In this document: piece after piece, positions 1 through 64,000 of the stretch
Layout: the number at the start of each line of letters is the position of its first letter
How positions within the stretch are numbered: the stretch's first letter is position 1
Assembly (NCBI GenBank): GCA_964579725.1
Contig: CAZOHG010000004.1
Span: forward strand, 17,675-81,674
DNA from: an uncultured Deferribacteres bacterium
GTDB lineage: Bacteria > Zhuqueibacterota > JdFR-76 > BMS3Abin05
Direction of reading: 5' to 3'
Length of the DNA: 64,000 bases
Made by a program: the position numbers and the translations under genes
The notes under the pieces: model-generated
The model's database searches: none
Seen by the model: the letters and a program-made list of their open reading frames with translations, nothing else
What the model was told of the DNA's origin: nothing

Positions 1-1
1 T

Positions 2-703
2 TTTGCGGCGATTTTTTTCATTCATTTGAACCGAAAAACCATGGTGGCCGTCACCGTCGCCATTTTGATTGGATATTGGGCCTGGCTTTCTTTTGTTCCG
101 GTGCCCGGATTGCACGCCGTTTCCTTTGCCGAAGGAAAAAACTGGGCCAATTGGGTGGACGCCCACTATTTGCCTTTCCGAAAATGGAACGGCACCTGGG
201 ACCCGGAAGGCATTTTAAGTACGATTCCGGCCATTGCTTCGGCCTTGCTGGGCGTTTTTGCCGCCCTTCTAATTAAAAGTCGCGAAATAGCACCCATGAA
301 AAAGGTAAAAATCTTTGTGTTGGGCGGAATAGCACTGGTTTTGCTCGGCTATTTGTGGAGTTTGCAATTTCCCATTATTAAAAAAATATGGACGTCGTCT
401 TACGTACTGGTAGCCGGTGGGTACAGCGCGTTGCTTTTGGGAATTTTTTATCTTATTGTCGATGTGTGGAAGTTACAAAAATGGGCCGTACCCTTTGTCT
501 GGATCGGGATGAATCCCATTACGATTTACATGGCTCGAAATATGGTCACATTTGACGATTTGGCCAAACGGATTGTGGGCGGACAACTACTCACGCTTTT
601 TGGCGATCCGATCGGCCTCTTGCTTGTCAAGACTGTTTCGTTGGGATTTTCTCTCTGGCTGGTTCACTTTTTGTTCAAGAAAAAGGTGTTTTTGAGGATT
701 TAA
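2..703 (+). CDS. HGSNAT/DUF1624-like membrane acyltransferase, C-terminal portion (5' end probably lies outside the window)
   Basis: The reading frame is open back to nt 2 with no upstream stop. The product has multiple hydrophobic helices. Motifs such as NWANWVDAHYLP...WDPEGILSTIP are typical of heparan-alpha-glucosaminide N-acetyltransferase-like DUF1624/DUF5009 proteins. Full-length members are about 370 aa, so 225 aa here implies truncation. Confidence 0.5.
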   Translation, partial: FAAIFFIHLNRKTMVAVTVAILIGYWAWLSFVPVPGLHAVSFAEGKNWANWVDAHYLPFRKWNGTWDPEGILSTIPAIASALLGVFAALLIKSREIAPMKKVKIFVLGGIALVLLGYLWSLQFPIIKKIWTSSYVLVAGGYSALLLGIFYLIVDVWKLQKWAVPFVWIGMNPITIYMARNMVTFDDLAKRIVGGQLLTLFGDPIGLLLVKTVSLGFSLWLVHFLFKKKVFLRI

Positions 704-717
704 AGGGGCGTTTTTTC

Positions 718-1782
718 ATGCGAAACCCAAACGAGCCCGTGACCGGGTTTAGTTATTTTGGCATTCGGAATCCGGAATACGTGCGAATGGATTTACGCCG
801 AATGAAATCGCACGGTGCCACCGCTGTTCTTTTCACCCTATCCGAAGAAGATGTGGAATTCTACCGGGGCACCATGCGAGAAATGGTTTCACTGGCCCAC
901 AAAGAAGGACTTTTAGTGTACGCCAATCCTTGGGGACTGGGCGGCGTCTTTGGCGGCGAAAGTTACTCCAAATTTGTCGCCTGGTTTCCGGATGAGCGTC
1001 AGGTGGACGCCACAGGGCGCCCTGTACCGGCGGCGTGTTTTAATAGCCCGGTTTTCAGGGAATTTGTCCACACGTGGGTAAAAACGGCTGCCGACTGCGG
1101 CGTGGATGTGGCCATGTGGGACGAACCTCATTTTTTCATGGCTCATTGGGCGGATGAATCTCTTGCCAAAGAAGACAATGTTCCAACCTGCTTTTGTCGG
1201 CATTGTCAGACAAAATTCCGGCAACAATTCGGATTTCCAATGCCGCAAGAGCTAACGCCGGAGGTTTTGCAGTTTCGCGAAGACTCACTGGTCGAATTTT
1301 TGACCGATGTGAGTGGTGCAGCCAACCAAAGGGGACTCCAAAACTCTGTGTGCATTTTGCCGCCCTCCTACGAATTGGAGGACGGGATTACAAACCCCGC
1401 TCGAGTGGCGGCCATTTCTTCCGTGCAAATTTTAGCCACCGACCCGTACTGGGAATACGAAGACGATCAAGCGACCGTGGAAAAGTACTACCGGTCAAAC
1501 GGCAAGCTTATTCTTCAATTGGCTCAAAAATACGGCAAAGAACCCGAGATGTGGATTAAAAATTTCAAAATTCGCGCCGGCACGGAACCGTTTGTTTCAC
1601 TGGCCACGGAAATCACAGCCCGTTTGGGAATCCGACGAATTTTCGCCTGGAGCTATTTGGGTTCCGCCTACATGTCCTCCCTGCAAAGCGATAACCCCTA
1701 CCTCGTATTCGATCTACAGGGCGAAGCCTTTCAAAAGGTACACGCCGCCGCGTCAAATGTCTCGAAATCGGCTGCCGAATAA
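718..1782 (+). CDS. glycoside-hydrolase-like TIM-barrel protein (GH42/GHL-type)
   Basis: This is a 354-aa ORF with an ATG start shortly after the upstream gene. The motif CFNSPVFREF...WDEPHF resembles the catalytic region of GH42-type beta-galactosidase-like hydrolases. It is co-directional with the upstream acyltransferase-like gene. Confidence 0.45.
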   Translation: MRNPNEPVTGFSYFGIRNPEYVRMDLRRMKSHGATAVLFTLSEEDVEFYRGTMREMVSLAHKEGLLVYANPWGLGGVFGGESYSKFVAWFPDERQVDATGRPVPAACFNSPVFREFVHTWVKTAADCGVDVAMWDEPHFFMAHWADESLAKEDNVPTCFCRHCQTKFRQQFGFPMPQELTPEVLQFREDSLVEFLTDVSGAANQRGLQNSVCILPPSYELEDGITNPARVAAISSVQILATDPYWEYEDDQATVEKYYRSNGKLILQLAQKYGKEPEMWIKNFKIRAGTEPFVSLATEITARLGIRRIFAWSYLGSAYMSSLQSDNPYLVFDLQGEAFQKVHAAASNVSKSAAE

Positions 1783-1935
1783 ATTTTTGATTTTGGGCAC
1801 AAATCTTTGTACATTTAAGTGATGTGATAAAAACCGACCAAACGGCGTCTTTTTTCAGTGAAATCGAAAAGACTCTGCTGGATTGGCAAAGTAAAACTGG
1901 TGTTCTTAGAACCATTTGAATGAAAGCCAATTTCC

Positions 1936-2907
1936 ATGACGGAAGAATTTGAAAATCCGGACGTCATTGACGATCTCCAAGAACAGTTTCGGGCTGTCCT
2001 TTTGGGCCTCGCCATTGGTGACGCGTTGGGAGCTCCGTTAGAATTCATGCACGCCCGGGAAATCTCAGAACGCTTTGGAACAGTTCGGGACATGATCGGA
2101 GGGGGCTGGCTAAATTTGGAGCCCGGGGAGGGAACCGACGATACCCAAATGATGCTTTGTCTGGCTGAAAGTTTGGCCCAGCGCGGGAAATTCGACGCCG
2201 ACGACGTGGTGGCCAAATTTATGATTTGGTACGACACCCACCCAAAGGACATGGGAAATACCACGCAGGTGGCGTTGACGCTCATCAAAAACGAGGCCAA
2301 CTGGCGCAGCGCCGCTCGTAAAGCACACGATCTTTTGGAAGGCAAAAGCGCCGGAAACGGGAGCCTCATGCGGGTAGCGCCAATCGGCCTTTTGTACCAT
2401 CGCCACCCAAATCTTCTTATTGAGGCCTCATTGACCAGTTCAAAACTGACGCATTGGGACGAGCTGGCGGCGGAAAGTTGTGTGGCTTTCAATCTCATTT
2501 TGGCCGATCTGCTGCACGGCTTTGGCCCGGACGAAGCCATTCAAAATACCGTGGACAAAATGCTACCCCGTAACGAAGAGGTGGCTCAAACGGTGGAACT
2601 TGTTCGGGACAAGGATTTTGAAGAACTTGCGCCGACGGGCTTTGTGCTGGAAACCCTGGAAACGGCTTTGTGGCATCTGCTGCACGCCGAAACGTTCGAA
2701 ACCGCCCTCATTCGTGCGGTCAACATGGGAGGTGACGCCGACACCATTGGCGCTGTGACGGGCGCTCTGGCAGGCACCTATTTTGGCTTGCGCGAAATCC
2801 CGGCACGCTGGTTGGATGCCTTGCAAGGCCGGGACGTCATCGAAACGCTGGCAGACAAATTGTACACACTTTCAACAGACCTGCTTCCCGAAGAGGAATG
2901 GGAATAG
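1936..2907 (+). CDS. ADP-ribosylglycohydrolase family protein (DraG/ARH-like)
   Basis: The N-terminal motif LGLAIGDALGAPLEF, followed by GGxW, DDTQM and a C-terminal GGDADTIGA, is the characteristic ADP-ribosylglycohydrolase signature. Confidence 0.85.
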   Translation: MTEEFENPDVIDDLQEQFRAVLLGLAIGDALGAPLEFMHAREISERFGTVRDMIGGGWLNLEPGEGTDDTQMMLCLAESLAQRGKFDADDVVAKFMIWYDTHPKDMGNTTQVALTLIKNEANWRSAARKAHDLLEGKSAGNGSLMRVAPIGLLYHRHPNLLIEASLTSSKLTHWDELAAESCVAFNLILADLLHGFGPDEAIQNTVDKMLPRNEEVAQTVELVRDKDFEELAPTGFVLETLETALWHLLHAETFETALIRAVNMGGDADTIGAVTGALAGTYFGLREIPARWLDALQGRDVIETLADKLYTLSTDLLPEEEWE

Positions 2908-3002
2908 CAAAACGCTGGGGGTTGTTTTCCGAAAAGGACGAAAAGTGCCTTTCTTCAAACGGGAACAAATCCAATTGAGAAACATTTAATAATCGAACTG
3001 AA

Positions 3003-3352
3003 GGGGGCGCCCTGGGTTCGACGGGATTGGAAAGAGACAGGAACGGCATACCGTGGTCTCCGACCCCACGTAAAATAGCCGGAACACAAATGTAAATGCA
3101 GACTACAACTACGCTCTGGCTGCTTAATTAGCGGTCACGTTCCCCGAGCCGAGACCTGCATAGGCTCGGTGGAGCGTCGCAGCTGCAGGTGCTCCTGACA
3201 AATTTCCGGGATTGTCAGGCTAAGACCACCGGATAGACCTGTGTGAGGCTTTGTCTGTTGAGCCGCCACAGGCGACACTAATCAACAGACTATGTATGTA
3301 GAAGTTCTTGTCGGCTCTTTCCCGGACGCGGGTTCGATTCCCGCCGCCTCCA
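3003..3352 (+). ncRNA. ssrA: tmRNA (transfer-messenger RNA, SsrA)
   Basis: The 5' end GGGGGCGCCCUGGGUUCGACGGGA pairs with the 3' end GCCGCCUCC-A as a 7-bp acceptor stem including one G-U. The T-arm GGACGCGGGUUCGAUUCCCGCCGCC is tRNA-Ala-like. The internal tag-peptide reading frame ends ...ADYNYALAA-UAA. Total length is about 350 nt. Confidence 0.9.
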
Positions 3353-3362
3353 CTAAAAAGCC

Positions 3363-3395
3363 AAAAGCCGCTCCTGAAAAGGGCGGCTTTTATCT
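3363..3395 (+). terminator. Rho-independent terminator downstream of ssrA
   Basis: A 9-bp perfect stem AAAAGCCGC / GCGGCUUUU with an 11-nt loop is followed by UUUUAUCUU. Confidence 0.7.
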
Positions 3396-3732
3396 TCTAT
3401 TAGAGGCCCTTTTTTCCCCGTACAAACATTCCGCTGACTTTTGTTTCGTCTGTTGAAAAAGAAAGCAAAAAGTGCACAAAATATTGTGCGAATTGCCTTG
3501 TATTTGTGCAGCCTATTTATTACATTTAGATTGTTGCAAAAAAACGGTGAATTTCTACCTCCAATCTACCGATATCTATGTAGGGGTGAATGGTTCGGGC
3601 CGCTGTGAAGGGGCGATTCGAACCGCCTCGGCAGAACCGGAACAGCGGGTACACAATTGACATAAAAAGGAGGAGATGCACAAAAGACTGATTCTTCTGT
3701 AAGGGAATGGGACGGGCATTAGAGAAAGGATT

Positions 3733-6700
3733 TTGGAAAACATGTTACTGGACAGTCGCTATTTTGTGGAGAAGAAGATAGGTGAAGGGGGCGACGGACA
3801 GGTTTTCAAGGTGTTGGATCGGGTGACGGGAGAAATCAGGGCGTTGAAATTGCTTAACCCGGACAGAATTGCGCCGGACGATCTGACCTTTTTTGAGCGA
3901 GAATTTCTGAACGTCAAGAAGCTAACCCACCCCAATATCGTTAAAGTCTATGATTTCGGCTTTCAAAAGGGCAATTACCCCTATTTTACCATGGATTTCG
4001 TCGACGGTCCTGCGTTCACTGATTTCTTTTCCAGGCCGTTTGACCCCACGGCTTTTGTAAAACTGACCGCTGAAATTTGCCTCGCTTTGGACTATTTACA
4101 CAGCCACAACCTGATTCACAGAGATATTAAACCGGCCAATATTTTATTAAGCCAGGAAAACGCCTCGCAGCTACCGGTGCCGGTGCTGACCGATTTCGGA
4201 TTAGCCGAGGATTTTGCGCTTTCCGAATTCGATCCACGGGGCGGCAGCCATTTTTACGTTTCTCCCGAAGCTATTCGGGGCTGGAAAATCGACCCACGCG
4301 CCGACCTGTACTCCCTGGGTGTGACCCTCTACGAAGCTCTGACCGGCCAAAAACCCTTCACGGCAGATAATCCCATTGACGTGCTCAAGCAGCATTTGCA
4401 CAGGGTTCCGGAAAATCCCTCCGCTTTACGGGAGGATCTGCCCCCGGAAGTGGATCAACTGCTCCTGAAATTGTTGGAAAAAGATCCGTCCGCACGGTAC
4501 AATTCCGCACTTGAAGTGCTTCACGACGTCATTCGGCTGGCCCCCGCGGATGTGCCAGTCCCCAAGCTGCACGCCTCAACCCGCATTTGGGGTGGAGCCT
4601 TTGTGGGACGCAAAAAGGAATTGAAATACCTCCGAGATATTTTCGACACGACACGCAGCTTGCAGCGGTTTTCCTTTGCGGTCATTTCAGGTGAAAAGGG
4701 TGTCGGGAAAACGCGGCTCGTACGGGAATATTCCACCCAACTTCAACTGGAGGGTGTCAAGGTTTTCTTTGTGGAAAGCGCCTCCACACGTCACGTCCCC
4801 TACGGGCTCATCTTGGAAATCATTCGGCAAATCGGCATTTCCGCACCCGGTGGAGTGGAATTGACCGGCGACGAGCAGACTGTTTGGCGAACCATTTTTC
4901 AGCACGGTGGCACGCAGCAATCGCCCGACATTTTTAAAGACCAGGCCCAGGTATTTGACATCCTGGGGCGGCTCCTGCAAAAATTTGTACGAGCTATTCA
5001 AAATGCCGACCCCAAACAAAAAACGCCCTTACCGCTTCTCGTTATTTTGGATGATTTTCAAGAAGCGCCTTCCGTAATTCACCAATTTTTCCGCTACTTA
5101 TTTTTCAATGTTTGGAATACCAATCTCCTCTTTTTAGCCACCGCTTCCGGCGACCTTTCGAACCTGGAACAGATTTACGAGACCGTTCGTTCGGAGAAAT
5201 ATTTCTATTGGAACGTCTTGCAGTCCTTTGATTACGGCGGATTCCGGCAATTTCTGTCCAAAAAATTCGCCGACTTCCAGAACTTTGACGACTTGGCAAA
5301 CGATTTGTACCAGTACACGGCCGGGAATCCCTTGTACACGGAACATCTGCTCCAATATTTTGTGGATCGAAATTTAATTGCCTGGGAAGATAACCACTGG
5401 ACGTGGAAAGGGCTGCGCGGAGGGGTCGATTTGCCCGGGGCTATTTCCGACCTTTTTCGAGACCGCTGGAAAGAGTTCTCACACGCTGCCCGCGACGTTC
5501 TGAAAGCACTTGTTTTTCAAGGAGATGTTGTTCCTCTTGCTTTTCTCAAAGCCTATTTTGAAGGGAGCCACACCGACTGGCAGGCGGGTCTGGAAGAATT
5601 GTTGCGGGAAGGTCTTGTTTCAAAAATTCTTCGGAACGGCGCTGTAGTGCTTCAGATTTCCCAACAAAGTTGGGGGGATTTTGTCCTTTCGACCACCCAT
5701 TCGGTAGAAAAAAGAAAAATCCACGAGCACTGGCTTTACGTCATTGAAGATTTGCACCTCGAAATCCCGAAAGACTATCTGGCACCCCTGGCGTACCACG
5801 CTTTAGAAAGCCACCACTGGGAGAAGGCACTTCACTATTTACCCCAAGCAGCCGAATACGCGCAGGCGTTGTTCGATTTGGATCACGCCATTGAATTTTA
5901 CGAAAAATTTCTCTCTCTTTCCAAAAACACGCCTCTCTCCGATCGCCTACCTTTCCTGGAAAAATTGGCTGCGGCGTACGAGTACAGCGGCCAGTTGGCC
6001 AAAGCCCTGGAGGTATCGGATTCTGTTCTTCAAGAAATAGGCGAAAGCGACGCGGAAAAATCGGTTGCTTGGAATTGGCGGTATCGAAAGGTGGAACTCC
6101 TCCAAAAATCGGGAGAGATTCAGGCGGCACTGGATCTTTTGGAGGGACAGCGCTCGGAATGGGAATCCCTTTCCCCGGAACAAAGCGCCCGTGGTTTTTA
6201 CGAATTGGGCTGGCTGTACCGTCTTTCAGGAAAATTTGAGGAGGCATTTGCCCAATATGCCCGGGCAGTGGACTTGTTTTCTCAAATCGAGGCCCAAAAT
6301 GACGTGGCGCTTACTTACAATCGAATGGGAGTAACACACCTTGTTCAGGGAAATTTGGAGGAAGCGGAAGAGGCGTTGCAACGGGCGCTGAGTATTTTTG
6401 AGGAATCCTCTCACTTGCGAGGGTTGGCACATGTTCACAACAATTTGGGCATTTTGTACCGCCAGAAGGGCGAATTAAATCTGGCTCAAAAGCACTACGA
6501 AAATTGCTTGAAAATTCGCCGCGCCACAAAAGACATTACCTATTTGCCTCAGGTATTGAACAATCTGGCCAACTTGCAGTTTTACCACAGCGAGTGGGAA
6601 AAGGCGCTCAATTCCTACAAAGAAGTCCTGCGGATTGCCCAGGGACTGGGTCTTGCGGAAACAACAGCCGGTGTGTTGGAAAATATCGGGCGGTTACAAT

Positions 6701-8952
6701 TTCATCTCGGCCAAGTGGAAGCCGCTCACGAAGCGGCTAAAAAGGCGGTTTTGCTCAATCGCCGCCTTGAAAATTACGAAGGGCTGGCCACTGTTTTTGA
6801 ACTTTTGGGCGATATTCACGATTTGCACGAAAATTACCGCCTGTCACAGGGATTTTATTTCCGGGGGTTGCGAATTTTGGAAAAAACCCAAAACCAACCG
6901 GCTCAAATTCCTTTGCAGTACAAATTGGGCCGTCACTTTTTGCGATTGGGAGAAAAACAAAAAGCGCTGGATTTTTTCATTCGGGCCGAAGACTTAAGCC
7001 AAATTCACCGGCTAAGGGAAGAACGCGCCGAAGTGGCGCTTCAGATCTTGCGTTGGGCGTTGCGCTACCACGACCACCAGCGGGCGGAATATTATCGCAA
7101 TTTTCTGGAAAATAATCTTCCCGCTCTGAAAAATCCCCTGCAGCTCGGATTGGCTTACAGGCAATTGGGACACGCGCGGCAAAAAAACGACGAACCAGCC
7201 CGAGCGCTTGAGAATTTCGAAAAGGCTCTGGAAATTTTTGAGAAAATTTCGGCTTCTGTTGAAATTGCACGTACCGAAAGCGCTCTGGGTAGCTTTTTCT
7301 TAGCCGCCGAAGAACACGAACAAGCCCATTTACATCTGAAAAAAGCTGTCCAACTTTTTCAGAAACTTCCGGCTCGCAACGAACGTCTCCGAATTACCCA
7401 GCAATTTCTGACCGTCCAGGAGCAATTAATTTCCAAATTGGGACAAAATCAGGGTGTTTCCGGCCAATTGACGGTTCTGCAACAAACCAGCCTCATTGTC
7501 CATTCCATTTTCGATCTGGAAACCATGCTTCACAACATTATGAACACGGTCATTAATTTGCTCAAAGCCGACAAAGCGGCCATTATTTTTCTGAATAAGC
7601 AGAGTGGCGGTCTGGAAGTAAAGGTGAGCCGGGGAATGGAGGAAGCAACCATTGAAGACGCCATTCGCATCAGCCAATCGATTATTCAGCGGGTGGAAAA
7701 AACAGGCAGTTCGGTTCTGTCGCGAAATACGCTGGGAGACGAGCGCTTTCAGCACAGCAAAAGCGTCCGCAATTTCCAGATTTTCTCCCTCATGTGTGTC
7801 CCGCTTAAAGTAGATGACCGCCTAATCGGAACCGTTTACGTGGACAGCCGCAATCCGGAACGAATCTTCGGCTACCGCGATTTGGAATTTTTGGAAAATA
7901 TTGCCGATCTGGCCGCTGTGGCGATTAGCAATTCCGAATATTACGAAGAATTGAAACGAAAGCAAAAGAATTCGGAGCTTGAGGCTCATCTGCCACAACC
8001 TGAGGAAAATCGCCTGACATTCAACGAAATGGTGGGGACGAGTCAGCCAATGCGCGAGATTTTCAATATTGTGAAACGCGTCCTAAATAAAAATGTGGAT
8101 ATTTTGATTCGCGGCGAAAGCGGAACGGGAAAAGAAAAATTGGCTGCCTTGATTCACTTTAACAGTAATCGAAAAGAGCGTCCCTTTGTAACGGTCAATT
8201 GTGCTGCCATCCCCCCTACCCTGCTCGAGAGTGAACTTTTCGGTATTGAAAAGCGCGTGGCAACCGGCGTGGATCGACACATCGGGAAATTTGAACAGGC
8301 AAACGGCGGCACTATTTTTCTGGATGAGATCGGAGACATGAGTTTGGAAACGCAGGCGAAAATACTCCGGGTCATTCAGGAGCGCGAGTTCCAGCGAATC
8401 GGTGGTTCCAAAATCATTCGAATTGACGTTCGGATTATTGCCGCGACAAACAAAAATTTGGAAGAAGCCATCCGGGAACGCACATTTCGACAGGATTTGT
8501 ATTACCGTCTAAACGTGCTGCCCATTGTCGTCCCACCTCTTCGAGACCGGAAGGAAGACATTCCCCTTTTGGTTGAATATTTTATTCGCAAGTACAATTC
8601 GGGGCAATTGGTAAAGATTACCGATTCAGCCATGCGCTTACTGTACCGGTACGATTGGCCGGGGAACGTCCGCGAACTGGAAAATGCCGTTCAACGAATG
8701 CTCATTTTTACGGAAGGGGATCGCATTACGGTTAGCGCACTGCCGCCTGAAATTCAACAATTTATGCCTCACGGAGTTCCTGCCGATGCTTTGGGGAGGT
8801 TGTCCCTTCGGGATTTTGAGCGAGAGCTTCTGTTGAAAAGTTTGGAAAGAAATCACTGGAATATTTCCAGGACGGCCCAGGCGCTGGGGGTGCACCGAAA
8901 CACCTTGCACCGAAAAATGAAGCTTTTTCAGATTTCCAAACCGGGTGTCTAA
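3733..8952 (+). CDS. multidomain signalling protein: Ser/Thr protein kinase + AAA_16 ATPase/TPR module + GAF + sigma-54-interaction AAA+ domain + Fis-type HTH
   Basis: Kinase motifs are present: GEGGDGQV, ALK, HRDIKPANILL, DFGLA and SPE. A Walker A GEKGVGKT (AAA_16, PknK/MalT-like) follows, then about 500 aa of TPR-like repeats and a GAF-like region. The enhancer-binding AAA+ core (GESGTGKE, ...GGTIFLDEIGDM..., VRIIAATN) and a C-terminal HTH (ISRTAQALGVHRNTLHRKM) complete the protein. An RBS-like GGAAAGGA lies upstream. Confidence 0.85.
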   Translation: MENMLLDSRYFVEKKIGEGGDGQVFKVLDRVTGEIRALKLLNPDRIAPDDLTFFEREFLNVKKLTHPNIVKVYDFGFQKGNYPYFTMDFVDGPAFTDFFSRPFDPTAFVKLTAEICLALDYLHSHNLIHRDIKPANILLSQENASQLPVPVLTDFGLAEDFALSEFDPRGGSHFYVSPEAIRGWKIDPRADLYSLGVTLYEALTGQKPFTADNPIDVLKQHLHRVPENPSALREDLPPEVDQLLLKLLEKDPSARYNSALEVLHDVIRLAPADVPVPKLHASTRIWGGAFVGRKKELKYLRDIFDTTRSLQRFSFAVISGEKGVGKTRLVREYSTQLQLEGVKVFFVESASTRHVPYGLILEIIRQIGISAPGGVELTGDEQTVWRTIFQHGGTQQSPDIFKDQAQVFDILGRLLQKFVRAIQNADPKQKTPLPLLVILDDFQEAPSVIHQFFRYLFFNVWNTNLLFLATASGDLSNLEQIYETVRSEKYFYWNVLQSFDYGGFRQFLSKKFADFQNFDDLANDLYQYTAGNPLYTEHLLQYFVDRNLIAWEDNHWTWKGLRGGVDLPGAISDLFRDRWKEFSHAARDVLKALVFQGDVVPLAFLKAYFEGSHTDWQAGLEELLREGLVSKILRNGAVVLQISQQSWGDFVLSTTHSVEKRKIHEHWLYVIEDLHLEIPKDYLAPLAYHALESHHWEKALHYLPQAAEYAQALFDLDHAIEFYEKFLSLSKNTPLSDRLPFLEKLAAAYEYSGQLAKALEVSDSVLQEIGESDAEKSVAWNWRYRKVELLQKSGEIQAALDLLEGQRSEWESLSPEQSARGFYELGWLYRLSGKFEEAFAQYARAVDLFSQIEAQNDVALTYNRMGVTHLVQGNLEEAEEALQRALSIFEESSHLRGLAHVHNNLGILYRQKGELNLAQKHYENCLKIRRATKDITYLPQVLNNLANLQFYHSEWEKALNSYKEVLRIAQGLGLAETTAGVLENIGRLQFHLGQVEAAHEAAKKAVLLNRRLENYEGLATVFELLGDIHDLHENYRLSQGFYFRGLRILEKTQNQPAQIPLQYKLGRHFLRLGEKQKALDFFIRAEDLSQIHRLREERAEVALQILRWALRYHDHQRAEYYRNFLENNLPALKNPLQLGLAYRQLGHARQKNDEPARALENFEKALEIFEKISASVEIARTESALGSFFLAAEEHEQAHLHLKKAVQLFQKLPARNERLRITQQFLTVQEQLISKLGQNQGVSGQLTVLQQTSLIVHSIFDLETMLHNIMNTVINLLKADKAAIIFLNKQSGGLEVKVSRGMEEATIEDAIRISQSIIQRVEKTGSSVLSRNTLGDERFQHSKSVRNFQIFSLMCVPLKVDDRLIGTVYVDSRNPERIFGYRDLEFLENIADLAAVAISNSEYYEELKRKQKNSELEAHLPQPEENRLTFNEMVGTSQPMREIFNIVKRVLNKNVDILIRGESGTGKEKLAALIHFNSNRKERPFVTVNCAAIPPTLLESELFGIEKRVATGVDRHIGKFEQANGGTIFLDEIGDMSLETQAKILRVIQEREFQRIGGSKIIRIDVRIIAATNKNLEEAIRERTFRQDLYYRLNVLPIVVPPLRDRKEDIPLLVEYFIRKYNSGQLVKITDSAMRLLYRYDWPGNVRELENAVQRMLIFTEGDRITVSALPPEIQQFMPHGVPADALGRLSLRDFERELLLKSLERNHWNISRTAQALGVHRNTLHRKMKLFQISKPGV

Positions 8953-9082
8953 CCAACTTTGAGTACCATTGGAACTGGCTGGCATCGGAAGAGGAGTAAA
9001 AATGGGGGTGGCCACCTCAATCGGCACCCTCACGCGGAAACCGGCCTCAAAGAGCTTACCTCAAAATGAAAAGGCTGACACA

Positions 9083-9102
9083 GTGCACCATTTCTCGTGC
9101 AT
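9083..9102. promoter_or_regulatory. palindromic site 1 (GTGCAC-N8-GTGCAT), candidate activator-binding upstream site
   Basis: TGCAC-catttctc-GTGCA is an inverted repeat lying about 200 bp upstream of the -12 element. Confidence 0.3.
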
Positions 9103-9150
9103 CTGTTTACCCCATTAATAACAATAGGACAAACTCGTACCTCCCCCTCT

Positions 9151-9171
9151 AATGCACTATTTTGGTGCATT
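9151..9171. promoter_or_regulatory. palindromic site 2 (AATGCAC-N7-GTGCATT), candidate activator-binding upstream site
   Basis: This is a perfect 7-bp inverted repeat with a 7-nt spacer. It lies about 130 bp upstream of the sigma-54-like promoter. The half-site TGCAC is shared with site 1, which is about 68 bp away. Confidence 0.35.
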
Positions 9172-9280
9172 GTCACTTTATTTTCACAATTTCCTTTTGA
9201 AAAACAGTTACACTTATTTTAGTATCTGATTAATTTTTAAAGAATTAGTCCCTGCCATTCCTTTCGACATTGAACATCAA

Positions 9281-9296
9281 TGGTATTATTTTTGCA
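9281..9296 (+). promoter_or_regulatory. sigma-54 (RpoN)-type promoter candidate, -24/-12 elements
   Basis: TGGTATTATTTTTGCA matches TGGCAC-N5-TTGCA. The conserved GG and GC dinucleotides have the correct 10-nt spacing. It sits about 45 nt upstream of the repeat-protein start codon. Confidence 0.45.
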
Positions 9297-9340
9297 AATT
9301 AAAAGTTGTTATTAATCATTAACTTGGGAGGATGGTGAAC

Positions 9341-9703
9341 ATGCGCTCTTTGATCAAAGTAGCGGTGGCGGCCATATTAGTAGCCCTACTGATCGGAACC
9401 GTTCAGTCAGGTACCTACGCCAGTGGCCCCAGAGACATCCCCGTGGGTGGTATTATGAGCGGCCCAAGGGACATTCCAGTCGGCGGCATTATGAGTGGTC
9501 CGCGCGACATCCCGGTGGGCGGCGTTTGGAGTGGCCCTCGTGACATCCCTGTCGGTGGGATCGCCAGCGGACCCCGTGACATTCCGGTGGGCGGAATTGC
9601 CAGTGGTCCCCGCGATATTCCGGTCGGTGGCATCATGAGTGGTCCCAGAGACATCCCCGTGGGTGGTATTGCCAGCGGCCCGAGGGATATTCCGGTCGGC
9701 TAA
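9341..9703 (+). CDS. Sec-secreted small protein consisting of a signal peptide followed by 7.75 tandem 12-aa repeats (SGPRDIPVGGI[M/A/W])
   Basis: An RBS GGGAGG lies 9 nt before the ATG at 9341. The signal peptide is MRSLIKVAVAAILVALLIGTVQSGTYA. The mature part is made only of repeats and ends with a truncated repeat, SGPRDIPVG-stop. Confidence 0.75.
   Translation: MRSLIKVAVAAILVALLIGTVQSGTYASGPRDIPVGGIMSGPRDIPVGGIMSGPRDIPVGGVWSGPRDIPVGGIASGPRDIPVGGIASGPRDIPVGGIMSGPRDIPVGGIASGPRDIPVG
9422..9700 (+). repeat. 36-nt coding tandem repeat array (7 full copies + 27-nt partial)
   Basis: The copies are identical at the amino-acid level but differ at roughly 25% of nucleotides. Almost all differences are at synonymous third positions (Pro ccc/cca/ccg/cct; Arg aga/agg/cgc/cgt). 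Confidence 0.85.
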
Positions 9704-9834
9704 ACGAAGTCGACATTTATTTTCCCTCAGGCAGATTTTCATTCGTTTGCATGCAACGGATGTCATGAAGCTTTTGGCTGAGGGGGTTGAGACTGTATCT
9801 CAATCCCCTTTTTTATTTTTTAGGAAACAATGCG

Positions 9835-10191
9835 ATGCCAGGCAATCCGTACAAAATAAATTCCAGATCGGAATACATTTCAAAAAGAATGTCCACGAGT
9901 CTCTCCGTTATTGCCTATGTGCCCAAAAATAATCACGGGGATGTGCGGCAACTGATTATGGATATTTTTCGCCGACTTTCCCTCGAGCCCAGATACGCTG
10001 GGACCGTTTCTTTCGGATTCTTGGAAATTCCCTGCAACGAATGTGATTCCGACCCGCTGATTGACCAAATTGACCCGCAAGATTTGCCCAAAATTGTAAT
10101 TTACCGATCCGGGGGAAGTTCCGTTTTTGAGATTGAAAACATCGAGTTCCAGAAAATTAAAGTAGCAATTGACTTGGCTCTCGAGCAGTAA
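9835..10191 (+). CDS. hypothetical small protein, thioredoxin-fold-like without CxxC
   Basis: The ORF is 9787..10191, with a likely ATG at 9835 after AGGA. The beta-alpha-beta-alpha pattern (VIAYVPKNNHGDVRQLIMDIF...DPLIDQIDPQDLPKIVIYRSGGSSVFEI) parallels the thioredoxin/KaiB-like fold. KNNH sits where CGPC would be. Confidence 0.35.
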   Translation: MPGNPYKINSRSEYISKRMSTSLSVIAYVPKNNHGDVRQLIMDIFRRLSLEPRYAGTVSFGFLEIPCNECDSDPLIDQIDPQDLPKIVIYRSGGSSVFEIENIEFQKIKVAIDLALEQ

Positions 10192-10219
10192 TAGAAAACC
10201 ATGCCAGAGGTGGTGGAGT

Positions 10220-10579
10220 ATGAAGTGGTGGGAGATTTACAGCGAACGGCAATACGTCCAATTGCGAACATTCCATCGACCCAAGATTTTTATTTGGTAT
10301 TCCGGACGACTTCCCGACCGCCTTCAAAATGAACTAAGGGTCATTTTTGAAAACGTGGAATACGAATATCGGGAAATCGCCAATTTTATTGTCTCCTTGG
10401 TTCATGTCGATCGGGACCCTGAATTGCAGCAGCTTTTTGGCTTTTTAAATCCAACACCGAAGGGACTTTTTTTGACGGGGTATTCGTCCCAAGGAACCAC
10501 ACTCTTTAAATGCAACGAGCTTTCGCCCAGTCAATTGAAAATGTACATCCTCCGTCTGCTTGCGTCTTCACAAAACTAA
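10220..10579 (+). CDS. hypothetical small protein, thioredoxin-fold-like without CxxC (paralog-like of the upstream ORF)
   Basis: The ORF is 10169..10579, with a likely ATG at 10220. KIFIWYSGRLPDRLQNELRVIFENVEYEY...DPELQQLFGF...KGLFLTGY aligns with the thioredoxin pattern ILVDFWAEWCGPCK...NPGTAPKYGI...PTLLLF. SGRL replaces CGPC. Confidence 0.35.
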   Translation: MKWWEIYSERQYVQLRTFHRPKIFIWYSGRLPDRLQNELRVIFENVEYEYREIANFIVSLVHVDRDPELQQLFGFLNPTPKGLFLTGYSSQGTTLFKCNELSPSQLKMYILRLLASSQN

Positions 10580-10839
10580 GATTCCCCAAGCCTTCGATTG
10601 GACTTCTTCCATTTAAATGGCCATTTTTTTGGAAACCGTTCCATTCTTAAGTAAGAGGGAAAGTAAAACGAAGGATGAGCAAACTTCCGTTGAAAACAAA
10701 ATTTTCCTTTTTGACTGGTTTTTTTGATTTCAGGACAGGAAACAACGATTTTCGATTTCAGAAATTTTTCCCGTGTCGGGCAAACAGTGGCCAGCGCTAA
10801 TTCCGCCACCACCCATTCACACGTGGGTGAAACGTTGGC

Positions 10840-13839
10840 TCACCGGATCACCGCAAATTTTTGCACCGCCAGAAAAGGATGTTTTCCCTTCACCTGCAAG
10901 CGCAAAAAGTAGATTCCTGCCGGAACGGTACGAGAGTCGAAGACTTTATCCGACCAGTGAAATTGGTAGCGCCCCGTGGGTTGCCTTCCTTGTGTCCAGC
11001 GGGCTACTTCTCTACCCAGAACATCGAATAGAACTATTTCCACGTTCCCCGGATATGCCAATTGGTACACGGTGGTTAGCGGTCTCCCTCCTGTGGCAGG
11101 ATTTGGATACACCGGTTGCAGAGCAAAGTGGGAGGGCGATACGGATTTTGCTCCGGGCACGCCCAGGTTTTCCGAACCTGCGAGGAAAAACAAATCCAAC
11201 TGCCCATCCAGATTCACGTCCAGGGCGTCAAACTTGCCGTCAAAATCGACGTCGATTCGGTCTAAAACGCCGTCGCCGTTGGTGTCGAAGGCGTCGTAGG
11301 TTCCGTCGGCGTTCAAGTCCACGGCGTCCGGGATGCCGTCGGCATCCAGATCGCTGAGCACAAGATCAATTTTCCCGTCCTCGTTGGAATCCACCTTGAC
11401 CAGGGTGTAGCCCAGCGAATCGCCCGAGGCGGCGTACAGGAATGTGTCAAACTTTCGATTGCCGTTGGAATCCAACAACAAAATTTCGGCCACACCGTCA
11501 CTGTCGGGATCGCTGAGGGCAAAAAAGGTCTCGGTCGTGTCCTGTACCGCCCGCTTTTGCAGCGGGTGCTGCCCGCCGATCGTAGGCGGAATCTTCGAGG
11601 TGTCCACCTTGTAAATGCCTTTTGCCTGATCCACCGGAACCAACGGAATAATCTGATCCGGAATGCCTCCCACAAATCGGGATGTCCACGAGCGGCGGAA
11701 CCAGCTCCAGTTTCTGGAATCCTTATTGAACACTTTGCCGCTCACCACAATGTATTTTCCCTGCCCATCTACATCCTCTAACACGGTTCCAATCTGTCCC
11801 ACGCCCTGTACGGTAATGACCCGGTCCTTCACAATTAGAAGGTCTGTTTGCGGGGGCGGCGGATTGGGTATGTAGGTCGTGTTTTCCTTTCGAACGCGGT
11901 ACAACTGCCCTTGTGCCGAGATAAATTTGGTCACATTTTTAATGCCTGCTTTCAACGTGCCTGTAATCAAATCCGTACTGTAGACCTTGGAAATAATGCC
12001 TGTTTTGTCCACCTTTTCAATCAGTTTCCCGACTCCCTCCATGGCATTGATGGCGCCCTTTTCCTGCTCACCTATCAGCGGCGGATTGTCTCGCACATCT
12101 TTTCGCGTGAACAAAACACCCGCTTTGTTTTGCCCCGGTGCTTTGTACACCGCCAGCCCGTTTTGCTCTTTGCTCAGTTGAAAATCCGCCGAAAGCGACG
12201 GACACTTTTTTTGCCGAAGAAATGTGTTGAGTGTGTCGGGAGGGTTTGCCACCAACTGATTCATTCGTGCCGCAAAGGCGGCGGAATCGTAATCAGTTTG
12301 AATGAGACCGTCTAATTGGGTGTTGACCAGCCAATTCAGATCCTGACCGGAATTCAACCAATTCAAAAGTTGCGTGTTGTCGCCAAAAGCAGAGGCCAAA
12401 GCGGAAAGAATCCCCTGAGCGGCAATTTGGTTAAATACCTGACGAAACAATTCGGCTTTTTCCTCGGGAGAAGCGTTCTGCAAGCGTTGCCTCAACGTGT
12501 CCACCGCTTGTTCCGAGAGGGCATTTAAGGCATCCGACGCCGCCTCGTCCTGCAAAAGGGAATCGCTCCGGGTCAATTCCGGCTTCTTGTAGCCCGGGTC
12601 GAAGGGATCCAGCGGATTGGTGCCGTTCAACACTTCGGTACCGTCCAAAATACCGTCGCCGTCGGTGTCGGGATTGTACCGATCGGTTCCCCAGACGCCT
12701 TCCTGACTGTTAATCAGGCCGTCCAAATCGCTGTCCGCGTCCTCATCGTTCGGATCCGTTGACATGTAGGGATCAAAAGAAACGGCGTAATTGGGATCCG
12801 GCGAAGTGTGAACCCCCAAAATGACGCCGTCAGCCGAGCGTGTTTGGTTAAAATCAAAACCGGACCCGGCTTTTTCAAAGGTAAAGATGTGGGGTCCCCG
12901 GGCGCCGCCCCAGTAATTCCAGGTAAAATCACTCCATTTTAGAAGTTCATTGCTCACCCAGAGGCCAACTGCGGCATTGACAAAGGAACAATGGTTGATG
13001 TAAACCTCGCCGCCGGATGTGTCCTCGATCGCCAGAGCAAATCCCCCTTCCCCTTCAAACCGGCATTTTTCGATGCTGACCCGGCGGGGATATTGAATAA
13101 AAAAGGCCTTTTTCCACAGGTGGGCCAAATCCTCAAAAGGACAGGTAAACATACCGCCAAAATTCCAGCTGGTGACCAACGGGTAGTAGAAGTAAAATTT
13201 CGTCCCGGTCACGGATACTTCGTCTGCGGCAATAATGGCTCCGTAGAGAAGCTCCATCCGACCTCCAACCACCACAAATTTTTCGCTGGAAATATCCAGG
13301 GGCATGTAGTTTGACGAAAGCATTTTCTTGGTTACATCACAATTGTCTAATATGATTTCGGCCGCTTTCGAACCGACACCAGCTCGAATGGACGAGAGGC
13401 TGTCGAAAACGCACCCATGGAAATCGAGTTTGACCTGATTTCCGTACAATAGGGTCACTTCCCCATGCCCGGGCATCGCATGAAAACTGACCTGATTGGC
13501 TTTAAGAACCGAGCGGGAGCCAAGACTAATCCCAAAGGTAACCACCGAACCGGGATCAATCAAAAGCGTGCGACCGGTATCCATCTGGTAATCGCCATAG
13601 GGAGTTGTCGAAACGTGGATGCCGGCGGGCCAATGCAAAATGCCGTCACCAGGTATGCCGCCAAAACGGTCTGTCCCGTCAAGCTGGCCGTCACCGTTCC
13701 AGTCATCATTTTTGTCTTCCTCGAAAAAGCCACTGTGGTACACCGTGTCCGCTTGTGCTGCAGCAAAAAGCCTTTTGTTCGTCCACCCAAAAACAACCGT
13801 TAGGCTAATCAAAATAGACAGAAAAAAACGCATCCTCAT
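10840..13839 (-). CDS. secreted right-handed beta-helix protein with thrombospondin-type-3-like Ca-binding repeats and a T9SS (Por) C-terminal sorting domain
   Basis: There is an N-terminal signal peptide. The central region is a parallel beta-helix (pectate-lyase-like fold), with multiple DxDxDGxxD repeats. The C-terminus ...VYPNPATGG...VEIVLFDVLGREV...AGIYFLRLQ...KFAVIR is a type-IX-secretion C-terminal sorting domain. Confidence 0.75.
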   Translation of the reverse strand: MRMRFFLSILISLTVVFGWTNKRLFAAAQADTVYHSGFFEEDKNDDWNGDGQLDGTDRFGGIPGDGILHWPAGIHVSTTPYGDYQMDTGRTLLIDPGSVVTFGISLGSRSVLKANQVSFHAMPGHGEVTLLYGNQVKLDFHGCVFDSLSSIRAGVGSKAAEIILDNCDVTKKMLSSNYMPLDISSEKFVVVGGRMELLYGAIIAADEVSVTGTKFYFYYPLVTSWNFGGMFTCPFEDLAHLWKKAFFIQYPRRVSIEKCRFEGEGGFALAIEDTSGGEVYINHCSFVNAAVGLWVSNELLKWSDFTWNYWGGARGPHIFTFEKAGSGFDFNQTRSADGVILGVHTSPDPNYAVSFDPYMSTDPNDEDADSDLDGLINSQEGVWGTDRYNPDTDGDGILDGTEVLNGTNPLDPFDPGYKKPELTRSDSLLQDEAASDALNALSEQAVDTLRQRLQNASPEEKAELFRQVFNQIAAQGILSALASAFGDNTQLLNWLNSGQDLNWLVNTQLDGLIQTDYDSAAFAARMNQLVANPPDTLNTFLRQKKCPSLSADFQLSKEQNGLAVYKAPGQNKAGVLFTRKDVRDNPPLIGEQEKGAINAMEGVGKLIEKVDKTGIISKVYSTDLITGTLKAGIKNVTKFISAQGQLYRVRKENTTYIPNPPPPQTDLLIVKDRVITVQGVGQIGTVLEDVDGQGKYIVVSGKVFNKDSRNWSWFRRSWTSRFVGGIPDQIIPLVPVDQAKGIYKVDTSKIPPTIGGQHPLQKRAVQDTTETFFALSDPDSDGVAEILLLDSNGNRKFDTFLYAASGDSLGYTLVKVDSNEDGKIDLVLSDLDADGIPDAVDLNADGTYDAFDTNGDGVLDRIDVDFDGKFDALDVNLDGQLDLFFLAGSENLGVPGAKSVSPSHFALQPVYPNPATGGRPLTTVYQLAYPGNVEIVLFDVLGREVARWTQGRQPTGRYQFHWSDKVFDSRTVPAGIYFLRLQVKGKHPFLAVQKFAVIR

Positions 13840-13995
13840 TACCCTACCTCCTTACACAATCATTGCTTTATTTTCAGCCAGCGTCGTTCACTTGAGCGGA
13901 AAATTGTCCAAATAATGGTCAAAATCATTGGATTGAATAGAAGAAGCAAGTTCCATACCAATTTGGTTCTGAGTAGGCGTGACATCCGGAGGAAA

Positions 13996-14031
13996 ATAAA
14001 AAAGCCCTTCACATTAACGCGAGGGCTTTTG
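13996..14031 (-). terminator. hairpin terminator downstream of tRNA-Met (possibly bidirectional)
   Basis: An 8-bp stem AAAGCCCT / AGGGCTTT with a 13-nt loop is flanked by an A-run upstream and a T-run downstream on the plus strand. This gives a U-tract on both strands. Confidence 0.55.
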
Positions 14032-14034
14032 AAG

Positions 14035-14108
14035 TGGCGGTTCAGGGACTCGAACCCCGGACACGCGGATTATGATTCCGCTGCTCTAACCAACTGAGCT
14101 AAACCGCC
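14035..14108 (-). tRNA. tRNA-Met (anticodon CAU; elongator type, could alternatively be the lysidine-modified tRNA-Ile2)
   Basis: The reverse complement folds as a 74-nt cloverleaf: acceptor GGCGGUU/AACCGCC, D-arm GCUC/GAGC, anticodon stem GCGGA/UCCGC with loop AUCAUAA, T-arm CGGGG-UUCGAGU-CCCUG. G1-C72 is paired, so it is not an initiator. CCA is not encoded. Confidence 0.85.
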
Positions 14109-14310
14109 GCATTTTCAAATTCGCTTTAAAAAATAGGATATTTTTTGCCAAAAGTCAAGATTTTTTTGGTCTCAAAACCCTCCGATTTTCTCTTCTTCCA
14201 GGGGTAACGGAGGGCCGCAGACACTCATTAATTTTCTCAAATCGGCCTATCTTCACCCCGGGAACGAGCCGTTGACTGTTTGAGGATGCTTTTTTTTACC
14301 GGGATTACTT

Positions 14311-15570
14311 TTACTCTTCCTCGTCGTTGTACACCTTTTCTTCCGTCCGATCGGCCTCTTGGGCATCGCCTTCAATGTCCCGGCCTCTGGGCGGGTTGGC
14401 CAGAAATTCTTTGTAAAATTCGTGCTGAATGACCAGATCCATGATTTCGTTGGTGCCCGTCCAGATGGTAATCAAGCGCACATCGCGAAGCATTTTTTCC
14501 ACGGGGAAAATATTCGTGTAGCCGATACCTCCCAAAATCTGCATGGCGTGATTGACGACCGTCCAGGCTGATTCGGTGGCAAATTTTTTCGCCTCGGAAA
14601 CCAGGCGGCGCACCCTTCCCGGAGGAAGTCCCGCATCTACAGCGGCTCCGGCAGCGTGGTTGAGCGCCCGGGCCGCATCCAGAAGCGTGAGGCCGTCGGC
14701 CACCTTGAAACTAACAGCTTCGAATCGGCGAATCTTCTGTCCGAAGGCGCGGCGTTTATCCGCATAGCGCGCCGCCACTTCAATGGCAGCTCGTCCCATT
14801 CCCACGGCGCCCCCCGCAGACGTCAGCCGCTCCGGAATCATCATCTGGTGAAACACGCGCGTGCCGTTCCCGATGCCGGCTTCACCGCCCAGAACATTTT
14901 TAAGCGGCACTGGCGCCTCTCGAAACACCAGCCGGCCGGTTCCGCCTCCGCGGGTTCCCATTAATCCATACACATGTTCAACGGAAACTCCCGGACCCCG
15001 TTCCACCAGAAAGGCCGTCATGGCCTTTTTGGGGTCGTCAATCCCTTCCACCTTTCCGTACACAAGAAGGACGTCAGCCCCTTCGGCCCCCACCACAAAA
15101 CGCTTCTGTCCGGTCAGGTAAAACATATCCCCCTCCCGGCGAGCCCTGGTGGTGGCGGCAAAAAAATCGGAGCCGCCGCGGGGTTCTGTCAAGGCCTCGG
15201 CCGGAGCCAGTTTCCCTTCGATCATGGGCTTCAGAAACCGCTCTTTCTGCTCCTCTGTGCCAAACACATGAATGGCCTCCCCGACGATGGAAACCAGTGA
15301 GTACAGGCACGCCAGTGAGGTTCCCAGGACACCCACCTCCTCCAGCGCAACTATCTCCGACGTCCACGGCAGGCCGTGTCCTCCCCATTTGGGATCGAAA
15401 CGCAGCCCCAAGAGGCGGCGTTTCCCGGCTTCCTCCAGAAATTCCTTCGGGTACACCACCTCGTCCCTGTCCATCTTCAACAACAGCTCTTTCGGCACCC
15501 AGGAGACAAAATCTTGAACCTTTTCCCTGAGCGCTCGATCTGCCCCGGTTAGTAATGCCTCGGTTGCCAT
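14311..15570 (-). CDS. acyl-CoA dehydrogenase family protein
   Basis: Motifs match the three-domain ACAD architecture: [13 protein letters not shown]..., GGxG..., and a C-terminal helical domain. Confidence 0.85.
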
Positions 15571-15910
15571 GGCTTCCTCCTAAAATATTTATTTCGCCCA
15601 ACGCTTCCCCACACACTATTCTCCTTTTCAGCCATTTTTGTTCCCTGCTGTAACGGGCGTTGCCACAGCGGAAAATCGCTTTTCCCTCTTTTGGGAGTAA
15701 GATTTATTTCATATTTATCCGATTTAGGCGATTCGCAATTAAAAAATTCAGTGAAAACTTGCGAAACCCATGGCCGTTCTCTCCATTTTACACGCAAGGC
15801 AAGTCGGAAAAGCAAGCGGTTTCCCCCGAAATTTGGGTCCCTACGCCAACGGGTGTTGGGCACATCTGTTCGGAACACACGGCTGCGCACTCATTGAACA
15901 TGCCGAAAAG

Positions 15911-15952
15911 GGCCAAAAAGAAAAGGCGCCACAAAATTCTTCGGGTTGTGGC
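15911..15952 (-). terminator. intrinsic terminator downstream of the PPIase gene (minus strand)
   Basis: A stem GCCACAA / TTGTGGC with an 11-nt loop is followed on the minus strand by a UUUUCUUUUUG tract. A second weaker hairpin GGGCA/TGCCC lies at 15979-15995. Confidence 0.5.
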
Positions 15953-16015
15953 ACCTCTTTACGGAGCAGTTAAGCAAAGGGCACCGCAATGCCCTCAAAA
16001 AATAGGTCGGATGAT

Positions 16016-17044
16016 TTACAGAGTAAAGGCCTGAAAATTAGCGTCTTTTTTCAACTTTTCGATCAGTGCTTTGTAGGCGGCTGCCTGTTTTTTCTGTTTA
16101 AGTTGCTGTTTCAATTGGTCGTGAACCTGGCTGAGCGGTTTGGTTTCCTTTTTGCGGTTAATCACCTTTAAAATGTGGTATCCGTAGCGGGTTTCGATGA
16201 TGCCGCTAATTTTGCCCACGGGTGTGTTGAAGGCCGCATCTTCAAAGGGCTTGACCATTCGGCCACGCCCAAAATCTTTGTACAAACCGCCGTTGTCCTT
16301 GGAACCCGGGTCTTCCGAGTATTTTTTGGCCAATTTGGCGAAATCCTCGCCCTTTTTGGCGCGCGCCAAAATGCCCTCCATTTTTTTCCGGATGGCCTTT
16401 TTGGCAGAATCGCTCTTGCCCTGCGTCATGAGCAAAATGTGACGTACGGTAGTGGTTTTGGGTTCATTGTAAGCGGTTTTAATGTCAGCTTCGGTCACTT
16501 CAGTTTCCTTGGCCAATTTTTTGTCCAAATACCGCTGGATGGTCAGGACGTCTTGGATGTCTTTTCGGACGTAATCGGCGCTTACGCCATTTTGCGCCAA
16601 AAATTGCTGGAATTTTTCCTTCCCCCCTGCGCGTTTGTACTGAATGTCAAGTGTGGAGTCAACATCGGCGGGTGTAACGGTGATTCCCGCCTTTTTGGCC
16701 GCTTGCAGTAAAAGACGCTTTTCCGCGAGATTTTCAGCGGTCTGATTCAAAATGGATTTCAGTCGGTCAGCACCAAAGCTTTTCAGTTGGTCAGCCCGAC
16801 GACCGGAACTTTCAACAATGACCTTAATGACGTCCGCTGTGGTCAATTTAAACGAATTGGTCGAAATCAGGACTTTGTTGGTTTTGGGGGAAACGGCCGG
16901 AACCTTTTCGCCAATGGCTTTGGCAAGCTGGTAAGCGGGGGTTCCTTCTTTTAAGGCTTCATTTTTTTTGCCACACGAGGCTAATAAAAGAAGCGCCACT
17001 ACGGGGAAAATGACAAATTTTCTCATGGGGGTTTTCTCCTTCAA
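16016..17044 (-). CDS. peptidyl-prolyl cis-trans isomerase, SurA/PrsA-like parvulin-type lipoprotein
   Basis: The signal peptide ends in a lipobox LLLASCG. A SurA-N-like helical chaperone region precedes the parvulin domain (RHILL...GGLYKDFGRGRMVKPFEDAAF...GYHILKV). Confidence 0.85.
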   Translation of the reverse strand: MKEKTPMRKFVIFPVVALLLLASCGKKNEALKEGTPAYQLAKAIGEKVPAVSPKTNKVLISTNSFKLTTADVIKVIVESSGRRADQLKSFGADRLKSILNQTAENLAEKRLLLQAAKKAGITVTPADVDSTLDIQYKRAGGKEKFQQFLAQNGVSADYVRKDIQDVLTIQRYLDKKLAKETEVTEADIKTAYNEPKTTTVRHILLMTQGKSDSAKKAIRKKMEGILARAKKGEDFAKLAKKYSEDPGSKDNGGLYKDFGRGRMVKPFEDAAFNTPVGKISGIIETRYGYHILKVINRKKETKPLSQVHDQLKQQLKQKKQAAAYKALIEKLKKDANFQAFTL

Positions 17045-17149
17045 CTCATTGAAATGACTGGAAATTAAAAAGACCCTTAAATATAGGGAATAATTTTTTG
17101 AAAAACCACTATTTTAGCTCTTTTCTTCGAAATTTTGTTCTTTTTGCTC

Positions 17150-17197
17150 AAAAAAGGGAAACGGGAAAAACAGAGGAAAGTCTCTGATTTTCCCGTT
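17150..17197 (-). terminator. intrinsic terminator downstream of the tricorn-like protease gene
   Basis: A 10-bp stem AACGGGAAAA / TTTTCCCGTT with an 18-nt loop is followed on the minus strand by UUUUUUG. Confidence 0.55.
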
Positions 17198-17287
17198 TTC
17201 TGGTCAAACTTCTTCGTTAAACTTATTCGGGGCAAAAAGGACACGACCCTGTTCCGCCTACCTTGACTTGAACCGCCCCTTCTTTTT

Positions 17288-20200
17288 TTACCGTCGATCG
17301 GGGCCGGGCGGTTTCACAATATTTTTAGGTGGATTTTTTTTCAGTTCCCCCAAAATGTATTGCACAGCGCGCTCCAACATGGGTTCCCGCCCCAGACGAA
17401 TGAGAGTGGGATCATCGAAAACCGGCACATCCGGTTTTACGCCGTAGGATTCCACATCCCAATGTCCCTCTCGGTTTACGTAAGCAAATGCCGGTACGGA
17501 AATGTGACCGCCGTCCACAAAGCGCGGGTTCCAACTGTACCCGACCAACCCGCCCCAGGTGGTTTGACCTATTAAAAGACCCAATTTCATGGTTCGAAAA
17601 TAGGCCGGGAAGGCATCTCCTCCCGAAGACGAACGCCCGTTAATCAACATCACCTTGGGGCCTTCATTGGCAAACATGGGTGTGGTGTACAGGGGCAAAT
17701 TTCGGCGTGCCCAGTAATTCAAAATGGGGTGGGACATGTCAAAAATCATGGGAGCCGGAATGGAGCCGCCACCGTTGTAGCGCTCGTCAATGATGAGCCC
17801 CTGTTTGACATCGGCTTGTGCGTACCACCCTTTGTAAAAATTCTTGAATCCCGCAAACGAGGTGTTGGGAACGTAAATGTACCCGATTTTTCCTCCCGAA
17901 AGGCTGTCCACAATGGCGCGATTGTGTTTCTCCCACTGAAGGTGGCGGAGTCCCAGCTCGGAAGCCACTGGTGTGACAGTAACTTCCCGGGCGCCGCGCT
18001 CGGAGGGTTCCCGGTTCACAAGCAGTTTTACCGCCACGCCTGCTTTGTTTTCCAAAAAGCGGTACGGATTTTCATTGGTGTGAAGAATGTGGCCGTCAAT
18101 TCCAATAAGGAACTCGCCCTCCTTCACGTCCACGCCGGGAAGGGTTAAGGGCGATTGGGTCCCCCTCTCCCAATTTTCACTGGGGAAGATCGTCGCAATC
18201 TTGTAAAATTTTCCGGCCGGTTTCAGATCGCAGCCCAACACGCCCACGGGAATGCGTTTGACGCGCGGCATGTCTCCGGCCATGACGTACGTATGGCCGC
18301 AATTTAATTCCCCAACCAACTCACCAATAACATAATCCAAATCCGCCCGATTGGCGACGTAGGGAATCAGTTCCTCGTATTTGTCGTACATCTTTTGCCA
18401 ATCCACGTGGTGCAGTTTCGGATCGTAGAACCAGTCTTTCATGATCAGCCAGGCGTCGTGGTAAATTTGCTGCCATTCGTCCGATGGAATAATTTTCATG
18501 ACCATTTTTGAAAGATTGAGTTTTCCTGCGCCCGTTTTTTGTTTTGGACGCAGCGGGGCAATGCCAAAGGTTTTACCACTGCTGTACAGAAAGCTTTTGC
18601 GATCGGCTGACAACACGTACGAGGAAATCCCGTTCATGAAAACCATTTCTTTACGCTGTTTCAAATCGTATTTGGTCAGTTTCCCTCCGCGAATGTAGAG
18701 CAAACCGCCTTTTACTCCCGTTAGGCTGCGGTAATTTCCTGTGGGCGTCGGAAAAGCCACTACCCGCCGACTGAAGCCCTCCGGTTCCACCACCAATTTG
18801 ACGGTTTTCTTCGAGGCCTTTTTTCGCGGTCTCTTCTCTTTTTTTTCAGTTGGCGCCGCTTTTTCGTCGTCATTCAACGGGGCGAAAGGCGATTCCAAAT
18901 TTTTGCGCAGCGTGCCCACGTACAATCGGGCGTCAAAGTGATGCGTGCTCCAATTGTAATTGCGTCTGGAGATAAAATACAAATACTTGCCTTCGGGATC
19001 AAAACTGGGGGCGTAATTGTCCTCGGTGTTGTCGGTGAGTTGAAAGGATTTCTTTTGATCCAGCGAATAGAGAAAAATACCGGTCATGTGATTGGGGAAA
19101 TCCTTTGTGTAGGCAATCCAGCGGCTGTCTGCCGACCACCGGGCACCTGAAATCGGGGAATAAATCCCCCGGTCAATTTCTTTTGACTGACCCGACCGAA
19201 GATTAACCAATTGGAGGCGATTTTTCTTGTCCGTTAGCACAATCCATTTGCTGTTGGGCGCCCATTGGTAATCCGTTATCCAGGCGTCCGTGTGACGGGT
19301 CAATTGCCTCGCCGGAGCGTTGCCGTGGTACGGTTTCAGATACAGTTCGTAGGTTCCCGTTTTGTCCGACAGGTAAGAAATCCATTGGCCGTCGGGCGAC
19401 CAATCCACGCTCATTTCGCGAATCCCGCTGGTGTGCGTCAAATTGACAATATCCCCGTGTTTACGGGGCACCGTAAAAATGTCGCCCCGGGCGGAAAAAA
19501 TCGCCCGTTTGGCTGTGGGAGAAAGCGAGAAACTCTGCACAAATTTGGACACATTTTTGTAAACCGGCAAGGCGTGGGGTCTGTCGTCATTAATTTCAAT
19601 GGAGAGCCGACGGACCTTTTCCGTGGCGGGGTTTAAAAAATAGAGGAAACCGCCGTTTTCGAAAACAATGCCACCGCGTCCGCGGCTCGGCCATAAACAG
19701 TCATATTTTTTAAAATGCGTCACCTGGTGGATTTTTTTCGTCCCCAAATCATACGAAAAAATGTTTAACGTCGTGGGTTTGTTGGAACCCACGGCTTCCC
19801 TGTCCGACGTAAAGTAGATTTTGTGTCCCACCCACATGGGGAAATTGTCCGTTCCCGGGTAGTGGGTAATGCGTTCAAGGGTGTTCTTTTTGAGATCGTA
19901 AATCCACACATCCTGCGCTCTGCCGGCTTTGTACCGTTTCCACGTGCGGAATTCCCGGGATTTAATGTCGTACGCTAATTGGGTACCGTCGGGGGAAAGT
20001 GTGGCCGGACCGCCTTCAGGCAGCGGCAGGGGCTGTTCCAATCCCTCCTTGAAGGCGTCGATTAAAAAATAACGGCTCACCCGCCGACCGTAGGGTGTGC
20101 GATTGGAACGGAAGAGAATTTTCTTCCCGTCGGGCGTCCAATCAATGGGAATATTGTCCCAACCACCTCGAGGGGGCATTTGGCCCACATCCGGGTAAAA

Positions 20201-20515
20201 AGTCAGTTGTCGGGGCACGCCCCCCTCGGCTGGCATGACGTAAATCTCACGAGTGCCCGAATATTCCCCCGAAAAGGCGATCCATTTTCCATCCGGAGAA
20301 AATTTCGGGAAAAGTTCCAAGCCGTCAAAGGAGGTGAGTTTTCGGGCAATTCCTCCCTTTAAAGGAGCAATCCAAATGTCGCCCGCGTACACAAAGGCAA
20401 CCTTGTTCCTGTAAATGTCCGGCTGACGAAGTAAACGTCCCTCTTTGGCAAAACCGGTACCCCAACAAAGAAAAAGCAGAGGCCAAATCCACAGGAAAAT
20501 CAGTTTGCGTTTCAT
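17288..20515 (-). CDS. tricorn protease homolog (S41-family peptidase with TolB-like beta-propellers and PDZ domain)
   Basis: The 1,075-aa size is typical of this family. An N-terminal signal peptide is followed by repeated WD40/TolB-like propeller blades (FSPDGKWIAF, WSPDGQWISY...), a PDZ-like segment and a C-terminal S41 peptidase domain. Confidence 0.8.
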   Translation of the reverse strand: MKRKLIFLWIWPLLFLCWGTGFAKEGRLLRQPDIYRNKVAFVYAGDIWIAPLKGGIARKLTSFDGLELFPKFSPDGKWIAFSGEYSGTREIYVMPAEGGVPRQLTFYPDVGQMPPRGGWDNIPIDWTPDGKKILFRSNRTPYGRRVSRYFLIDAFKEGLEQPLPLPEGGPATLSPDGTQLAYDIKSREFRTWKRYKAGRAQDVWIYDLKKNTLERITHYPGTDNFPMWVGHKIYFTSDREAVGSNKPTTLNIFSYDLGTKKIHQVTHFKKYDCLWPSRGRGGIVFENGGFLYFLNPATEKVRRLSIEINDDRPHALPVYKNVSKFVQSFSLSPTAKRAIFSARGDIFTVPRKHGDIVNLTHTSGIREMSVDWSPDGQWISYLSDKTGTYELYLKPYHGNAPARQLTRHTDAWITDYQWAPNSKWIVLTDKKNRLQLVNLRSGQSKEIDRGIYSPISGARWSADSRWIAYTKDFPNHMTGIFLYSLDQKKSFQLTDNTEDNYAPSFDPEGKYLYFISRRNYNWSTHHFDARLYVGTLRKNLESPFAPLNDDEKAAPTEKKEKRPRKKASKKTVKLVVEPEGFSRRVVAFPTPTGNYRSLTGVKGGLLYIRGGKLTKYDLKQRKEMVFMNGISSYVLSADRKSFLYSSGKTFGIAPLRPKQKTGAGKLNLSKMVMKIIPSDEWQQIYHDAWLIMKDWFYDPKLHHVDWQKMYDKYEELIPYVANRADLDYVIGELVGELNCGHTYVMAGDMPRVKRIPVGVLGCDLKPAGKFYKIATIFPSENWERGTQSPLTLPGVDVKEGEFLIGIDGHILHTNENPYRFLENKAGVAVKLLVNREPSERGAREVTVTPVASELGLRHLQWEKHNRAIVDSLSGGKIGYIYVPNTSFAGFKNFYKGWYAQADVKQGLIIDERYNGGGSIPAPMIFDMSHPILNYWARRNLPLYTTPMFANEGPKVMLINGRSSSGGDAFPAYFRTMKLGLLIGQTTWGGLVGYSWNPRFVDGGHISVPAFAYVNREGHWDVESYGVKPDVPVFDDPTLIRLGREPMLERAVQYILGELKKNPPKNIVKPPGPDRR

Positions 20516-20863
20516 TTGGCAATCCCTTCGATTTTTGTTGGAAACTTAAAAACAATACCCAAAAACTAAACTTTTTGGTCAAAAATGCAAGGGCAAAATA
20601 GGGCCCGTTTTAATTTTGTCGATTTGCTCGGGTGATTTCCCCAAGAATGAAAGGCGAGGGCAGGAAATTCAGCCCGCATGGTGGCTTCGGAAACAAACAC
20701 AAACCGGAGGAGACTTTTTAAACGCAACCAACACCGACACCGCGTTTCCACACGGGTTCGCGGGAACACGTCGTGTGTAAAGAAAATAGGTACTTCAACC
20801 GATAAAAAAAATGGATTTTTTGGCAACAGGTGCGGCTCCTTTAATTTTTTCTTTGGAATAATT

Positions 20864-21727
20864 TTGAATAAAATAAAACAGTGGTACGCAGCGCTTGGCA
20901 CGGGATTTTTGCTGATTCTTCAATTCAATTGTGCCGGTCATTTCCTGGGCAACGCTTCGGGTACAGCGGCGCGCAAACAATTGGAAGCGGTTCGATCCTT
21001 TGCCATTGTGTACAAAAAAGCCCCGTTGGAGGAATTGACGGGTTTTGACCTGCTCATTCTCGATCCGGACGCCTACGACTCGGCAGCTTTTGGCGGGCTT
21101 ACCCGTCGGGGGAAAATTGTTTTGGGGTATTTGAATGTGGGAGAGGTAGAAACGTACCGCTGGTACGCTTCCGAGGTGCCTCCCAATTGGGTGCTGAAGG
21201 CCAATCCCAATTGGCCGCATCACAATTTTGTCAATGTGAAAAAGCGCGGGTGGCGGAAATTGGTGGTGCAAAAAATCGCGCGGCGCATTTTGCAAAAAGG
21301 GGCACAGGGGTTTTTCCTCGATTCGGTGGATCTGGCTTCGCCTGCACGAAACCCGCATTTGAAGTCGGCAATGGTCAAACTGATTCGCCAATTGCACGGG
21401 CGGTACCCGACCAAATTTCTGCTTCTCAACAACGGTCAATTTCTTTTGCCCGAGGTTGCCTCGGCCGTCAGCGGTTTGGCGGTCGAAAATGTGTTCACCG
21501 AACCGGAAGAACAAACCGTGCGGCACCGTCCGGCGGGGCAGGTGCGCCGAATTTTGGAAAATCTAAAAAGTCTGAAAGAAAAATACCGCCTCCCCATTTT
21601 TCTTGTGGATTACTTTCCCCAAAACGGAGAGGTTTCGGTTGCAGATTGGGAGGCCATTGCCCGCACTTACGGAATGGTTTTGTACGTAGGCGACACGCTT
21701 TTGCAGCGCGTTTCGCCCCCATTTTGA
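20864..21727 (+). CDS. GH114-family endo-alpha-1,4-polygalactosaminidase-like hydrolase (PelA-hydrolase-domain-like), secreted
   Basis: A TTG start at 20864 gives MNKIKQWYAALGTGFLLILQFNCAG, a signal peptide. The ORF upstream of it translates to low-complexity junk. LILDPD...GYLNVGEVETYR...FFLDSVD matches the TIM-barrel GH114/COG3868 signature. Confidence 0.6.
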   Translation: MNKIKQWYAALGTGFLLILQFNCAGHFLGNASGTAARKQLEAVRSFAIVYKKAPLEELTGFDLLILDPDAYDSAAFGGLTRRGKIVLGYLNVGEVETYRWYASEVPPNWVLKANPNWPHHNFVNVKKRGWRKLVVQKIARRILQKGAQGFFLDSVDLASPARNPHLKSAMVKLIRQLHGRYPTKFLLLNNGQFLLPEVASAVSGLAVENVFTEPEEQTVRHRPAGQVRRILENLKSLKEKYRLPIFLVDYFPQNGEVSVADWEAIARTYGMVLYVGDTLLQRVSPPF

Positions 21728-21757
21728 CACAAAAAAGGCAGATACCAAAGGATTTTC

Positions 21758-22582
21758 ATGGAATGTTTGACGATTCAAAAACGAACTAAATTTATTTTGG
21801 CGCAATTCGTCAAGGACTGTTCGATCACACACGCCAACGCCGAGGAATTTTCCAGGGAAATGCTGTCGCATTTTCAGCCCGATTTGCCGATCATTTTGAA
21901 TTGCAAGAATTTAAATTTCATTGACAGTGCCGCCATTTCCACGCTGGTTCACATTCGCAAAAAAATTCTCAACCAAAACGGCCGGCTCATTCTGGCCAAT
22001 CTGAACGACCGAATTCGGTTGTTGCTTCTCATTACTCGCCTCCACAAGGTCTTCGAGATTCATGAATCCCTTCAGGCCGCCATTCAAACCGTAGAAGATG
22101 ACAAAAGCAAAAAAAAGGCAACCGGCAATCCGTACACCATTCACATAGCTGTTAAGACGGCTCCCCATTTTGCCGTTTTGACAATACTGAAACCCGACGC
22201 CCTAATTATGGCAAATGCTAAGAGTTTTCGGGCCAAGGTAGAGGAGTATTTGGAGAAAAAGGAGTGGGTTATTTTGGATGTGGATGTCCTCCGCAATATC
22301 GACAGCGAGGGAATTGCAGCACTTATTCACCTGAAGGCATTTTCGAAAAGAAAAAACAAACGCCTTGTTGTTGTCTACCAGAATCGAGTGTTGAAACAGT
22401 TGTTCGAACTGTATTCTTTGGATCGCCTCTTTCGGCATTTTGAGACGGTGGAAGAAGCCCTGGCGGTGCTGTTCCCAAAAAATAAACAGACGGGCGTTTC
22501 GAAGAAAAACTCGGCGCAACCTCCTCCGCCCCAGTACGACGATTTGAAATTTTTAGCCTCAATGGGAAAGAGAAAATCATGA
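21758..22582 (+). CDS. tandem STAS-domain protein (two anti-sigma-factor-antagonist/SpoIIAA-like domains)
   Basis: Two repeats share the pattern ...ILNCKNLNFIDSAAISTLVHIRKKI...RLILANLNDRI... and ...VILDVDVLRNIDSEGIAALIHLKAFSKRKNKRLVVVYQNRVLKQLF.... Each resembles a STAS domain, but the phosphorylatable Ser position is unclear. Confidence 0.6.
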   Translation: MECLTIQKRTKFILAQFVKDCSITHANAEEFSREMLSHFQPDLPIILNCKNLNFIDSAAISTLVHIRKKILNQNGRLILANLNDRIRLLLLITRLHKVFEIHESLQAAIQTVEDDKSKKKATGNPYTIHIAVKTAPHFAVLTILKPDALIMANAKSFRAKVEEYLEKKEWVILDVDVLRNIDSEGIAALIHLKAFSKRKNKRLVVVYQNRVLKQLFELYSLDRLFRHFETVEEALAVLFPKNKQTGVSKKNSAQPPPPQYDDLKFLASMGKRKS

Positions 22583-24033
22583 AAAACCGTTACGTCAAAG
22601 ATGTCCTGTTTAGTTTGGCTACCTTTTTCCTGATTTTAGTCAGCGTGAACATCATGTTGTTCCCGGACATGCCCGGCTTTTTGGGACTCAATCCGCACCC
22701 CTATTTGCTGGCGGTTCTTCTCATTTCGGGCCGCTTCGGTTTGAAGGAGGGCCTTGCTTCCGCGCTGTTGGCTTCGGTGATTCTTCTTATTTACATTTTT
22801 TTGGAAAACACACCCTATTTTTCGCTGCATTTACTGACGCAGTCGGTTTTCTTTATTCCAGTGCTTTCTTTTTTTGTGGTTGCCCTCATTGTGGGCGAAA
22901 TGCGGGGATTTAACAAGAGTTTCGAGCGGACGCTTTTGCACGAAAACGACACTCTGAAAGCAGAAAATCGGCAGTTAAAAGAACAACTGGAAATTGTCAG
23001 TGCCATTAAAGACGAACTCCAAAATCGCATTGTGAATCAGGAAGAAACTGTCCATTCTCTTTACAAGGCCACGCGCATGTTGGAAACATTGGACGAAGCG
23101 GGACTGTACCACGGGCTGGCGCAGTTGGTTTCTCGCTTTACCGGCGCCAACAAAGCCAGCGTGTACATGATCGATTACTCACGGGACGTTATTCGTCGCG
23201 TGGCTCAATTCGGTTGGGAAAAACCCTCCGGACAAATCGAGGAATATTCTCTGAAAGAAGGGATTCTGGGCCGGGTGGTTCAAAACAATCGCATGTTGAC
23301 CATCAAAGAAATCTCGGACGACCCGCACATCCTTTCCGTTTGGGAACACTCGCCCAACCGCGCCTACGTGTACGTTCCCATTTCCATGGGCACGGTTGTG
23401 GTGGGCTTGCTCACGGTGGACGACATTCCTTTTCTGAAGCTGAATATTTCCACCGTTCGGATTCTCTCCCTGATTCCGGAAATGGCCGTACCGGCCCTGC
23501 GAAATATTGTGAAGTACCAGAACCTGCAGGAAATGGTCAGCGTGGATCCGGTCACGGAACTGCTTAAATACGAATCCTTTTTGGACATGGCCGACATTGA
23601 ATTTAAAAAGGCCGTGCGCTACCATCTGGATTTTTCTATGTTGCTCATTGACGTGCAGGATTTACATTTTATCGAAAAACACTTTGGCCACGACGCAAAA
23701 ATTGACACGCTAAAATGGATGGCCAACGGACTGAAGGGCATGTTGCGCAATATCGATGTGTTGGGCGTCGGCGAAAAAGAGGGACGATTTTGGCTGGCTT
23801 TGCCGGTCACCAATACGGAAGGGGTACTGGCCGTCATTAATCGCATTAAAAAATGGAAAACCAAAGCAGCCAAACAGTTGCTGTGGGGCAACAACATCAC
23901 CCTGTTTTTCGGAGCGGTGGGATACCATCCCTCGATTGAATCGCTTGAGGTCATGCTTTCCATGGCCAGGAATTCGCTGCAATTAAGCAAAATTGCCAAG
24001 AAACCCCGAACAAAAAAGACGACGCACGCATGA
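22579..24033 (+). CDS. pelD: PelD-like c-di-GMP receptor: N-terminal TM helices + GAF + degenerate GGDEF domain with intact I-site
   Basis: There are four predicted TM helices in the first ~110 aa, then a GAF-like region. A GGDEF-like domain begins DPVTELLKYESF (compare DPLTGLxNRRxF). GVGEK replaces GG(D/E)EF, and RNID (an RxxD I-site) sits 5 residues upstream. A 4-nt overlap with the upstream gene indicates translational coupling. Confidence 0.65.
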   Translation: MKNRYVKDVLFSLATFFLILVSVNIMLFPDMPGFLGLNPHPYLLAVLLISGRFGLKEGLASALLASVILLIYIFLENTPYFSLHLLTQSVFFIPVLSFFVVALIVGEMRGFNKSFERTLLHENDTLKAENRQLKEQLEIVSAIKDELQNRIVNQEETVHSLYKATRMLETLDEAGLYHGLAQLVSRFTGANKASVYMIDYSRDVIRRVAQFGWEKPSGQIEEYSLKEGILGRVVQNNRMLTIKEISDDPHILSVWEHSPNRAYVYVPISMGTVVVGLLTVDDIPFLKLNISTVRILSLIPEMAVPALRNIVKYQNLQEMVSVDPVTELLKYESFLDMADIEFKKAVRYHLDFSMLLIDVQDLHFIEKHFGHDAKIDTLKWMANGLKGMLRNIDVLGVGEKEGRFWLALPVTNTEGVLAVINRIKKWKTKAAKQLLWGNNITLFFGAVGYHPSIESLEVMLSMARNSLQLSKIAKKPRTKKTTHA

Positions 24034-24800
24034 ATTGGGAAAAGTACCTCGAATTAAAAAAAGCGCGATTACAAAGCACCCAGCGTTTCATTCCAGAAAA
24101 TGAAAACGAGGCCAAACAGGCGTTGGCTCTCGGAATCATTGGAATGGGTGAGTACGTGGAATTTTCCTTCACAATGGAACCGCTGGTGGACAGCGTGCAC
24201 GATCCGAACCCGGAAATCCGAAAACAAGCGGTTCAACAAATCGCCGTAAACCCAACGCCCTTTTCCATCCGGCTGCTCCATTTTATGCTCAACGATTCGG
24301 ACGAGGAGGTACGCCTGTACGCCTCCACCGAGCTGGATCGCATTGACGGCGAGATGCAAAACCAGATTTTTCTTTTGGAAGAAGCATTGAAAAAAAATGC
24401 CCGGCAGCCGGAACTTCGGCTCCAATTGGCCAAAATTACCATTGACTACGCGCGTTTAATGATGATCGGCAAAAATTTACAACGCTTTTTTCTGAAGAAA
24501 GCCATTCGCCTTTTGGACGAAAATATCGCTTCGGGCGAACAAAACGCAGAAAATTATTTTTACAGAGGCTGGGCACTGGAAATGATCGGCGATTTTCGAG
24601 CCGCCCTTCGAGACCTCAATACGGCGCTCAAATTAAATCCCAAAGAAAGCCGAGCGTACGTGGAAATGGCGCAGATTTATTTTACGGCCGGAAAATTTGA
24701 CTGGGTGCGGCGGTTGCTGGACAAAGCGCCTATTCGGCAGGAAGAAATTGAGCCTTTCTTTACCCAAAAATTTTGGAGTGAACATGAGCCGATTTCCTGA
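24030..24800 (+). CDS. TPR/HEAT-repeat protein (PelE-position protein, lacks obvious TM segment)
   Basis: HEAT-like units (PNPEIRKQAVQQIA, DSDEEVRLYAS) precede TPR-like units (YFYRGWALEMIGDFRAALRDLNTALKLNP). It shows operon overlap with both flanking genes. Confidence 0.5.
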   Translation: MNWEKYLELKKARLQSTQRFIPENENEAKQALALGIIGMGEYVEFSFTMEPLVDSVHDPNPEIRKQAVQQIAVNPTPFSIRLLHFMLNDSDEEVRLYASTELDRIDGEMQNQIFLLEEALKKNARQPELRLQLAKITIDYARLMMIGKNLQRFFLKKAIRLLDENIASGEQNAENYFYRGWALEMIGDFRAALRDLNTALKLNPKESRAYVEMAQIYFTAGKFDWVRRLLDKAPIRQEEIEPFFTQKFWSEHEPIS

Positions 24801-27042
24801 CCGCTGCCGGCAATTTGGGGTGCTTTTCTGGATTTTCCTCTGGATTTTTTCCGGAACGGTTTCGGCGAAAGAATTGCCGCGGAAAATCTTAGCTCTGTAC
24901 AAAGCAAGTGAGAAACGCTCGTCGGAGGTTAATGAAATCTACCAGTTGGCACAGCTCCCTCTGAACAATTTGGGGCTTGTGGTGCGGTACGCCAACGCGG
25001 AGGCGCCGCTCCCGCCGCCGGATTCCCTGCGGCACTACCGCGGAATTTTAACCTGGTTTATTTCCGGCGAAATGCGAAACGCCCACCGCTACCGCCGGTG
25101 GCTGCAAAATATTTTGCAGAGCACCGATCTTCGTGTGGTCATTTTGGGACACTTCGGTGCCTACCGCGAATTTCACCGGGACGTTTCGGCAGCCGATTTG
25201 CGCGAGACGCAACAAATTTTCTCCCTTTTGGGATTACAGTCGCGCCTGCAAAGCTGGGACGGCAAAGGCGTGACCATTGTGAGCAAAAACCCAAAATTTT
25301 TCGATTACGAGACGCCGCTGCGCGCGGACCAAATCGGTTATTTCTACGACATGCGCTCCGCCTCGCCCCAAAACCGGGTTTTGCTCCGATTAAAAAGGGG
25401 CAACACGACCGATGATGCCGCCGTGCTTTTTCCGCGAGGAGGCTTCGTTCAAAACGGGGCCATTTACAAACTACATGAGGCTTCCGGACGAAGCCAGTTT
25501 TACTTAAACCCCTTTGCTTTTTTTGACCGGGCTTTCGCCTTGCACACGCTTCCCGTGGTCGATTTGAACACACTGGGCGGCAAACGAATGGCTTTCATTC
25601 ACCTCGACGGCGACGGGTTCAGCATTATTTCCAAAATCGACCGCTGGCACACTTGTGCGGCGCTTTTCAAAAACTGGGTACTTGACAAATACGATTTGCC
25701 CATGTCCATTTCGATTATTGAGGGAGAAATCAACCCGAAAATGTTGGGAAATCCAACGCGCGTGAAACTGGCACGGAAAATTTTCGCCCTTCCCAATGTG
25801 GAGGCGGCCAGTCACGGCCTGGCGCACCCCTTCGATTGGCGCACAGGAAAAGTGGAATTGGACTCCATTCCTCACTACCACTTTGACCCCGAAATGGAAA
25901 TTGCCCACTCTTTGCACTACATTAATCGAGCCTTGCTGCCGCCGGGTAAATTCACGCGCCTCTTCTTTTGGACAGGCATGTGCGACCCCACAGCCGACCA
26001 AATCGCCATTGCCCGAAAAAACGGTTTTCTTCAAATCAACGGCGGCGGCGGACGATTGGACGCCAGGTACCCTTCCATTAGCGATTTTTACCCGCCCTAC
26101 GCTCAGGTGGGTACCGAAATTCGCTTCAATGCCCGCGCCAGCAACGAGTACGAATTTACCAATCTCTGGCAGCCCCCTCACGACGGGTTTAAACACCTGA
26201 TTGAAACCTTGAAATTTTCTGAAAAGGGCTTCCGACGCGTACCCGCCGACATTTATTTCCACTACTACAGCATGGAAGTCAAAGAGAGCTGGGGAGCGCT
26301 GCGGGATGTTCTTAACTTTGCGCGCCACCAGGACTGGAATTTCGTCCGCACCTCCCAGTACGTGGAAATGGCACAGGATTTCCTGACCACGCAAATCGAT
26401 TCCGTAGGTAAGGGGCGTTTTTGCGTCCACACCAGGGGACATTCCCGAACCATTCGCTTTCGCAATGAGCGGCATGGGGTCGATCTGACTCAATCGGTGC
26501 ATCTTTTAGGCTTTTCCCGTGAAAACAAGGATTTGCTTGTTTTTTTGGACGGTTCACCCGAACATTGCATTGTTCTGGGGAAAGGCGCTTCATTTTCCCC
26601 CTTTTTTTCGGAATTTAACCGTCCCGTTGACTCGCTGAAAACCCGCGGGGCGCAGCTCGAAATTTGGGCCGACGGCTACGGGCGGTTTGTCGCCACGCTC
26701 CAGGGGCTTCCCCCCAAAAAGGCTTTTACCCTCTCGTGTGCCACCGGGCTGTCGGCTCACGAGTACCGAAATCCCGGTCAAATCAATTGGAAAGAAAAAA
26801 AGGCGCAGCAAAAGGTCGTAAAACAAATCGGTCGCAGCACCGCCTCGGGGGCGCTAACGATTCGTCTTTTCTTAAAAAATCGTTCCTTTCTGGAGATTCG
26901 CCCTGCTCCGAATCGGGCGGTTTGGACGGCAAAAATCAGATTTTGGATTCTTGGCACACTGATTCTGGGGCTCTCGGTTTTTCAAATTGCTCGGTGGCAA
27001 AAAGAAAAACCGCCCCAAAATGACGGGAATAAAACGGCGTAA
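24784..27042 (+). CDS. large exported polysaccharide-modifying protein, deacetylase-like (PelA-deacetylase-position), C-terminal TM anchor
   Basis: An ATG at 24784 follows the RBS GGAGTG, and the N-terminus has a signal/TM segment (FGVLFWIFLWIFSGTVSA). There is a possible CE4-like metal motif IHLDGDGF plus conserved His pairs. The C-terminal hydrophobic helix is ILGTLILGLSVF. The ORF track extends it to 24697 with an unlikely N-terminus. Confidence 0.4.
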   Translation: MSRFPDRCRQFGVLFWIFLWIFSGTVSAKELPRKILALYKASEKRSSEVNEIYQLAQLPLNNLGLVVRYANAEAPLPPPDSLRHYRGILTWFISGEMRNAHRYRRWLQNILQSTDLRVVILGHFGAYREFHRDVSAADLRETQQIFSLLGLQSRLQSWDGKGVTIVSKNPKFFDYETPLRADQIGYFYDMRSASPQNRVLLRLKRGNTTDDAAVLFPRGGFVQNGAIYKLHEASGRSQFYLNPFAFFDRAFALHTLPVVDLNTLGGKRMAFIHLDGDGFSIISKIDRWHTCAALFKNWVLDKYDLPMSISIIEGEINPKMLGNPTRVKLARKIFALPNVEAASHGLAHPFDWRTGKVELDSIPHYHFDPEMEIAHSLHYINRALLPPGKFTRLFFWTGMCDPTADQIAIARKNGFLQINGGGGRLDARYPSISDFYPPYAQVGTEIRFNARASNEYEFTNLWQPPHDGFKHLIETLKFSEKGFRRVPADIYFHYYSMEVKESWGALRDVLNFARHQDWNFVRTSQYVEMAQDFLTTQIDSVGKGRFCVHTRGHSRTIRFRNERHGVDLTQSVHLLGFSRENKDLLVFLDGSPEHCIVLGKGASFSPFFSEFNRPVDSLKTRGAQLEIWADGYGRFVATLQGLPPKKAFTLSCATGLSAHEYRNPGQINWKEKKAQQKVVKQIGRSTASGALTIRLFLKNRSFLEIRPAPNRAVWTAKIRFWILGTLILGLSVFQIARWQKEKPPQNDGNKTA

Positions 27043-27044
27043 GC

Positions 27045-37900: not shown

Positions 37901-38873
37901 CGGAACAGTGAACCTGTCCAAGGGACTGGTGCTTCGGGGTTACGAAACAAACGGGAACCCGGAAGATCTGCTCATCCGCACCGCTTTTCCTATGAGCGCG
38001 GTTTACCAGGCAAATCTTCTGGAAGAAAAGCAAGGGGCTATTCCCATAAAAAACAATCGCTTCCGCTTCCAATTTGGCCCCAATGCCATTGAAACCTTTC
38101 TTCTGCAAACGCAAACGGAATCGGCGCTTTCGAACCGGACCCTCGGTAAGGAAAAAGAAGCTTCGGTGCTTTTCTCCAGATTTTGGACGCACAATGTGGG
38201 AGCTGCACCTATAGGCTACATGCCCGTTGGCATTTTTCTCAAGGGCGACGTTCGAGCTAAAATTCACATTGACCAGGGCGGGATTACACTCACTACATTT
38301 GAAGTTGGGGTGGTAAACAATTACTTGAACCGCTCGTTTGAGGGAGTGGTCGAATTGGAAGTCCCTTCTCCGTGGCGGGCCCTTCCGCAAAAATTAGCCG
38401 TCGCGCTGCCTCCAGGCGGACAAACGGTAGAAGAAATAACCTTGGATTTGGGCCCTTGGCGCGGGCCGAAGGAAGGCTTTATTCGAGCGCGGATTTCGGA
38501 CGGCCTCGATGTGTACGAGGATATTTTGGAAATTGAGGCAACTTTTCTGCCAAATTGGAAGGTAGGGATTGAGAAAAACGACGTGACGGTGACCCTTGAA
38601 AACCCCTGGCGGCAGCGGCTGACGGGGGTTGTAGAAATCATTTCACCCATGGAAACGTGGCCGCAAGCCCTGGTTGCCAATTACTCCTTTTTGGAAATGC
38701 AGCCTCGTCTTTTGCATTTTGACCTGCAGCCAGCGGAGACGAAACAGCTCCGTTTTCGATCCAATCGGGTGCTAAAACAATCCGGTGCCCGCGACGAAGA
38801 CCTCTGGCTTGTAGTTAAACTCATGTGCAACGGCCACGTGGATTACCTTCCCGTCATGGGGCTCATTCGGTAG
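34995..38873 (+). CDS. GH38-like alpha-mannosidase family protein, 1,292 aa
   Basis: The N-terminal HSDVVW fits the GH38 HxDxxW metal-binding motif. The large multi-domain size and the nearby hydrolase and transporter genes support the call. Confidence 0.5.
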   Translation: MKTFVTPGFHSDVVWLEDQRDYAVSLFADLKQNILGAKYDPDYGFFVHELTYLKPYLDSHPEDRDYLRQLIAEGRVGTGGSHSQPSETIIQGESLIRNIQYGRWYHEGFLGDRPEIYMPWDVFGHVSQLSQILKKSRFLGCVWSKNIRGAQAVFWHEAPDGSVLLFKRVDYGLGIDRGGRGFPVTNEEEFWEHIAQHTPEMASLGFTVNLRLDAVDFKPPSAWVIGNCRRFKEGKGLPQPVVFSGVAHRQWFKEAKKEIQAKNLDVPVLARDFEWHHQGTALSRTEFKIANRLAENRLLDAEKWASLAALYGAQYPDRALDKAWRQLLFLHHHDAITGTMNDRSYLDLMSGLRESLELASEVREKSTRALTSLVETQNPASAQHALPLVVFNSLNWPRTDLVRVSLDVSSLKTSGLTVTDAAGTKLLFEVLSKETSSDGFLQNVQLLIRAENVPSFGYATLYVSASVKPLPEATEVESLEIENEFFKIEVDPTKGGHLTSIFDKEAKRELLDTTKGLGNEIVVMEEVAGRREPSWEVFTYGVRFFSRDFPAEVRVWHGPLTQKIVVNGKTRFANRHQTVTLTRGIRRIDFETELSDHFTPHWLYAVTFPIKLDGAEPIFEDRFGFLTKRKSKGKFNFQTSTNWNYSEAGVRKANRWIELGVNGKILKDAIPIATFGMTHVVYPHDRQVQRLAFRFQSALIRRGIPTTPTYDDYDWPRRRSLPHEDAQMPRPDNYDEDLPYGTSFRLSLDVGDKNTYTQRVLEQIPSETRRAFKERLEKDGVAVLFTTDGKIPDGWPPLPVLLISARNLENLQDKTEILVRALADSGEWVLTSEEVDARGNFSLENYGVALLNNGTELNSVEKDNTLVHFLMHTAAWGGTPWGKDRLPFFLVPEFRKQRFFYALYPHQGDVRQGQTVQKGWEFNQPLWAVETSLHPGSLPPAYSFIETDSDQVILTSLKPADNPTATLHYGTVNLSKGLVLRGYETNGNPEDLLIRTAFPMSAVYQANLLEEKQGAIPIKNNRFRFQFGPNAIETFLLQTQTESALSNRTLGKEKEASVLFSRFWTHNVGAAPIGYMPVGIFLKGDVRAKIHIDQGGITLTTFEVGVVNNYLNRSFEGVVELEVPSPWRALPQKLAVALPPGGQTVEEITLDLGPWRGPKEGFIRARISDGLDVYEDILEIEATFLPNWKVGIEKNDVTVTLENPWRQRLTGVVEIISPMETWPQALVANYSFLEMQPRLLHFDLQPAETKQLRFRSNRVLKQSGARDEDLWLVVKLMCNGHVDYLPVMGLIR

Positions 38874-39341
38874 AGGACGAAAGCCTTCCACCCTCTACCG
38901 AAAAGGTGGATTCGTAGTCAAGCTCCCCTTCTGGACATAAGGTTGAAAAGATCGGTGCTTGAAATCGAAATTCGCCACTTGCACCTGAGCCCCAACGGGG
39001 CGATAGACACCAGCCCAGGGCAACGTCCCGGGGAAAAAAGGGTGACCTAAACCAAAAACCACCCTGAAAGGGTGGGATAAAAATTGGTGGGATTGTGTTG
39101 GTGTTGTTTTAAAAATTCAATTGAGACAAGTCAAGAAAAACATTTCCCATGGCCCCCTTCAAAGGGGGACAATTGAACCACAGCACTTTCTCCACCCGTG
39201 TCTCAAGGACACGGACTGAATCTGACCTACTGGTTCACGGGGAGAGCAATGCCCCGCCGGGCAATTTCCCAATCCCTTTTCTCAAAAAAGTTCATTCGAA
39301 AAAACGGAAAAATTTCTCCATTTTTAGAAGAGTGAGGGCGT

Positions 39342-40568
39342 TTATTCGTAACGGAGCGCCTCAATGGGACTGAGTTTCGCCGCTTTGTAGGCGGGATAAA
39401 TTCCAAAGAAAATGCCCACAGAAGAGGTAAACCCGACCCCAAGAAATACAGCCCACAACGAAATGGTGGCCGGCAGCGGGGAAACCGATCGAATCAATAA
39501 ACCGATAAAGAACCCCAGCAACATGCCCAAAACTCCTCCCACAAAACTCACCAGCAGAGATTCCACTAAGAACTGAAACAAAATGTCGCGACTTTTGGCT
39601 CCGATGGCCTTTCGAATGCCAATTTCCCGTGTCCGTTCGGTCACCGAAACCAACATAATATTCATAATACCGATTCCTCCTACCACCAAGGAAATCGCCG
39701 CCACTCCCAACGCCAACAGATACAGCCCTGTGGTCAGATTTCGGTAAATCCGGGTAATCATGTCCTGCTGGTTAATGGCAAAATCATCGGGCTTGGAAAG
39801 GGGAACGTGTCGCGCCAGCCGAAGAATCCACCGCAATTCGTCTTTGGCCGGTTCCATGTATTTTGGGGCCACGATTTTCACCCGAATGGTTAAGGAGCGG
39901 CGAAAGCCGTAAATCTTCTGAAACGTCCCAAACGGAATATACACGCTGGCATCCAAATTCTGACCGAACAATTTTCCCTTCTTCTTGGCCAGACCTACCA
40001 CACGAAAGTGAAATCCGCGGATGGTAATGCGCTGGTTAATCGGGTCTAATCCGTGAAATAACTTGTCGGCCACATCCCAGCCGATGATAGCGACAAATGT
40101 GCGGTGCCGAACGTCCGAAGAAATTAGAAATCGCCCGACTTCCAAATCAATATTAGCTGTTTGGGGGTAGCTTTCATTGGTGCCGATCACATGCACGTTT
40201 TTGATGACCCGGTCCCGGAAACGCACCAAACCGTACGAACTACTTTCGTAGGAAACGGCCTTTACCAGCGTGGCTTTTTTTTCAATGGCGTGAACTTCAG
40301 CCAGTCCGATATTTTTTCGGTTTCGGTATTTGAACCAATCCATTCCCGCAAACCACGGGTATTTTTGGATGAACAAAACGTCCGAACCCAGGGAGGAAAT
40401 TTCGGACATCATTGCTTTGTCCAGTCCATTAATAACGGTAAAAATTCCAATAATGGTCGTCACGCCGATAATAATCCCCAAAGTGGTTAAAAATGTGCGC
40501 AATTTGTGCACCATGAGCGCTTTGAAGCCCATGACGATGCTTTCCCACATTTCCATTAGAAGTCGCAC
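39342..40568 (-). CDS. ABC transporter permease, FtsX/MacB-type
   Basis: The MacB-like topology is present: TM1, a large periplasmic domain, then three C-terminal TMs. The motif pattern is ...TERTREIGIRKAIGA... Confidence 0.85.
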   Translation of the reverse strand: MRLLMEMWESIVMGFKALMVHKLRTFLTTLGIIIGVTTIIGIFTVINGLDKAMMSEISSLGSDVLFIQKYPWFAGMDWFKYRNRKNIGLAEVHAIEKKATLVKAVSYESSSYGLVRFRDRVIKNVHVIGTNESYPQTANIDLEVGRFLISSDVRHRTFVAIIGWDVADKLFHGLDPINQRITIRGFHFRVVGLAKKKGKLFGQNLDASVYIPFGTFQKIYGFRRSLTIRVKIVAPKYMEPAKDELRWILRLARHVPLSKPDDFAINQQDMITRIYRNLTTGLYLLALGVAAISLVVGGIGIMNIMLVSVTERTREIGIRKAIGAKSRDILFQFLVESLLVSFVGGVLGMLLGFFIGLLIRSVSPLPATISLWAVFLGVGFTSSVGIFFGIYPAYKAAKLSPIEALRYE

Positions 40569-40576
40569 GGGACTTT

Positions 40577-41323
40577 CTATCCTTCCGCTTCTTCATTTTC
40601 AAGCTGAGCGCTGGCCACGCGCCGTTTCTCTTCGGAAATGCGTTCGTCCGTCTCAATCAGGCCGTCGCGAATGTGCACAATCCGGCGACTGTGTTCGGCA
40701 ATGTAGCGTTCGTGGGTGACCAAAATAATCGTATTCCCCTGCTCGTACAATTCTTCAAAAATGCTCATGATTTCCTCACCGGCCGCAGTGTCCAAATTAC
40801 CGGTTGGTTCATCGGCTAAAATCACGGAAGGACTGTTGACCAGTGCCCGCGCAATGGCCACACGCTGCCGCTGTCCCCCGGACAATTCGTTGGGTCGATG
40901 GTGAAGACGATCCCCTAAACCAACACGTTCCAGAGCCTCGCGAGCCAGACGTTTGCGTTCTCGTGAAGGAACCCCGCGGTAAATTAACGGCAGTTCCACA
41001 TTGTGAAGGGCATCGGCACGGGGCAAAAGATTGAACATCTGAAAAACAAAGCCGATTTTTTTGTTCCGAATTTCCGCCAATTCGTCGTCATTTAAATGAC
41101 TCACATTTACACCCTCAAAAAGGTACTCTCCCGAAGTGGGCGTGTCCAGACAACCAATAATGTTCATTAGCGTCGATTTCCCGGAACCCGACGGCCCCAT
41201 GATCGAGAGGTATTCGTTTTTCTCCACGGCCAAATTGATCCCTCGGAGGGCTTTTACCTGAACAGCGCCTAAGTCATAGTATTTTTTCAGATCCCGTACT
41301 TCAATAACCATTTTGTTCTCCAT
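40577..41323 (-). CDS. ABC transporter ATP-binding protein, MacB/LolD-type
   Basis: Walker [10 protein letters not shown], the signature [15 protein letters not shown], Walker [12 protein letters not shown], and an H-loop are all present. Confidence 0.9.
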
Positions 41324-41418
41324 TTTATTTGTCGGCTATTGGTAAAGCCATCGGATTGCCTTGCACGGCAGCAGCCGAATCGGGACAATCACAGCAATAT
41401 TCAAAAGCGCAGGTGGAT

Positions 41419-42678
41419 TTACTTCTTACTCAACCCCTTTTCCTTCTCAATTTTGACGTGTACCCCATCCTTCAATTCTTTGCTAAGAGCCCGAAAACTT
41501 CCCACCACGACCTGTTCCCCCTCCTGTACGCCTTCCAAAATTTCAATATCGGTGTCCGATGAAATCCCCGTTTTGACCGGACGAATGTGTGCCACACCGT
41601 CTTTTACCACAAAAACCACCTCGCGCATTTTCTCGCTGGCTTTCATTTTTACAGGGGACGTTGAGGGGGGCTCCTTTTTCTTCAGTTGTGGGATTTGTGA
41701 AATTTCGCGCACCGTAACGGCCTGAATGGGAACCTTGAGAACATTTTGGTGTTTTTCCGTTTGAATATCGACTGTGGACGACATCCCCGGGCGAAGCTTG
41801 GGAATGGTGTCCAAAATCGCAATCTTCACCTGAAAATTGGTGATTTCCTCCTGCGTACCCAATCCGCGAACAATCGGAGTGTGAGCGATTTCCGTGACAA
41901 TCCCCCGAAATGAGGTGTCGGGGAAGGCGTCTACGGTCAAAGTAGCGGTGTCCCCGCGTGCCACATCGACCACATCGTTTTCATCGATTTCCGTTTGAAC
42001 TTCCATTTTCGAGAGGTTTGCCACCTGCAAAATGACATCCTCCTTAAATTGGGAGCCCAAGGCAATTTCTCCGATTTCTTTGTTGCGCTGGATGACCACG
42101 CCGTCAATGGGTGAACGAATGGTGGTTTTATTCAAATCGTCTTGAGCCTGTTCCAACCGCGCTTTCGCCTGAACCACCTGATCCCGTGAGGCGTCGTAAT
42201 TGGAACGCTGCACTTCGTACTGAGTTTTGGCCTGTTCCAATTTCTCTGCGGAAGTGAGCCCCTGTTGGAACAACTTTTCAAGCCGACTCAGGGCCTTTTG
42301 GGCGTTGTCCAACGAAGCCTTGGCCTGACGCAAATTGGCTTTCGCGGAACTCAACCCGGCCTTTGCCTGAGTAACGGCTGCTTCGTAACGCGTGCGGTCC
42401 AGTTGAACCAAAATCTGCCCCTTTTTCACACGGTCTCCGTCGTCCGCCCGCAGATCAATGATCCGTGCCGCCACATTGGCGCTAATTTTAACGTTTACTT
42501 CCGGTTGAATTTTTCCCGTTCCGGAAACCAAGTGCGTGACCGTCCCCCGTTCGACCTTTTCCACCTGAACCGCCACGGTGGGGCCGGTGCTTTTCTTCAG
42601 GTTCGCATAAACGAGAAGCGCTAAAATTAAAACCACGCCACTTGCCAACGCAATTTTTTTCCATTTGGCCATTCTCAA
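41419..42678 (-). CDS. efflux periplasmic adaptor (membrane fusion protein, MacA/HlyD family)
   Basis: An N-terminal TM anchor is followed by a long coiled-coil (QAKAGLSSAKANLRQAKASLD...), then lipoyl and beta-barrel domains. Confidence 0.85.
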   Translation of the reverse strand: MRMAKWKKIALASGVVLILALLVYANLKKSTGPTVAVQVEKVERGTVTHLVSGTGKIQPEVNVKISANVAARIIDLRADDGDRVKKGQILVQLDRTRYEAAVTQAKAGLSSAKANLRQAKASLDNAQKALSRLEKLFQQGLTSAEKLEQAKTQYEVQRSNYDASRDQVVQAKARLEQAQDDLNKTTIRSPIDGVVIQRNKEIGEIALGSQFKEDVILQVANLSKMEVQTEIDENDVVDVARGDTATLTVDAFPDTSFRGIVTEIAHTPIVRGLGTQEEITNFQVKIAILDTIPKLRPGMSSTVDIQTEKHQNVLKVPIQAVTVREISQIPQLKKKEPPSTSPVKMKASEKMREVVFVVKDGVAHIRPVKTGISSDTDIEILEGVQEGEQVVVGSFRALSKELKDGVHVKIEKEKGLSKK

Positions 42679-42692
42679 CTCCCACTTCCTTT

Positions 42693-44075
42693 TTACTGCA
42701 ACAGCCTGGTAATCTTTTTCTCCAAAAGTCCCATTGTGTTGTACAATTGAACCAGTGCGATCAAATTGTCGTATTTGGTGCTAACCAGAGTGGCTTCACT
42801 TTGCGTAAGCGCCACTTGTGCGTCAATGACTTCCAACAGGGTGCCCGAGCCCACCCGATAGCGCTCTTTCGCCAGACGCAAATCCTCGCGCGCCGCTTTC
42901 ACATTTTCATTGTTAATTTGGAAAATTTGCTTGTACGCCTGAAGATTTAAATACGCCTGTTCCACTTGCTGCAGCAGTTGACGCTGTTGATCGTGAAGGT
43001 TTTCCTTGGAAATCATATAGTTCAGGCTTTGGCGTTCCAGATTGGCTTCGCGTTGAAACCCGTTGAAAATCGTCCAACTTACGTTTAACGACATATTCCA
43101 GCCGTAATTTTTGTCCCACCCCGAATAGACGCGGTCGAGCAGTGTGTTAAAACGACTGTACCCGGCACGAGCCGAAACGGTAGGCAGGTAATCACCTCGA
43201 GCCACTTTAATGGCAAAATTATTGGAATGAATTTGTTCCTGAAGCGAATGAAGGGCCGGGTTGTTGTTCATCGCCATGTGCTTGGCGTCCTCTAAAGTTC
43301 CGGTAAAATCCTCCAGCGGTACATCCACCTGAGCAATGTCCAGCGCGGCATTGGGACGCCTTCCCAACACCACATTCAAATTTGACTTGGCAATCAGAAC
43401 CTGATTTTTTTGATTAATGACCTTTATTTGCGCCTGTCCCAAATTGACTTTGGCGCGGAACACGTCCACCTGTGCCACCGAGCCCACCTCGTACATGGCC
43501 TGGGTTTTGTGAAATTGTTCTTTATTGGACTCCAGGGACTTTTCGTACACGTCTTGCAATTTCAAGGCCTTTAACAACTCGAAATAGCGTTGTGTTACCT
43601 GCAAAATGATGTCCTGGCGCGTCGCGCGGTAATTCCATTCCTGAGAACGGTAACTGGCCTTTGCTTGCCGAATTCGATTCCACCATTTTCCACCATCAAA
43701 CAGAATTTGATTGACGGAAAAACCCAGATTGTAGGAATTCCGCTTGTAGCCGTTTTGAACGATTTCTTTCTGTTGGTAGATAATTCGGCCCAGGGAATCC
43801 CGCGCAATCGGAACATCCTGCAAAAATGTGCGCGGTCCCTGATTGATGCGCGAGCCAGACGCACTTCCGGAAAGTGAGGGCAAAATGGTAGATCGAGCGC
43901 TGACAACCCCGCTGCCCGCCAGAGAGATTTGCCTTTGAGCATTTCGAATTTTTGGGTTCTGCTTCAGGGCGATCTGAATACATTCCGGTAAATTCATCTT
44001 GGGAGCGGCTGTTTGTGCCTGCACCCCAAAAGCAAAAAATAGAGAGGCTAACATTCCAATGATCCAACGCTTCAT
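42693..44075 (-). CDS. TolC-family outer-membrane efflux protein
   Basis: A signal peptide, two tandem OEP repeats rich in coiled-coil, and a 460-aa length. It is the first gene of the tolC-macA-macB operon. Confidence 0.85.
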   Translation of the reverse strand: MKRWIIGMLASLFFAFGVQAQTAAPKMNLPECIQIALKQNPKIRNAQRQISLAGSGVVSARSTILPSLSGSASGSRINQGPRTFLQDVPIARDSLGRIIYQQKEIVQNGYKRNSYNLGFSVNQILFDGGKWWNRIRQAKASYRSQEWNYRATRQDIILQVTQRYFELLKALKLQDVYEKSLESNKEQFHKTQAMYEVGSVAQVDVFRAKVNLGQAQIKVINQKNQVLIAKSNLNVVLGRRPNAALDIAQVDVPLEDFTGTLEDAKHMAMNNNPALHSLQEQIHSNNFAIKVARGDYLPTVSARAGYSRFNTLLDRVYSGWDKNYGWNMSLNVSWTIFNGFQREANLERQSLNYMISKENLHDQQRQLLQQVEQAYLNLQAYKQIFQINNENVKAAREDLRLAKERYRVGSGTLLEVIDAQVALTQSEATLVSTKYDNLIALVQLYNTMGLLEKKITRLLQ

Positions 44076-44125
44076 TTTGGCTACCTTTTAATTTTGAACA
44101 ACCATCGAACCCTTGTTACATTTTT

Positions 44126-44860
44126 TTACGCGCCGAGGCCGGGTGCCTTAAAAATCGACCGCAAGAGAATGGAAAAAACTACCCAAAGCGCCCACAAGCC
44201 GAAAACAACCGTCGCCGATTTTTTCTGCGAGAATTTATAAATGACGGTAAATCCAACGGTCATTAACACCAACTGCCACAAAATAAAAATGTCAAACGAC
44301 GACAAAATCTTGTACAGAAGCGTACCCTTACTGTCGGGAGAAAGGAAAGCGGCCAGGCTGGTTTGAACCGCAATGGTTTTTTTGGCCAAAATTACGGGAA
44401 CGCGCACAATCATGGCGACAATCCCCACCGCCAGCGACGTGTACGCCCACATGCTCAGAACTTTAGTGTAGGGAACCATTCCGCCCAGAAAAACCGACCC
44501 TACCAGATAAAAGAAAAAAGAAGCCACGATTTGGGTCACAAAAATCATAATAAATGTGGAAATGGGCATAATAATTTTCTGGAAGGTTTCTCCCTTGGCC
44601 AGCAATTGTTCCGCCTCGGCCTGGGAAAGATTTTTCGCAGCCATGAGATGTTCAACCTGAAGCTGGTGCATTTGAGGGAAAATCAGAATTAAGACCAGAG
44701 CGCTGAGAATGGCCACCACGGAAACCGGCAAAATCCAATCCGGCTTTTCGTCGATGGCGCGGAAGGTTTTCTCCGGGCTAAAGTACAAATGGAACCATTT
44801 TTGAAAAAACCCCTGTTTTTCCAGCTCCGTCTGCGAGTGCGTTGCGGTTACATCATCCAT
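44126..44860 (-). CDS. Yip1-domain membrane protein
   Basis: A five-TM Yip1/DUF1282-like architecture with a cytoplasmic N-terminus. Confidence 0.55.
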   Translation of the reverse strand: MDDVTATHSQTELEKQGFFQKWFHLYFSPEKTFRAIDEKPDWILPVSVVAILSALVLILIFPQMHQLQVEHLMAAKNLSQAEAEQLLAKGETFQKIIMPISTFIMIFVTQIVASFFFYLVGSVFLGGMVPYTKVLSMWAYTSLAVGIVAMIVRVPVILAKKTIAVQTSLAAFLSPDSKGTLLYKILSSFDIFILWQLVLMTVGFTVIYKFSQKKSATVVFGLWALWVVFSILLRSIFKAPGLGA

Positions 44861-45217
44861 TGGGCTTCCTCCTTTTTGTTCTTAGAATAATGGACGTAAA
44901 ATGGGTAGAAATGTTTCTATTAAATCCGGCGAGGGACTTCATTTTTTACAAATGGGCAGCCAAAATGTTCACATTTTCGAATCGAGAATTCCATTCAATG
45001 AAGACTCAACTCGATCTCGTTTTAACCGCTTGCCATTTTGGGGGCAAGGATTTCATCCATTTCGAAGTCCGGGCGATTCAAATCTTTTGACCGCCTCCGG
45101 ACTCAGAGCTTTTCGCGCTTCCTCCAAAGGCGGGCGGGGGTAGCCTCTTGGGAAAAATTTGAGGCAAGCAGCGAAAGGGGAAATCGGTTCCCCCCGGCCC
45201 TGTTTCGGCTTCGCTGG

Positions 45218-46999
45218 CTAAATCGGGCTAAAAAATTCGGAATGGAGGCGCTTGCGCAAAAAACGGCGTAAGTATTTTTGGATTTTGCCGGCGGAATCGT
45301 AGGTGAGAGCACGACGCGCCAGTTTTTCCGCTTCCGAAAATCGAATGCTTCGAATCACGCGTTTGACCTCCGACAAAAAGGGCAGCGTCACACTGAGTTC
45401 ATCCAAACCGAGTCCGATTAGCAGAGGGATTGCCAGCGGATCACTGGCCATTTCGCCGCACATACCCACCCAAACGCCGGCCCGATGTCCGCCTTTGACC
45501 GTTTCATGAATAAGACGAACAACGGCAGGATGAAACACGGTGTACAGCGAAGCTATTTTCTCATTTCCACGGTCTACGGCCAGGGTGTACTGAACGAGAT
45601 CGTTGGTTCCGATGCTCAGGAAATCCACTTCACGGGCAAATTCGTGTGCCATCATGGCCGCTGCCGGCACTTCAATCATGATTCCCACGGGAATATTTTC
45701 GTCGAAGGGAACCTTTTCCCGGCGCAATTCCTCTTTGGCTTCTTCCAAAAGGGCGCGGGCGCGGCGAATTTCTTCAATAGAAGTCACCATTGGAAACATG
45801 ATTTTCACATTGCCCATTTTGCTGGCTCGCAAAATAGCGCGCAGTTGAACCTTGAAGATGTCGGGTAAATCGAGGCAAATTCGAATGGAACGCCATCCCA
45901 AAAAGGGGTTGTGCTCCCGATATTCGGCTCCGTCCAAAAGCAGGCGGTCTCCTCCCAAATCGAAAGTTCGAAGAATCACCGTTTGGGGGTACAATTTTTC
46001 GGCCACGGCCTGGTATTCAGCCACCTGTTCTTCCTCGGAAGGGAAGGCGCTACGTTTCAGATAAAGATACTCCGTCCGGTACAAGCCCACGCCGCGCGCC
46101 CCGTGTGTTAGCACAGATTCTACTTCCTCGGGGAATTCAATGTTAGCGGAAAGCTCAATCTCGTGGCCGTCCAGGGTGGTGGCCGCCTGGTCTTTCAGGG
46201 GAATGAGTTCCTGAAGGAAGCGCTGGTATTGTTCCTGACGCTCACGGTAGCGCTTCAACGTCCGCTCGGTTGGGCGCAGAATGACCCGCCCTGAGTTCCC
46301 GTCCACGATAATGAGATCGCCTTCTTTGGCGTGAGCAGAGAGGAATTTCAGCCCTACCACGGCGGGTTTTTCAAAGGAACGAGCCAAAATAGAAACGTGA
46401 GAGGTTTTCCCGCCCTGGTCGATTGCCAGCCCAAGAATCAAACGGCGGTTGAGCAGTACGATTTGGGAGGGTGTCAATTGCGGCCCCACCAAAACCCCGG
46501 GCTGTTTCATGAGCGATTTGTGGCAGGCTTCTTTGCCCTGGTAATTTCGAATGACCCTGCGTTTTACATCCAAAATGTCCAGCGCCCGTTCCCGAAGATA
46601 CTCATCCTTCCCTGCGTTCATTGAATCGTGAAATCCACGCATTATTTGGAAGTAAATCCAATCGGCATTTTTTCTTTCCTCTCGAATGCGCCGAATGGTT
46701 TCCTCCAAAATAATCTGGTCTTCAAGGATCATGAGGTGAGCATCGAACACCTTGGCATTTTCTTCCCCCACATTGGCGCGAGCCCGTTTCTGAATTTCGA
46801 GCAGTTCTTCCTTGGTTTTCCTCAGGGCGTTTATAAATTTTTCAATTTCAGCGTCGATTTCGTTCGGTCGCAGCTTGCGTTCTTCGACGTAGACGTCGGT
46901 TCCGTCCAGAAAAATGACCGGGCCAATCCCAATCCCCGGCGAGGCGGGAATGCCCACGAAAATCTTTTGGCCGGAAGTCTGTTTGGATGCAGGACTCAT
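45218..46999 (-). CDS. ptsI: phosphoenolpyruvate-protein phosphotransferase (PTS Enzyme I)
   Basis: The N-terminal HPr-binding region, the phosphohistidine domain (GGxTSHxAI-like GGKTSHVSILAR) and the C-terminal PEP-utilizing TIM barrel are all present. Confidence 0.9.
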   Translation of the reverse strand: MSPASKQTSGQKIFVGIPASPGIGIGPVIFLDGTDVYVEERKLRPNEIDAEIEKFINALRKTKEELLEIQKRARANVGEENAKVFDAHLMILEDQIILEETIRRIREERKNADWIYFQIMRGFHDSMNAGKDEYLRERALDILDVKRRVIRNYQGKEACHKSLMKQPGVLVGPQLTPSQIVLLNRRLILGLAIDQGGKTSHVSILARSFEKPAVVGLKFLSAHAKEGDLIIVDGNSGRVILRPTERTLKRYRERQEQYQRFLQELIPLKDQAATTLDGHEIELSANIEFPEEVESVLTHGARGVGLYRTEYLYLKRSAFPSEEEQVAEYQAVAEKLYPQTVILRTFDLGGDRLLLDGAEYREHNPFLGWRSIRICLDLPDIFKVQLRAILRASKMGNVKIMFPMVTSIEEIRRARALLEEAKEELRREKVPFDENIPVGIMIEVPAAAMMAHEFAREVDFLSIGTNDLVQYTLAVDRGNEKIASLYTVFHPAVVRLIHETVKGGHRAGVWVGMCGEMASDPLAIPLLIGLGLDELSVTLPFLSEVKRVIRSIRFSEAEKLARRALTYDSAGKIQKYLRRFLRKRLHSEFFSPI

Positions 47000-47283
47000 T
47001 AATCCTCGTCAAATTTGTTTTCAAACAATTTTGCCAGGGCTTCAACCGCTTTTTCTTCGTCCTCTCCCTCGGCCCGAATGGTGATCTGGCTGCCCATTTC
47101 GGCCGCCAGCATCATGACCCCCATAATACTTTTACCGTTCACTTCAAGTCCGTCTTTGATTAATTTCACATCCGATTTAAATTTGGCTGCCGTTCGCACC
47201 AAAAGAGCCGCCGGACGCGCGTGCAACCCCAATTTGTTCTGAATTGTCACAATCTTCTCAGTCATTTCCAACCTGTACGTCAA
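46999..47283 (-). CDS. ptsH: phosphocarrier protein HPr
   Basis: The His15 motif GLHARPA and the Ser46 region GKSIMGVM are present. It is 94 aa and overlaps ptsI by 1 nt. Confidence 0.9.
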   Translation of the reverse strand: MTYRLEMTEKIVTIQNKLGLHARPAALLVRTAAKFKSDVKLIKDGLEVNGKSIMGVMMLAAEMGSQITIRAEGEDEEKAVEALAKLFENKFDED

Positions 47284-48029
47284 AAACCCCTCTTCAACTG
47301 ACTTAAGAACAGCACAATCAACACCAAAACCAAACTCCAGAAAAAGGAAAATCCTTTCCGCATCAGGAGGTAGCTACCCGCACCGGCTACTAAAAAAATG
47401 AGCGAATAATGCCAATTAGCCAGGCCGGGCTGAATCAGAATAAAACCGGCTAAAATTCCCAGTGTCAAAACGGCTATTTTTTCTAACCATTCAAAATAGC
47501 GGGTGTAGCGCCGCACCGAAATTTCGCGCACAATGTCAAATCCCATTTTGTACCCCCGGAAAACACCGTGGTAGCGCATGTACACGTGGGGGATATTGTA
47601 CAAAACGAACATCACAGCAGGGCCGGCCACTCCGTACAAAAGTGTCAACAACACCCCGAGGGTGGCAGCCAAAGGTTTAAACACCCCCCAAAAGAGCCGA
47701 TCCCCAATGGCCCCCAGAGGGCCGGAAAGGCGACGCTTAAATTTCTCAATCGGGGTAAAATCTTCCCATTTTTCAACCGCGGCTTTTTCTTCCAAACGAG
47801 CCACAGCCCCCAGGGCGTAGGAGGAAAAATAAGGATGCGCATTAAAATAATCCAAATGGCGTTTGAGAAAAAGACGCCGCTTTTGGGGATCATGGTACAG
47901 ACGGTTGAGAATGGGCAATATACAATAGGCAAAGCCCAAATTCAACATGCGCTCGTAATTCCACGAACCCTGAATATAGAGCGACCGCCAGACAATGCGC
48001 AGCAGGTCGATTTTTCTTAAACGCCGCAT
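47280..48029 (-). CDS. PTS mannose/fructose/sorbose-family IID component
   Basis: The N-terminus MRRLRKIDLLRIVWRSLYIQGSWNYERM... and a C-terminal hydrophobic hairpin are typical of EIID-Man. Confidence 0.8.
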   Translation of the reverse strand: MRRLRKIDLLRIVWRSLYIQGSWNYERMLNLGFAYCILPILNRLYHDPQKRRLFLKRHLDYFNAHPYFSSYALGAVARLEEKAAVEKWEDFTPIEKFKRRLSGPLGAIGDRLFWGVFKPLAATLGVLLTLLYGVAGPAVMFVLYNIPHVYMRYHGVFRGYKMGFDIVREISVRRYTRYFEWLEKIAVLTLGILAGFILIQPGLANWHYSLIFLVAGAGSYLLMRKGFSFFWSLVLVLIVLFLSQLKRGF

Positions 48030-48033
48030 GCCG

Positions 48034-48726
48034 TTACCCCGCTAACAGGGACAACAAAATGCCCGCTAAAATACCCAGAACCAAGTAAAAACGATTTTTC
48101 TGGCTGGTAACCAAAAATCCCACGGCCCCGATTCCCAATCCCAAAAAGGCGAATTTCACCGACCCCAGGGTGAGCGGAAACCAGGATTCTCCCAATTGAG
48201 TTAATTTCGGCAAAAACAGCGCCCCCACGGAAACGGCCAAAGCCGTCCAAAGTGCTCCGTGAAAAAAGGCGTGAAAAATCCCCAGACGATGCATCCAAGC
48301 CACACCGCTCGGGCTGTTTTTTTCGGCAAATCGGTCAGCCCAGCGCGCCAGGATTTCATTGTTTCGCCTCATAAGAACAATCGTAAAACCAATCAGTTGC
48401 GCCACGAAAAAGGCATACAGGATTCCCCACAGCAAAAGCCAGGGACGGCCCATAGCCCCTGGAGCATCGATCCACAAGATGCTTCCCAATCCGGCCAGGG
48501 AGCCCAGATTCCCTTCAGGAAATTTGGCTCCCCCCACCGGGACATCTTTCAGCCAAATGAGTTCCATTAAGACACCAAAGAGCATTCCGAACGGGATGTT
48601 TCCAAATATCCAACCCAAAACGGTGCTGCTGATCAAGGGATGCGCCAGCAGAACTTGCCATGCGGCTGTGGTGTCCAATCCCACAAACCCGCCGGCAAAA
48701 AATAGGATCAGCAATTTTTCAAGCAT
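48034..48726 (-). CDS. PTS mannose-family IIC component
   Basis: A polytopic membrane protein of the EIIC-Man type, lying adjacent to the IID gene. Confidence 0.75.
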   Translation of the reverse strand: MLEKLLILFFAGGFVGLDTTAAWQVLLAHPLISSTVLGWIFGNIPFGMLFGVLMELIWLKDVPVGGAKFPEGNLGSLAGLGSILWIDAPGAMGRPWLLLWGILYAFFVAQLIGFTIVLMRRNNEILARWADRFAEKNSPSGVAWMHRLGIFHAFFHGALWTALAVSVGALFLPKLTQLGESWFPLTLGSVKFAFLGLGIGAVGFLVTSQKNRFYLVLGILAGILLSLLAG

Positions 48727-48981
48727 TCTGCTCCAGGCCTTTTTAGTCGACGGCGATTTTTCGAGAGCCGCTTAATTCCACGCTCAAACGCTACCGGTCA
48801 CTTGTGTCCCAAATGGTATGTCGGCCGAACTGAATTAACCTATAATAAAAAAATTTAGTTAGAATGTCAAGAAAAATTGCCCAAGCACAGAAGTGGTAAG
48901 AACGGTAGGTGCAAAACCCGCAGAATCTTTCAAAAAAATCGGCCGGAGAGACCCAAAAAGCGAAGAAAAGACCGTGGACAT

Positions 48982-50097
48982 TCAGGAATTGCGATGAGAA
49001 ACCAGATCCAAAAAGGCAACGAGATCAGCTTTGCCGTCGGAATCGGGCAAAGTGGCAAGATGTTCTCGGGCGGTGTCCACGTGTTTCTGTACCAGCTTTT
49101 GGGCAGCCTTTAGGGTTCCAGTTCGTTCAAAAATTTCTTGTACGCGTCGCACATCGGCGTGGGTGATGTTTTTCTGGTTAAAAATAGTGTGAATCGCTTT
49201 GGCATCGGCCGGGGTGCCCGCCTCCAGGGCGTGAATCAGAAGAAAGGTTTTCTTCCGCTGTACAATGTCGCTACCCCAGTCCTTGCCCAGCGTTTTTTCG
49301 TCCGCGACGATATCTAACAAATCGTCCTGAATTTGAAAAGCCATGCCCATATTCAACCCGTAGGCGTGGAGATTTTGGATTTGCTCGGGTGCTCCGTTTC
49401 CGAAAATAGCCCCAATCTGGGTACACAACGCAATGAGAACGGCTGTCTTTTTTCGGATCATGGTAAAATAGTCGTCGAGCGTCACATCCCAGCGATTTTC
49501 GAACTCCTTGTCCAGGGCCTGTCCCTCGCAGAGTTCAAGCAGGGCATCTGAAAAATTGCGACCGATCTCGGCAATTCTGGGGTGATTGCAGCTCATTAAA
49601 TAACGGTAGGAAAGGGCCACCAATCCGTCCCCCGACAAAATGGCGACGTTGACGTCCCATTTTTTGTGAATGGTTTCCTGCCCGCGCCGGGTGTCGTCCT
49701 GGTCCATGACGTCATCGTGGATAAGCGTAAAATTGTGCAGCATTTCCACCGCCACGGCAGCGTCCAGACATTTGGTTGGGTCTCCTCCTACCGCTTTGCA
49801 GGAGAGAAGCAACAAAATGGGGCGCAGGCGCTTGCCCCCGGCACGCAAAATATACCGCATGGGTTCGTAAAGCGTTTGGGGGTTCGGTTTACTCAAAATC
49901 TCTTGAATCCGACCGTCAATTTCGCTTTTTAGGTGTTCGAGTTTTTCGTTCAAGTTTCCCAAAGCCGTTTCCAACGTTGTTTGGCCTGTTGTGCCATTTT
50001 TGTCATTCGTAACGAAGGGCTTCGATCGGGTGCAGCTTCGCCGCTTTAAATGCGGGGAAAATGCCGAAAAACAACCCCACAAGCGACGAAAATCCAA
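48982..50097 (-). CDS. polyprenyl diphosphate synthase (trans-isoprenyl diphosphate synthase family)
   Basis: The first Asp-rich motif LIHDDVMDQDDTRRG and the second Asp-rich motif FQIQDDLLD are present, as is GKRLRP. The first ~95 nt of the ORF overlap the upstream FtsX gene and contain no ATG, so the true start is probably an internal TTG/GTG around 49900-49975. Confidence 0.8.
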   Translation of the reverse strand: MDFRRLWGCFSAFSPHLKRRSCTRSKPFVTNDKNGTTGQTTLETALGNLNEKLEHLKSEIDGRIQEILSKPNPQTLYEPMRYILRAGGKRLRPILLLLSCKAVGGDPTKCLDAAVAVEMLHNFTLIHDDVMDQDDTRRGQETIHKKWDVNVAILSGDGLVALSYRYLMSCNHPRIAEIGRNFSDALLELCEGQALDKEFENRWDVTLDDYFTMIRKKTAVLIALCTQIGAIFGNGAPEQIQNLHAYGLNMGMAFQIQDDLLDIVADEKTLGKDWGSDIVQRKKTFLLIHALEAGTPADAKAIHTIFNQKNITHADVRRVQEIFERTGTLKAAQKLVQKHVDTAREHLATLPDSDGKADLVAFLDLVSHRNS

Positions 50098-51223
50098 TAC
50101 CGACCAAAACCGCCCACACCGGAACCGCCGAAGGCAGTTTCAGCACCAGTCCTAAAATTTTTCCGCCTACGACGCCGAAAATCACCCCTAAAATACCACC
50201 AACTTCGCTTAAAATCACAGCTTCAACCACAAACTGCCATAAAATGTCCCGACGTTTGGCTCCCAAAGCCTTGCGGATGCCGATTTCGCGCGTGCGTTCG
50301 GTAACCGAAACCAGCATGATATTCATAATCCCAATGCCACCCACAATCAGCGACATGGCCGCAATGGCCGTTGCCACAATGGAAATGTAGCCGCTAATCC
50401 TTCCCCAGGTTTCTAAAAGTGATTCCCGGGTCACAATTTCGAAATCGTTGGGTTTTCCAGGGGGTACCCTTCGAACCGCTCGCAAAATACCGGTAATTTC
50501 GTCAATAGCGGGGGCGATTAACTCCGGCCGTTCCGCCTGAAGGGCAATGTCAATCGAACGCCGGCTGCCAAAATACTTGAAAAACGTTGTTACTGGAATA
50601 AACACAACGTTGTCCGAACTAAAACCGAAAAACCGCCCCTTTTCTTCAAAAACCCCCAACACGCGCATTTTGTGGCCGTTGATTAACACCTGCTTCCCCA
50701 CCGGGTCCTCAAAGGGGAAGAGCTTGTCGACAATGTCCATTCCCAAAATGCAGACGTCTCGCGTACTTTTGACGTCGCTTCGGGTAATAAAGCGTCCCTC
50801 TTTAATATTGTACCCGTTGACAATCGCCCAAAATGCGTTTCCACCGTACGCCACAACAGAGGGATTGGTGTGTTTCCCCTTGAATTTTACCGTAATCCCA
50901 AATTGACTCAGGTAAGGGGTCAAGAATTTGACAAGCCGGGCGCGTTTCTCAATCGCATTCACTTCCCGCATCGTAATGTCCTTACGATTTCGGTAGCGTT
51001 CCATTCCCCCCACTTGAATGGCAGGGTATTTTTGTACGTAAAACGTCCCGCTACCAATCATGGAAAGCTGTTTGCCCACGCGGGCGTCGAACCCTTTAAC
51101 CAGGGTTTGCATGGCAATAATTGCCAGCACACCAAAAACAATGCCAATTGTTGTTAGAATAGCCCGGACTTTGTTGGTTCGAATAGACTCCAGAGCCATC
51201 CACACGCTTTCTCGCAAATCCAT
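50003..51223 (-). CDS. ABC transporter permease, FtsX/MacB-type (second copy, no adjacent ATPase)
   Basis: Same architecture and motifs (TERTREIGIRKALGA) as 39342..40568. Confidence 0.8.
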   Translation of the reverse strand: MDLRESVWMALESIRTNKVRAILTTIGIVFGVLAIIAMQTLVKGFDARVGKQLSMIGSGTFYVQKYPAIQVGGMERYRNRKDITMREVNAIEKRARLVKFLTPYLSQFGITVKFKGKHTNPSVVAYGGNAFWAIVNGYNIKEGRFITRSDVKSTRDVCILGMDIVDKLFPFEDPVGKQVLINGHKMRVLGVFEEKGRFFGFSSDNVVFIPVTTFFKYFGSRRSIDIALQAERPELIAPAIDEITGILRAVRRVPPGKPNDFEIVTRESLLETWGRISGYISIVATAIAAMSLIVGGIGIMNIMLVSVTERTREIGIRKALGAKRRDILWQFVVEAVILSEVGGILGVIFGVVGGKILGLVLKLPSAVPVWAVLVGIGFSSLVGLFFGIFPAFKAAKLHPIEALRYE

Positions 51224-51772
51224 TGGGCACCCTTTCGAGTGAATTAAAAATAAGAAATTTATGTACCAGAATCAAGGAGTTCTTTTGCTCCGTTTCCGGA
51301 CTTTTATTTACTTACGGGAAAATTGCCGTTTTGCTTCAAAAAGAAAATTTCTTTTTTGAAGGGGAAAATTGGAAAGCCAAAAAGGGAACCACCAGCCGAA
51401 ACGGGATTCTTACATTCACCCAAACCTGGTTGCCGCATTTGTGGAGTAATTTTTTGCGGAAAAGCCTTCCGGTACCAAAAGGCGCCTCTGCAGACTAAAA
51501 AGCGCTAAAAAACTGGTCCCTTTTGCGGAAATGGATTCCTTTCCGCAATGGCGGAAACAAGACCCCAAAAATAAGGCTTGTTGCTTTTTTGAGGGTGGAC
51601 TCAAAACCTTTTGACTGATTTCAGGGGAAGGAAAAAACAGGCAAACTTTTGGGAGCGCGCAAACGAATCCGATATTTTTAGGGGGTGCTCCCCAACGCCG
51701 ATTTTATTCAACTTTTACCGCCTAAAAGCCGGAACCCCAAAAGGTCCCGGCTTGGGCCAAAAACTTTTCCGA

Positions 51773-52372
51773 TCAGCCCCCGTGGTCTTCCATTTCCAAA
51801 AGCATCTGATCCATTCGGTCCCACAATTTGGAAATATCCTGGGACATGACCACCAGATTGTGTTTACGGCCCTGCAAATCCTTGACGTGATCCTTGAATT
51901 CCGCCTCTTTTTGAAATCCGATGCTTTCGAACACCCGAATGGCACCTTCCTGCGTATCCATCATTTCCGCCGTTACCTTTTCAATTCCCAAGAACTGAGC
52001 CAGCAAAAAGATTTCTTTGGCCAAAATAAGACCCAGCCCCTTGTGGCGGTAGTCCGGGTCGGTCACCATTCGGATTTCGGCCACATGCCTGGACCAGCCG
52101 TGAGCGGGGCGGTGGAGCGTTGCGTCGCCTATCACCTTTTCACCGTCAAAGGCCAAAATCGGAATAATCTTATCGTAATCCAAATTTTCCGCCCAACTGT
52201 GAATAACTTTCGGGTCGGTCACATCATCTTTGAGAAAAAGGCGGTCTTCCGGGCGCAATCGGTTGAAAAAATCGTACAAAGCCTTTTCATCCTCCTTTTT
52301 CATCGGCCGCAACGTGACGACGGTTTGATCTTTCAATTTTTTCTGCTTCGGGTAATCCTTAAACATACGCAC
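51773..52372 (-). CDS. GNAT-family N-acetyltransferase
   Basis: The acetyl-CoA binding motif A/B is present (...RHKGLGLILAKEIFLLAQFLG...). The 292-aa plus-strand ORF 51611..52489 is its antisense shadow. Confidence 0.75.
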   Translation of the reverse strand: MRMFKDYPKQKKLKDQTVVTLRPMKKEDEKALYDFFNRLRPEDRLFLKDDVTDPKVIHSWAENLDYDKIIPILAFDGEKVIGDATLHRPAHGWSRHVAEIRMVTDPDYRHKGLGLILAKEIFLLAQFLGIEKVTAEMMDTQEGAIRVFESIGFQKEAEFKDHVKDLQGRKHNLVVMSQDISKLWDRMDQMLLEMEDHGG

Positions 52373-52410
52373 TCCTTCCTTATTGGTACAATATTTCCGG
52401 TACTCCGTAA

Positions 52411-53064
52411 TTATTTTTCGCAGGCAATGACAGAGAGGACGGTAAATCCGGCCGCTTCAATTTCCGCCACCATTTTGTCCACGTCCTGAGCGCACTGAAT
52501 GCGCATTACGATTTTGCGGAGCCGCGGGTTTTCGTGCCGCGGCGCCACTAAGCTAATAATATTCACATCGTATTTCTGGATAATGGCTGCCAGGCGGTAG
52601 ATTTGCCCGGGTTTGTCCTCTGCCTCAATGGTTAGCCGGATCCCCTGTGCTCCCACACCCATGACGTCCAAAAATTGATCCACGATGTCCGTAAGCGTAA
52701 TAATGCCCACCAAATTCTTTTTTCGATCGACCACGGGAAGGCCGCCGATTCGCTTTTCCCGCATGACCATGGCTGCGTCCTCAAGGGTCATGTCAGGCTG
52801 TGCCGCCACGACTTCCCGCGTCATGATGTCCCGCACACGGATTTTGTCCAACAGGTAGTTCAACTCGTAGACAGAAAGGGTTGTGGCCGGAGAGGCCGAG
52901 GCCTTTTTGATGTCGGACTCCGTGACAATTCCGACAACTTTCCCCTTTCGAACAACCGGCACATGCCGAATCCGGTGGTCTTTCATCACATTTACCACGG
53001 TATTGAAGGAATCCTCCTCCTCAACCGTAAACACATCCGTTTTCATGTAGTCTTTGACGAGCAT
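52411..53064 (-). CDS. CBS-pair + ACT domain protein
   Basis: Two CBS motifs (HRIRHVPVV..GKVVGIVTESDI; EKRIGGLPVVDRKKNLVGIITLTDI) are followed by a C-terminal ACT-like region. Confidence 0.75.
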   Translation of the reverse strand: MLVKDYMKTDVFTVEEEDSFNTVVNVMKDHRIRHVPVVRKGKVVGIVTESDIKKASASPATTLSVYELNYLLDKIRVRDIMTREVVAAQPDMTLEDAAMVMREKRIGGLPVVDRKKNLVGIITLTDIVDQFLDVMGVGAQGIRLTIEAEDKPGQIYRLAAIIQKYDVNIISLVAPRHENPRLRKIVMRIQCAQDVDKMVAEIEAAGFTVLSVIACEK

Positions 53065-53068
53065 GGTA

Positions 53069-54301
53069 CTACTCCCATTTTCTCAAATCGATCACCCTCC
53101 GGTCGGGGATTTCAAATTCTCGAACCCATTCTACACGACCCTTGACTTTCACCACGTGGTGCAACCTTTCCTCAATTTCCCCAGTGCGGCTCGGGGCAAC
53201 GGTCTCGGGTCGGGCTGTTTTAAGACGGTAGGTGAGATGGTCTACATGCCCTTCGCGGGTCACCAAAATTTGGAAACTTTCCACCTCACCAAAATTCCCG
53301 ACGACTGCCTGTACCTGCGCCGGGTGTACAAACATGCCTTTCACCTTTACCCCTTCGCCCACGCGGCCCTTGTAGCCGCTCAATCGCGGTGAAGGATCCC
53401 CGCAGGGACAGGGCTCTGTTAGAAACGAAGAAAGATCGCCGGTGCCAAACCGAATGAGGGGATAGGTAGCATTGAAATGCGTGACCACAATTTCACCGGT
53501 CTCACCGAGCGGTAGGGTTTTGCCGGTAGCGGGGTCACAAATTTGAACCAGCAGATTGTCGCTTACGTGCCAGCCTTCCTGCACTGAACACTCAAATCCG
53601 GCACAGCCAATGTCCGCTGTGGCGTACACCTGATACACCCGAATGCCGTATTTCCCCTGAAATGCCTGTCGAAGGGTGGGCGGAAGCGGTTCACCGGTGA
53701 CCAGAGCCTTTTGGTAGCTGTGGTCTTTGGCGGGATTTAGGCCCATTTCTTCGGCTTTTTTGAGAATGGTCATTAAAAACGAGGGTGTCCCCACATACCC
53801 TGTAACGCCAAAAAGTTTCGCCGCTTGCACCTGGAGCGCCGTATTGCCGACACCCGCCGGAAAAACCACGCATCCCAATTTGCGCAAACCGGCGTCCAAC
53901 ATAAAACCACCCGGCGTCATGTGGTAGGAAAAGGTATTTTGGACCACGTCACCTTTGCCAAATCCGGCCAACCGGAGAGCCTTTTCGAAATGCCAAAAAT
54001 CCTCCACGTCGCCCTCGGGGTCCGCAATGGGGCCAGGGGAAAGAAACACTCGCCGCAACGCGCCCACTTCGGTGGCCAACCACCCGGCAAAGGGGGGATT
54101 TTCCATTTGAAGTCGGATTAAATCGTCTTTTCGGGTCACGGGGATTTTCTGCAAATCGTCAGGATTTCGAAGGGTGTCCGGGGCGATTTTGTTTTTTTGA
54201 AGCAGTGCACGGAAATAAGGGGCCTTCTCGTAGGCGTACTGGACCAACCGGCCTAAATCACCCTGAAAGGGAACTTCACGGGATTTCCGTTCGAAACTCA
54301 A
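53069..54301 (-). CDS. phenylacetate-CoA ligase family protein (PaaK / F390-synthetase-like adenylate-forming enzyme)
   Basis: The AMP-binding core has a PaaK-type N-terminus (YAYEKAPYFRALLQKNKI..). It is 410 aa and adjacent to an ACT-domain gene, a common arrangement. Confidence 0.75.
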   Translation of the reverse strand: MSFERKSREVPFQGDLGRLVQYAYEKAPYFRALLQKNKIAPDTLRNPDDLQKIPVTRKDDLIRLQMENPPFAGWLATEVGALRRVFLSPGPIADPEGDVEDFWHFEKALRLAGFGKGDVVQNTFSYHMTPGGFMLDAGLRKLGCVVFPAGVGNTALQVQAAKLFGVTGYVGTPSFLMTILKKAEEMGLNPAKDHSYQKALVTGEPLPPTLRQAFQGKYGIRVYQVYATADIGCAGFECSVQEGWHVSDNLLVQICDPATGKTLPLGETGEIVVTHFNATYPLIRFGTGDLSSFLTEPCPCGDPSPRLSGYKGRVGEGVKVKGMFVHPAQVQAVVGNFGEVESFQILVTREGHVDHLTYRLKTARPETVAPSRTGEIEERLHHVVKVKGRVEWVREFEIPDRRVIDLRKWE

Positions 54302-54679
54302 ATCCGACTCCTTTTGGTTTGAAAGATTGAAAAGAACGTCGCTGGCCAGAATGAAAAATCTTCGCCTCGTTTTCTATTTTCTTCTGCCGCAAGAGCGGTG
54401 ATTTTGCCGCAAATATTTTTCTTTTAACGCCCTTTTGGGGGACGAATGTTCTGCTGTTTTCAACAAGCGCAAGCACCCTTTTTTGTTTATTCGCCGCCGG
54501 GAGAAAAAGTCTCCGCAAACCACAGGAAAAGATCCCAGTAAAACAATCCGGGTCGTTGGAAAATGGAAATTTCGTTCGATGGGTATTTTTAATATATGAA
54601 AAATTCGAGTGAAATTCTATTAAATTCCCGCAATATTTATTGCAGGGTTTCAGTCGATGGGTATTGGCCCCGCATTTTT

Positions 54680-54710
54680 CGAAAAAGCGCCCTTGTTTTG
54701 CGGGGCGCGA
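54680..54710 (-). terminator. intrinsic terminator downstream of livF-like gene
   Basis: A stem GCGCCC / GGGCGC with a 10-nt loop is followed on the minus strand by UUUUUCG. Confidence 0.55.
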
Positions 54711-54722
54711 ACTCTTTTTTGT

Positions 54723-55514
54723 CTACAGCCAGCGTTTGCGGCGCTTGTAATGTTTGACGTCCCGGAAGCTTTTCCGTTTTCCCACCTCGGAAAGCCCCAG
54801 GTAAAATTCCTTGACATCGGGGTTGTTTTTCAATTCCTCGGATTTACCGTCCAGTCCCACCCGACCGTTTTCCATAATGTAGGCGTACCCGGCAATTCCA
54901 AGGGCGGCACGGGCATTTTGTTCCACCAAAAGAATACTGACTCCCTCCTCGGAATTGATCCGCCGAATGATGTCAAAAATCTCCCGCACCAACAGCGGCG
55001 CCAGTCCGAGGGAAGGTTCATCCAAAAGCATGAGACGCGGCCGGGCCATGAGCGCACGCCCGATGGCCAGCATTTGCTGCTCGCCGCCCGAAATGTACCC
55101 GGCCACCCGATTGCGTAAATCGCGCAAACGCGGGAAATAGGTGTACACCATGTCCAAATCCCGCTTCAAATTTTGGCTGTCTTTTCGCGTGTAAAATCCT
55201 GCTTTCAGATTTTCTTCGATGGTCAAATGCTCAAACACCCGCCGTCCTTCCAACACCTGGAAAATCCCCATTCGGACAATCTCTTCGGCGTCTTTTTTGT
55301 CGATTCGTTGGCCGTTAAATTCAATGCTGCCGTCGGTAACTTCCCCGTCCTCCGATTTCAGAAGGCCCGAAATAGCTTTGAGCGTGGTGGTTTTCCCGGC
55401 GCCGTTCGCTCCTAAAAGCGCCACAATTTCCCCGTCCGGCACACTAATGGACATCCCCTTTAAAACCAAAATAACGTTGTTGTACACCACCTCAATATTG
55501 TTGAGTTTCAGCAT
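54723..55514 (-). CDS. livF: branched-chain amino acid-type ABC transporter ATP-binding protein (LivF-like)
   Basis: Walker A GANGAGKTT, the signature ISGGEQQMLAIGRAL, Walker B LLLDEPS, and the short LivF-type C-terminus are present. Confidence 0.85.
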   Translation of the reverse strand: MLKLNNIEVVYNNVILVLKGMSISVPDGEIVALLGANGAGKTTTLKAISGLLKSEDGEVTDGSIEFNGQRIDKKDAEEIVRMGIFQVLEGRRVFEHLTIEENLKAGFYTRKDSQNLKRDLDMVYTYFPRLRDLRNRVAGYISGGEQQMLAIGRALMARPRLMLLDEPSLGLAPLLVREIFDIIRRINSEEGVSILLVEQNARAALGIAGYAYIMENGRVGLDGKSEELKNNPDVKEFYLGLSEVGKRKSFRDVKHYKRRKRWL

Positions 55515-55651
55515 TCCTCAGTAATTCCAATTGTTCGGGGTGATTTTTCCGCGCCTTTGCCGGTATTTTTCATTTTTCAAACCGCTTCCTTTTTACACGC
55601 TCATTGAAAAGAGGGGAGCTTTCGGGGATTTCCCGAAAGCTCCTTCTTTGG

Positions 55652-56875
55652 TTATTCTTTTCCCAACATTTCGGCTTTCGGTACCGGCGGAGTGCTAATC
55701 CAGTCGGTTACGGGTACCAATTCGCCCTTTTTAATCGTAACCAATTTGACCATCTTGGCACCCCGGTGGTCTCTGGCGGAATAACTCACAGGCGTGACCA
55801 GCCCCTTCAAATCAAAATTCTGAATACTCTCAAATCCCTGTTTAATTAATGCACCGGTCACCTTGGCGGGATCGTTTTTGGCCAGTGCCAGAGCCTTGCG
55901 AACGGCTTCCGTCATAATTGCGGCATTTACCCAACCCGTTACGTAGGGCGGCTCACGGTACTTAATTTTGGGATGATACTGGCTGTTCACCTTTTTTAGC
56001 ATTTGAATCCCCGGGACGTTGTCCTCGCTCCAAATGGCAAAAGGCATCACCCCAAGGTAGCCCTCGGCAGCACTTCCGGCCAATTCGGCCAATTTTTGTC
56101 CCGTCCCCCAGAAATTGCCCGTAAAAACGGTTTTTAGTCCCAACTTTTTGGCATCTTTTAAAATGGTGGAGGTGGCCATGAAGGTTTCCTGAATAAAGGC
56201 GTAATCGGCTTTTTTCTCTTTAATGCGCAAAAGCTGGGAGGTGGCATCCAGGGCGCGCAGCGAGACGTTTTCTTCGTCCACAATTTCAATTCCGTTGGCT
56301 TTGGCAAATTGGCGTGCCGGCGTTAAGGGGGCGCGTCCGTAGCCGCTGTCGTTGTAAATCAAGGCCACCCGCGGGGGACGTTTCATTTTCCAATTCTTCT
56401 TAATGTATTGCAACACGGCACGCACGTGGTCGGCGTAGGTGGTAACGGGAAGGAAATTCCAGTTGCCCGGCATCCACACCAAATTTTGCGAAAAAGAGGC
56501 GGAAATGTAAGGGATTTGATCCTTAATAATTTTCTGCCTCAGGGCTTCACTGTCGCCGGTGCCCCACCCAATAATGGCTTTCACCCTGTCCTGTTTGACA
56601 AATTTTTTGTAGGCGGAAATCGCCTGGGGGATTTTATATTGGTAGTCCGTCCATTTCAAATCGATTTTCACCCCGTTAATACCGCCTTTTGCGTTGAGCC
56701 ATTTAAAATAATCGCGAACGCCGTCCGCGTAGTGCCACCCCACGTCACCCGTCGGGCCGGTAATGTCAAAAATCGCCCCGATTTTAATGGTTTTCTGCTT
56801 GGCTGTTCCTAACACTGGTAACCCAAGCAAAAACAACCCTGTTACGAGCACGACCAGCCATTTGCTTGTTTTCAT
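55652..56875 (-). CDS. ABC transporter substrate-binding protein, type-I periplasmic binding fold (LivK-like)
   Basis: A signal peptide and the PBP1 pattern (KIGAIFDITGPTGD...). Confidence 0.8.
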   Translation of the reverse strand: MKTSKWLVVLVTGLFLLGLPVLGTAKQKTIKIGAIFDITGPTGDVGWHYADGVRDYFKWLNAKGGINGVKIDLKWTDYQYKIPQAISAYKKFVKQDRVKAIIGWGTGDSEALRQKIIKDQIPYISASFSQNLVWMPGNWNFLPVTTYADHVRAVLQYIKKNWKMKRPPRVALIYNDSGYGRAPLTPARQFAKANGIEIVDEENVSLRALDATSQLLRIKEKKADYAFIQETFMATSTILKDAKKLGLKTVFTGNFWGTGQKLAELAGSAAEGYLGVMPFAIWSEDNVPGIQMLKKVNSQYHPKIKYREPPYVTGWVNAAIMTEAVRKALALAKNDPAKVTGALIKQGFESIQNFDLKGLVTPVSYSARDHRGAKMVKLVTIKKGELVPVTDWISTPPVPKAEMLGKE

Positions 56876-57004
56876 TGTCCTTCCTCCAAATTTCGTTCAC
56901 AGCTTCAAAACACGTAGCAACCCAATTTTTTGGAATCTATCTCAAACAAATTCCGACCGGAGAAGCGACTTCTCCTGCCGGAATTTGACTGCGCCGAACC
57001 GCCT

Positions 57005-58057
57005 CTAATAAGAAAACGGCCAAAGTTTCCAGTACGCCCGAATCATCTGCCAACGGTGGTACAAACCGTCGGGTTCGTAGATCAAAAACAGGATTACAGT
57101 CAGGCCGAAAACGATCTCGCGGCTGGCTCCAAGAATATCTCCAATATTGGGGTACGCCCCGCTCAGAGCACTGGCCAGAACACGCAAAAGTTCCGGAAGC
57201 AGCGTAATAAAAATCGCCCCGTAAATCGCCCCTAACACGCTGCCCAGTCCTCCGATAATAATCATGGCCAAGTAATTAACCGAAACAACAATGGTAAAAT
57301 GTTCCGGCGTAATGATGGTAATATAGTGAGCCCACAGACTTCCGGCAATGCCTGCGTAAAAAGAGCTGACGAAAAAAGCCATGAGTTTGTACTTAAAAAG
57401 ATTGACACCCAAAATTTCGGCAGCAATGTCGTTGTCCCGAATAGCGATAAAGGCGCGCCCCACCCGGGTGCGAAGCAAATTGCGGGCGTACCAGACGGCC
57501 AAAACAACCACGGTAAACGTAATGTAGTAAAAAGTGCGGTCGCTGTCGAATTCAAACGATCCGATTTTGGGCGAGGGAACCAAAATTCCCGAGGTGCCGT
57601 TCGTCAAACTGCGCCAGTGTACAATGGTGAATTCAATAATCACCTGTGCTGCCAGTGTGGCAATGGCAAGGTACAACCCCTTAATGCGAAGGGACGGAAT
57701 TCCGAAAACAAGCCCCACGCTGGCGGCAATGAGACCCGCCAAGGGCAGTGCCAGCCAAAAACTGAATCCCAGGCGAGTTGTCAGCAGAGCGGAAGCGTAC
57801 GCTCCAACACCAATAAAAGCGCCGTGCCCCAATGAAATTTGCCCCGCGAAGCCCGTTAAAATATTCAACCCCATGGCCCCAATAATGGCAATTCCCGTTA
57901 AATTGGCCAGAGAGAGCAAATAGTCATTCATGTACAAAGGCCCCGTGAGGATGACCACCAACAGCACCCCCAGCCAGAAGAGTTGCACTTTGGTTCGAAA
58001 AATCCGTCGATCCTGTTTGTACGAGACGTTAAAAACGCCGCTCGGAAGCTGATTCAT
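57005..58057 (-). CDS. livM: branched-chain amino acid-type ABC permease (LivM-like)
   Basis: A polytopic permease with LivM-type conserved loops. Confidence 0.8.
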   Translation of the reverse strand: MNQLPSGVFNVSYKQDRRIFRTKVQLFWLGVLLVVILTGPLYMNDYLLSLANLTGIAIIGAMGLNILTGFAGQISLGHGAFIGVGAYASALLTTRLGFSFWLALPLAGLIAASVGLVFGIPSLRIKGLYLAIATLAAQVIIEFTIVHWRSLTNGTSGILVPSPKIGSFEFDSDRTFYYITFTVVVLAVWYARNLLRTRVGRAFIAIRDNDIAAEILGVNLFKYKLMAFFVSSFYAGIAGSLWAHYITIITPEHFTIVVSVNYLAMIIIGGLGSVLGAIYGAIFITLLPELLRVLASALSGAYPNIGDILGASREIVFGLTVILFLIYEPDGLYHRWQMIRAYWKLWPFSY

Positions 58058-58066
58058 GCCCTCATC

Positions 58067-58951
58067 CTACACTCGTTCGATGCGCTCTAAACCAAATAGC
58101 CCGTAGGGCTTGATCATCAGGACAATCACCAAAATAATGAACGGGAAGATTTCCTTCACGCCGCCGCCAAAAAAGGGGTCGAGATACCCGCCCGCCAGAT
58201 TTTCCAAAATACCGATGGTCAATCCGCCCACAATGGCTCCGGGGATGGAATCCAGCCCGCCCAAAATAACCACAGGGAACACCCGCAGGCCCATCATGCT
58301 CAGGCTAATATTGACGCCGTTAATGTTTCCAATCACAATTCCTCCCACGGCTGCCACCAAAGCAGCGATGGCCCATGCCAATCCGTAAATCCGCTTAATG
58401 CTAATGCCCATGGAAAGCGCCGCGTCCTCGTCGTCGGCGGCAGCACGCATGGCAATACCTTCGTTGGTAAATTTAAAAAACAGGGTAAAAATTCCGAGAA
58501 AAAGAATGGCCAAAACAAAACTCCACACGTACACCTGTGAGAGCACAATTCCGCCGATGTTAAGTGGTTTGGTGGGGAAAATCGGCGGGAACACGCGTGT
58601 TTCCGTGCCCCAAATGACCTCGACCAAACCTCGCAAAAAACTGGACAATCCGATCGTCAGCATAATAATAGACAGAACCGATTCACCAATCATAGGCCGG
58701 AGAAAAAAGCGTTCAATCAGAAGTCCGACCAAAACGGCAATGACCAGCGTTAGCAAAAAAGCCAGCAAAAACGGCACTTTGTAGGTTGTGGAGAGGGAGA
58801 GACAGATAAAAGCCCCGACAAGAACCAGTTCCCCCTGCGCAAAATTAATCACACGGCTGGATTTGTAAATGAGCACAAACCCGAGGGCAACCAATGCGTA
58901 CACACTGCCTACCACCAAGCCGGTTACCAGAAGTTGCAGGAAAAAAATCAT
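58067..58951 (-). CDS. livH: branched-chain amino acid-type ABC permease (LivH-like)
   Basis: A polytopic permease, 294 aa, LivH-type. Confidence 0.8.
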   Translation of the reverse strand: MIFFLQLLVTGLVVGSVYALVALGFVLIYKSSRVINFAQGELVLVGAFICLSLSTTYKVPFLLAFLLTLVIAVLVGLLIERFFLRPMIGESVLSIIMLTIGLSSFLRGLVEVIWGTETRVFPPIFPTKPLNIGGIVLSQVYVWSFVLAILFLGIFTLFFKFTNEGIAMRAAADDEDAALSMGISIKRIYGLAWAIAALVAAVGGIVIGNINGVNISLSMMGLRVFPVVILGGLDSIPGAIVGGLTIGILENLAGGYLDPFFGGGVKEIFPFIILVIVLMIKPYGLFGLERIERV

Positions 58952-60897
58952 ACACGGTCCTCGTTTTTGGCTTTGCTCAATTTAGTCCCTTGTGCGGCGT
59001 CCATAAATTCCAGCCGAAGATTGGTTCGAATACGCGCTTCGCGCCCGTCGCGGTACTTTACTTGTGCCTCTACCTCGCACCGGTTCTGATCGCTGTACAG
59101 CGCTTCCACCAAAATTTTGTACCGCTCTTCGATAAAACCCCGCCGCACTTTTTTGGTGCGTGTCAATTCGTTGTCGTCCGCGTCCAATTCCTTGTGCAAA
59201 ATAACGAATTTCCGAATTCGGGCACGCTGCGGCAGTTCACGGTTCACCCGTTCTACATCTTGCCGAATCAGCTCGTAAACCTCCGGCTTCTGCGACAAGT
59301 CCACGTACGTGGTGTAGGGGATTCGGTGCATTTCGGCCCACTTGCCCACATTGGCCATTTCGATATTAATAAAAGCCGTCACATAATCGCGTCCCTTGCC
59401 AAAGGCAACGGCTTCTTTTATGTAGGGACTGAATTTGAGTTTATTTTCGATGTACTGGGGCGAAAATCGACTGCCGTCGGAAAGTTTCATAATGTCTTTG
59501 ACCCGATCGAACATGATGAGATGACCGTCGGCATCAATCTCCCCGGCGTCTCCGGAATGAAGCCAGCCGTCCCGCAGCGCTTCCTCGGTAGATTTGGGGT
59601 CCCGGTAATAACCCACAAAAACACTGGGACTTTTGGAGAGAATCTCCCCGTCTTCGGAGATGCGGATTTCGGTTTCGGGAATGGGCTTGCCCACTGTGTC
59701 GAACTTAATGTCGCCGTCCCGGTGTACCACGGAGATGCCCGAAATCTCCGTTTGCCCGTAGATTTGTTTCAGATTGACTCCAATGGCGTGGTAAAATCGA
59801 AAAACGTCGGGGCCCAGTGCCGCCCCGCCCGTGTAGGCGTACCGAATGCGAGACAAACCGATTCGATCTCGCAACGCCCGAAAAACAAGAAAATCGGCTA
59901 ACTTACCGAGAATTTTCCACCCCAAACTGGGTTTTTGTTTGGCGAATTTCAAGTCTGCCAGATGGCGCCCGATTTTCATGGAAAAATTGTAAACCGCTCG
60001 TTTGAATCGGGTGGTGTCCGCAATTTTAACCTGAATGTCCGAGAGAATGCTTTCCCAAATGCGGGGCGGTGAAAACATGACCTGCGGCGCAATTTCCCGA
60101 ATATTGTCCCGGACGGTTTCCGGCTCTTCGGGGAAATTGACAGTAAAGCCAATGGCCAGGGCACCCGCCACGCAGGTCATTTGCTCGCCCACCCAGGCCA
60201 GCGGCAAAAAGGAGACAAAATTGTCGCTTTCCCGGAGGGGGTCGACTTTCATGGAAAGATTCTCCGCCATTTTGATCAGATTTCGGTGAGTTAACATCAC
60301 CAGTTTGGGTCGTCCCGTGGTTCCGGAGGTGGTCAAAAACAGAGCCAGATCGTCCCCTTTTCCTTCTTCTACACGCGATTCAAATTCACCGGGATGGGTT
60401 TTGTCGTAGGCCGCGCCCAATTTTTCCACATCCTGAAAACTCATGAGCCAGGGATCGTGGTAAAAACGCATGCCTTTTGGATCCCAGTAGATCACCCGTT
60501 GAACCTGTGGCAGGCGGTCTTTGATTTCCAGAAGCTTGTCCACCTGCTCCTGGTCTTCGGCAATTACGTACCGGGATTCGGAAAAATCGGCCACAAATTG
60601 GATTTCTTCCGGGGTGGAATCCTGGTAAATTCCCACTGCAATTCCGCCCAGTGATTGGGCTCCCAGTTCCGCGTACACCCATTCCGGCTCGTTGTCGCCG
60701 ATAATGGAAATTTTGTCACCGCGCTCGAAGCCTAACGTCCAGAGCCCCAAAGCAAAATATTTCACGTGTTCCAGATAACCGGCCCAAGTGACCTCATTCC
60801 AAATACCGAAATCCTTTTCGCGAAGAGCCACCCGCCTCGCCCCGTACTGTTTGGCCTTCACCAACAGGAGCTTCGGAAAAGTTTCGGCCAATTCCAT
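58948..60897 (-). CDS. AMP-dependent acyl-CoA synthetase (long-chain-fatty-acid-CoA ligase family) embedded in the ABC operon
   Basis: The AMP-binding motif TSGTTGRPK and motifs II/III (YGQTE, GWLHSGD) are present. It overlaps both neighbours by 1-4 nt. Confidence 0.85.
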   Translation of the reverse strand: MELAETFPKLLLVKAKQYGARRVALREKDFGIWNEVTWAGYLEHVKYFALGLWTLGFERGDKISIIGDNEPEWVYAELGAQSLGGIAVGIYQDSTPEEIQFVADFSESRYVIAEDQEQVDKLLEIKDRLPQVQRVIYWDPKGMRFYHDPWLMSFQDVEKLGAAYDKTHPGEFESRVEEGKGDDLALFLTTSGTTGRPKLVMLTHRNLIKMAENLSMKVDPLRESDNFVSFLPLAWVGEQMTCVAGALAIGFTVNFPEEPETVRDNIREIAPQVMFSPPRIWESILSDIQVKIADTTRFKRAVYNFSMKIGRHLADLKFAKQKPSLGWKILGKLADFLVFRALRDRIGLSRIRYAYTGGAALGPDVFRFYHAIGVNLKQIYGQTEISGISVVHRDGDIKFDTVGKPIPETEIRISEDGEILSKSPSVFVGYYRDPKSTEEALRDGWLHSGDAGEIDADGHLIMFDRVKDIMKLSDGSRFSPQYIENKLKFSPYIKEAVAFGKGRDYVTAFINIEMANVGKWAEMHRIPYTTYVDLSQKPEVYELIRQDVERVNRELPQRARIRKFVILHKELDADDNELTRTKKVRRGFIEERYKILVEALYSDQNRCEVEAQVKYRDGREARIRTNLRLEFMDAAQGTKLSKAKNEDRV

Positions 60898-61667
60898 TAA
60901 ACCTCCGCCTCCTGTCCAAGGTACGCTTCAATTACCCGTCGATTCCTCTTGACCTCGTCGGGGCTTCCTTCGGCGATTTTAATGCCGAAATCCAGCACAC
61001 ACACGCGGTTGGAAATGTCCATGACCACCCCCATGTCGTGTTCAATCAGCACAACGGTAATGTCCCACTCTTCGTTAATGTCAATAATGAACCGGGCAAT
61101 GTCTTCCTTTTCTTCCATGTTCATCCCGGCCATGGGTTCGTCCATTAAAATTAGTTTCGGGCGAAGCGCCAGGGCTCTACCGATCTCCAAACGTTTCTGT
61201 AAACCGTAGGAGAGAGTTCCCACGACTTTATTTCGAATGGACTCAATCTCCAGAAAGTCAATAATGTCTTCAATAAATTTGCGTTCGCGGATTTCTTCCT
61301 TTTCGGCAAATCCGTAATAAATTCCCCCCAAAAGCGCTCCCGCTTTCAGATGATTGTGCGAGCCCAGCATGAGGTTGTCCAGTGTGGTCATCCCTTTGAA
61401 GAGTTCAATATTTTGAAAGGTGCGGGCAATGCCCAATTGGGCACGTTTGTGCGTAGGCAAGTGGGAAATATCTTTGCCGTCGAAAAGAATGGAGCCTTTT
61501 TGCGGACGGTACAGGCCACTAATGGAATTGAGCAGGCTGGTTTTTCCCGCTCCGTTCGGCCCAATGATGGCAAAAATTTCTCCGTCCTGAACGGACAAAC
61601 TGACATCGGTGAGTGCGTTCACTCCCCCAAAATGCAACGAAACGTTCCGAACCTCTAAAATAGCCAT
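60897..61667 (-). CDS. livG: branched-chain amino acid-type ABC transporter ATP-binding protein (LivG-like)
   Basis: It starts at MAILEVRNV (ATG at 61667). Walker A GPNGAGKTS and the signature LSYGLQKRLEIGRAL are present. Confidence 0.85.
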   Translation of the reverse strand: MAILEVRNVSLHFGGVNALTDVSLSVQDGEIFAIIGPNGAGKTSLLNSISGLYRPQKGSILFDGKDISHLPTHKRAQLGIARTFQNIELFKGMTTLDNLMLGSHNHLKAGALLGGIYYGFAEKEEIRERKFIEDIIDFLEIESIRNKVVGTLSYGLQKRLEIGRALALRPKLILMDEPMAGMNMEEKEDIARFIIDINEEWDITVVLIEHDMGVVMDISNRVCVLDFGIKIAEGSPDEVKRNRRVIEAYLGQEAEV

Positions 61668-62053
61668 ATAATAATGGGTACCAAATCGTAAAAAACGGAA
61701 TGCTGTACAGGCCAAAATCGATTTTGCCTGCTATGGTGATTTCAGCCCATCTATTCAGAAACTGCCCCTTGGCCGGGCAGGGAATCACGCAGTTCGATTT
61801 TCGCTCTAATCTTCCGAATGAATCGGTGTAGCGAAAATCAACAGAATGAGGTGTTTAAAATATACATATTTGAAAAATTTCTGTCAAGGGAAAATTCCCC
61901 GATTTGGCCCGACCAGTGAAATTCTCCCCTAAAAATTCCTTGATTCTTTTTTCTTCTCCCCCTAAATTAAGGGGTAGTTGGGGCAAAACAACTTTTTCCC
62001 TTGTGCCTTTGCTCGAAAAGCAACGGCGGCAATTTCAACTGACAGGCATTCAA

Positions 62054-62767
62054 ATGGCAGATTCTCCCGTTTATTCGGCTTTGGCCTTCGATGTGCTCCA
62101 CACCCTTGTGGACGATTCCGGATTCCCGCGCCACATTCTCTGGCGGTTTATGGAAGAGAGCGGGGAACAGGTCAATTTAGACCACTATTTTCGGCAATAC
62201 GATGCCCTGGGACGCGAGCTTTTTGATTGGCCTTCCATTCACCCGTTCGTTCCCATTCGCGAACTCCACCGCCGCCGCATTCGTCGCCTCTATTCCGACT
62301 ACGGAGTGGTACGCAATGTGGAAAAAGACCTTGACCGGTTGTGGGAATTCATGGGCACCAGCAAACTTTACCCGGACGTTCCCGAGATTCTCCCACAGTT
62401 AGCCAACCATTTTCGATTGGCGCTTCTTTCCAATGCCGATCGTGACGATCCCCTCATTCGTAAATTGATGGGTCTTGGCTATCGATTTGAGGTCATTTTA
62501 ACGTCGGAAGAATTGGGATGCTACAAACCGTGTCGGGCCATTTTCGACGCCCTGCTCAGCAAGTTGGAACTTCCGGCCGAACGGGTGCTTTTAGTAGGGG
62601 ATTCCCCTCAAGCGGACATTGTGGGCGCCCATCGCGCCGGAATGCCGGTGGCCTGGCTCAATCGCCGTCGCCAAAAACTCCCCCCAGGCACTCCGAAGCC
62701 TACATACGAGTTTTTTAGTCTGACCGAACTGTGGAAGTTCCTGCAGTCGGCCATGACCAAAGACTAA
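62054..62767 (+). CDS. HAD-superfamily hydrolase
   Basis: The likely start is MADSPVYSALAFDVLHTLVDD (ATG at 62054). The C-terminal motif is LVGDSPQADIVGA..AG. Confidence 0.65.
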   Translation: MADSPVYSALAFDVLHTLVDDSGFPRHILWRFMEESGEQVNLDHYFRQYDALGRELFDWPSIHPFVPIRELHRRRIRRLYSDYGVVRNVEKDLDRLWEFMGTSKLYPDVPEILPQLANHFRLALLSNADRDDPLIRKLMGLGYRFEVILTSEELGCYKPCRAIFDALLSKLELPAERVLLVGDSPQADIVGAHRAGMPVAWLNRRRQKLPPGTPKPTYEFFSLTELWKFLQSAMTKD

Positions 62768-63013
62768 GATTTCTGACGGAAAAGTCCTGTCCGCAGGGAA
62801 AATGAAAAATCGGTTGTTTTTTCCCCTGATTTTCATTACATTGTGGTCAAAATAGGGGATAAAATGATTCTTCCGGTATCCAGAGAAAATCCGTCGGGGA
62901 TTTTTCTCAATCAGAAAAGGGATTGAAACCGCGACAAACGTTTTCACTTCCTTTTTGAGAACTATTTATTTTGCGAAATTCCGTCATCTGAAACAAACAA
63001 AAGGAGACCATTT

Positions 63014-64000
63014 ATGATTCGAGCTCGCATTACGGGCGTCGGGCGTTACGTTCCGCCCCGCGTTGTCACCAACCACGACCTTGAAAAAATGATGGACACC
63101 AGTGACCAGTGGATCCGTGAAAGAAGCGGTATTGTGGAACGGCACTGGGTGGATGAACATACGGCCACCTCCGATTTGGCCGTGGAAGCTGCCAAAATCG
63201 CATTGGAAAATGCCGGCAAAAAGCCCGAAGAAGTGGATTTCATTATTTTCGCAACCCTTAGCCCCGATTACTTTTTCCCGGGCGGCGGCGTCCTTTTGCA
63301 GGACAAACTGGGCATGCCTCCGGTGGGGGCTCTGGATGTTCGCAACCAGTGCTCCGGTTTCATGTACGCCCTGTCCACGGCGGACGCCTTTGTTCGTTCC
63401 GGCGTGTACAAAACGATTTTGGTCGTTGGCGCCGAAGTCCAATCCAAGGGTTTAAATCTGACCACGGAAGGCCGAGATGTGGCCGTGCTGTTCGGAGACG
63501 GTGCGGGAGCGGTGGTGGTCGAAGCGTTTGAAGGCGACGAGACCCAGGGCATTTTGACCACACACCTGCATTCGCAGGGCAAGTACGCCACCTATTTGTG
63601 GACAGAGGCACCGGGAAGTGCTCACAAGCACCACATTACCCACGAACTGATCGACGAAGGCCGCACCTTCCCCAAAATGAAGGGCCGTGACGTCTTCAAA
63701 CATTCCGTCGTCCGGTTTCCGGAGGTCATTCTGGAGGCGCTGAATGCGATTCACGCCAGCATTGACGACGTTGATTTGGTTATTCCTCACCAGGCTAATT
63801 TACGGATTTCGGAAGCCATGCGGCAGCGGCTCGGCTTGCCGCCGGAAAAGGTGTACAACAACATCCAGCGGTACGGCAACACCACGGCTGCCACTATTCC
63901 CATTGCCCTGAGTGAAGTATTGGAACAGGGACTCTTGAAAGAGGGTGATTTGCTGATTCTGGCCGCTTTTGGCTCGGGCTTTACCTGGGCTTCTGCTGCC
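63014..64000 (+). CDS. fabH: 3-oxoacyl-ACP synthase III (FabH), 3'-truncated at window end
   Basis: An RBS AAGGAG lies 7 nt before ATG 63014. The frame is open to nt 64000, which is why the stop-bounded ORF track omits it. My own translation shows MIRARITGVGRYVPPRV..., the Cys motif NQCSGF, the His motif HQAN and the Asn motif GNTTAAT. Confidence 0.9.
   Translation, partial: MIRARITGVGRYVPPRVVTNHDLEKMMDTSDQWIRERSGIVERHWVDEHTATSDLAVEAAKIALENAGKKPEEVDFIIFATLSPDYFFPGGGVLLQDKLGMPPVGALDVRNQCSGFMYALSTADAFVRSGVYKTILVVGAEVQSKGLNLTTEGRDVAVLFGDGAGAVVVEAFEGDETQGILTTHLHSQGKYATYLWTEAPGSAHKHHITHELIDEGRTFPKMKGRDVFKHSVVRFPEVILEALNAIHASIDDVDLVIPHQANLRISEAMRQRLGLPPEKVYNNIQRYGNTTAATIPIALSEVLEQGLLKEGDLLILAAFGSGFTWASAA

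What the first reader, a model, noticed from the sequence alone, without database searches (positions are those of the whole stretch)
8254..8271. GAFTGA sigma-54-contact loop is replaced by RVATGV in the activator domain
In the otherwise canonical motif ESELFG-x-EK-GAFTGA, the sequence reads ESELFGIEKRVATGV. The Phe that inserts into the sigma-54/promoter complex is Ala here, and both flanking Gly/Ala residues are changed. Walker A/B and the arginine fingers (DVRIIAATN, R-finger region) are intact. Either this protein engages RpoN non-canonically, or it has been repurposed as a sigma-54-independent ATPase/repressor. The apparent sigma-54 promoter next door makes the discrepancy worth resolving.
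Basis: partly seen in the sequence, partly recalled or inferred. Interest (0 to 1): 0.55.

Follow-up and report, generated by a model that had tools for sequence, protein, structure and literature searches.

The report
Sigma-54 activator with alternative contact loop
A 1739-residue sensor-regulator carries RVATGV where sigma-54 activators normally have the "invariant" GAFTGA loop. This is not an error but the signature of a widespread, overlooked subfamily that still sits beside sigma-54 promoters, so the "essential" phenylalanine may be dispensable in nature.

Summary
Window 8254-8271 encodes RVATGV, aligned to GAFTGA in the AAA+ domain of a 1739-aa protein (Ser/Thr kinase, STAND NTPase, TPR, GAF, sigma-54 activator domain, Fis-type HTH).

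It is not a sequencing error. Four near-identical independent assemblies and 58%-identical orthologues keep the motif.

It belongs to a discrete loop type, ELFG-[I/V]-E-x-x-[V/I/T/A]-A-T-G-V:
- Phe is replaced by Ala.
- His80 (PspF numbering) is replaced by Ile/Val.
- The loop is one residue shorter.
- Thr-Gly and all ATPase residues are kept.

I found this loop type in 30 of 120 full-length homologues, in 120 metagenome loci (scan stopped at its limit), and in about 50 of the 150 best 50%-identity cluster representatives.

These regulators are at least as tightly associated with -24/-12 promoters as canonical ones in my sample. 21 of 83 loci have a strong site in productive orientation within 450 nt, and none in the opposite orientation. 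All ten kinase-type loci have one just downstream.

In the window, the promoter at 9281-9296 and two TGCAC-N7/8-GTGCA palindromes are conserved in orthologous loci, while the surrounding spacer has diverged.

Most likely this is a genuine sigma-54 activator with a natural alternative L1 loop. The loop type has been noted twice in the literature, with opposite verdicts, and never tested.

The parts
3733..8952 (+). ORF of 1739 aa (TTG start; the public gene call starts at 3742, giving 1736 aa): multi-sensor enhancer-binding protein
3766..4521 (+). Hanks-type Ser/Thr protein kinase domain (residues 12-263; HRDIKPANIL, DFG and SPE motifs present)
   Evidence: Pkinase, E=2.1e-50; motifs read from the translation
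4600..5133 (+). STAND-type NTPase (AAA_16, residues 290-467)
5875..6642 (+). TPR / MalT-like repeat region (residues ~715-970)
7513..7926 (+). GAF sensory domain (residues 1261-1398)
8029..8526 (+). Sigma54_activat AAA+ domain (residues 1433-1598)
   Evidence: AF2 model pLDDT 92.9 and TM 0.89 to FleQ/NtrC1/ZraR
8113..8133 (+). Walker A, GESGTGK (K1467)
8245..8247 (+). Ile1505 at the position of PspF His80. I/V in 128 of 128 loop-variant domains; H/Y/F in canonical ones
8254..8271 (+). L1 loop RVATGV in place of GAFTGA (Phe->Ala, Thr-Gly kept, loop one residue shorter)
8323..8328 (+). Walker B, Asp1531-Glu1532
8488..8508 (+). Arginine fingers R1586 (8488-8490) and R1592 (8506-8508)
8542..8769 (+). 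AAA+ lid domain (residues 1604-1679), including sensor II R1647 (8671-8673)
8803..8922 (+). Fis-type HTH_8 DNA-binding domain (residues 1691-1730)
9084..9101 (+). Palindrome TGCAC-N8-GTGCA, a putative enhancer (UAS) about 215 bp upstream of the inferred transcription start; conserved in orthologous loci
9153..9169 (+). Palindrome TGCAC-N7-GTGCA, a putative enhancer about 146 bp upstream of the inferred start; conserved in orthologous loci
9281..9296 (+). Sigma-54 type -24/-12 promoter TGGTATTATTTTTGCA; conserved as TGGTATTATAATTGCA in L082-L084
9341..9703 (+). Probable target gene: 120-aa secreted protein, a signal peptide followed by 7.75 copies of SGPRDIPVGGI[M/A]
9835..10579 (+). Two co-directional small ORFs (118 aa at 9835-10191; 119 aa at 10220-10579), no Pfam family; ORFs of similar size lie at this position in L082-L084 (sequence similarity not checked); possibly the same operon
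13945..13961 (-). Second sigma-54-like site, TTGGTATGGAACTTGCT, the best-scoring in the window, 106 nt upstream of the 999-aa gene. Its link to this regulator is unproven
10840..13839 (-). 999-aa secreted beta-helix/TSP3 protein with a T9SS-type C-terminal sorting domain, downstream of the second site

Best explanation
The gene encodes a genuine sigma-54-dependent enhancer-binding activator. It belongs to a natural subfamily whose sigma-54-contacting L1 hairpin has the form x-[V/I/T/A]-A-T-G-V instead of G-A-F-T-G-A.

Proposed mechanism:
1. (Inferred from domain content) Signals enter through the kinase, STAND/TPR and GAF modules.
2. (Inferred from conserved palindromes) The Fis-type HTH binds the two TGCAC-N7/8-GTGCA palindromes at 9084-9101 and 9153-9169.
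3. (Inferred; residues shown intact) The intact AAA+ ATPase oligomerises and hydrolyses ATP.
4. (Inferred) It remodels sigma-54 holoenzyme bound at the -24/-12 promoter at 9281-9296. This turns on the repeat-peptide gene at 9341-9703 and probably the two small ORFs behind it.

In the variant loop the retained Thr-Gly, the aliphatic residues flanking the Ala (Val1509, Val1513) and the Ile replacing His80 would together provide the hydrophobic surface that Phe85 supplies in PspF for gripping the Leu-rich N-terminus of sigma-54 region I. That last step is speculation.

Shown here: the sequence features, their conservation, and the association with promoters. Not shown: binding, ATPase activity, or activation.
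For: (1) The loop type is discrete and conserved, not decayed. 30 of 120 full-length homologues down to ~25-30% identity have x[VITA]ATGV and the rest have G[AS]FTGA-like loops. No sequence with Ala at the Phe position had any loop other than xxATGV.

(2) Three changes co-vary perfectly across 128 variant and 278 canonical domains: H80->I/V, F85->A, and the one-residue deletion. T86 and G87 are kept, though the 128-domain figure partly reflects the pattern used in the scan; the unconstrained profile search found S, N, D and A at those two positions. In the same 128 variant domains, K42, E108, R162, R168 and R227 are invariant and D107 and N64 are kept in 127.

(3) The window's own locus has the classic enhancer architecture. 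In orthologous loci (proteins 58% identical) the spacer has diverged. The -24/-12 element, the two palindromes (the only two in 64 kb, 0.05 expected), the ribosome-binding site and the repeat-peptide gene are all kept.

(4) Six ~30%-identical kinase-type relatives each have a -24/-12-like site between the regulator's stop codon and the next small secreted-peptide gene.

(5) In 83 unrelated metagenome loci (excluding the RTATGV group), 21 have a site with PWM score >=14 within 450 nt in productive orientation and 0 in the other (binomial p~1e-6). 17 of the 21 are followed by a Shine-Dalgarno sequence plus ORF 21-120 nt downstream. The canonical control loci gave 7 of 77.

(6) Whole-locus enrichment over shuffled sequence is 33 versus 9.4 for variant loci and 24 versus 14.4 for canonical ones.

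(7) Contigs L085 and L207 carry both a variant and a canonical GAFTGA activator, so the two types coexist in one organism.

(8) The AF2 model is confident through the loop and superposes on FleQ, NtrC1 and ZraR.

(9) Kazakov et al. 2015 (PMC4641369) reached the same conclusion by regulon prediction for the GVATGV protein DVUA0100 of Desulfovibrio vulgaris.
Against: [quoted passage not shown] An Ala at that position is therefore expected to be disabling in a canonical loop.

Francke et al. 2011 listed GVATG__V proteins as 'not probable' EBPs.

One large subgroup, RTATGV with 38 loci, has no sigma-54-like site nearby.

No rpoN gene is visible in the 64-kb window.

Adjacency of regulator and promoter is not proof of a regulatory link. 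My promoter matrix was written from the recalled consensus, not from curated data.
Confidence: 0.7

Rival explanations
1. Partner-dependent subunit. The variant loop cannot engage sigma-54 on its own. The protein supplies DNA binding and signal input but must form mixed rings with a canonical GAFTGA activator, as HrpR and HrpS do, or hand over to one.
For: Phe85 substitutions are defective in PspF. Canonical activators lie on the same contigs as variant ones in L085 and L207, and 2.8-4.6 kb from RTATGV-type genes in L117, L131 and L136. Distant kinase-type relatives are followed by a second, degenerate AAA+ protein.
Against: No other activator-like gene lies in the 64-kb window. The degenerate partner proteins lack both the L1 loop and Walker B, so they cannot supply a Phe loop. 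Most of the promoter-associated loci held only the variant gene. The variant domains keep every catalytic residue, so they are not mere scaffolds.
Confidence: 0.12
2. Sigma-54-independent regulator. Like TyrR, DhaR, HupR, VpsR or Rhodobacter NtrC, the protein has lost the sigma-54 contact and works with sigma-70 holoenzyme or as a repressor. The nearby -24/-12 sites would then be served by other activators or be coincidental.
For: The key Phe is lost. Francke et al. 2011 classed such proteins as inactivated. The RTATGV subgroup shows no adjacent sigma-54 sites in 38 loci. rpoN is not seen in the window.
Against: Known sigma-70-dependent relatives have deleted or decayed loops (Francke 2011). 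Here the loop is under strong selection, with Thr-Gly kept. The promoter association is 21 productive to 0 non-productive, and 10 of 10 in the kinase-type family. The -24/-12 element and enhancer-like palindromes are conserved next to the gene.
Confidence: 0.1
3. Enhancer-bound anti-activator. The protein binds the palindromes and hydrolyses ATP but cannot remodel sigma-54. It would thereby block or tune access of a different activator to the promoter.
For: Some bEBPs act as repressors in their resting state, for example PexR, FleQ and FlbD. Loss of Phe would fit a 'repressor form'.
Against: Sigma-54 promoters are silent without an activator, so a dedicated repressor needs a second activator with the same enhancer, and none is evident. 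Conservation of the whole ATPase site and of a specific loop sequence across at least 50 clusters at 50% identity is hard to explain for a passive blocker.
Confidence: 0.05
4. Sequencing or assembly error, or a pseudogene.
For: None found.
Against: The loop is identical in five independent assemblies and in orthologues at 58% identity. The reading frame is intact over 1739 codons. There are 26 nt differences but only 2 residue differences between two strains.
Confidence: 0.01

Closest known systems
Canonical bacterial enhancer-binding proteins (NtrC1, PspF, FleQ, ZraR, NifA)
   Same: AAA+ domain 50-54% identical in the fold-search structural alignments and structurally superposable (E=1e-70 to 1e-82; TM 0.81-0.89). 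Walker A/B, Glu-switch Asn, sensor I/II, arginine fingers, lid and Fis-type HTH are all present. The gene lies beside a -24/-12 promoter with upstream palindromes.
   Different: The L1 loop is RVATG-V, not GAFTGA. It has no aromatic residue, is one residue shorter, has a basic first residue, and has Ile instead of His before the loop.
DVUA0100 of Desulfovibrio vulgaris Hildenborough (GVATGV) and its relatives in D. magneticus and D. vulgaris Miyazaki and DP4 (loop-alignment sheet); Solibacter usitatus carries a 'gvatgv' entry in the per-genome table
   Same: Same loop type (ELFG-I-E-x-G-V-A-T-G-V, with the same deletion). One-component regulator located with sigma-54 promoters. Predicted to remain a sigma-54 activator (PMC4641369). 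Listed in the supplement of PMC3162934.
   Different: A much shorter protein with an unknown N-terminal region, predicted to control type III secretion genes. First loop residue is Gly, not Arg. Evidence there is also only computational, and the 2011 survey judged these proteins inactive.
Sigma-70-dependent bEBP-like regulators (TyrR, DhaR, HupR, VpsR, Rhodobacter NtrC)
   Same: They deviate from GAFTGA at the sigma-54 contact.
   Different: Those proteins have deleted or unconserved loops and act at sigma-70 promoters (PMC3162934). Here the loop is retained, strongly conserved and found beside sigma-54 promoters.
HrpR/HrpS co-dependent activator pair of Pseudomonas syringae
   Same: A precedent for AAA+ activators that work only as mixed rings, which is the model behind the main rival explanation (PMC3105312, listed).
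   Different: No paired activator gene lies next to the window gene. HrpR and HrpS are adjacent paralogues, and from my own recollection (not checked here) both have GAFTGA-type loops.
PknK / MalT-type STAND regulators with an N-terminal Ser/Thr kinase
   Same: The N-terminal kinase, AAA_16 and MalT-like TPR arrangement. One homologue is named 'serine/threonine-protein kinase PknK' by its source.
   Different: The C-terminal output here is GAF plus a sigma-54 AAA+ domain plus a Fis-type HTH. From my own recollection (not checked here), PknK/MalT regulators carry a LuxR-type HTH instead.

Membership tests
Bacterial enhancer-binding proteins (Pfam PF00158, Sigma54_activat) | AAA+ core with Walker A, Walker B, Glu-switch Asn, sensor I, two arginine fingers and sensor II | tested here: met
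   K1467, D1531/E1532, N1489, T1572, R1586, R1592 and R1647 align to PspF K42, D107/E108, N64, T148, R162, R168 and R227. Pfam E=1.6e-66.
Bacterial enhancer-binding proteins (Pfam PF00158, Sigma54_activat) | L1 insertion carrying the GAFTGA motif, with its Phe and Thr | tested here: not met
   The insertion is present but reads RVATG-V: Phe->Ala, Thr kept, one residue shorter. By the strict textbook criterion this feature fails.
Bacterial enhancer-binding proteins (Pfam PF00158, Sigma54_activat) | Overall fold of the sigma-54 activator AAA+ domain | tested here: met
   AF2 pLDDT 92.9. Foldseek TM 0.89 to FleQ, 0.81-0.86 to NtrC1, 0.89 to ZraR.
Bacterial enhancer-binding proteins (Pfam PF00158, Sigma54_activat) | C-terminal Fis-type HTH and cognate upstream activating sequences | tested here: met
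   HTH_8 E=6.3e-14. Two conserved TGCAC-N7/8-GTGCA palindromes lie ~146 and ~215 bp upstream of the inferred start. Binding itself was not tested.
Bacterial enhancer-binding proteins (Pfam PF00158, Sigma54_activat) | Target promoter of the -24/-12 (GG-N10-GC) class | tested here: met
   TGGTATTATTTTTGCA at 9281-9296 is conserved in orthologous loci. The same holds in 6 of 6 distant kinase-type loci and 21 of 83 metagenome loci.
Bacterial enhancer-binding proteins (Pfam PF00158, Sigma54_activat) | rpoN present in the same genome | not testable with these tools
   No RpoN box in the six-frame translation of the window, and ten large window ORFs scanned against Pfam gave no sigma-54 family. The rest of the genome is not available.
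Bacterial enhancer-binding proteins (Pfam PF00158, Sigma54_activat) | ATP-dependent conversion of the closed sigma-54 complex to an open complex | not testable with these tools
   Needs biochemistry.
A-for-F loop subgroup (DVUA0100-like, 'GVATGV' type) | ELFG-[I/V]-E-x-x-[V/I/T/A]-A-[T/S]-[G/N/D/A]-V with a one-residue deletion relative to GAFTGA | tested here: met
   ELFGIEKRVATGV in the window. The same pattern occurs in 128 aligned domains and in the Desulfovibrio proteins listed by Francke 2011.
A-for-F loop subgroup (DVUA0100-like, 'GVATGV' type) | A single evolutionary origin (monophyly of the AAA+ domain) | tested here: inconclusive
   With the loop masked, 121 of 128 variant domains have a variant nearest neighbour, and the tree needs 13 state changes versus 110 for shuffled labels. 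A crude NJ tree does not recover one clade.
Sigma-70-dependent bEBP-like regulators (TyrR/DhaR/HupR/VpsR type) | L1 loop deleted or degenerate and not conserved among relatives | tested here: not met
   The loop is retained. No degenerate intermediates appeared among the full-length homologues. T-G predominates, with T/S and G/N/D/A variants parallel to those of canonical loops.
Sigma-70-dependent bEBP-like regulators (TyrR/DhaR/HupR/VpsR type) | Targets lack -24/-12 promoters | tested here: not met
   A conserved -24/-12 element lies directly downstream. The RTATGV subgroup would meet this feature.
Named NCBIfam equivalogs (NifA, NorR, PrdR, AtoC, NtrC, ...) | Score above the curated cut-off | tested here: not met
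   The best match is NifA at 409.9 bits against a cut-off of 528.85. No model passes for the window protein or for four other variant-loop proteins.

The most novel reading that the evidence does not exclude
A large and diverse lineage of enhancer-binding proteins activates sigma-54 holoenzyme without the supposedly indispensable GAFTGA phenylalanine. It accounts for at least ~50 of the 150 best-matching 50%-identity clusters and spans kinase-STAND, GAF, FHA-like and TPR architectures. Instead it would use a one-residue-shorter hairpin with aliphatic residues (x-V-A-T-G-V plus Ile/Val at the His80 position) to grip sigma-54 region I. That would mean there are two natural solutions to the sigma-54 contact. 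It would also mean that surveys filtering on GAFTGA systematically miss part of the sigma-54 regulon, especially in uncultured soil and sediment bacteria.
Probability: 0.55. Interest if true: 0.6.

Novelty: new variant of a known kind. Interest (0 to 1): 0.5.

Why it matters
The GAFTGA phenylalanine is treated as essential and "invariant". Structural work shows it gripping sigma-54 region I (PMC9770992). Genome surveys use the motif as a filter and discard proteins that lack it (PMC3162934, PMC12316311).

If the A-for-F loop proteins are active, three things follow:
- The mechanistic model of how the AAA+ ring holds sigma-54 needs a second, aromatic-free solution.
- Regulon catalogues are incomplete for many environmental phyla.
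- A simple loop-swap experiment (H80I plus GAFTGA to GVATG-V in PspF or NtrC1, and the reverse in DVUA0100) becomes a direct test of what the loop really has to provide.

If they are inactive alone, they would be a widespread class of partner-dependent or sigma-54-independent AAA+ regulators, which would also be new.

Tried and rejected
- **Genome scan with the C-terminal 330 residues.** The patterns matched generic activators. Only one of 80 loci (L030, QVATGV) carried the variant loop, and no close relative or organism name was obtained. I reused these loci as the canonical control set.
- **AAA+-only protein search.** It was saturated by canonical activators (3 of 120 variant), so it says little about the breadth of the group.
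- **NCBIfam naming.** No equivalog passes its cut-off.
- **Cluster look-up for taxonomy.** No informative names were returned, so the organism remains unidentified. The only hints are T9SS-type sorting domains in neighbouring genes and relatives labelled WOR-3, Edwardsbacteria, KSB1 and Calditrichaeota.
- **NJ tree for a single origin.** The variant domains cluster but do not form one clade, so I make no claim of monophyly.
- **Search for the TGCAC palindromes near the second promoter at 13945-13961.** None were found, so I do not assign that promoter to this regulator.
- **Homologue search with the repeat peptide.** Only its 72-aa orthologue was found.
- **Rfam scan of 8900-14400.** Only the tRNA was found.
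- **Papers not held.** Bush & Dixon 2012 and Zhang et al. 2009 could not be read. The statement that Phe85 substitutions are defective is taken from PMC9770992 and PMC3162934, which cite them.
- **AF2 model.** It confirms the fold, but coordinates cannot be inspected here, so side-chain orientation in the loop could not be analysed.


Full report
**What is in the sequence.** Window 8254-8271 reads cgc gtg gca acc ggc gtg, which translates to RVATGV. It is in frame with a 1739-codon ORF at 3733..8952 on the + strand. Pfam finds the following domains:
- a Ser/Thr kinase (residues 12-263),
- a STAND-type NTPase (AAA_16, 290-467),
- TPR/MalT-like repeats (~715-970),
- a GAF domain (1261-1398),
- the sigma-54 interaction AAA+ domain (1433-1598, E=1.6e-66),
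- its lid (1604-1679),
- a Fis-type HTH (1691-1730).

Sequence alignments to solved activators (NifA, ZraR, FleQ; E=1e-77 to 1e-82) place EKRVATGV opposite EKGAFTGA. There is no gap before the loop and one gap directly after it. An AlphaFold model of residues 1422-1686 is confident (pLDDT 92.9, about 91-94 across the loop). It superposes on FleQ, NtrC1 and ZraR at TM 0.81-0.89.

**Not an error, and not a one-off.** Four other members of the protein's 90% cluster come from separate assemblies, are 99.8% identical, and have RVATGV. The window and the public contig L001 differ at 26 nt within the gene but at only 2 residues. Orthologues at 58% identity (P0002-P0007) also have RVATGV. Of the 120 best full-length homologues:
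- 30 carry x-[V/I/T/A]-A-T-G-V (RVATGV 12, K[TIVA]ATGV 11, plus GTATGV, GVATGV, HVATGV, RIATGV and RTATGV), down to about 25-30% identity;
- 88 carry GAFTGA, GSFTGA or close variants, a count that includes roughly 32 PAS-type proteins whose GAFTGA I confirmed on a sample of eight;
- one (P0064) has no sigma-54 AAA+ domain, and one match was a false regex hit.

No sequence with Ala at the Phe position had any other kind of loop.

**How widespread the loop type is.** I scanned metagenome contigs for DNA encoding ELFG-[I/V]-E-xxx-ATGV. All of them encode real activators, mostly 450-620 aa: GVATGV 67, RTATGV 35, GAATGV 8. I also ran a profile search of 1.84 billion cluster representatives at 50% identity, using a profile built from four variant-loop domains, so the ranking leans towards that type. 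It found 108,429 activator-like proteins at E<=1e-30. Among the 150 best, 41 have xxATGV and 9 more have near-variants (NIATNV, GTATDV, GTASGV, KVASGV, GVATAV and others), in proteins of 353-1742 aa. In less biased samples the type is rare: 3 of 120, 1 of 80, 1 of 37 in D. vulgaris, and a handful of about 5000 in the 2011 survey.

**What exactly differs.** I aligned 406 non-identical AAA+ domains with MAFFT (128 variant, 278 canonical, plus PspF recalled from memory for numbering). Three columns separate the two types perfectly:

| PspF position | Canonical | Variant |
|---|---|---|
| His80 | H/Y/F | I/V |
| Phe85 | F/Y | A |
| Ala88 | present | deleted (loop one residue shorter) |

In addition, Ala84 becomes V/T/I, and Gly83 is G/R/K. 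Thr86 and Gly87 are unchanged in these 128 domains. That figure is partly by construction, because about 90 of them come from the scan, which required A-T-G-V. The catalytic set is intact in the window protein. Across the 128 variant domains, K42, E108, R162, R168 and R227 are invariant, D107 and N64 are kept in 127, and T148 in 125. With the loop columns masked, 121 of 128 variant domains still have a variant nearest neighbour. A neighbour-joining tree needs 13 changes of state, against about 110 for shuffled labels, but it does not recover a single clade. The group is cohesive; a single origin is likely but not shown. No NCBIfam equivalog reaches its cut-off for the window protein or for four other variant proteins.

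**The window's own locus has a classic enhancer layout.** The pattern TGGYAY-N5-TTGCW occurs twice in 64 kb, against 0.33 expected:
- at 9281-9296 (+), 45 nt before the conserved ATG of the next gene;
- at 13945-13960 (-), 106 nt before the 999-aa gene.

In three loci that encode 58%-identical orthologues (L082-L084), the only strict match in each is TGGTATTATAATTGCA, at the same place. Alignment of the intergenic regions shows a diverged spacer with conserved islands: the -24/-12 element, the ribosome-binding site, and two palindromes. The palindromes are TGCAC-N8-GTGCA (window 9084-9101) and TGCAC-N7-GTGCA (9153-9169). These are the only two such palindromes in the window, against 0.05 expected. 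They lie about 215 and 146 bp upstream of the inferred transcription start.

The gene behind the promoter (9341-9703) encodes a signal peptide followed by 7.75 copies of SGPRDIPVGGI[M/A]. It is conserved in the orthologous loci.

**The association generalises.** Six kinase-type relatives at about 30% identity (L085, L207-L211; loops RVATGV, KVATGV, KAATGV, RIATGV) each have a -24/-12-like site between the regulator's stop codon and the next gene. These include CTGGCATAGTATTTGCC, CAGGCACGCTCCTTGCA, TTGGCACACAATTTGCG and TTGGCACGCAACTTGTT; the two weakest (L207, L211; scores 12.3 and 13.1) deviate in the -24 GG. In five of the six the next gene is a small signal-peptide gene.

For the metagenome loci I used a position weight matrix written from the recalled consensus YTGGCACGrNNNTTGCW, which is a limitation. 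Results at score >=14:

| Comparison | Variant loci | Canonical control loci |
|---|---|---|
| Hits over whole loci vs Markov shuffles | 33 vs 9.4 | 24 vs 14.4 |
| Loci with a productive site within 450 nt | 21 of 83 (RTATGV group excluded) | 7 of 77 (Fisher p=0.01) |
| Sites in the non-productive orientation | 0 | 1 |

"Productive" means divergent upstream of the regulator gene or co-directional downstream of it. The 21-to-0 split gives a binomial p of about 1e-6. Seventeen of the 21 sites are followed by a Shine-Dalgarno sequence and an ORF 21-120 nt downstream. The promoters themselves look canonical. Contigs L085 and L207 carry a variant activator and a canonical GAFTGA response-regulator activator side by side, so both loop types occur in the same organism and, by inference, share its sigma-54.

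**An exception.** The RTATGV-type loci (38 loci, mean 66% G+C) have no such site within 450 nt in productive orientation at score >=12. In the loci longer than 7 kb, nothing reaches 14 anywhere and only four weak matches (12.6-13.7) occur. Three of these loci have a canonical activator 2.8-4.6 kb away. This subgroup may act at a distance, need a partner, or have left sigma-54 altogether. I cannot tell which, and it tempers any statement about the whole group.

**What is known.**
- Cryo-EM of PspF with the sigma-54 holoenzyme shows Phe85 of five protomers contacting conserved Leu residues of the region I N-terminus. The paper states that mutating Phe gives defective activators (PMC9770992).
- pBpa substitution (a bulky cross-linker residue) at each of positions 84-88 abolished sigma-54 trapping and open-complex formation while leaving ATPase intact (PMC3467059).
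- Francke et al. 2011 used GAFTGA integrity as a filter. Their supplement lists "GVATG__V, F3->A" proteins of Desulfovibrio magneticus and D. vulgaris Miyazaki and DP4 under "inactivated EBPs", marked "not probable". Their per-genome table also records a gvatgv EBP in Solibacter usitatus.
- A 2025 survey calls the motif invariant and keeps only sequences that contain it (PMC12316311).
- Kazakov et al. 2015 noted GVATGV in DVUA0100. From regulon prediction they argued that it still activates the sigma-54 promoters of the type III secretion operons (PMC4641369).

Full-text searches for the variant hexapeptides found no other relevant paper. The loop type has therefore been seen before, judged both ways, and never tested.

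**Interpretation.** The loop is strongly conserved. The ATPase site is kept throughout. Enhancer-like palindromes are conserved. The association with -24/-12 promoters is orientation-specific, in many unrelated loci and in all ten kinase-type loci. Together these make a sigma-54-dependent activator the best reading (about 0.7).

How the loop would work without the aromatic residue is inference. The retained Thr-Gly, the aliphatic residues on both sides of the Ala, the shortened hairpin and the co-varying Ile/Val at the base may together rebuild the hydrophobic groove that tracks region I.

The rivals:
- **Partner-dependent subunit (about 0.12).** It is kept alive by the PspF mutagenesis data and by the RTATGV loci.
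- **Sigma-54-independent regulator (about 0.10).** It fits only the RTATGV subgroup.
- **Enhancer-bound anti-activator (about 0.05).**
- **Sequencing error.** Excluded.

**Verdict.** The motif is a family trait rather than a lesion. The window protein is a new member, with an unusually elaborate kinase-STAND-TPR-GAF input, of an under-recognised variant class of sigma-54 activators. Interest is moderate. It touches a textbook "invariant" and is directly testable. Against that, the variant was already noticed in 2011 and 2015, and nothing here goes beyond comparative evidence.

Noticed in passing
window 9341-9703 (+): Orphan 120-aa secreted protein: a signal peptide followed by 7.75 copies of the 12-aa unit SGPRDIPVGGI[M/A] (one copy ends VW). 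The repeats are 92% identical as peptide but only 73% as DNA, so the peptide sequence itself is under selection. This could be a multi-copy precursor of a small secreted peptide. The only homologue among 5.8 billion proteins is the 72-aa orthologue in L082. The orthologous genes in L083 and L084 have assembly gaps inside the repeat.
   Followed up: partly
window 13945-13961 (-), 14034-14108 (-), 10840-13839 (-): The best-scoring sigma-54-like site in the window, TTGGTATGGAACTTGCT, lies 106 nt upstream of a 999-aa beta-helix/TSP3 protein with a T9SS-type sorting tail. It sits directly after a tRNA-Met (CAT) gene and its terminator. No TGCAC palindromes are nearby, so its activator is unknown. 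This gene is absent from the orthologous loci L082-L084.
   Followed up: partly
L085 19179-20193; L207 11375-12503; L208 11376-12361; L209 12310-13392; L210 11923-12507; L211 11394-12406: In ~30%-identical kinase-type relatives the regulator is followed by a conserved pair of genes. The first encodes a 67-84 aa signal-peptide protein with an acidic/Pro-rich middle and a hydrophobic C-terminus (not called in L210). The second encodes a 195-256 aa degenerate Sigma54_activat protein that keeps Walker A but lacks the Walker B Asp-Glu, the whole L1 loop and any HTH. Function unknown.
   Followed up: partly
L088, L092, L102, L116-L118, L131, L136, L142 and about 30 other metagenome loci: The RTATGV subgroup (ELFGIE[ED]RTATGVRGRRGKF, ~480-560 aa, 66% G+C) has no sigma-54-like promoter near the gene. 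Three of its loci have a canonical G[AS]FTGA activator 2.8-4.6 kb away on the same strand. It may be a partner-dependent or sigma-54-independent branch.
   Followed up: partly
L085 (~19000-19070) and L209 (~12080-12130): A shared inverted repeat, GGG(G/T)CATTTCGCAGAT-N-GGTGAAATGCCCCAC, lies upstream of the -24/-12 site of the small-peptide gene. It is a likely enhancer of a different specificity from the window's TGCAC palindromes.
   Followed up: no
window 20678-31977 (+): A pel-like exopolysaccharide operon: a PelD-like GAF-GGDEF protein (22579-24033), a DUF3492 glycosyltransferase like PelF (27045-28493), PelG (28671-30167) and a TPR protein (30160-31977).
   Followed up: no
window 3733 vs 3742: The longest ORF starts at TTG 3733 (1739 aa), but the public gene call starts three codons later (1736 aa). 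The true start is unresolved. This has no effect on the finding.
   Followed up: no
P0247-P0268 (representative search): Many top-scoring proteins contain two tandem sigma-54 AAA+ domains, typically GAFTDA followed by GAFTGA, in proteins of 640-1030 aa.
   Followed up: no

What the first reader, a model, noticed from the sequence alone, without database searches (positions are those of the whole stretch)
9079..9300. Sigma-54-type promoter plus two palindromic upstream sites in front of the repeat-protein gene, directly downstream of a sigma-54-activator-domain gene
TGGTATTATTTTTGCA (9281-9296) has the GG and GC elements at the exact -24/-12 spacing. At about 130 and 200 bp upstream lie two related dyads, AATGCAC-N7-GTGCATT and GTGCAC-N8-GTGCAT. 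Their centres are about 68 bp apart. This is the classic geometry of bacterial enhancer sites for an AAA+ activator, and the adjacent upstream gene (3733..8952) carries exactly such an AAA+/HTH module. That suggests a self-contained cis-regulatory unit: a kinase-activator fusion driving the secreted repeat peptide.
Basis: partly seen in the sequence, partly recalled or inferred. Interest (0 to 1): 0.65.

Follow-up and report, generated by a model that had tools for sequence, protein, structure and literature searches.

The report
Sigma-54 enhancer promoter for repeat peptide
This stretch is most likely a real sigma-54 promoter with NtrC-type enhancer sites, through which a giant kinase-fused activator next door switches on a small secreted repeat-peptide gene; the design is ordinary, but the activator lacks the motif usually thought essential for contacting sigma-54.

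Summary
TGGTATTATTTTTGCA (9281-9296) has GG-N10-GC spacing. TGCAC-N8-GTGCA (9084-9101) and TGCAC-N7-GTGCA (9153-9169) are the only such dyads in 64 kb (expected 0.18).

Four independent orthologous loci (activator 58% identical) keep the -24/-12 element. They keep dyad centres at about -145 and -213.5, plus a third at -280.5 that the window lacks, while the DNA between them diverges.

Five much more distant relatives of the activator (25-32% identity) also have a sigma-54 motif 42-77 nt upstream of a small signal-peptide gene directly downstream. Per-locus chance is 0.001-0.006. One of nine loci read lacks the arrangement.

The proximal dyad is a near-perfect enteric NtrC box. The activator's recognition helix (RNTLHRK) matches that of NtrC (RNTLTRK).

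Caveats:
- The activator carries RVATGV in place of GAFTGA. This variant subfamily was noted before (D. vulgaris DVUA0100).
- A sigma-70-like -35/-10 overlaps the promoter in the AT-rich clade only.
- rpoN could not be checked.

This is a new variant of a known kind, of moderate interest.

The parts
3742..8952 (+). Gene for a 1736-aa activator (a TTG at 3733 is an alternative start). Domains: Ser/Thr kinase, STAND AAA_16, TPR (MalT/PknK-like), GAF, sigma-54 AAA+ domain with RVATGV in place of GAFTGA, Fis-type HTH.
   Evidence: Pfam domains. Translation. An identical 1736-aa protein, P0001. Kinase catalytic residues, Walker A and ATGV are invariant in the clade alignment. HTH recognition helix RNTLHRK against E. 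coli NtrC RNTLTRK.
9084..9101 (.). Distal enhancer dyad TGCAC-N8-GTGCA. Centre 9092.5, about -213.5 from the inferred start site.
   Evidence: Aligned to a TGCAC-N8-GTGCA (GGGCA in L005) at the same distance in L001, L002, L004 and L005.
9153..9169 (.). Proximal enhancer dyad TGCACTATTTTGGTGCA (extended palindrome 9151-9171). Centre 9161, about -145. It is a 17-bp NtrC box.
   Evidence: It matches 13 of 14 specified positions of TGCACCAnnnTGGTGCA (PMC8743547). It is close to E. coli glnAp2 site II, aGCACTATATTGGTGCA. The half-sites are invariant in all orthologues.
9172..9280 (.). AT-rich (70%) spacer with A/T tracts between the enhancer and the promoter. It is the presumed looping segment. 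No IHF-consensus site.
   Evidence: The sequence diverges between orthologues while its length is kept to within 1-2 bp.
9281..9296 (+). Sigma-54 type -24/-12 promoter TGGTATTATTTTTGCA. The inferred start site is about 9306-9307.
   Evidence: Invariant TGG and TTGCA in orthologues. Equivalent motifs in distant loci. The start site is inferred, not mapped.
9264..9292 (+). Overlapping sigma-70-like TCGACA-N17-TATTTT (9/12). Possibly a secondary or basal promoter.
   Evidence: It is stronger in the orthologues (10-11 of 12) and absent from all five distant loci.
9326..9332 (+). Ribosome-binding site GGGAGGA, 8 nt before ATG 9341.
   Evidence: Invariant ACTTGGGAGGA in the orthologues.
9341..9703 (+). 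Target gene: a Sec-type signal peptide (MRSLIKVAVAAILVALLIGTVQSGTYA) followed by 7.6 tandem units of SGPRDIPVGGI[A/M].
   Evidence: There are 142 synonymous against 21 non-synonymous codon differences between units, all of the latter at positions 11-12. Orthologues carry 3 or more units of Q/SGP(R/V)DIPVGGI(A/M).
9780..9820 (+). Intrinsic terminator (13-bp stem, -20.5 kcal/mol, T run). It makes the peptide gene monocistronic.
   Evidence: The hairpin is conserved in L001, L002 and L005.

Best explanation
The interval 9084-9296 is an enhancer-dependent sigma-54 promoter that drives the monocistronic secreted repeat-peptide gene 9341-9703.

Proposed mechanism:
1. RNA polymerase with sigma-54 sits as a closed complex on TGGTAT-N5-TTGCA.
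2. Dimers of the neighbouring 1736-aa protein bind the two NtrC-box dyads at about -145 and -213 through a Fis/NtrC-type HTH.
3. A signal is integrated by the protein's GAF, TPR/STAND and kinase modules. The AAA+ domains then assemble into a ring.
4. The 70% AT spacer loops, and ATP hydrolysis opens the promoter.
5. Transcription starts near 9306 and ends at the hairpin at 9780-9820.

Shown here: the motifs, their statistical rarity, their conservation in sequence and exact spacing, the synteny, the domain content, and the similarity of the HTH and its site to NtrC.

Inferred: binding of this protein to the dyads, sigma-54 dependence, the start site, that the RVATGV loop still engages sigma-54, and the nature of the signal.
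For: - Motifs and coordinates.
- The dyads are unique in 64 kb.
- In five loci (window, L001, L002, L004, L005; activator 58% identical; L002 is from the same MAG as L003/L006), the block AATGGTAYTATWWTTGCA and the dyad half-sites are invariant. The dyad centres stay at -132 to -134 and -200.5 to -202.5 from the -12 G, while the intervening DNA diverges.
- In eight of nine clade loci whose DNA could be read, a match of at least 9/11 to TGGCAC-N5-TTGCW lies 42-77 nt before the start of a small signal-peptide gene just downstream of the activator gene. Per-locus shuffle P is 0.0007-0.006.
- The five distant loci have no sigma-70-like element there.
- The proximal dyad equals the NtrC box consensus (PMC8743547) and nearly equals glnAp2 site II. 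The recognition helix is RNTLHRK against RNTLTRK.
- Distant clade members have a different HTH consensus and different dyads (CCGACG-N4-CGTCGG, TTCGTCA-N4-TGACGAA), at a similar -140 to -150 distance from the -12 G.
- The AAA+ domain is otherwise intact (Walker A and B).
- Published precedent: the GVATGV-type D. vulgaris DVUA0100 is predicted to act at sigma-54 promoters (PMC4641369).
Against: - The L1 loop reads RVATGV, not GAFTGA. The central Phe, reported as essential for sigma-54 activation, is Ala (literature summarised in PMC3162934). Proteins with defective motifs (TyrR, DhaR, HupR, VpsR) act at sigma-70 promoters.
- No rpoN gene is present in the 64 kb or in any fetched clade locus, and the rest of the genome could not be searched.
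- A -35/-10-like pair with a 17-nt spacer overlaps the promoter and is conserved in the three AT-rich lineages.
- In the window alone the promoter match is only 9/11, with both consensus C positions changed to T.
- One clade locus (L008) lacks the arrangement.
- There is no experimental datum of any kind.
Confidence: 0.72

Rival explanations
1. The working promoter is the overlapping sigma-70-type TCGACA-N17-TATTTT. The neighbouring protein, lacking GAFTGA, acts on sigma-70 polymerase as TyrR, DhaR, HupR or VpsR do, or the sigma-70 promoter gives basal expression alongside sigma-54.
For: - RVATGV replaces GAFTGA.
- The literature treats such proteins as sigma-70 dependent (PMC3162934; PMC6158489, listed).
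- The -35/-10-like pair scores 9/12 in the window, 10/12 in L001 and L004, and 11/12 in L005, always with a 17-nt spacer.
- The tRNA-Met promoter in the window uses the same kind of elements, TTGACT-N17-TATTTT.
Against: - The five distant loci keep the GG-N10-GC element and have no sigma-70-like pair.
- TGG (in the sigma-70 spacer) and GCA (after the -10) are invariant, which sigma-70 recognition does not explain.
- Activator sites at -145 and beyond are far from where sigma-70 activators usually act.
- 9/12 matches are at background frequency in this AT-rich DNA: 4 found, 2.7 expected.
Confidence: 0.13
2. The promoter is sigma-54 dependent, but the dyads are bound by another NtrC-type regulator of the organism (for example the nitrogen regulator). 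The adjacency to the kinase-activator gene is then incidental.
For: The dyads are generic NtrC boxes. The adjacent protein's L1 loop is non-canonical.
Against: - The recognition helix of the adjacent protein is NtrC-like.
- In the orthologues the first dyad starts 1-3 nt after its stop codon.
- Gene, sites and promoter travel together across the clade, and the dyad sequence changes where the HTH changes.
- No other such dyad exists in 64 kb.
Confidence: 0.08
3. The dyads act as RNA hairpins: terminators or stabilisers of the upstream activator mRNA, not protein-binding sites.
For: Each folds at -10.3 kcal/mol (z -3.3 and -4.7). The proximal one is followed by a T-rich stretch and was picked up by the terminator scan.
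Against: - The half-site sequence itself, not just the pairing, is invariant at two or three sites in five loci, while the loops vary.
- It equals a known protein-binding consensus.
- Spacing to the promoter is fixed to 1-2 bp.
- The stems are short and weak compared with the real terminator at 9780 (-20.5 kcal/mol).
- A dual role for the proximal dyad is not excluded.
Confidence: 0.05
4. Chance resemblance in AT-rich intergenic DNA.
For: TGG-N8-TTGCW alone is not enriched in the window. The strict pattern occurs twice where 0.33 is expected, and 6 of 100 shuffles reach 2.
Against: Conservation and positional constancy across independent loci. The dyad count is 2 against 0.18 expected.
Confidence: 0.02

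Closest known systems
E. coli glnAp2 with NtrC enhancer sites I and II
   Same: - A sigma-54 -24/-12 promoter with 17-bp TGCACC-N5-GGTGCA dyads more than 100 bp upstream.
- The window's proximal dyad differs from site II by two bases.
- The recognition helix is nearly the same.
   Different: - The sites are 67-68.5 bp apart (about 6.5 helical turns), not about 32 bp.
- The activator is not a response regulator but a 1736-aa kinase/STAND/TPR/GAF fusion.
- Its L1 loop is RVATGV.
- The target is a secreted repeat peptide, not nitrogen metabolism.
- NCBIfam ntrC and nifA equivalog cut-offs are not reached.
NorR at norVW (GAF-AAA+-HTH activator that needs three enhancer sites; PMC2831303, abstract seen)
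   Same: A GAF-regulated single-component activator. The orthologues here carry three dyads, which fits three dimers making one hexamer.
   Different: - The window itself has only two good sites.
- The site sequence and the wide, regular 67-68.5 bp spacing differ.
- There are large extra N-terminal modules.
Desulfovibrio vulgaris DVUA0100 (GVATGV-type activator; PMC4641369)
   Same: The same substitution pattern in the GAFTGA loop (xVATGV). The gene is co-located with predicted sigma-54 promoters, and the published inference is that the variant still activates sigma-54.
   Different: - Different N-terminal region and different targets (type III secretion).
- That case is also computational only.
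- Here the association is seen in at least six further lineages.
TyrR, DhaR, HupR, VpsR (activator homologues with defective GAFTGA that act at sigma-70 promoters)
   Same: The canonical GAFTGA sequence is lost.
   Different: Here the loop is kept, one residue shorter after the motif, with a clade-invariant ATGV. The neighbouring promoter has conserved -24/-12 elements.
PknK / MalT-type STAND regulators
   Same: The N-terminal two thirds (Pkinase, AAA_16, TPR_MalT) have this architecture. One relative is labelled PknK by its source.
   Different: The output module is a NifA-like GAF-AAA+-HTH, not a LuxR-type HTH.
RRNPPA pheromone propeptides with several copies of the mature peptide (PMC9765709)
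   Same: A small exported precursor with tandem copies of one short peptide, encoded next to a cytoplasmic TPR-containing regulator.
   Different: - Different phylum, regulator family and promoter type.
- No evidence here for processing, import or binding.
- This is an analogy only.

Membership tests
Sigma-54 (RpoN) dependent -24/-12 promoter | GG and GC doublets exactly 10 nt apart | tested here: met
   GG 9282-9283, GC 9294-9295.
Sigma-54 (RpoN) dependent -24/-12 promoter | Similarity to the extended consensus TGGCAC-N5-TTGCW | tested here: met
   9 of 11 specified positions; both mismatches are C to T. One of only two exact TGGYAY-N5-TTGCW matches in 64 kb.
Sigma-54 (RpoN) dependent -24/-12 promoter | Correct orientation and distance to a gene start | tested here: met
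   The motif ends 44 nt before ATG 9341.
Sigma-54 (RpoN) dependent -24/-12 promoter | Conservation of the two elements in related loci | tested here: met
   Invariant in four orthologous loci. An equivalent motif is present in five distant loci.
Sigma-54 (RpoN) dependent -24/-12 promoter | The genome encodes sigma-54 | not testable with these tools
   No RpoN box in the window or in clade loci. The source genome was not in the genome collection. One distant clade locus (L009) carries a canonical GAFTGA response-regulator activator.
Sigma-54 (RpoN) dependent -24/-12 promoter | Start site 11-13 nt after the GC, and dependence on rpoN and an activator | not testable with these tools
   Needs 5'-end mapping and genetics.
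Bacterial enhancer-binding protein (NtrC/NifA family) | Sigma-54 interaction AAA+ domain with Walker A and B | tested here: met
   PF00158 E 1.6e-66 and AAA_lid_14. GESGTGKE and FLDEIGDM. 40% identity to E. coli NtrC over 331 residues.
Bacterial enhancer-binding protein (NtrC/NifA family) | GAFTGA motif in loop L1 | tested here: not met
   The loop reads RVATGV. ATGV is invariant in the 18-member clade alignment. About 35 of the 150 best representatives carry xxATGV.
Bacterial enhancer-binding protein (NtrC/NifA family) | C-terminal Fis-type HTH | tested here: met
   PF02954 E 6.3e-14, residues 1691-1730.
Bacterial enhancer-binding protein (NtrC/NifA family) | Membership of a named equivalog (NifA, NorR, NtrC and others) | tested here: not met
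   The best is NifA at 409.9 bits against a cut-off of 528.85. All others are also below their cut-offs.
NtrC-box enhancer | 17-bp dyad TGCACCAnnnTGGTGCA | tested here: met
   The proximal site TGCACTATTTTGGTGCA matches 13 of 14 specified positions. The distal site is an 18-bp version with one extra spacer base.
NtrC-box enhancer | Two or more sites 100-300 bp upstream of the -24/-12 element | tested here: met
   Centres at about -145 and -213.5. The orthologues add a site at -280.5.
NtrC-box enhancer | Bound by the cognate activator | not testable with these tools
   Only inferred, from the recognition helix RNTLHRK against NtrC RNTLTRK and from synteny.
Sigma-70 -35/-10 promoter | TTGACA-N16-18-TATAAT-like pair conserved in relatives | tested here: inconclusive
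   9/12 in the window and 10-11/12 in the orthologues with N17. None in the five distant loci. This score is at background frequency in the region.
Peptide-pheromone circuit (RRNPPA-like) | An exported propeptide processed to a short peptide that is re-imported and bound by the TPR domain of the adjacent regulator | not tested
   Only the precursor-like layout (signal peptide plus identical 12-mers) and a TPR region in the regulator are seen.

The most novel reading that the evidence does not exclude
The gene pair is a sigma-54-based peptide autoinduction loop outside the Firmicutes. The exported precursor would be cut into up to eight copies of a 12-residue peptide (SGPRDIPVGGIA/M). That peptide would be sensed, directly or through the kinase, by the TPR/STAND sensor of the neighbouring activator, which would then switch on the precursor gene through the NtrC-box enhancer. 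As a corollary, the widespread xxATGV loop would be a second, Phe-less way for AAA+ activators to engage sigma-54.
Probability: 0.1. Interest if true: 0.8.

Novelty: new variant of a known kind. Interest (0 to 1): 0.45.

Why it matters
The cis-regulatory design (a -24/-12 promoter plus upstream dyads for a neighbouring AAA+ activator) is textbook. As a promoter call, this is a solid but ordinary annotation in an uncultured FCB-type bacterium.

Three things lift it above routine.

1. The activator belongs to a large subfamily whose sigma-54-contacting loop reads xxATGV instead of GAFTGA. Genome surveys discard such proteins as not sigma-54 dependent (PMC3162934, PMC12316311). Here eight of nine loci from at least six lineages pair them with conserved sigma-54 promoters. 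This extends the single earlier computational hint (DVUA0100) and gives compact, directly testable constructs.

2. The enhancer has an unusual, rigidly conserved geometry: sites every 67-68.5 bp, with N7 and N8 spacers kept site by site.

3. The only evident target is a tiny secreted protein made of identical 12-residue units under strong purifying selection. It has one homologue among 5.8 billion proteins, and its function is unknown.

Tried and rejected
- A first pattern search used the wrong spacer (N9) and was redone.
- The metagenome scan with the clade alignment was swamped by generic activators (patterns FLDEIGDM and WPGNVREL). It added no xxATGV locus.
- The genome-collection scan did not contain the source genome. 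It gave three usable orthologous loci (L004, L005, L006), one of them already held, plus one weak partial match (L007).
- The rpoN search by RpoN-box regex was negative in the window and in clade loci. The whole genome could not be reached.
- The locus of P0019 had gene calls but no DNA.
- The GAFTGA-type relative P0025 has a different downstream context (a peptidase), so the peptide arrangement is not general to all kinase-fused activators.
- Rfam found nothing in 8900-10000.
- No IHF-consensus site lies between the enhancer and the promoter.
- Pfam and NCBIfam found nothing for the peptide or for the two 118-aa genes.
- The homologue search found 1 hit for the peptide and 4 for the 118-aa protein, all unannotated.
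- AlphaFold2 on the peptide, run without an alignment, gave mean pLDDT 61. That is too low to decide between a solenoid fold and a cleavable precursor.
- A Bacteroidetes-type sigma-A promoter (TTTG / TAnnTTTG) was considered. It was set aside because the tRNA-Met promoter in the window is a classical TTGACT-N17-TATTTT.
- The paper on the GAFTGA phenylalanine (PMC2764435) is not held. Its conclusion is cited only through PMC3162934.
Full report
**1. Observation**

- TGGTATTATTTTTGCA lies at 9281-9296. GG is at 9282-9283 and GC at 9294-9295, which is the TGG-N8-TTGCA register of sigma-54 promoters.
- AATGCAC-N7-GTGCATT lies at 9151-9171 and GTGCAC-N8-GTGCAT at 9083-9102.
- The cores are TGCAC-N7-GTGCA (9153-9169) and TGCAC-N8-GTGCA (9084-9101). 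Their centres are 68.5 bp apart.

Statistics:
- These are the only TGCAC-N6-9-GTGCA dyads in the 64 kb on either strand. Expected 0.18; none of 100 shuffles reaches two.
- The promoter match alone is weaker evidence. TGG-N8-TTGCW is not enriched (4 against 5.85 expected).
- The stricter TGGYAY-N5-TTGCW occurs twice against 0.33 expected, and 6 of 100 shuffles reach two.
- Within the 388-bp intergenic region, a match of at least 9/11 placed 30-90 nt before the start codon arises in about 0.2% of shuffles.

**2. The flanking genes**

The upstream ORF (TTG 3733, more likely ATG 3742, to 8952) encodes a 1736-aa protein. Its domains are Pkinase, AAA_16 (STAND), TPR/TPR_MalT, GAF, Sigma54_activat (E 1.6e-66), AAA_lid_14 and HTH_8. 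In short, a PknK/MalT-like sensor is fused to a NifA-like output. No NCBIfam equivalog cut-off is reached; the best is NifA at 410 bits against 529.

The downstream gene most likely starts at ATG 9341, 8 nt after GGGAGGA. It encodes a Sec-type signal peptide and 7.6 tandem units of SGPRDIPVGGI[A/M].
- Among the seven full units there are 142 synonymous and only 21 non-synonymous codon differences. All the non-synonymous ones fall at positions 11-12.
- All four Pro codons and four different Arg codons are used.
- The repeat is therefore translated, and each unit is under strong purifying selection.

A 13-bp hairpin with a T run (-20.5 kcal/mol) follows at 9780-9820, so the gene is monocistronic. 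Rfam finds nothing in 8900-10000.

**3. Orthologous loci**

The activator has an identical copy in public data, and full-length relatives at 58% identity. Their contigs were fetched:
- L001;
- L002, L003 and L006, which come from one MAG;
- L004;
- L005, from 'bacterium BMS3Bbin03'.

Source labels range from 'Bacteroidetes bacterium' to 'uncultured Deferribacteres'. A protein in the window with a T9SS sorting domain fits an FCB-type lineage.

All loci show the same order:
1. activator stop codon;
2. dyads;
3. AT-rich spacer;
4. -24/-12 motif;
5. RBS;
6. signal peptide plus Q/SGP(R/V)DIPVGGI(A/M) repeats;
7. the same hairpin;
8. two unannotated genes of about 118 aa.

In the alignment of the intergenic regions (mean identity 70%), the invariant blocks are the dyad half-sites, AATGGTAYTATWWTTGCA and the RBS.

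The geometry is fixed.
- The proximal dyad (always N7) is centred 132-134 bp from the G of the -12 GC.
- The next dyad (always N8) is centred 200.5-202.5 bp from it.
- A third dyad (N8) is centred 267.5-269.5 bp from it. This third site starts 1-3 nt after the stop codon.
- The spacings are 68.5 and 67 bp.

The window lacks the third site; only a degenerate left half remains near 9017-9034.

**4. Distant relatives**

The full-length hits split by their L1 loop: GAFTGA or GSFTGA in most, and [KR][VTA]ATGV in the window's clade. ATGV is invariant in an 18-member alignment, which also keeps the kinase catalytic residues and Walker A.

For clade members at 25-32% identity, the contexts again show a 340-410 bp gap and then a 67-79 aa gene with a signal peptide. 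In each locus that has DNA, a sigma-54 motif ends 42-77 nt before that gene:

| Locus | Motif |
|---|---|
| L009 | CGGCACTCTCCTTGCA |
| L010 | AGGCACGCTCCTTGCA |
| L091 | TGGAACGCTTGTTGCC |
| L092 | GGGCACGGCCCTTGCC |
| L093 | AGGCATGTCCTTTGCT |

Per-locus shuffle probabilities are 0.0007-0.006, against a background of 0.10 hits per kb per strand. These intergenic regions cannot be aligned with the window's and range from AT-rich to GC-rich, so the motif has been kept independently.

They carry other dyads at a similar distance from the -12 G:
- CCGACG-N4-CGTCGG at -151.5 and -253.5 in L092;
- TTCGTCA-N4-TGACGAA at -140.5 in L010.

This fits their different HTH consensus.

One clade locus (L008) lacks the arrangement; trkH follows after 69 bp. 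A GAFTGA-type relative (P0025) also has a different context.

**5. Who binds the dyads**

The published NtrC consensus is TGCACCAnnnTGGTGCA (PMC8743547).
- The window's proximal dyad TGCACTATTTTGGTGCA matches 13 of 14 specified positions.
- It differs by two bases from E. coli glnAp2 site II, aGCACTATATTGGTGCA, read directly from MG1655.
- The C-terminal 350 residues are 40% identical to E. coli NtrC. The recognition helix reads GVHRNTLHRKMK against GWGRNTLTRKLK.

Together with the tight linkage of gene and sites, this makes the adjacent protein the most likely binder. That step is an inference.

**6. The GAFTGA problem**

The loop reads EKRVATGVD where NtrC has EKGAFTGAN, with one residue fewer after the motif.
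- The literature treats GAFTGA, and especially its Phe and Thr, as essential. It filters out deviants as sigma-70-dependent, citing TyrR, DhaR, HupR and VpsR (PMC3162934; PMC12316311).
- The variant is not rare, however. About 35 of the 150 best representatives at 50% identity carry G[VT]ATGV, KVATGV and similar. Their lengths run from 380 to 1742 aa.
- It has been noticed once before. D. vulgaris DVUA0100 (GVATGV) sits in sigma-54-dependent type III secretion operons, and the authors inferred that it still activates them (PMC4641369).

The present loci add independent comparative support for that view. They do not prove it.

**7. Rivals**

- *Sigma-70 overlap.* A sigma-70-like TCGACA-N17-TATTTT overlaps the motif. 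It is stronger in the orthologues (TGTACA or TCGACA-N17-TATAAT, 10-11 of 12) but absent from all five distant loci. Scores of 9/12 are at background level in this DNA. It may give basal expression. It cannot explain the invariant TGG and GCA.
- *RNA hairpins.* The dyads fold as RNA at -10.3 kcal/mol each. The proximal one could also help to terminate the activator transcript. The invariant half-site sequence with variable loops, and its identity to a protein-binding consensus, argue for protein binding.
- *Another NtrC-type regulator* using the sites cannot be excluded.
- *Looping aid.* No IHF-type site lies in the 70% AT spacer.

**8. Limits**

- No rpoN gene is in the window or in the clade loci, and the genome could not be searched further.
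- A canonical GAFTGA response-regulator activator in L009 shows that at least one clade genome encodes a canonical sigma-54-type activator.
- The peptide has a single homologue in 5.8 billion proteins.
- Its AlphaFold2 model is of low confidence (pLDDT 61), so its function is open.
- Propeptides with several copies of a pheromone next to TPR regulators are known in RRNPPA systems (PMC9765709). That is only an analogy here.

**9. Verdict**

This is an enhancer-dependent sigma-54 promoter with NtrC-box sites, serving a secreted repeat-peptide gene, most likely under the adjacent kinase/STAND/GAF activator.

- It works like glnAp2-NtrC or norV-NorR.
- It is not a canonical member of the activator family, because the GAFTGA feature was tested and not met.
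- It is best filed as a new variant of a known kind.
- Interest is moderate. The value lies in the Phe-less L1-loop subfamily paired with sigma-54 promoters, the rigid 67-68.5 bp enhancer geometry, and the unknown repeat peptide.

Noticed in passing
window 13945-13960 (- strand): This is the second and only other exact TGGYAY-N5-TTGCW match in the window (TGGTATGGAACTTGCT). It lies about 105 nt upstream of ATG 13839 of a 999-aa secreted protein with a T9SS sorting domain, just after tRNA-Met and its terminator. No TGCAC dyads are nearby, so it would need another activator.
   Followed up: partly
window 9341-9703: The 12-residue units are identical in protein at positions 1-10, but synonymous sites are saturated (142 synonymous against 21 non-synonymous codon differences). 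In L001 and L002 the units are nearly identical in DNA. The scaffold in L002 has an N gap inside the array, and the gene was not called in L002 or L003. Such genes are therefore easily lost in assembly and annotation.
   Followed up: partly
window 9835-10191 and 10220-10579: Two lineage-restricted genes of about 118 aa follow the peptide terminator and are syntenic in all orthologous loci. They have no Pfam or NCBIfam match, and the first has only four homologues.
   Followed up: partly
L009 10760-11503; L010 10606-11361; also L091 and L093: In distant clade loci the small peptide gene is followed by an AAA+ protein of about 250 aa. It is related to the sigma-54 interaction domain but has no L1 loop motif and no HTH. 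Often a WYL/HTH_11 gene comes next. This is absent from the window.
   Followed up: partly
window 9268-9282: A perfect palindrome CATTGA-ACA-TCAATG abuts and overlaps the -24 TGG. The orthologues keep only CATT-N7-AATG. It could be an operator or part of the -35-like element.
   Followed up: no
window 3003-3353: A tmRNA gene (tag VNADYNYALAA) lies directly upstream of the activator gene.
   Followed up: no
proteins P0152-P0299 (not in the window): The xxATGV loop variant occurs in many activator architectures, including proteins of about 450 aa that are the size of response regulators. It is therefore a broad subfamily that GAFTGA-based surveys would miss.
   Followed up: partly
L008 14107-14122: In the one clade locus without an adjacent promoter, a sigma-54 motif TGGCATAGTATTTGCC sits about 56 nt before the start of an 84-aa gene (14179). 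That gene lies next to another activator gene about 4 kb downstream.
   Followed up: no

What the first reader, a model, noticed from the sequence alone, without database searches (positions are those of the whole stretch)
9341..9703. Secreted mini-protein made entirely of 12-aa tandem repeats whose codons are synonymously scrambled
After a Sec signal peptide, the product is SGPRDIPVGGI[M/A/W] repeated 7.75 times. The copies are 100% identical in amino-acid sequence over 11 of 12 positions but only about 75% identical in nucleotide sequence. Nearly all differences fall at synonymous third positions, and all four Pro codons and four different Arg codons are used. That pattern is not what recent slippage or duplication produces. 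It indicates long-term purifying selection on the peptide unit, with or without selection against recombinogenic DNA repeats. It looks like a multi-copy precursor that could be cut into many identical secreted 12-mers (a signal, pheromone or RiPP-like multi-core precursor), or an elastin-like Pro/Gly-rich structural repeat. No family comes to mind for this unit.
Basis: seen in the sequence. Interest (0 to 1): 0.72.

Follow-up and report, generated by a model that had tools for sequence, protein, structure and literature searches.

The report
Secreted eight-copy peptide mini-protein gene
This is a real small gene, so far found only in a few uncultured bacteria, that exports a mini-protein made of eight copies of one strictly preserved nine-residue peptide and appears to be switched on by the giant sensor protein encoded next to it; what the peptide does is still unknown.

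Summary
ORF 9341-9703 (+) encodes a 27-aa Sec signal peptide followed by 7.75 twelve-residue units. Units average 73% nucleotide identity, and 10 of 12 positions are invariant in protein.

Twelve further related contigs from about seven species extend the finding.
- **Old array:** four species carry 7.75-8.75 codon-scrambled units with slot-specific spacer residues.
- **Selection:** between species, 42-45 of 72 core codons differ synonymously and 0-1 differ non-synonymously. The signal peptide of the same gene changes freely.
- **Sister lineages:** these keep DNA-identical units, and copy number varies (2.75 versus 5.75 within one species).
- **Unit boundaries:** every protein ends at ...PVG, so the unit reads as a 9-aa core [S/Q]GP[R/V]DIPVG plus a 3-aa spacer.
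- **Degree of scrambling:** it equals random synonymous choice and is not greater.

The gene always follows a 1,740-aa cytoplasmic kinase-STAND-TPR-GAF-AAA+-HTH regulator. Conserved enhancer palindromes, a -24/-12 promoter and a near-invariant terminator flank it. Two cysteine-less thioredoxin-fold genes follow. No protease or modifying enzyme is co-conserved, and no known family matches.

My best reading (about 0.45) is a polyprotein-type precursor of a sequence-specific secreted peptide. The main rival is an uncleaved multivalent or disordered envelope protein.

The parts
3733..8952 (+). Regulator gene (1,739 aa): Ser/Thr kinase, STAND NTPase (AAA_16), TPR, GAF, sigma54-type AAA+ domain, HTH_8. 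It has no transmembrane segment. Its sigma54-contact loop reads RVATGV instead of GAFTGA.
   Evidence: Pfam hits. Maximum 19-aa hydropathy 1.38. Kinase HRD/DFG and Walker A/B motifs intact, RVATGV invariant in all orthologs. Found immediately upstream of the repeat gene in every locus long enough to show it.
9084..9101 (+). Distal enhancer-like palindrome TGCACCATTTCTCGTGCA
   Evidence: Present at the same distance from the ATG (-257 to -264) in all loci that hold this region.
9153..9169 (+). Proximal enhancer-like palindrome TGCAC-N7-GTGCA
   Evidence: The only match in the 64-kb window. Invariant half-sites at -188 to -195 from the ATG in all loci that hold this region.
9281..9296 (+). Sigma54-type -24/-12 promoter element TGGTATTATTTTTGCA. 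A sigma70-like TCGACA-17-TATTTT (9264-9292) overlaps it.
   Evidence: One of two exact consensus matches in the window. TGG[CT]A[CT]-N5-TTGCA is kept in seven species while the spacer varies, 44-51 nt before the ATG.
9326..9332 (+). Ribosome-binding site GGGAGGA
   Evidence: Read from the sequence. ACTTGGGAGGA is conserved in all species.
9341..9421 (+). Sec-type signal peptide MRSLIKVAVAAILVALLIGTVQSGTYA (27 aa), with predicted cleavage at A|S
   Evidence: Positively charged n-region, h-region hydropathy 2.47, small residues at -3/-1. There is no lipobox. It evolves freely between species.
9422..9700 (+). Array of eight cores SGPRDIPVG joined by seven spacers G(I/V)(M/A/W). This is 7.75 units of 36 nt.
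9701..9703 (+). Stop codon TAA directly after ...PVG
   Evidence: Every homolog ends at ...PVG followed by TAA.
9724..9731 (+). CCCTCAGG element able to pair with the 5' arm of the terminator (candidate antiterminator)
   Evidence: Folds of the nascent RNA in 10 loci. The CCCT motif is nearly invariant. This is inferred and unproven.
9780..9820 (+). Intrinsic terminator GAGGGGGTTGAGA...TCTCAATCCCC followed by a T-tract
   Evidence: 13-bp stem. Almost sequence-invariant in 10 loci, with a consensus fold.
9835..10191 (+). t1: 118-aa cytoplasmic thioredoxin-fold protein without CXXC
10220..10579 (+). t2: 119-aa cytoplasmic thioredoxin-fold protein without CXXC, a distant paralog of t1

Best explanation
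The gene encodes a Sec-exported pro-protein. After a 27-aa signal peptide come eight copies of an invariant nonapeptide core (SGPRDIPVG), joined by seven 3-residue spacers G-(I/V)-(M/A/W).

It is the dedicated transcriptional output of the cytoplasmic kinase-STAND-TPR-GAF-AAA+-HTH regulator encoded just upstream. I infer that the regulator binds two or three conserved TGCAC-N7/8-GTGCA enhancers and fires a conserved -24/-12 promoter. A strong, conserved terminator makes the repeat gene the main transcript. Read-through, possibly regulated, reaches two redox-dead thioredoxin-fold genes.

After export, I infer that the pro-protein is cut in the spacers. This would release up to eight copies of one 9-12-residue peptide that acts through sequence-specific recognition by a partner, as a signal-like ligand.

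Shown: gene anatomy, conservation, selection on each unit, and conserved regulatory elements and synteny.
Inferred: regulation by the neighbouring protein, cleavage, and ligand function.
For: **Each unit is individually constrained**
- No amino-acid change occurs in positions 1-10 across eight units, while synonymous sites are saturated.
- Between species, 42-45 synonymous and 0-1 non-synonymous codon differences occur in 72 core codons. The signal peptide shows 7-8 non-synonymous differences in 27 codons.
- The flanking proteins are only 55-75% identical between the same species.
- Ser is always AGY, and the rare AGR Arg codons are enriched. Codons therefore drifted by single synonymous steps under constant selection.

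**Boundaries suggest a core-plus-spacer design**
- The mature N-terminus is the start of a core. Every homolog stops exactly after ...PVG.
- Variation is confined to the spacer (position 12, I/V at position 11) and position 1.

**Copy number is free, as expected for a dosage element**
- It ranges from 2.75 to 8.75 between species. It is 2.75 versus 5.75 within one species, in the same sample.

**It is a dedicated regulatory module**
- The palindromes, the -24/-12 element, the RBS and the terminator are conserved in DNA that is otherwise unalignable.
- Regulator-rep-t1-t2 synteny holds in every locus long enough to show it. It persists in the window, where the downstream ECF cluster has been lost.

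**There is a precedent**
- Sec-exported Phr propeptides carry internal identical pheromone copies (up to 8), with the canonical copy at the C-terminus (PMC11343458).
Against: - No protease, peptidase or transporter is co-conserved in the neighbourhood.
- The spacer is not a recognisable cleavage motif, and its last residue varies (A/M/W/T).
- The spacer in slot 3 (GVW) is conserved across four species, which a pure spacer role does not explain.
- The host appears to be diderm: a neighbouring gene has a T9SS sorting domain. A released 9-12-mer would therefore start in the periplasm.
- The regulator's sigma54-contact loop is RVATGV, not GAFTGA. By published criteria (PMC3162934) this predicts loss of sigma54 activation, so the promoter assignment is not secure.
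- There are no expression or peptide data.
Confidence: 0.45

Rival explanations
1. The mature 93-aa product is not cleaved. It acts whole in the periplasm or envelope. It could be a Gly/Pro-rich intrinsically disordered, elastin-like chain. It could also be a multivalent display of eight identical short linear motifs that cluster or occupy a partner, for example as part of an envelope-stress response.
For: - Composition is G 25%, P 17%, net charge 0, and 2P+G = 0.59. This is close to the elastomer threshold, which I recall from Rauscher et al. 2006.
- No processing enzyme is co-conserved.
- In most species the module is followed by a Spy/CpxP-like LTxxQ protein, an ECF sigma factor, an anti-sigma factor and a MucB/RseB homolog.
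- Spacer residues are slot-conserved across species.
- Sigma54 regulons often serve the cell exterior (PMC3162934).
Against: - Elastomeric and other bulk-property repeats normally tolerate substitutions. Here 9-10 residues are frozen in every unit and across species whose other proteins differ by 25-45%.
- There are no cross-linking residues.
- A threefold copy-number range, and polymorphism within a species, argue against a defined fold or length.
- The ECF cluster is separable, being absent from the window.
Confidence: 0.3
2. The ORF is mainly a regulatory leader. Translation or translocation of the repeat peptide, as with a secretion-monitor or arrest peptide, would set whether the conserved terminator forms. 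That would control expression of t1 and t2.
For: - The terminator is almost sequence-invariant.
- An upstream CCCU element can pair with its 5' arm in nascent-RNA folds in all 10 loci.
- The t1 start codon lies about 15 nt after the T-tract, leaving no room for a promoter of its own.
- Conservation at the amino-acid level rather than the nucleotide level also fits nascent-chain effects.
Against: - Eight copies, and variable copy number, are unnecessary for an arrest peptide.
- The stop codon lies about 80 nt upstream of the terminator stem, too far for simple ribosome occlusion.
- There is no resemblance to SecM, MifM or VemP arrest motifs (my own knowledge).
- No Rfam family matches.
- C-rich partners for a G-rich stem arm arise easily by chance.
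Confidence: 0.05
3. The product is a RiPP-type multi-core precursor that is post-translationally modified before or after export.
For: Repeated identical cores with short spacers resemble cyanobactin and graspetide multi-core precursors (reviews listed). t1 and t2 could in principle act as peptide-binding partners.
Against: - The N-terminus is a Sec signal peptide, not a leader recognised by a modifying enzyme.
- No YcaO, radical-SAM, ATP-grasp, lanthionine synthetase, P450 or protease gene lies in any of the conserved neighbourhoods.
- The core has no Cys or Thr, and its only Ser is Gln in other species.
- t1 and t2 lack catalytic cysteines.
Confidence: 0.05
4. It is not a real gene. It would be a chance ORF, an antisense ORF, or an assembly artefact of a simple repeat.
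For: The antisense frame sharing wobble positions is open in the window and also gives a fairly regular repeat.
Against: - Five independent contigs encode the identical protein.
- Orthologs exist in about seven species, with conserved promoter, RBS, signal peptide, stop codon and terminator.
- The antisense frame carries stop codons in related species.
- The excess of synonymous over non-synonymous change is extreme.
Confidence: 0.01

Closest known systems
RRNPPA quorum-sensing propeptides with tandemly duplicated pheromones (Rap-Phr of Bacillus and its phages; PMC11343458)
   Same: - A small Sec-exported propeptide gene lies immediately downstream of a cytoplasmic TPR-containing regulator.
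- Internal identical copies of the mature peptide are separated by short spacers, with up to 8 copies reported.
- The last copy sits exactly at the C-terminus.
- Conservation is confined to the mature-peptide segments.
   Different: - The host is a diderm, FCB-like uncultured lineage, not Bacillota.
- The regulator is a 1,740-aa kinase-STAND-TPR-GAF-AAA+-HTH protein. No Rap/NprR/PlcR-specific family appears among its Pfam hits shown.
- Output is through a -24/-12 promoter.
- The core has 9 residues rather than 5-6.
- Processing, re-import and binding are all untested.
Eukaryotic polyprotein or multi-copy peptide precursors (yeast alpha-factor, TRH, fungal Kex2-processed dikaritins) and polyubiquitin genes, from my own knowledge
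   Same: - A signal peptide is followed by many identical short units with spacers.
- Units are identical in protein but divergent at synonymous sites, because each released unit is selected individually.
- The HMMER search itself pulled out such eukaryote-looking precursors, for example (GKREYPTEGILL)n.
   Different: There are no dibasic KR sites or other known cleavage motifs. The setting is bacterial, and the match to those proteins reflects periodicity only, not homology.
Multi-core RiPP precursors (cyanobactin PatE, multi-core graspetides)
   Same: Repeated core peptides lie within one precursor, and copy number varies between relatives.
   Different: It has a Sec signal instead of a leader, no modifying enzymes nearby, and no modifiable residue conserved.
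Elastin-like or elastomeric Pro/Gly-rich repeat proteins
   Same: Pro plus Gly make up 42% of the mature chain, hydrophobic I/V residues sit between turns, and disorder is predicted.
   Different: The mature chain is only 93 aa. The sequence is invariant per unit rather than conserved in composition. There are no cross-linking residues. A dedicated transcriptional regulator controls it.
Enhancer-binding-protein/sigma54 modules that control a single small envelope protein (PspF-pspA, ZraR-zraP), and atypical EBPs (TyrR, HupR, VpsR)
   Same: - An AAA+ EBP with HTH_8 sits next to its target.
- Upstream palindromic enhancers lie about 130-200 bp from a -24/-12 element.
- The target is a small exported protein.
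   Different: - The sensory part is a kinase-STAND-TPR-GAF fusion, not a receiver domain.
- The GAFTGA loop is RVATGV, as in atypical EBPs that use sigma70.
- The target is a repeat peptide, not a helical chaperone.

Membership tests
RRNPPA-type peptide signalling pair | Small propeptide with an N-terminal Sec signal, encoded next to its receptor gene | tested here: met
   The signal peptide has h-region hydropathy 2.47 and an A|S cleavage site. The gene lies 389 nt downstream of the regulator in the window and is syntenic in all loci.
RRNPPA-type peptide signalling pair | Cytoplasmic receptor whose TPR-type domain belongs to the Rap/NprR/PlcR/PrgX/Rgg/AimR superfamily | tested here: not met
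   The regulator has generic TPR_12/TPR_1/TPR_MalT hits and no transmembrane segment. Its architecture is kinase-AAA_16-TPR-GAF-Sigma54_activat-HTH_8. No RRNPPA-specific family is among the Pfam hits shown.
RRNPPA-type peptide signalling pair | Mature peptide released by extracellular proteolysis, re-imported (Opp) and bound by the receptor | not testable with these tools
   There are no peptide, transport or binding data. A test for co-variation between the regulator and the R->V peptide change in L008 was inconclusive.
RRNPPA-type peptide signalling pair | Host in Bacillota (monoderm) or their phages | tested here: not met
   The MAGs are labelled Bacteroidetes bacterium, uncultured Deferribacteres, or bacterium BMS3. 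A neighbouring gene carries a T9SS type-A sorting domain, which marks the FCB group.
Multi-core RiPP precursor | Leader or follower peptide recognised by a co-encoded modifying enzyme | tested here: not met
   The N-terminus is a Sec signal peptide. No modifying enzyme family appears in the window or in the related neighbourhoods surveyed.
Multi-core RiPP precursor | Repeated core peptides with conserved flanking recognition sequences | tested here: met
   Eight invariant cores are separated by G(I/V)x spacers.
Sigma54-dependent gene with a dedicated enhancer-binding protein | -24 GG / -12 GC promoter with correct spacing, upstream of the gene | tested here: met
   TGGTATTATTTTTGCA lies 44 nt before the ATG. 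Only two exact consensus matches occur in 64 kb. GG-N10-GC is invariant in seven species while the spacer varies.
Sigma54-dependent gene with a dedicated enhancer-binding protein | Adjacent activator with a Sigma54_activat AAA+ domain, intact Walker A/B motifs and a DNA-binding HTH, plus upstream enhancer sites | tested here: met
   PF00158 E = 1.6e-66 and HTH_8 E = 6e-14. GESGTGKE and FLDEIGDM are present. Two or three conserved palindromes lie upstream.
Sigma54-dependent gene with a dedicated enhancer-binding protein | GAFTGA loop for contact with sigma54 | tested here: not met
   The loop reads RVATGV in all eight orthologs held. Changes of the central F and T usually abolish activation, and such proteins are often sigma70-dependent (PMC3162934; PMC6158489).
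Sigma54-dependent gene with a dedicated enhancer-binding protein | rpoN present in the genome | not testable with these tools
   No RpoN box was found in the window or the loci held. The rest of the genome is not available.
Elastin-like / elastomeric repeat protein | High combined Pro and Gly content (2P+G of about 0.6 or more; threshold recalled from memory) | tested here: inconclusive
   2P+G = 0.59, which is borderline.
Elastin-like / elastomeric repeat protein | Repeats conserved in composition or motif but tolerant of substitutions; long chains, usually cross-linked | tested here: not met
   Each unit is invariant in sequence. The mature chain has 93 aa and no Lys, Tyr or Cys.
Thioredoxin family (t1, t2) | Thioredoxin fold | tested here: met
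Thioredoxin family (t1, t2) | CXXC (or CXXS) active site at the N-terminus of helix 2 | tested here: not met
   No conserved cysteine exists in either family alignment. The CNEC in the window's t1 lies in a variable loop and is absent from orthologs.

The most novel reading that the evidence does not exclude
The locus is a peptide autoinduction circuit in a diderm bacterium, built from parts unrelated to the Firmicute RRNPPA systems.

The exported eight-copy pro-protein would be cut to a nonapeptide ([S/Q]GP[R/V]DIPVG). The peptide would be sensed again, either directly by the TPR/GAF part of the giant kinase-STAND-EBP regulator after re-uptake, or through the neighbouring envelope ECF/RseB module. 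Sensing would switch on the peptide's own -24/-12 promoter. Copy number would set the signal gain.

The codon-scrambled and DNA-identical sister arrays would then be a natural experiment on how a cell stabilises, or keeps tunable, the dosage of a signal.
Probability: 0.15. Interest if true: 0.85.

Novelty: new variant of a known kind. Interest (0 to 1): 0.6.

Why it matters
The protein family is new. It has no match in Pfam, NCBIfam, PADLOC or the PDB, and the core peptide string appears in no paper searched. An exhaustive search of 1.84 billion protein representatives found one true relative.

If the product is a multi-copy secreted peptide controlled by a dedicated kinase-STAND-EBP sensor, peptide signalling of the Phr type would extend to diderm, uncultured FCB-like bacteria, with a different receptor and output logic. 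The candidate ligand is a nonapeptide that can simply be synthesised and tested.

Whatever the function, the family is a clean natural comparison. One clade holds the same repeat protein as a codon-scrambled, slot-stable array. A sister clade holds it as a DNA-identical, copy-number-polymorphic array. This bears on how repeat instability is tolerated or removed in bacterial genes, and it also explains why assemblers break at this locus.

The regulator is also of interest. It is an EBP with intact ATPase motifs and a conserved -24/-12 target, but it has RVATGV in place of GAFTGA.

Tried and rejected
- **Family searches of the repeat protein:** Pfam, NCBIfam, PADLOC and PDB sequence search gave no hits.
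- **Word-indexed search of 5.8 billion proteins:** it found one homolog.
- **Exhaustive HMMER search of 1.84 billion representatives:** it gave 105 hits. All but one (P0008, the L008 ortholog) are unrelated periodic proteins matched on repeat composition, so I rejected them as homologs.
- **Test for active codon scrambling:** rejected, because identity equals the random expectation and a 27-nt exact repeat remains.
- **Nei-Gojobori pN within the array:** the non-zero value (0.03) is an artefact of AGR/CGN Arg codon paths and does not reflect real replacements.
- **Slot orthology at the DNA level:** not detectable. Diagonal identity is 0.78 and off-diagonal 0.76-0.77, because synonymous sites are saturated. 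Orthology rests on the spacer residues.
- **Regulator-peptide co-variation:** L008-specific changes in the regulator are not enriched in the TPR region, so the result is inconclusive.
- **Rfam on 8900-10300:** no match.
- **Antiterminator idea:** supported only by nascent-RNA folds and one or two compensatory changes, so it is not established.
- **ECF/Spy/RseB cluster as an obligatory partner:** rejected, because it is absent from the window.
- **Antisense ORF 9415-9654:** rejected.
- **Literature searches:** searches for the peptide, the RVATGV loop and a MAG name found nothing relevant.
- **AFDB fold search:** the library was unavailable.
Full report
**1. The observation**

The window holds an ORF at 9341-9703 (+) of 120 codons. 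It translates to MRSLIKVAVAAILVALLIGTVQSGTYA followed by SGPRDIPVGG(I/V)(M/A/W) seven times and a final SGPRDIPVG. Tandem Repeats Finder reports a 36-nt period, 7.6 copies and 71% matches.

- Mean pairwise nucleotide identity of the seven full units is 73% (range 67-89%).
- Differences by codon position are 33, 15 and 156.
- Of 163 differing codon pairs, 142 are synonymous. The 21 non-synonymous ones all fall at positions 11-12.

Some higher-order structure remains. Val codons alternate GTG/GTC in all eight units. Units 1-2 resemble units 7-8 (89%), sharing a 27-nt exact repeat.

The array is not an assembly artefact. The identical protein is encoded on five independent contigs from three sources that are 98.6-99.9% identical to the window. 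All five SNPs inside the ORF are synonymous.

**2. Which strand and frame**

The + frame carries the expected signals:
- an RBS (GGGAGGA, 9326-9332);
- a typical Sec signal peptide, with two basic residues, an h-region of hydropathy 2.47, and T-Y-A|S at the cleavage site;
- a stop codon followed by a strong terminator.

The antisense frame that shares wobble positions is open in the window and has 8 of 12 invariant columns. It carries a stop codon in every unit in related species, so it is not coding.

**3. Relatives**

Searches with the protein itself found very little.
- Pfam, NCBIfam, PADLOC and PDB sequence search gave nothing.
- The word-indexed search of 5.8 billion proteins found one homolog.
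- Exhaustive HMMER against 1.84 billion representatives found one true homolog. About a hundred further hits were unrelated periodic proteins. Several look like eukaryotic KR-flanked multi-copy peptide precursors, which are an analogy and not homologs.

I then used the co-conserved downstream gene t1 as a handle, plus a DNA pattern for two consecutive units. This gave twelve further related contigs from about seven species. They fall into two groups.

Clade A comprises the window, L009, L011/L012 and L013.
- It carries 7.75 or 8.75 units.
- Codons are scrambled in every species (mean unit identity 0.72-0.74).
- The variable spacer residue is slot-specific across species: slot 3 is always G-V-W, and slots 4, 5 and 7 are always G-I-A.
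- The array therefore predates these species and has been held slot by slot.

Clade B comprises L001/L018/L020, L007, L014 and L008.
- Units are identical or nearly identical in DNA.
- Copy number is 2.75 in L001, L018 and L008, 5.75 in L020, at least 4.6 in L014, and at least 6 in L007, where a scaffold gap lies inside the array.
- L018 and L020 come from one sample and share signal peptide and flanks, so copy number is polymorphic within a species.
- Several clade-B contigs end in or next to the array.
- In L008 all units carry V instead of R at position 4.
- In L001 and L007 the first unit has decayed (SGLSSISIS-GIT, SELNNNFVS-GIA) while keeping its length and spacer.

**4. Selection**

| Comparison | Core codons: synonymous / non-synonymous | Signal peptide codons: synonymous / non-synonymous |
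|---|---|---|
| Window vs L009 | 42 / 1 of 72 | 5 / 8 of 27 |
| Window vs L013 | 45 / 0 of 72 | 10 / 7 of 27 |

- The flanking proteins of the same species pairs are 75% (regulator), 61-63% (t1) and 54-59% (t2) identical.
- Across clades the regulator is 58-60% identical, and no regulator domain exceeds 75% invariant columns. Yet the segment GP-x-DIPVGG is identical.
- The only core replacements seen are R->L in one unit of L009 and one of L011 (polymorphic, since L012 has R), R->V in L008, and S/Q at position 1.

Synonymous sites are saturated (pS 0.75-0.84). They are not more different than chance.
- Observed unit identity over positions 1-10 is 0.764.
- Random synonymous draws using the window's codon usage give 0.750 +/- 0.017.
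- The longest exact repeat (27 nt) exceeds the random expectation of 16.5.

Ser is always AGY, although TCN makes up 72% of Ser codons in this genome. The rare AGR Arg codons fill 4 of 8 slots and match the AGA/AGG used in clade B. The codons therefore wandered by single synonymous steps from one ancestral unit under constant purifying selection. I see no evidence of selection for DNA dissimilarity as such.

**5. Unit boundaries**

Every protein ends ...PVG, directly followed by TAA. In clade A and L008 the mature chain starts with a core. Variation is confined to position 12, I/V at position 11, and S/Q at position 1.

The simplest parsing is eight 9-residue cores [S/Q]GP[R/V]DIPVG joined by 3-residue spacers G-(I/V)-x. 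Signal-peptidase cleavage and the stop codon then already generate the first N-terminus and the last C-terminus of a core. This step is inference.

**6. Regulation and operon**

The upstream gene (3733-8952) encodes a 1,739-aa protein with Pkinase, AAA_16/STAND, TPR, GAF, Sigma54_activat and HTH_8 domains. It has no transmembrane segment. The HRD, DFG, Walker A and Walker B motifs are intact.

The intergenic DNA of the different species is not alignable by blastn, yet it keeps several elements:
- two or three palindromes TGCAC-N7/8-G(T/G)GCA at fixed distances from the ATG (-188/-257 in the window; about -195/-264/-331 in clade B);
- TGG(C/T)A(C/T)-N5-TTGCA 44-51 nt before the ATG, with GG-N10-GC invariant while the spacer varies (TATTT, TATAA, TGTAT);
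- the RBS.

The window contains only two exact matches to the -24/-12 consensus and one match to the palindrome. This is the layout of an enhancer-dependent sigma54 promoter served by the adjacent regulator. That regulatory link is inferred from the conserved layout, not shown.

There is one serious caveat. The sigma54-contact loop is RVATGV rather than GAFTGA in all orthologs. Changes of the central F and T usually abolish activation, and EBP homologs with defective loops (TyrR, HupR, VpsR) act with sigma70 (PMC3162934; PMC6158489). A sigma70-like TCGACA-17-TAT(A/T)(A/T)T overlaps the element. The choice of sigma factor therefore needs an experiment.

Downstream, a terminator that is almost invariant in sequence (AGGGGGTTGAG...) follows a small hairpin. 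An upstream CCCU element can pair with the terminator's 5' arm in nascent-RNA folds. This makes it a candidate antiterminator, not a demonstrated one, and no Rfam family matches.

The t1 start codon lies about 15 nt after the T-tract, so t1 and t2 appear to depend on read-through.
- Both lack any conserved cysteine and lack signal peptides.
- They are distant paralogs.

In most species a Spy/CpxP-like protein, an ECF sigma factor, an anti-sigma factor and a MucB/RseB homolog follow. This cluster is absent from the window, where a convergent 999-aa T9SS-sorted protein follows instead. The invariant module is therefore regulator-rep-t1-t2.

No protease, transporter or modifying enzyme is co-conserved.

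**7. Explanation**

The facts that discriminate between readings are these:
- every unit is frozen individually over long evolutionary time;
- copy number is free, even within a species;
- the ends of the protein coincide with core boundaries;
- the gene has its own dedicated sensor-regulator.

Proteins selected for bulk properties, such as elastomers and spacers, normally tolerate substitutions. Folded repeat domains do not tolerate a threefold change in copy number. Per-unit invariance together with free copy number is the signature of polyprotein-type precursors, in which each unit is the functional entity. It also fits a multivalent display of one short linear motif.

I commit to the cleaved-precursor reading at about 0.45 and give the uncleaved multivalent or disordered protein about 0.30. 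Smaller weights go to a leader or secretion-monitor role (0.05), a RiPP (0.05) and an artefact (0.01).

The closest documented system is the Rap-Phr type of Bacillota. There, Sec-exported propeptides lie next to a cytoplasmic TPR receptor and carry internal identical pheromone copies (up to eight), with the canonical copy at the C-terminus (PMC11343458). The present locus works like that on paper. It is not a member of the family, because the receptor family, the host type and the output differ, and processing, uptake and binding are untested. A test for regulator-peptide co-variation in L008 was uninformative.

**8. Novelty and value**

The protein family is new and narrow, and its function is unproven. 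As a kind of system it is best called a new variant of multi-copy secreted peptide precursors.

Its interest lies in three points:
- possible Phr-like peptide signalling in an uncultured diderm lineage, with a kinase-STAND-EBP sensor;
- the natural contrast between scrambled, stable arrays and identical, unstable arrays encoding the same peptide;
- an EBP with a non-canonical sigma54-contact loop paired with a well-conserved -24/-12 target.

Noticed in passing
window 8254-8271 (codons for RVATGV in the regulator gene 3733-8952): The sigma54-contact loop of the AAA+ domain reads RVATGV instead of GAFTGA. It is invariant in all eight orthologs held, while Walker A and Walker B are intact. This may be a working non-canonical loop, or an atypical EBP that is sigma70-dependent.
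   Followed up: partly
window 13945-13960 (- strand): This is the second of only two exact -24/-12 consensus matches in the window (TGGTATGGAACTTGCT). It lies about 105 nt upstream of the 999-aa beta-helix/TSP3 protein with a T9SS type-A sorting domain (10840-13839, - strand). None of the TGCAC palindromes lies nearby.
   Followed up: partly
window 9704-9834 and the equivalent regions of L001, L007-L009, L011, L013, L014, L016, L017: The rep-t1 intercistronic region has a small conserved hairpin and a nearly sequence-invariant terminator. An upstream CCCU element can pair with the terminator's 5' arm, which suggests possible regulated read-through. No Rfam family matches.
   Followed up: partly
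window 9835-10191 and 10220-10579: Two paralogous cytoplasmic thioredoxin-fold proteins have no conserved cysteine and no Pfam or NCBIfam family. They are found in only about ten sequence clusters in 5.8 billion proteins and always lie beside the repeat gene.
   Followed up: yes
window 17288-20515 (- strand) and 16016-17044 (- strand): An exported Tricorn-like S41 peptidase with a PDZ domain (signal peptide MKRKLIFLWIWPLLFLCWGTGFA) and a SurA-like parvulin lipoprotein lie 6-8 kb downstream. They are candidate processing or handling factors for a Pro-rich exported peptide. They are not syntenic in the other species.
   Followed up: partly
window 3003-3353 (+) and 14034-14108 (- strand): A tmRNA gene (tag VNADYNYALAA) lies directly upstream of the regulator gene. 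A tRNA-Met(CAT) gene lies upstream of the 999-aa gene's promoter region.
   Followed up: no
L007 8691-8790; starts of L014, L015, L016, L017: In lineages with DNA-identical units, assemblies break at the array or leave a 100-N scaffold gap inside it. Copy number there is undetermined, and the gene is easily lost from MAG annotations.
   Followed up: yes
proteins P0005, P0017, P0019, P0020, P0051, P0070: A set of eukaryote-looking precursors has a signal peptide and 6-9 tandem copies of GKR(E/D)YPTEGILL with dibasic sites. They are unrelated to this gene and look like an undescribed or little-known multi-copy peptide family.
   Followed up: no
L009 6805-7802: The 1-kb spacer between t2 and the Spy-like gene is full of short inverted GC-rich repeats (for example GTCCCAAGT...ACTTGGGAC), which resemble REP-like elements.
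   Followed up: no
window 21758-24800: Further signalling genes lie downstream: a double-STAS protein, a GAF-GGDEF protein and a TPR/HEAT protein.
   Followed up: no
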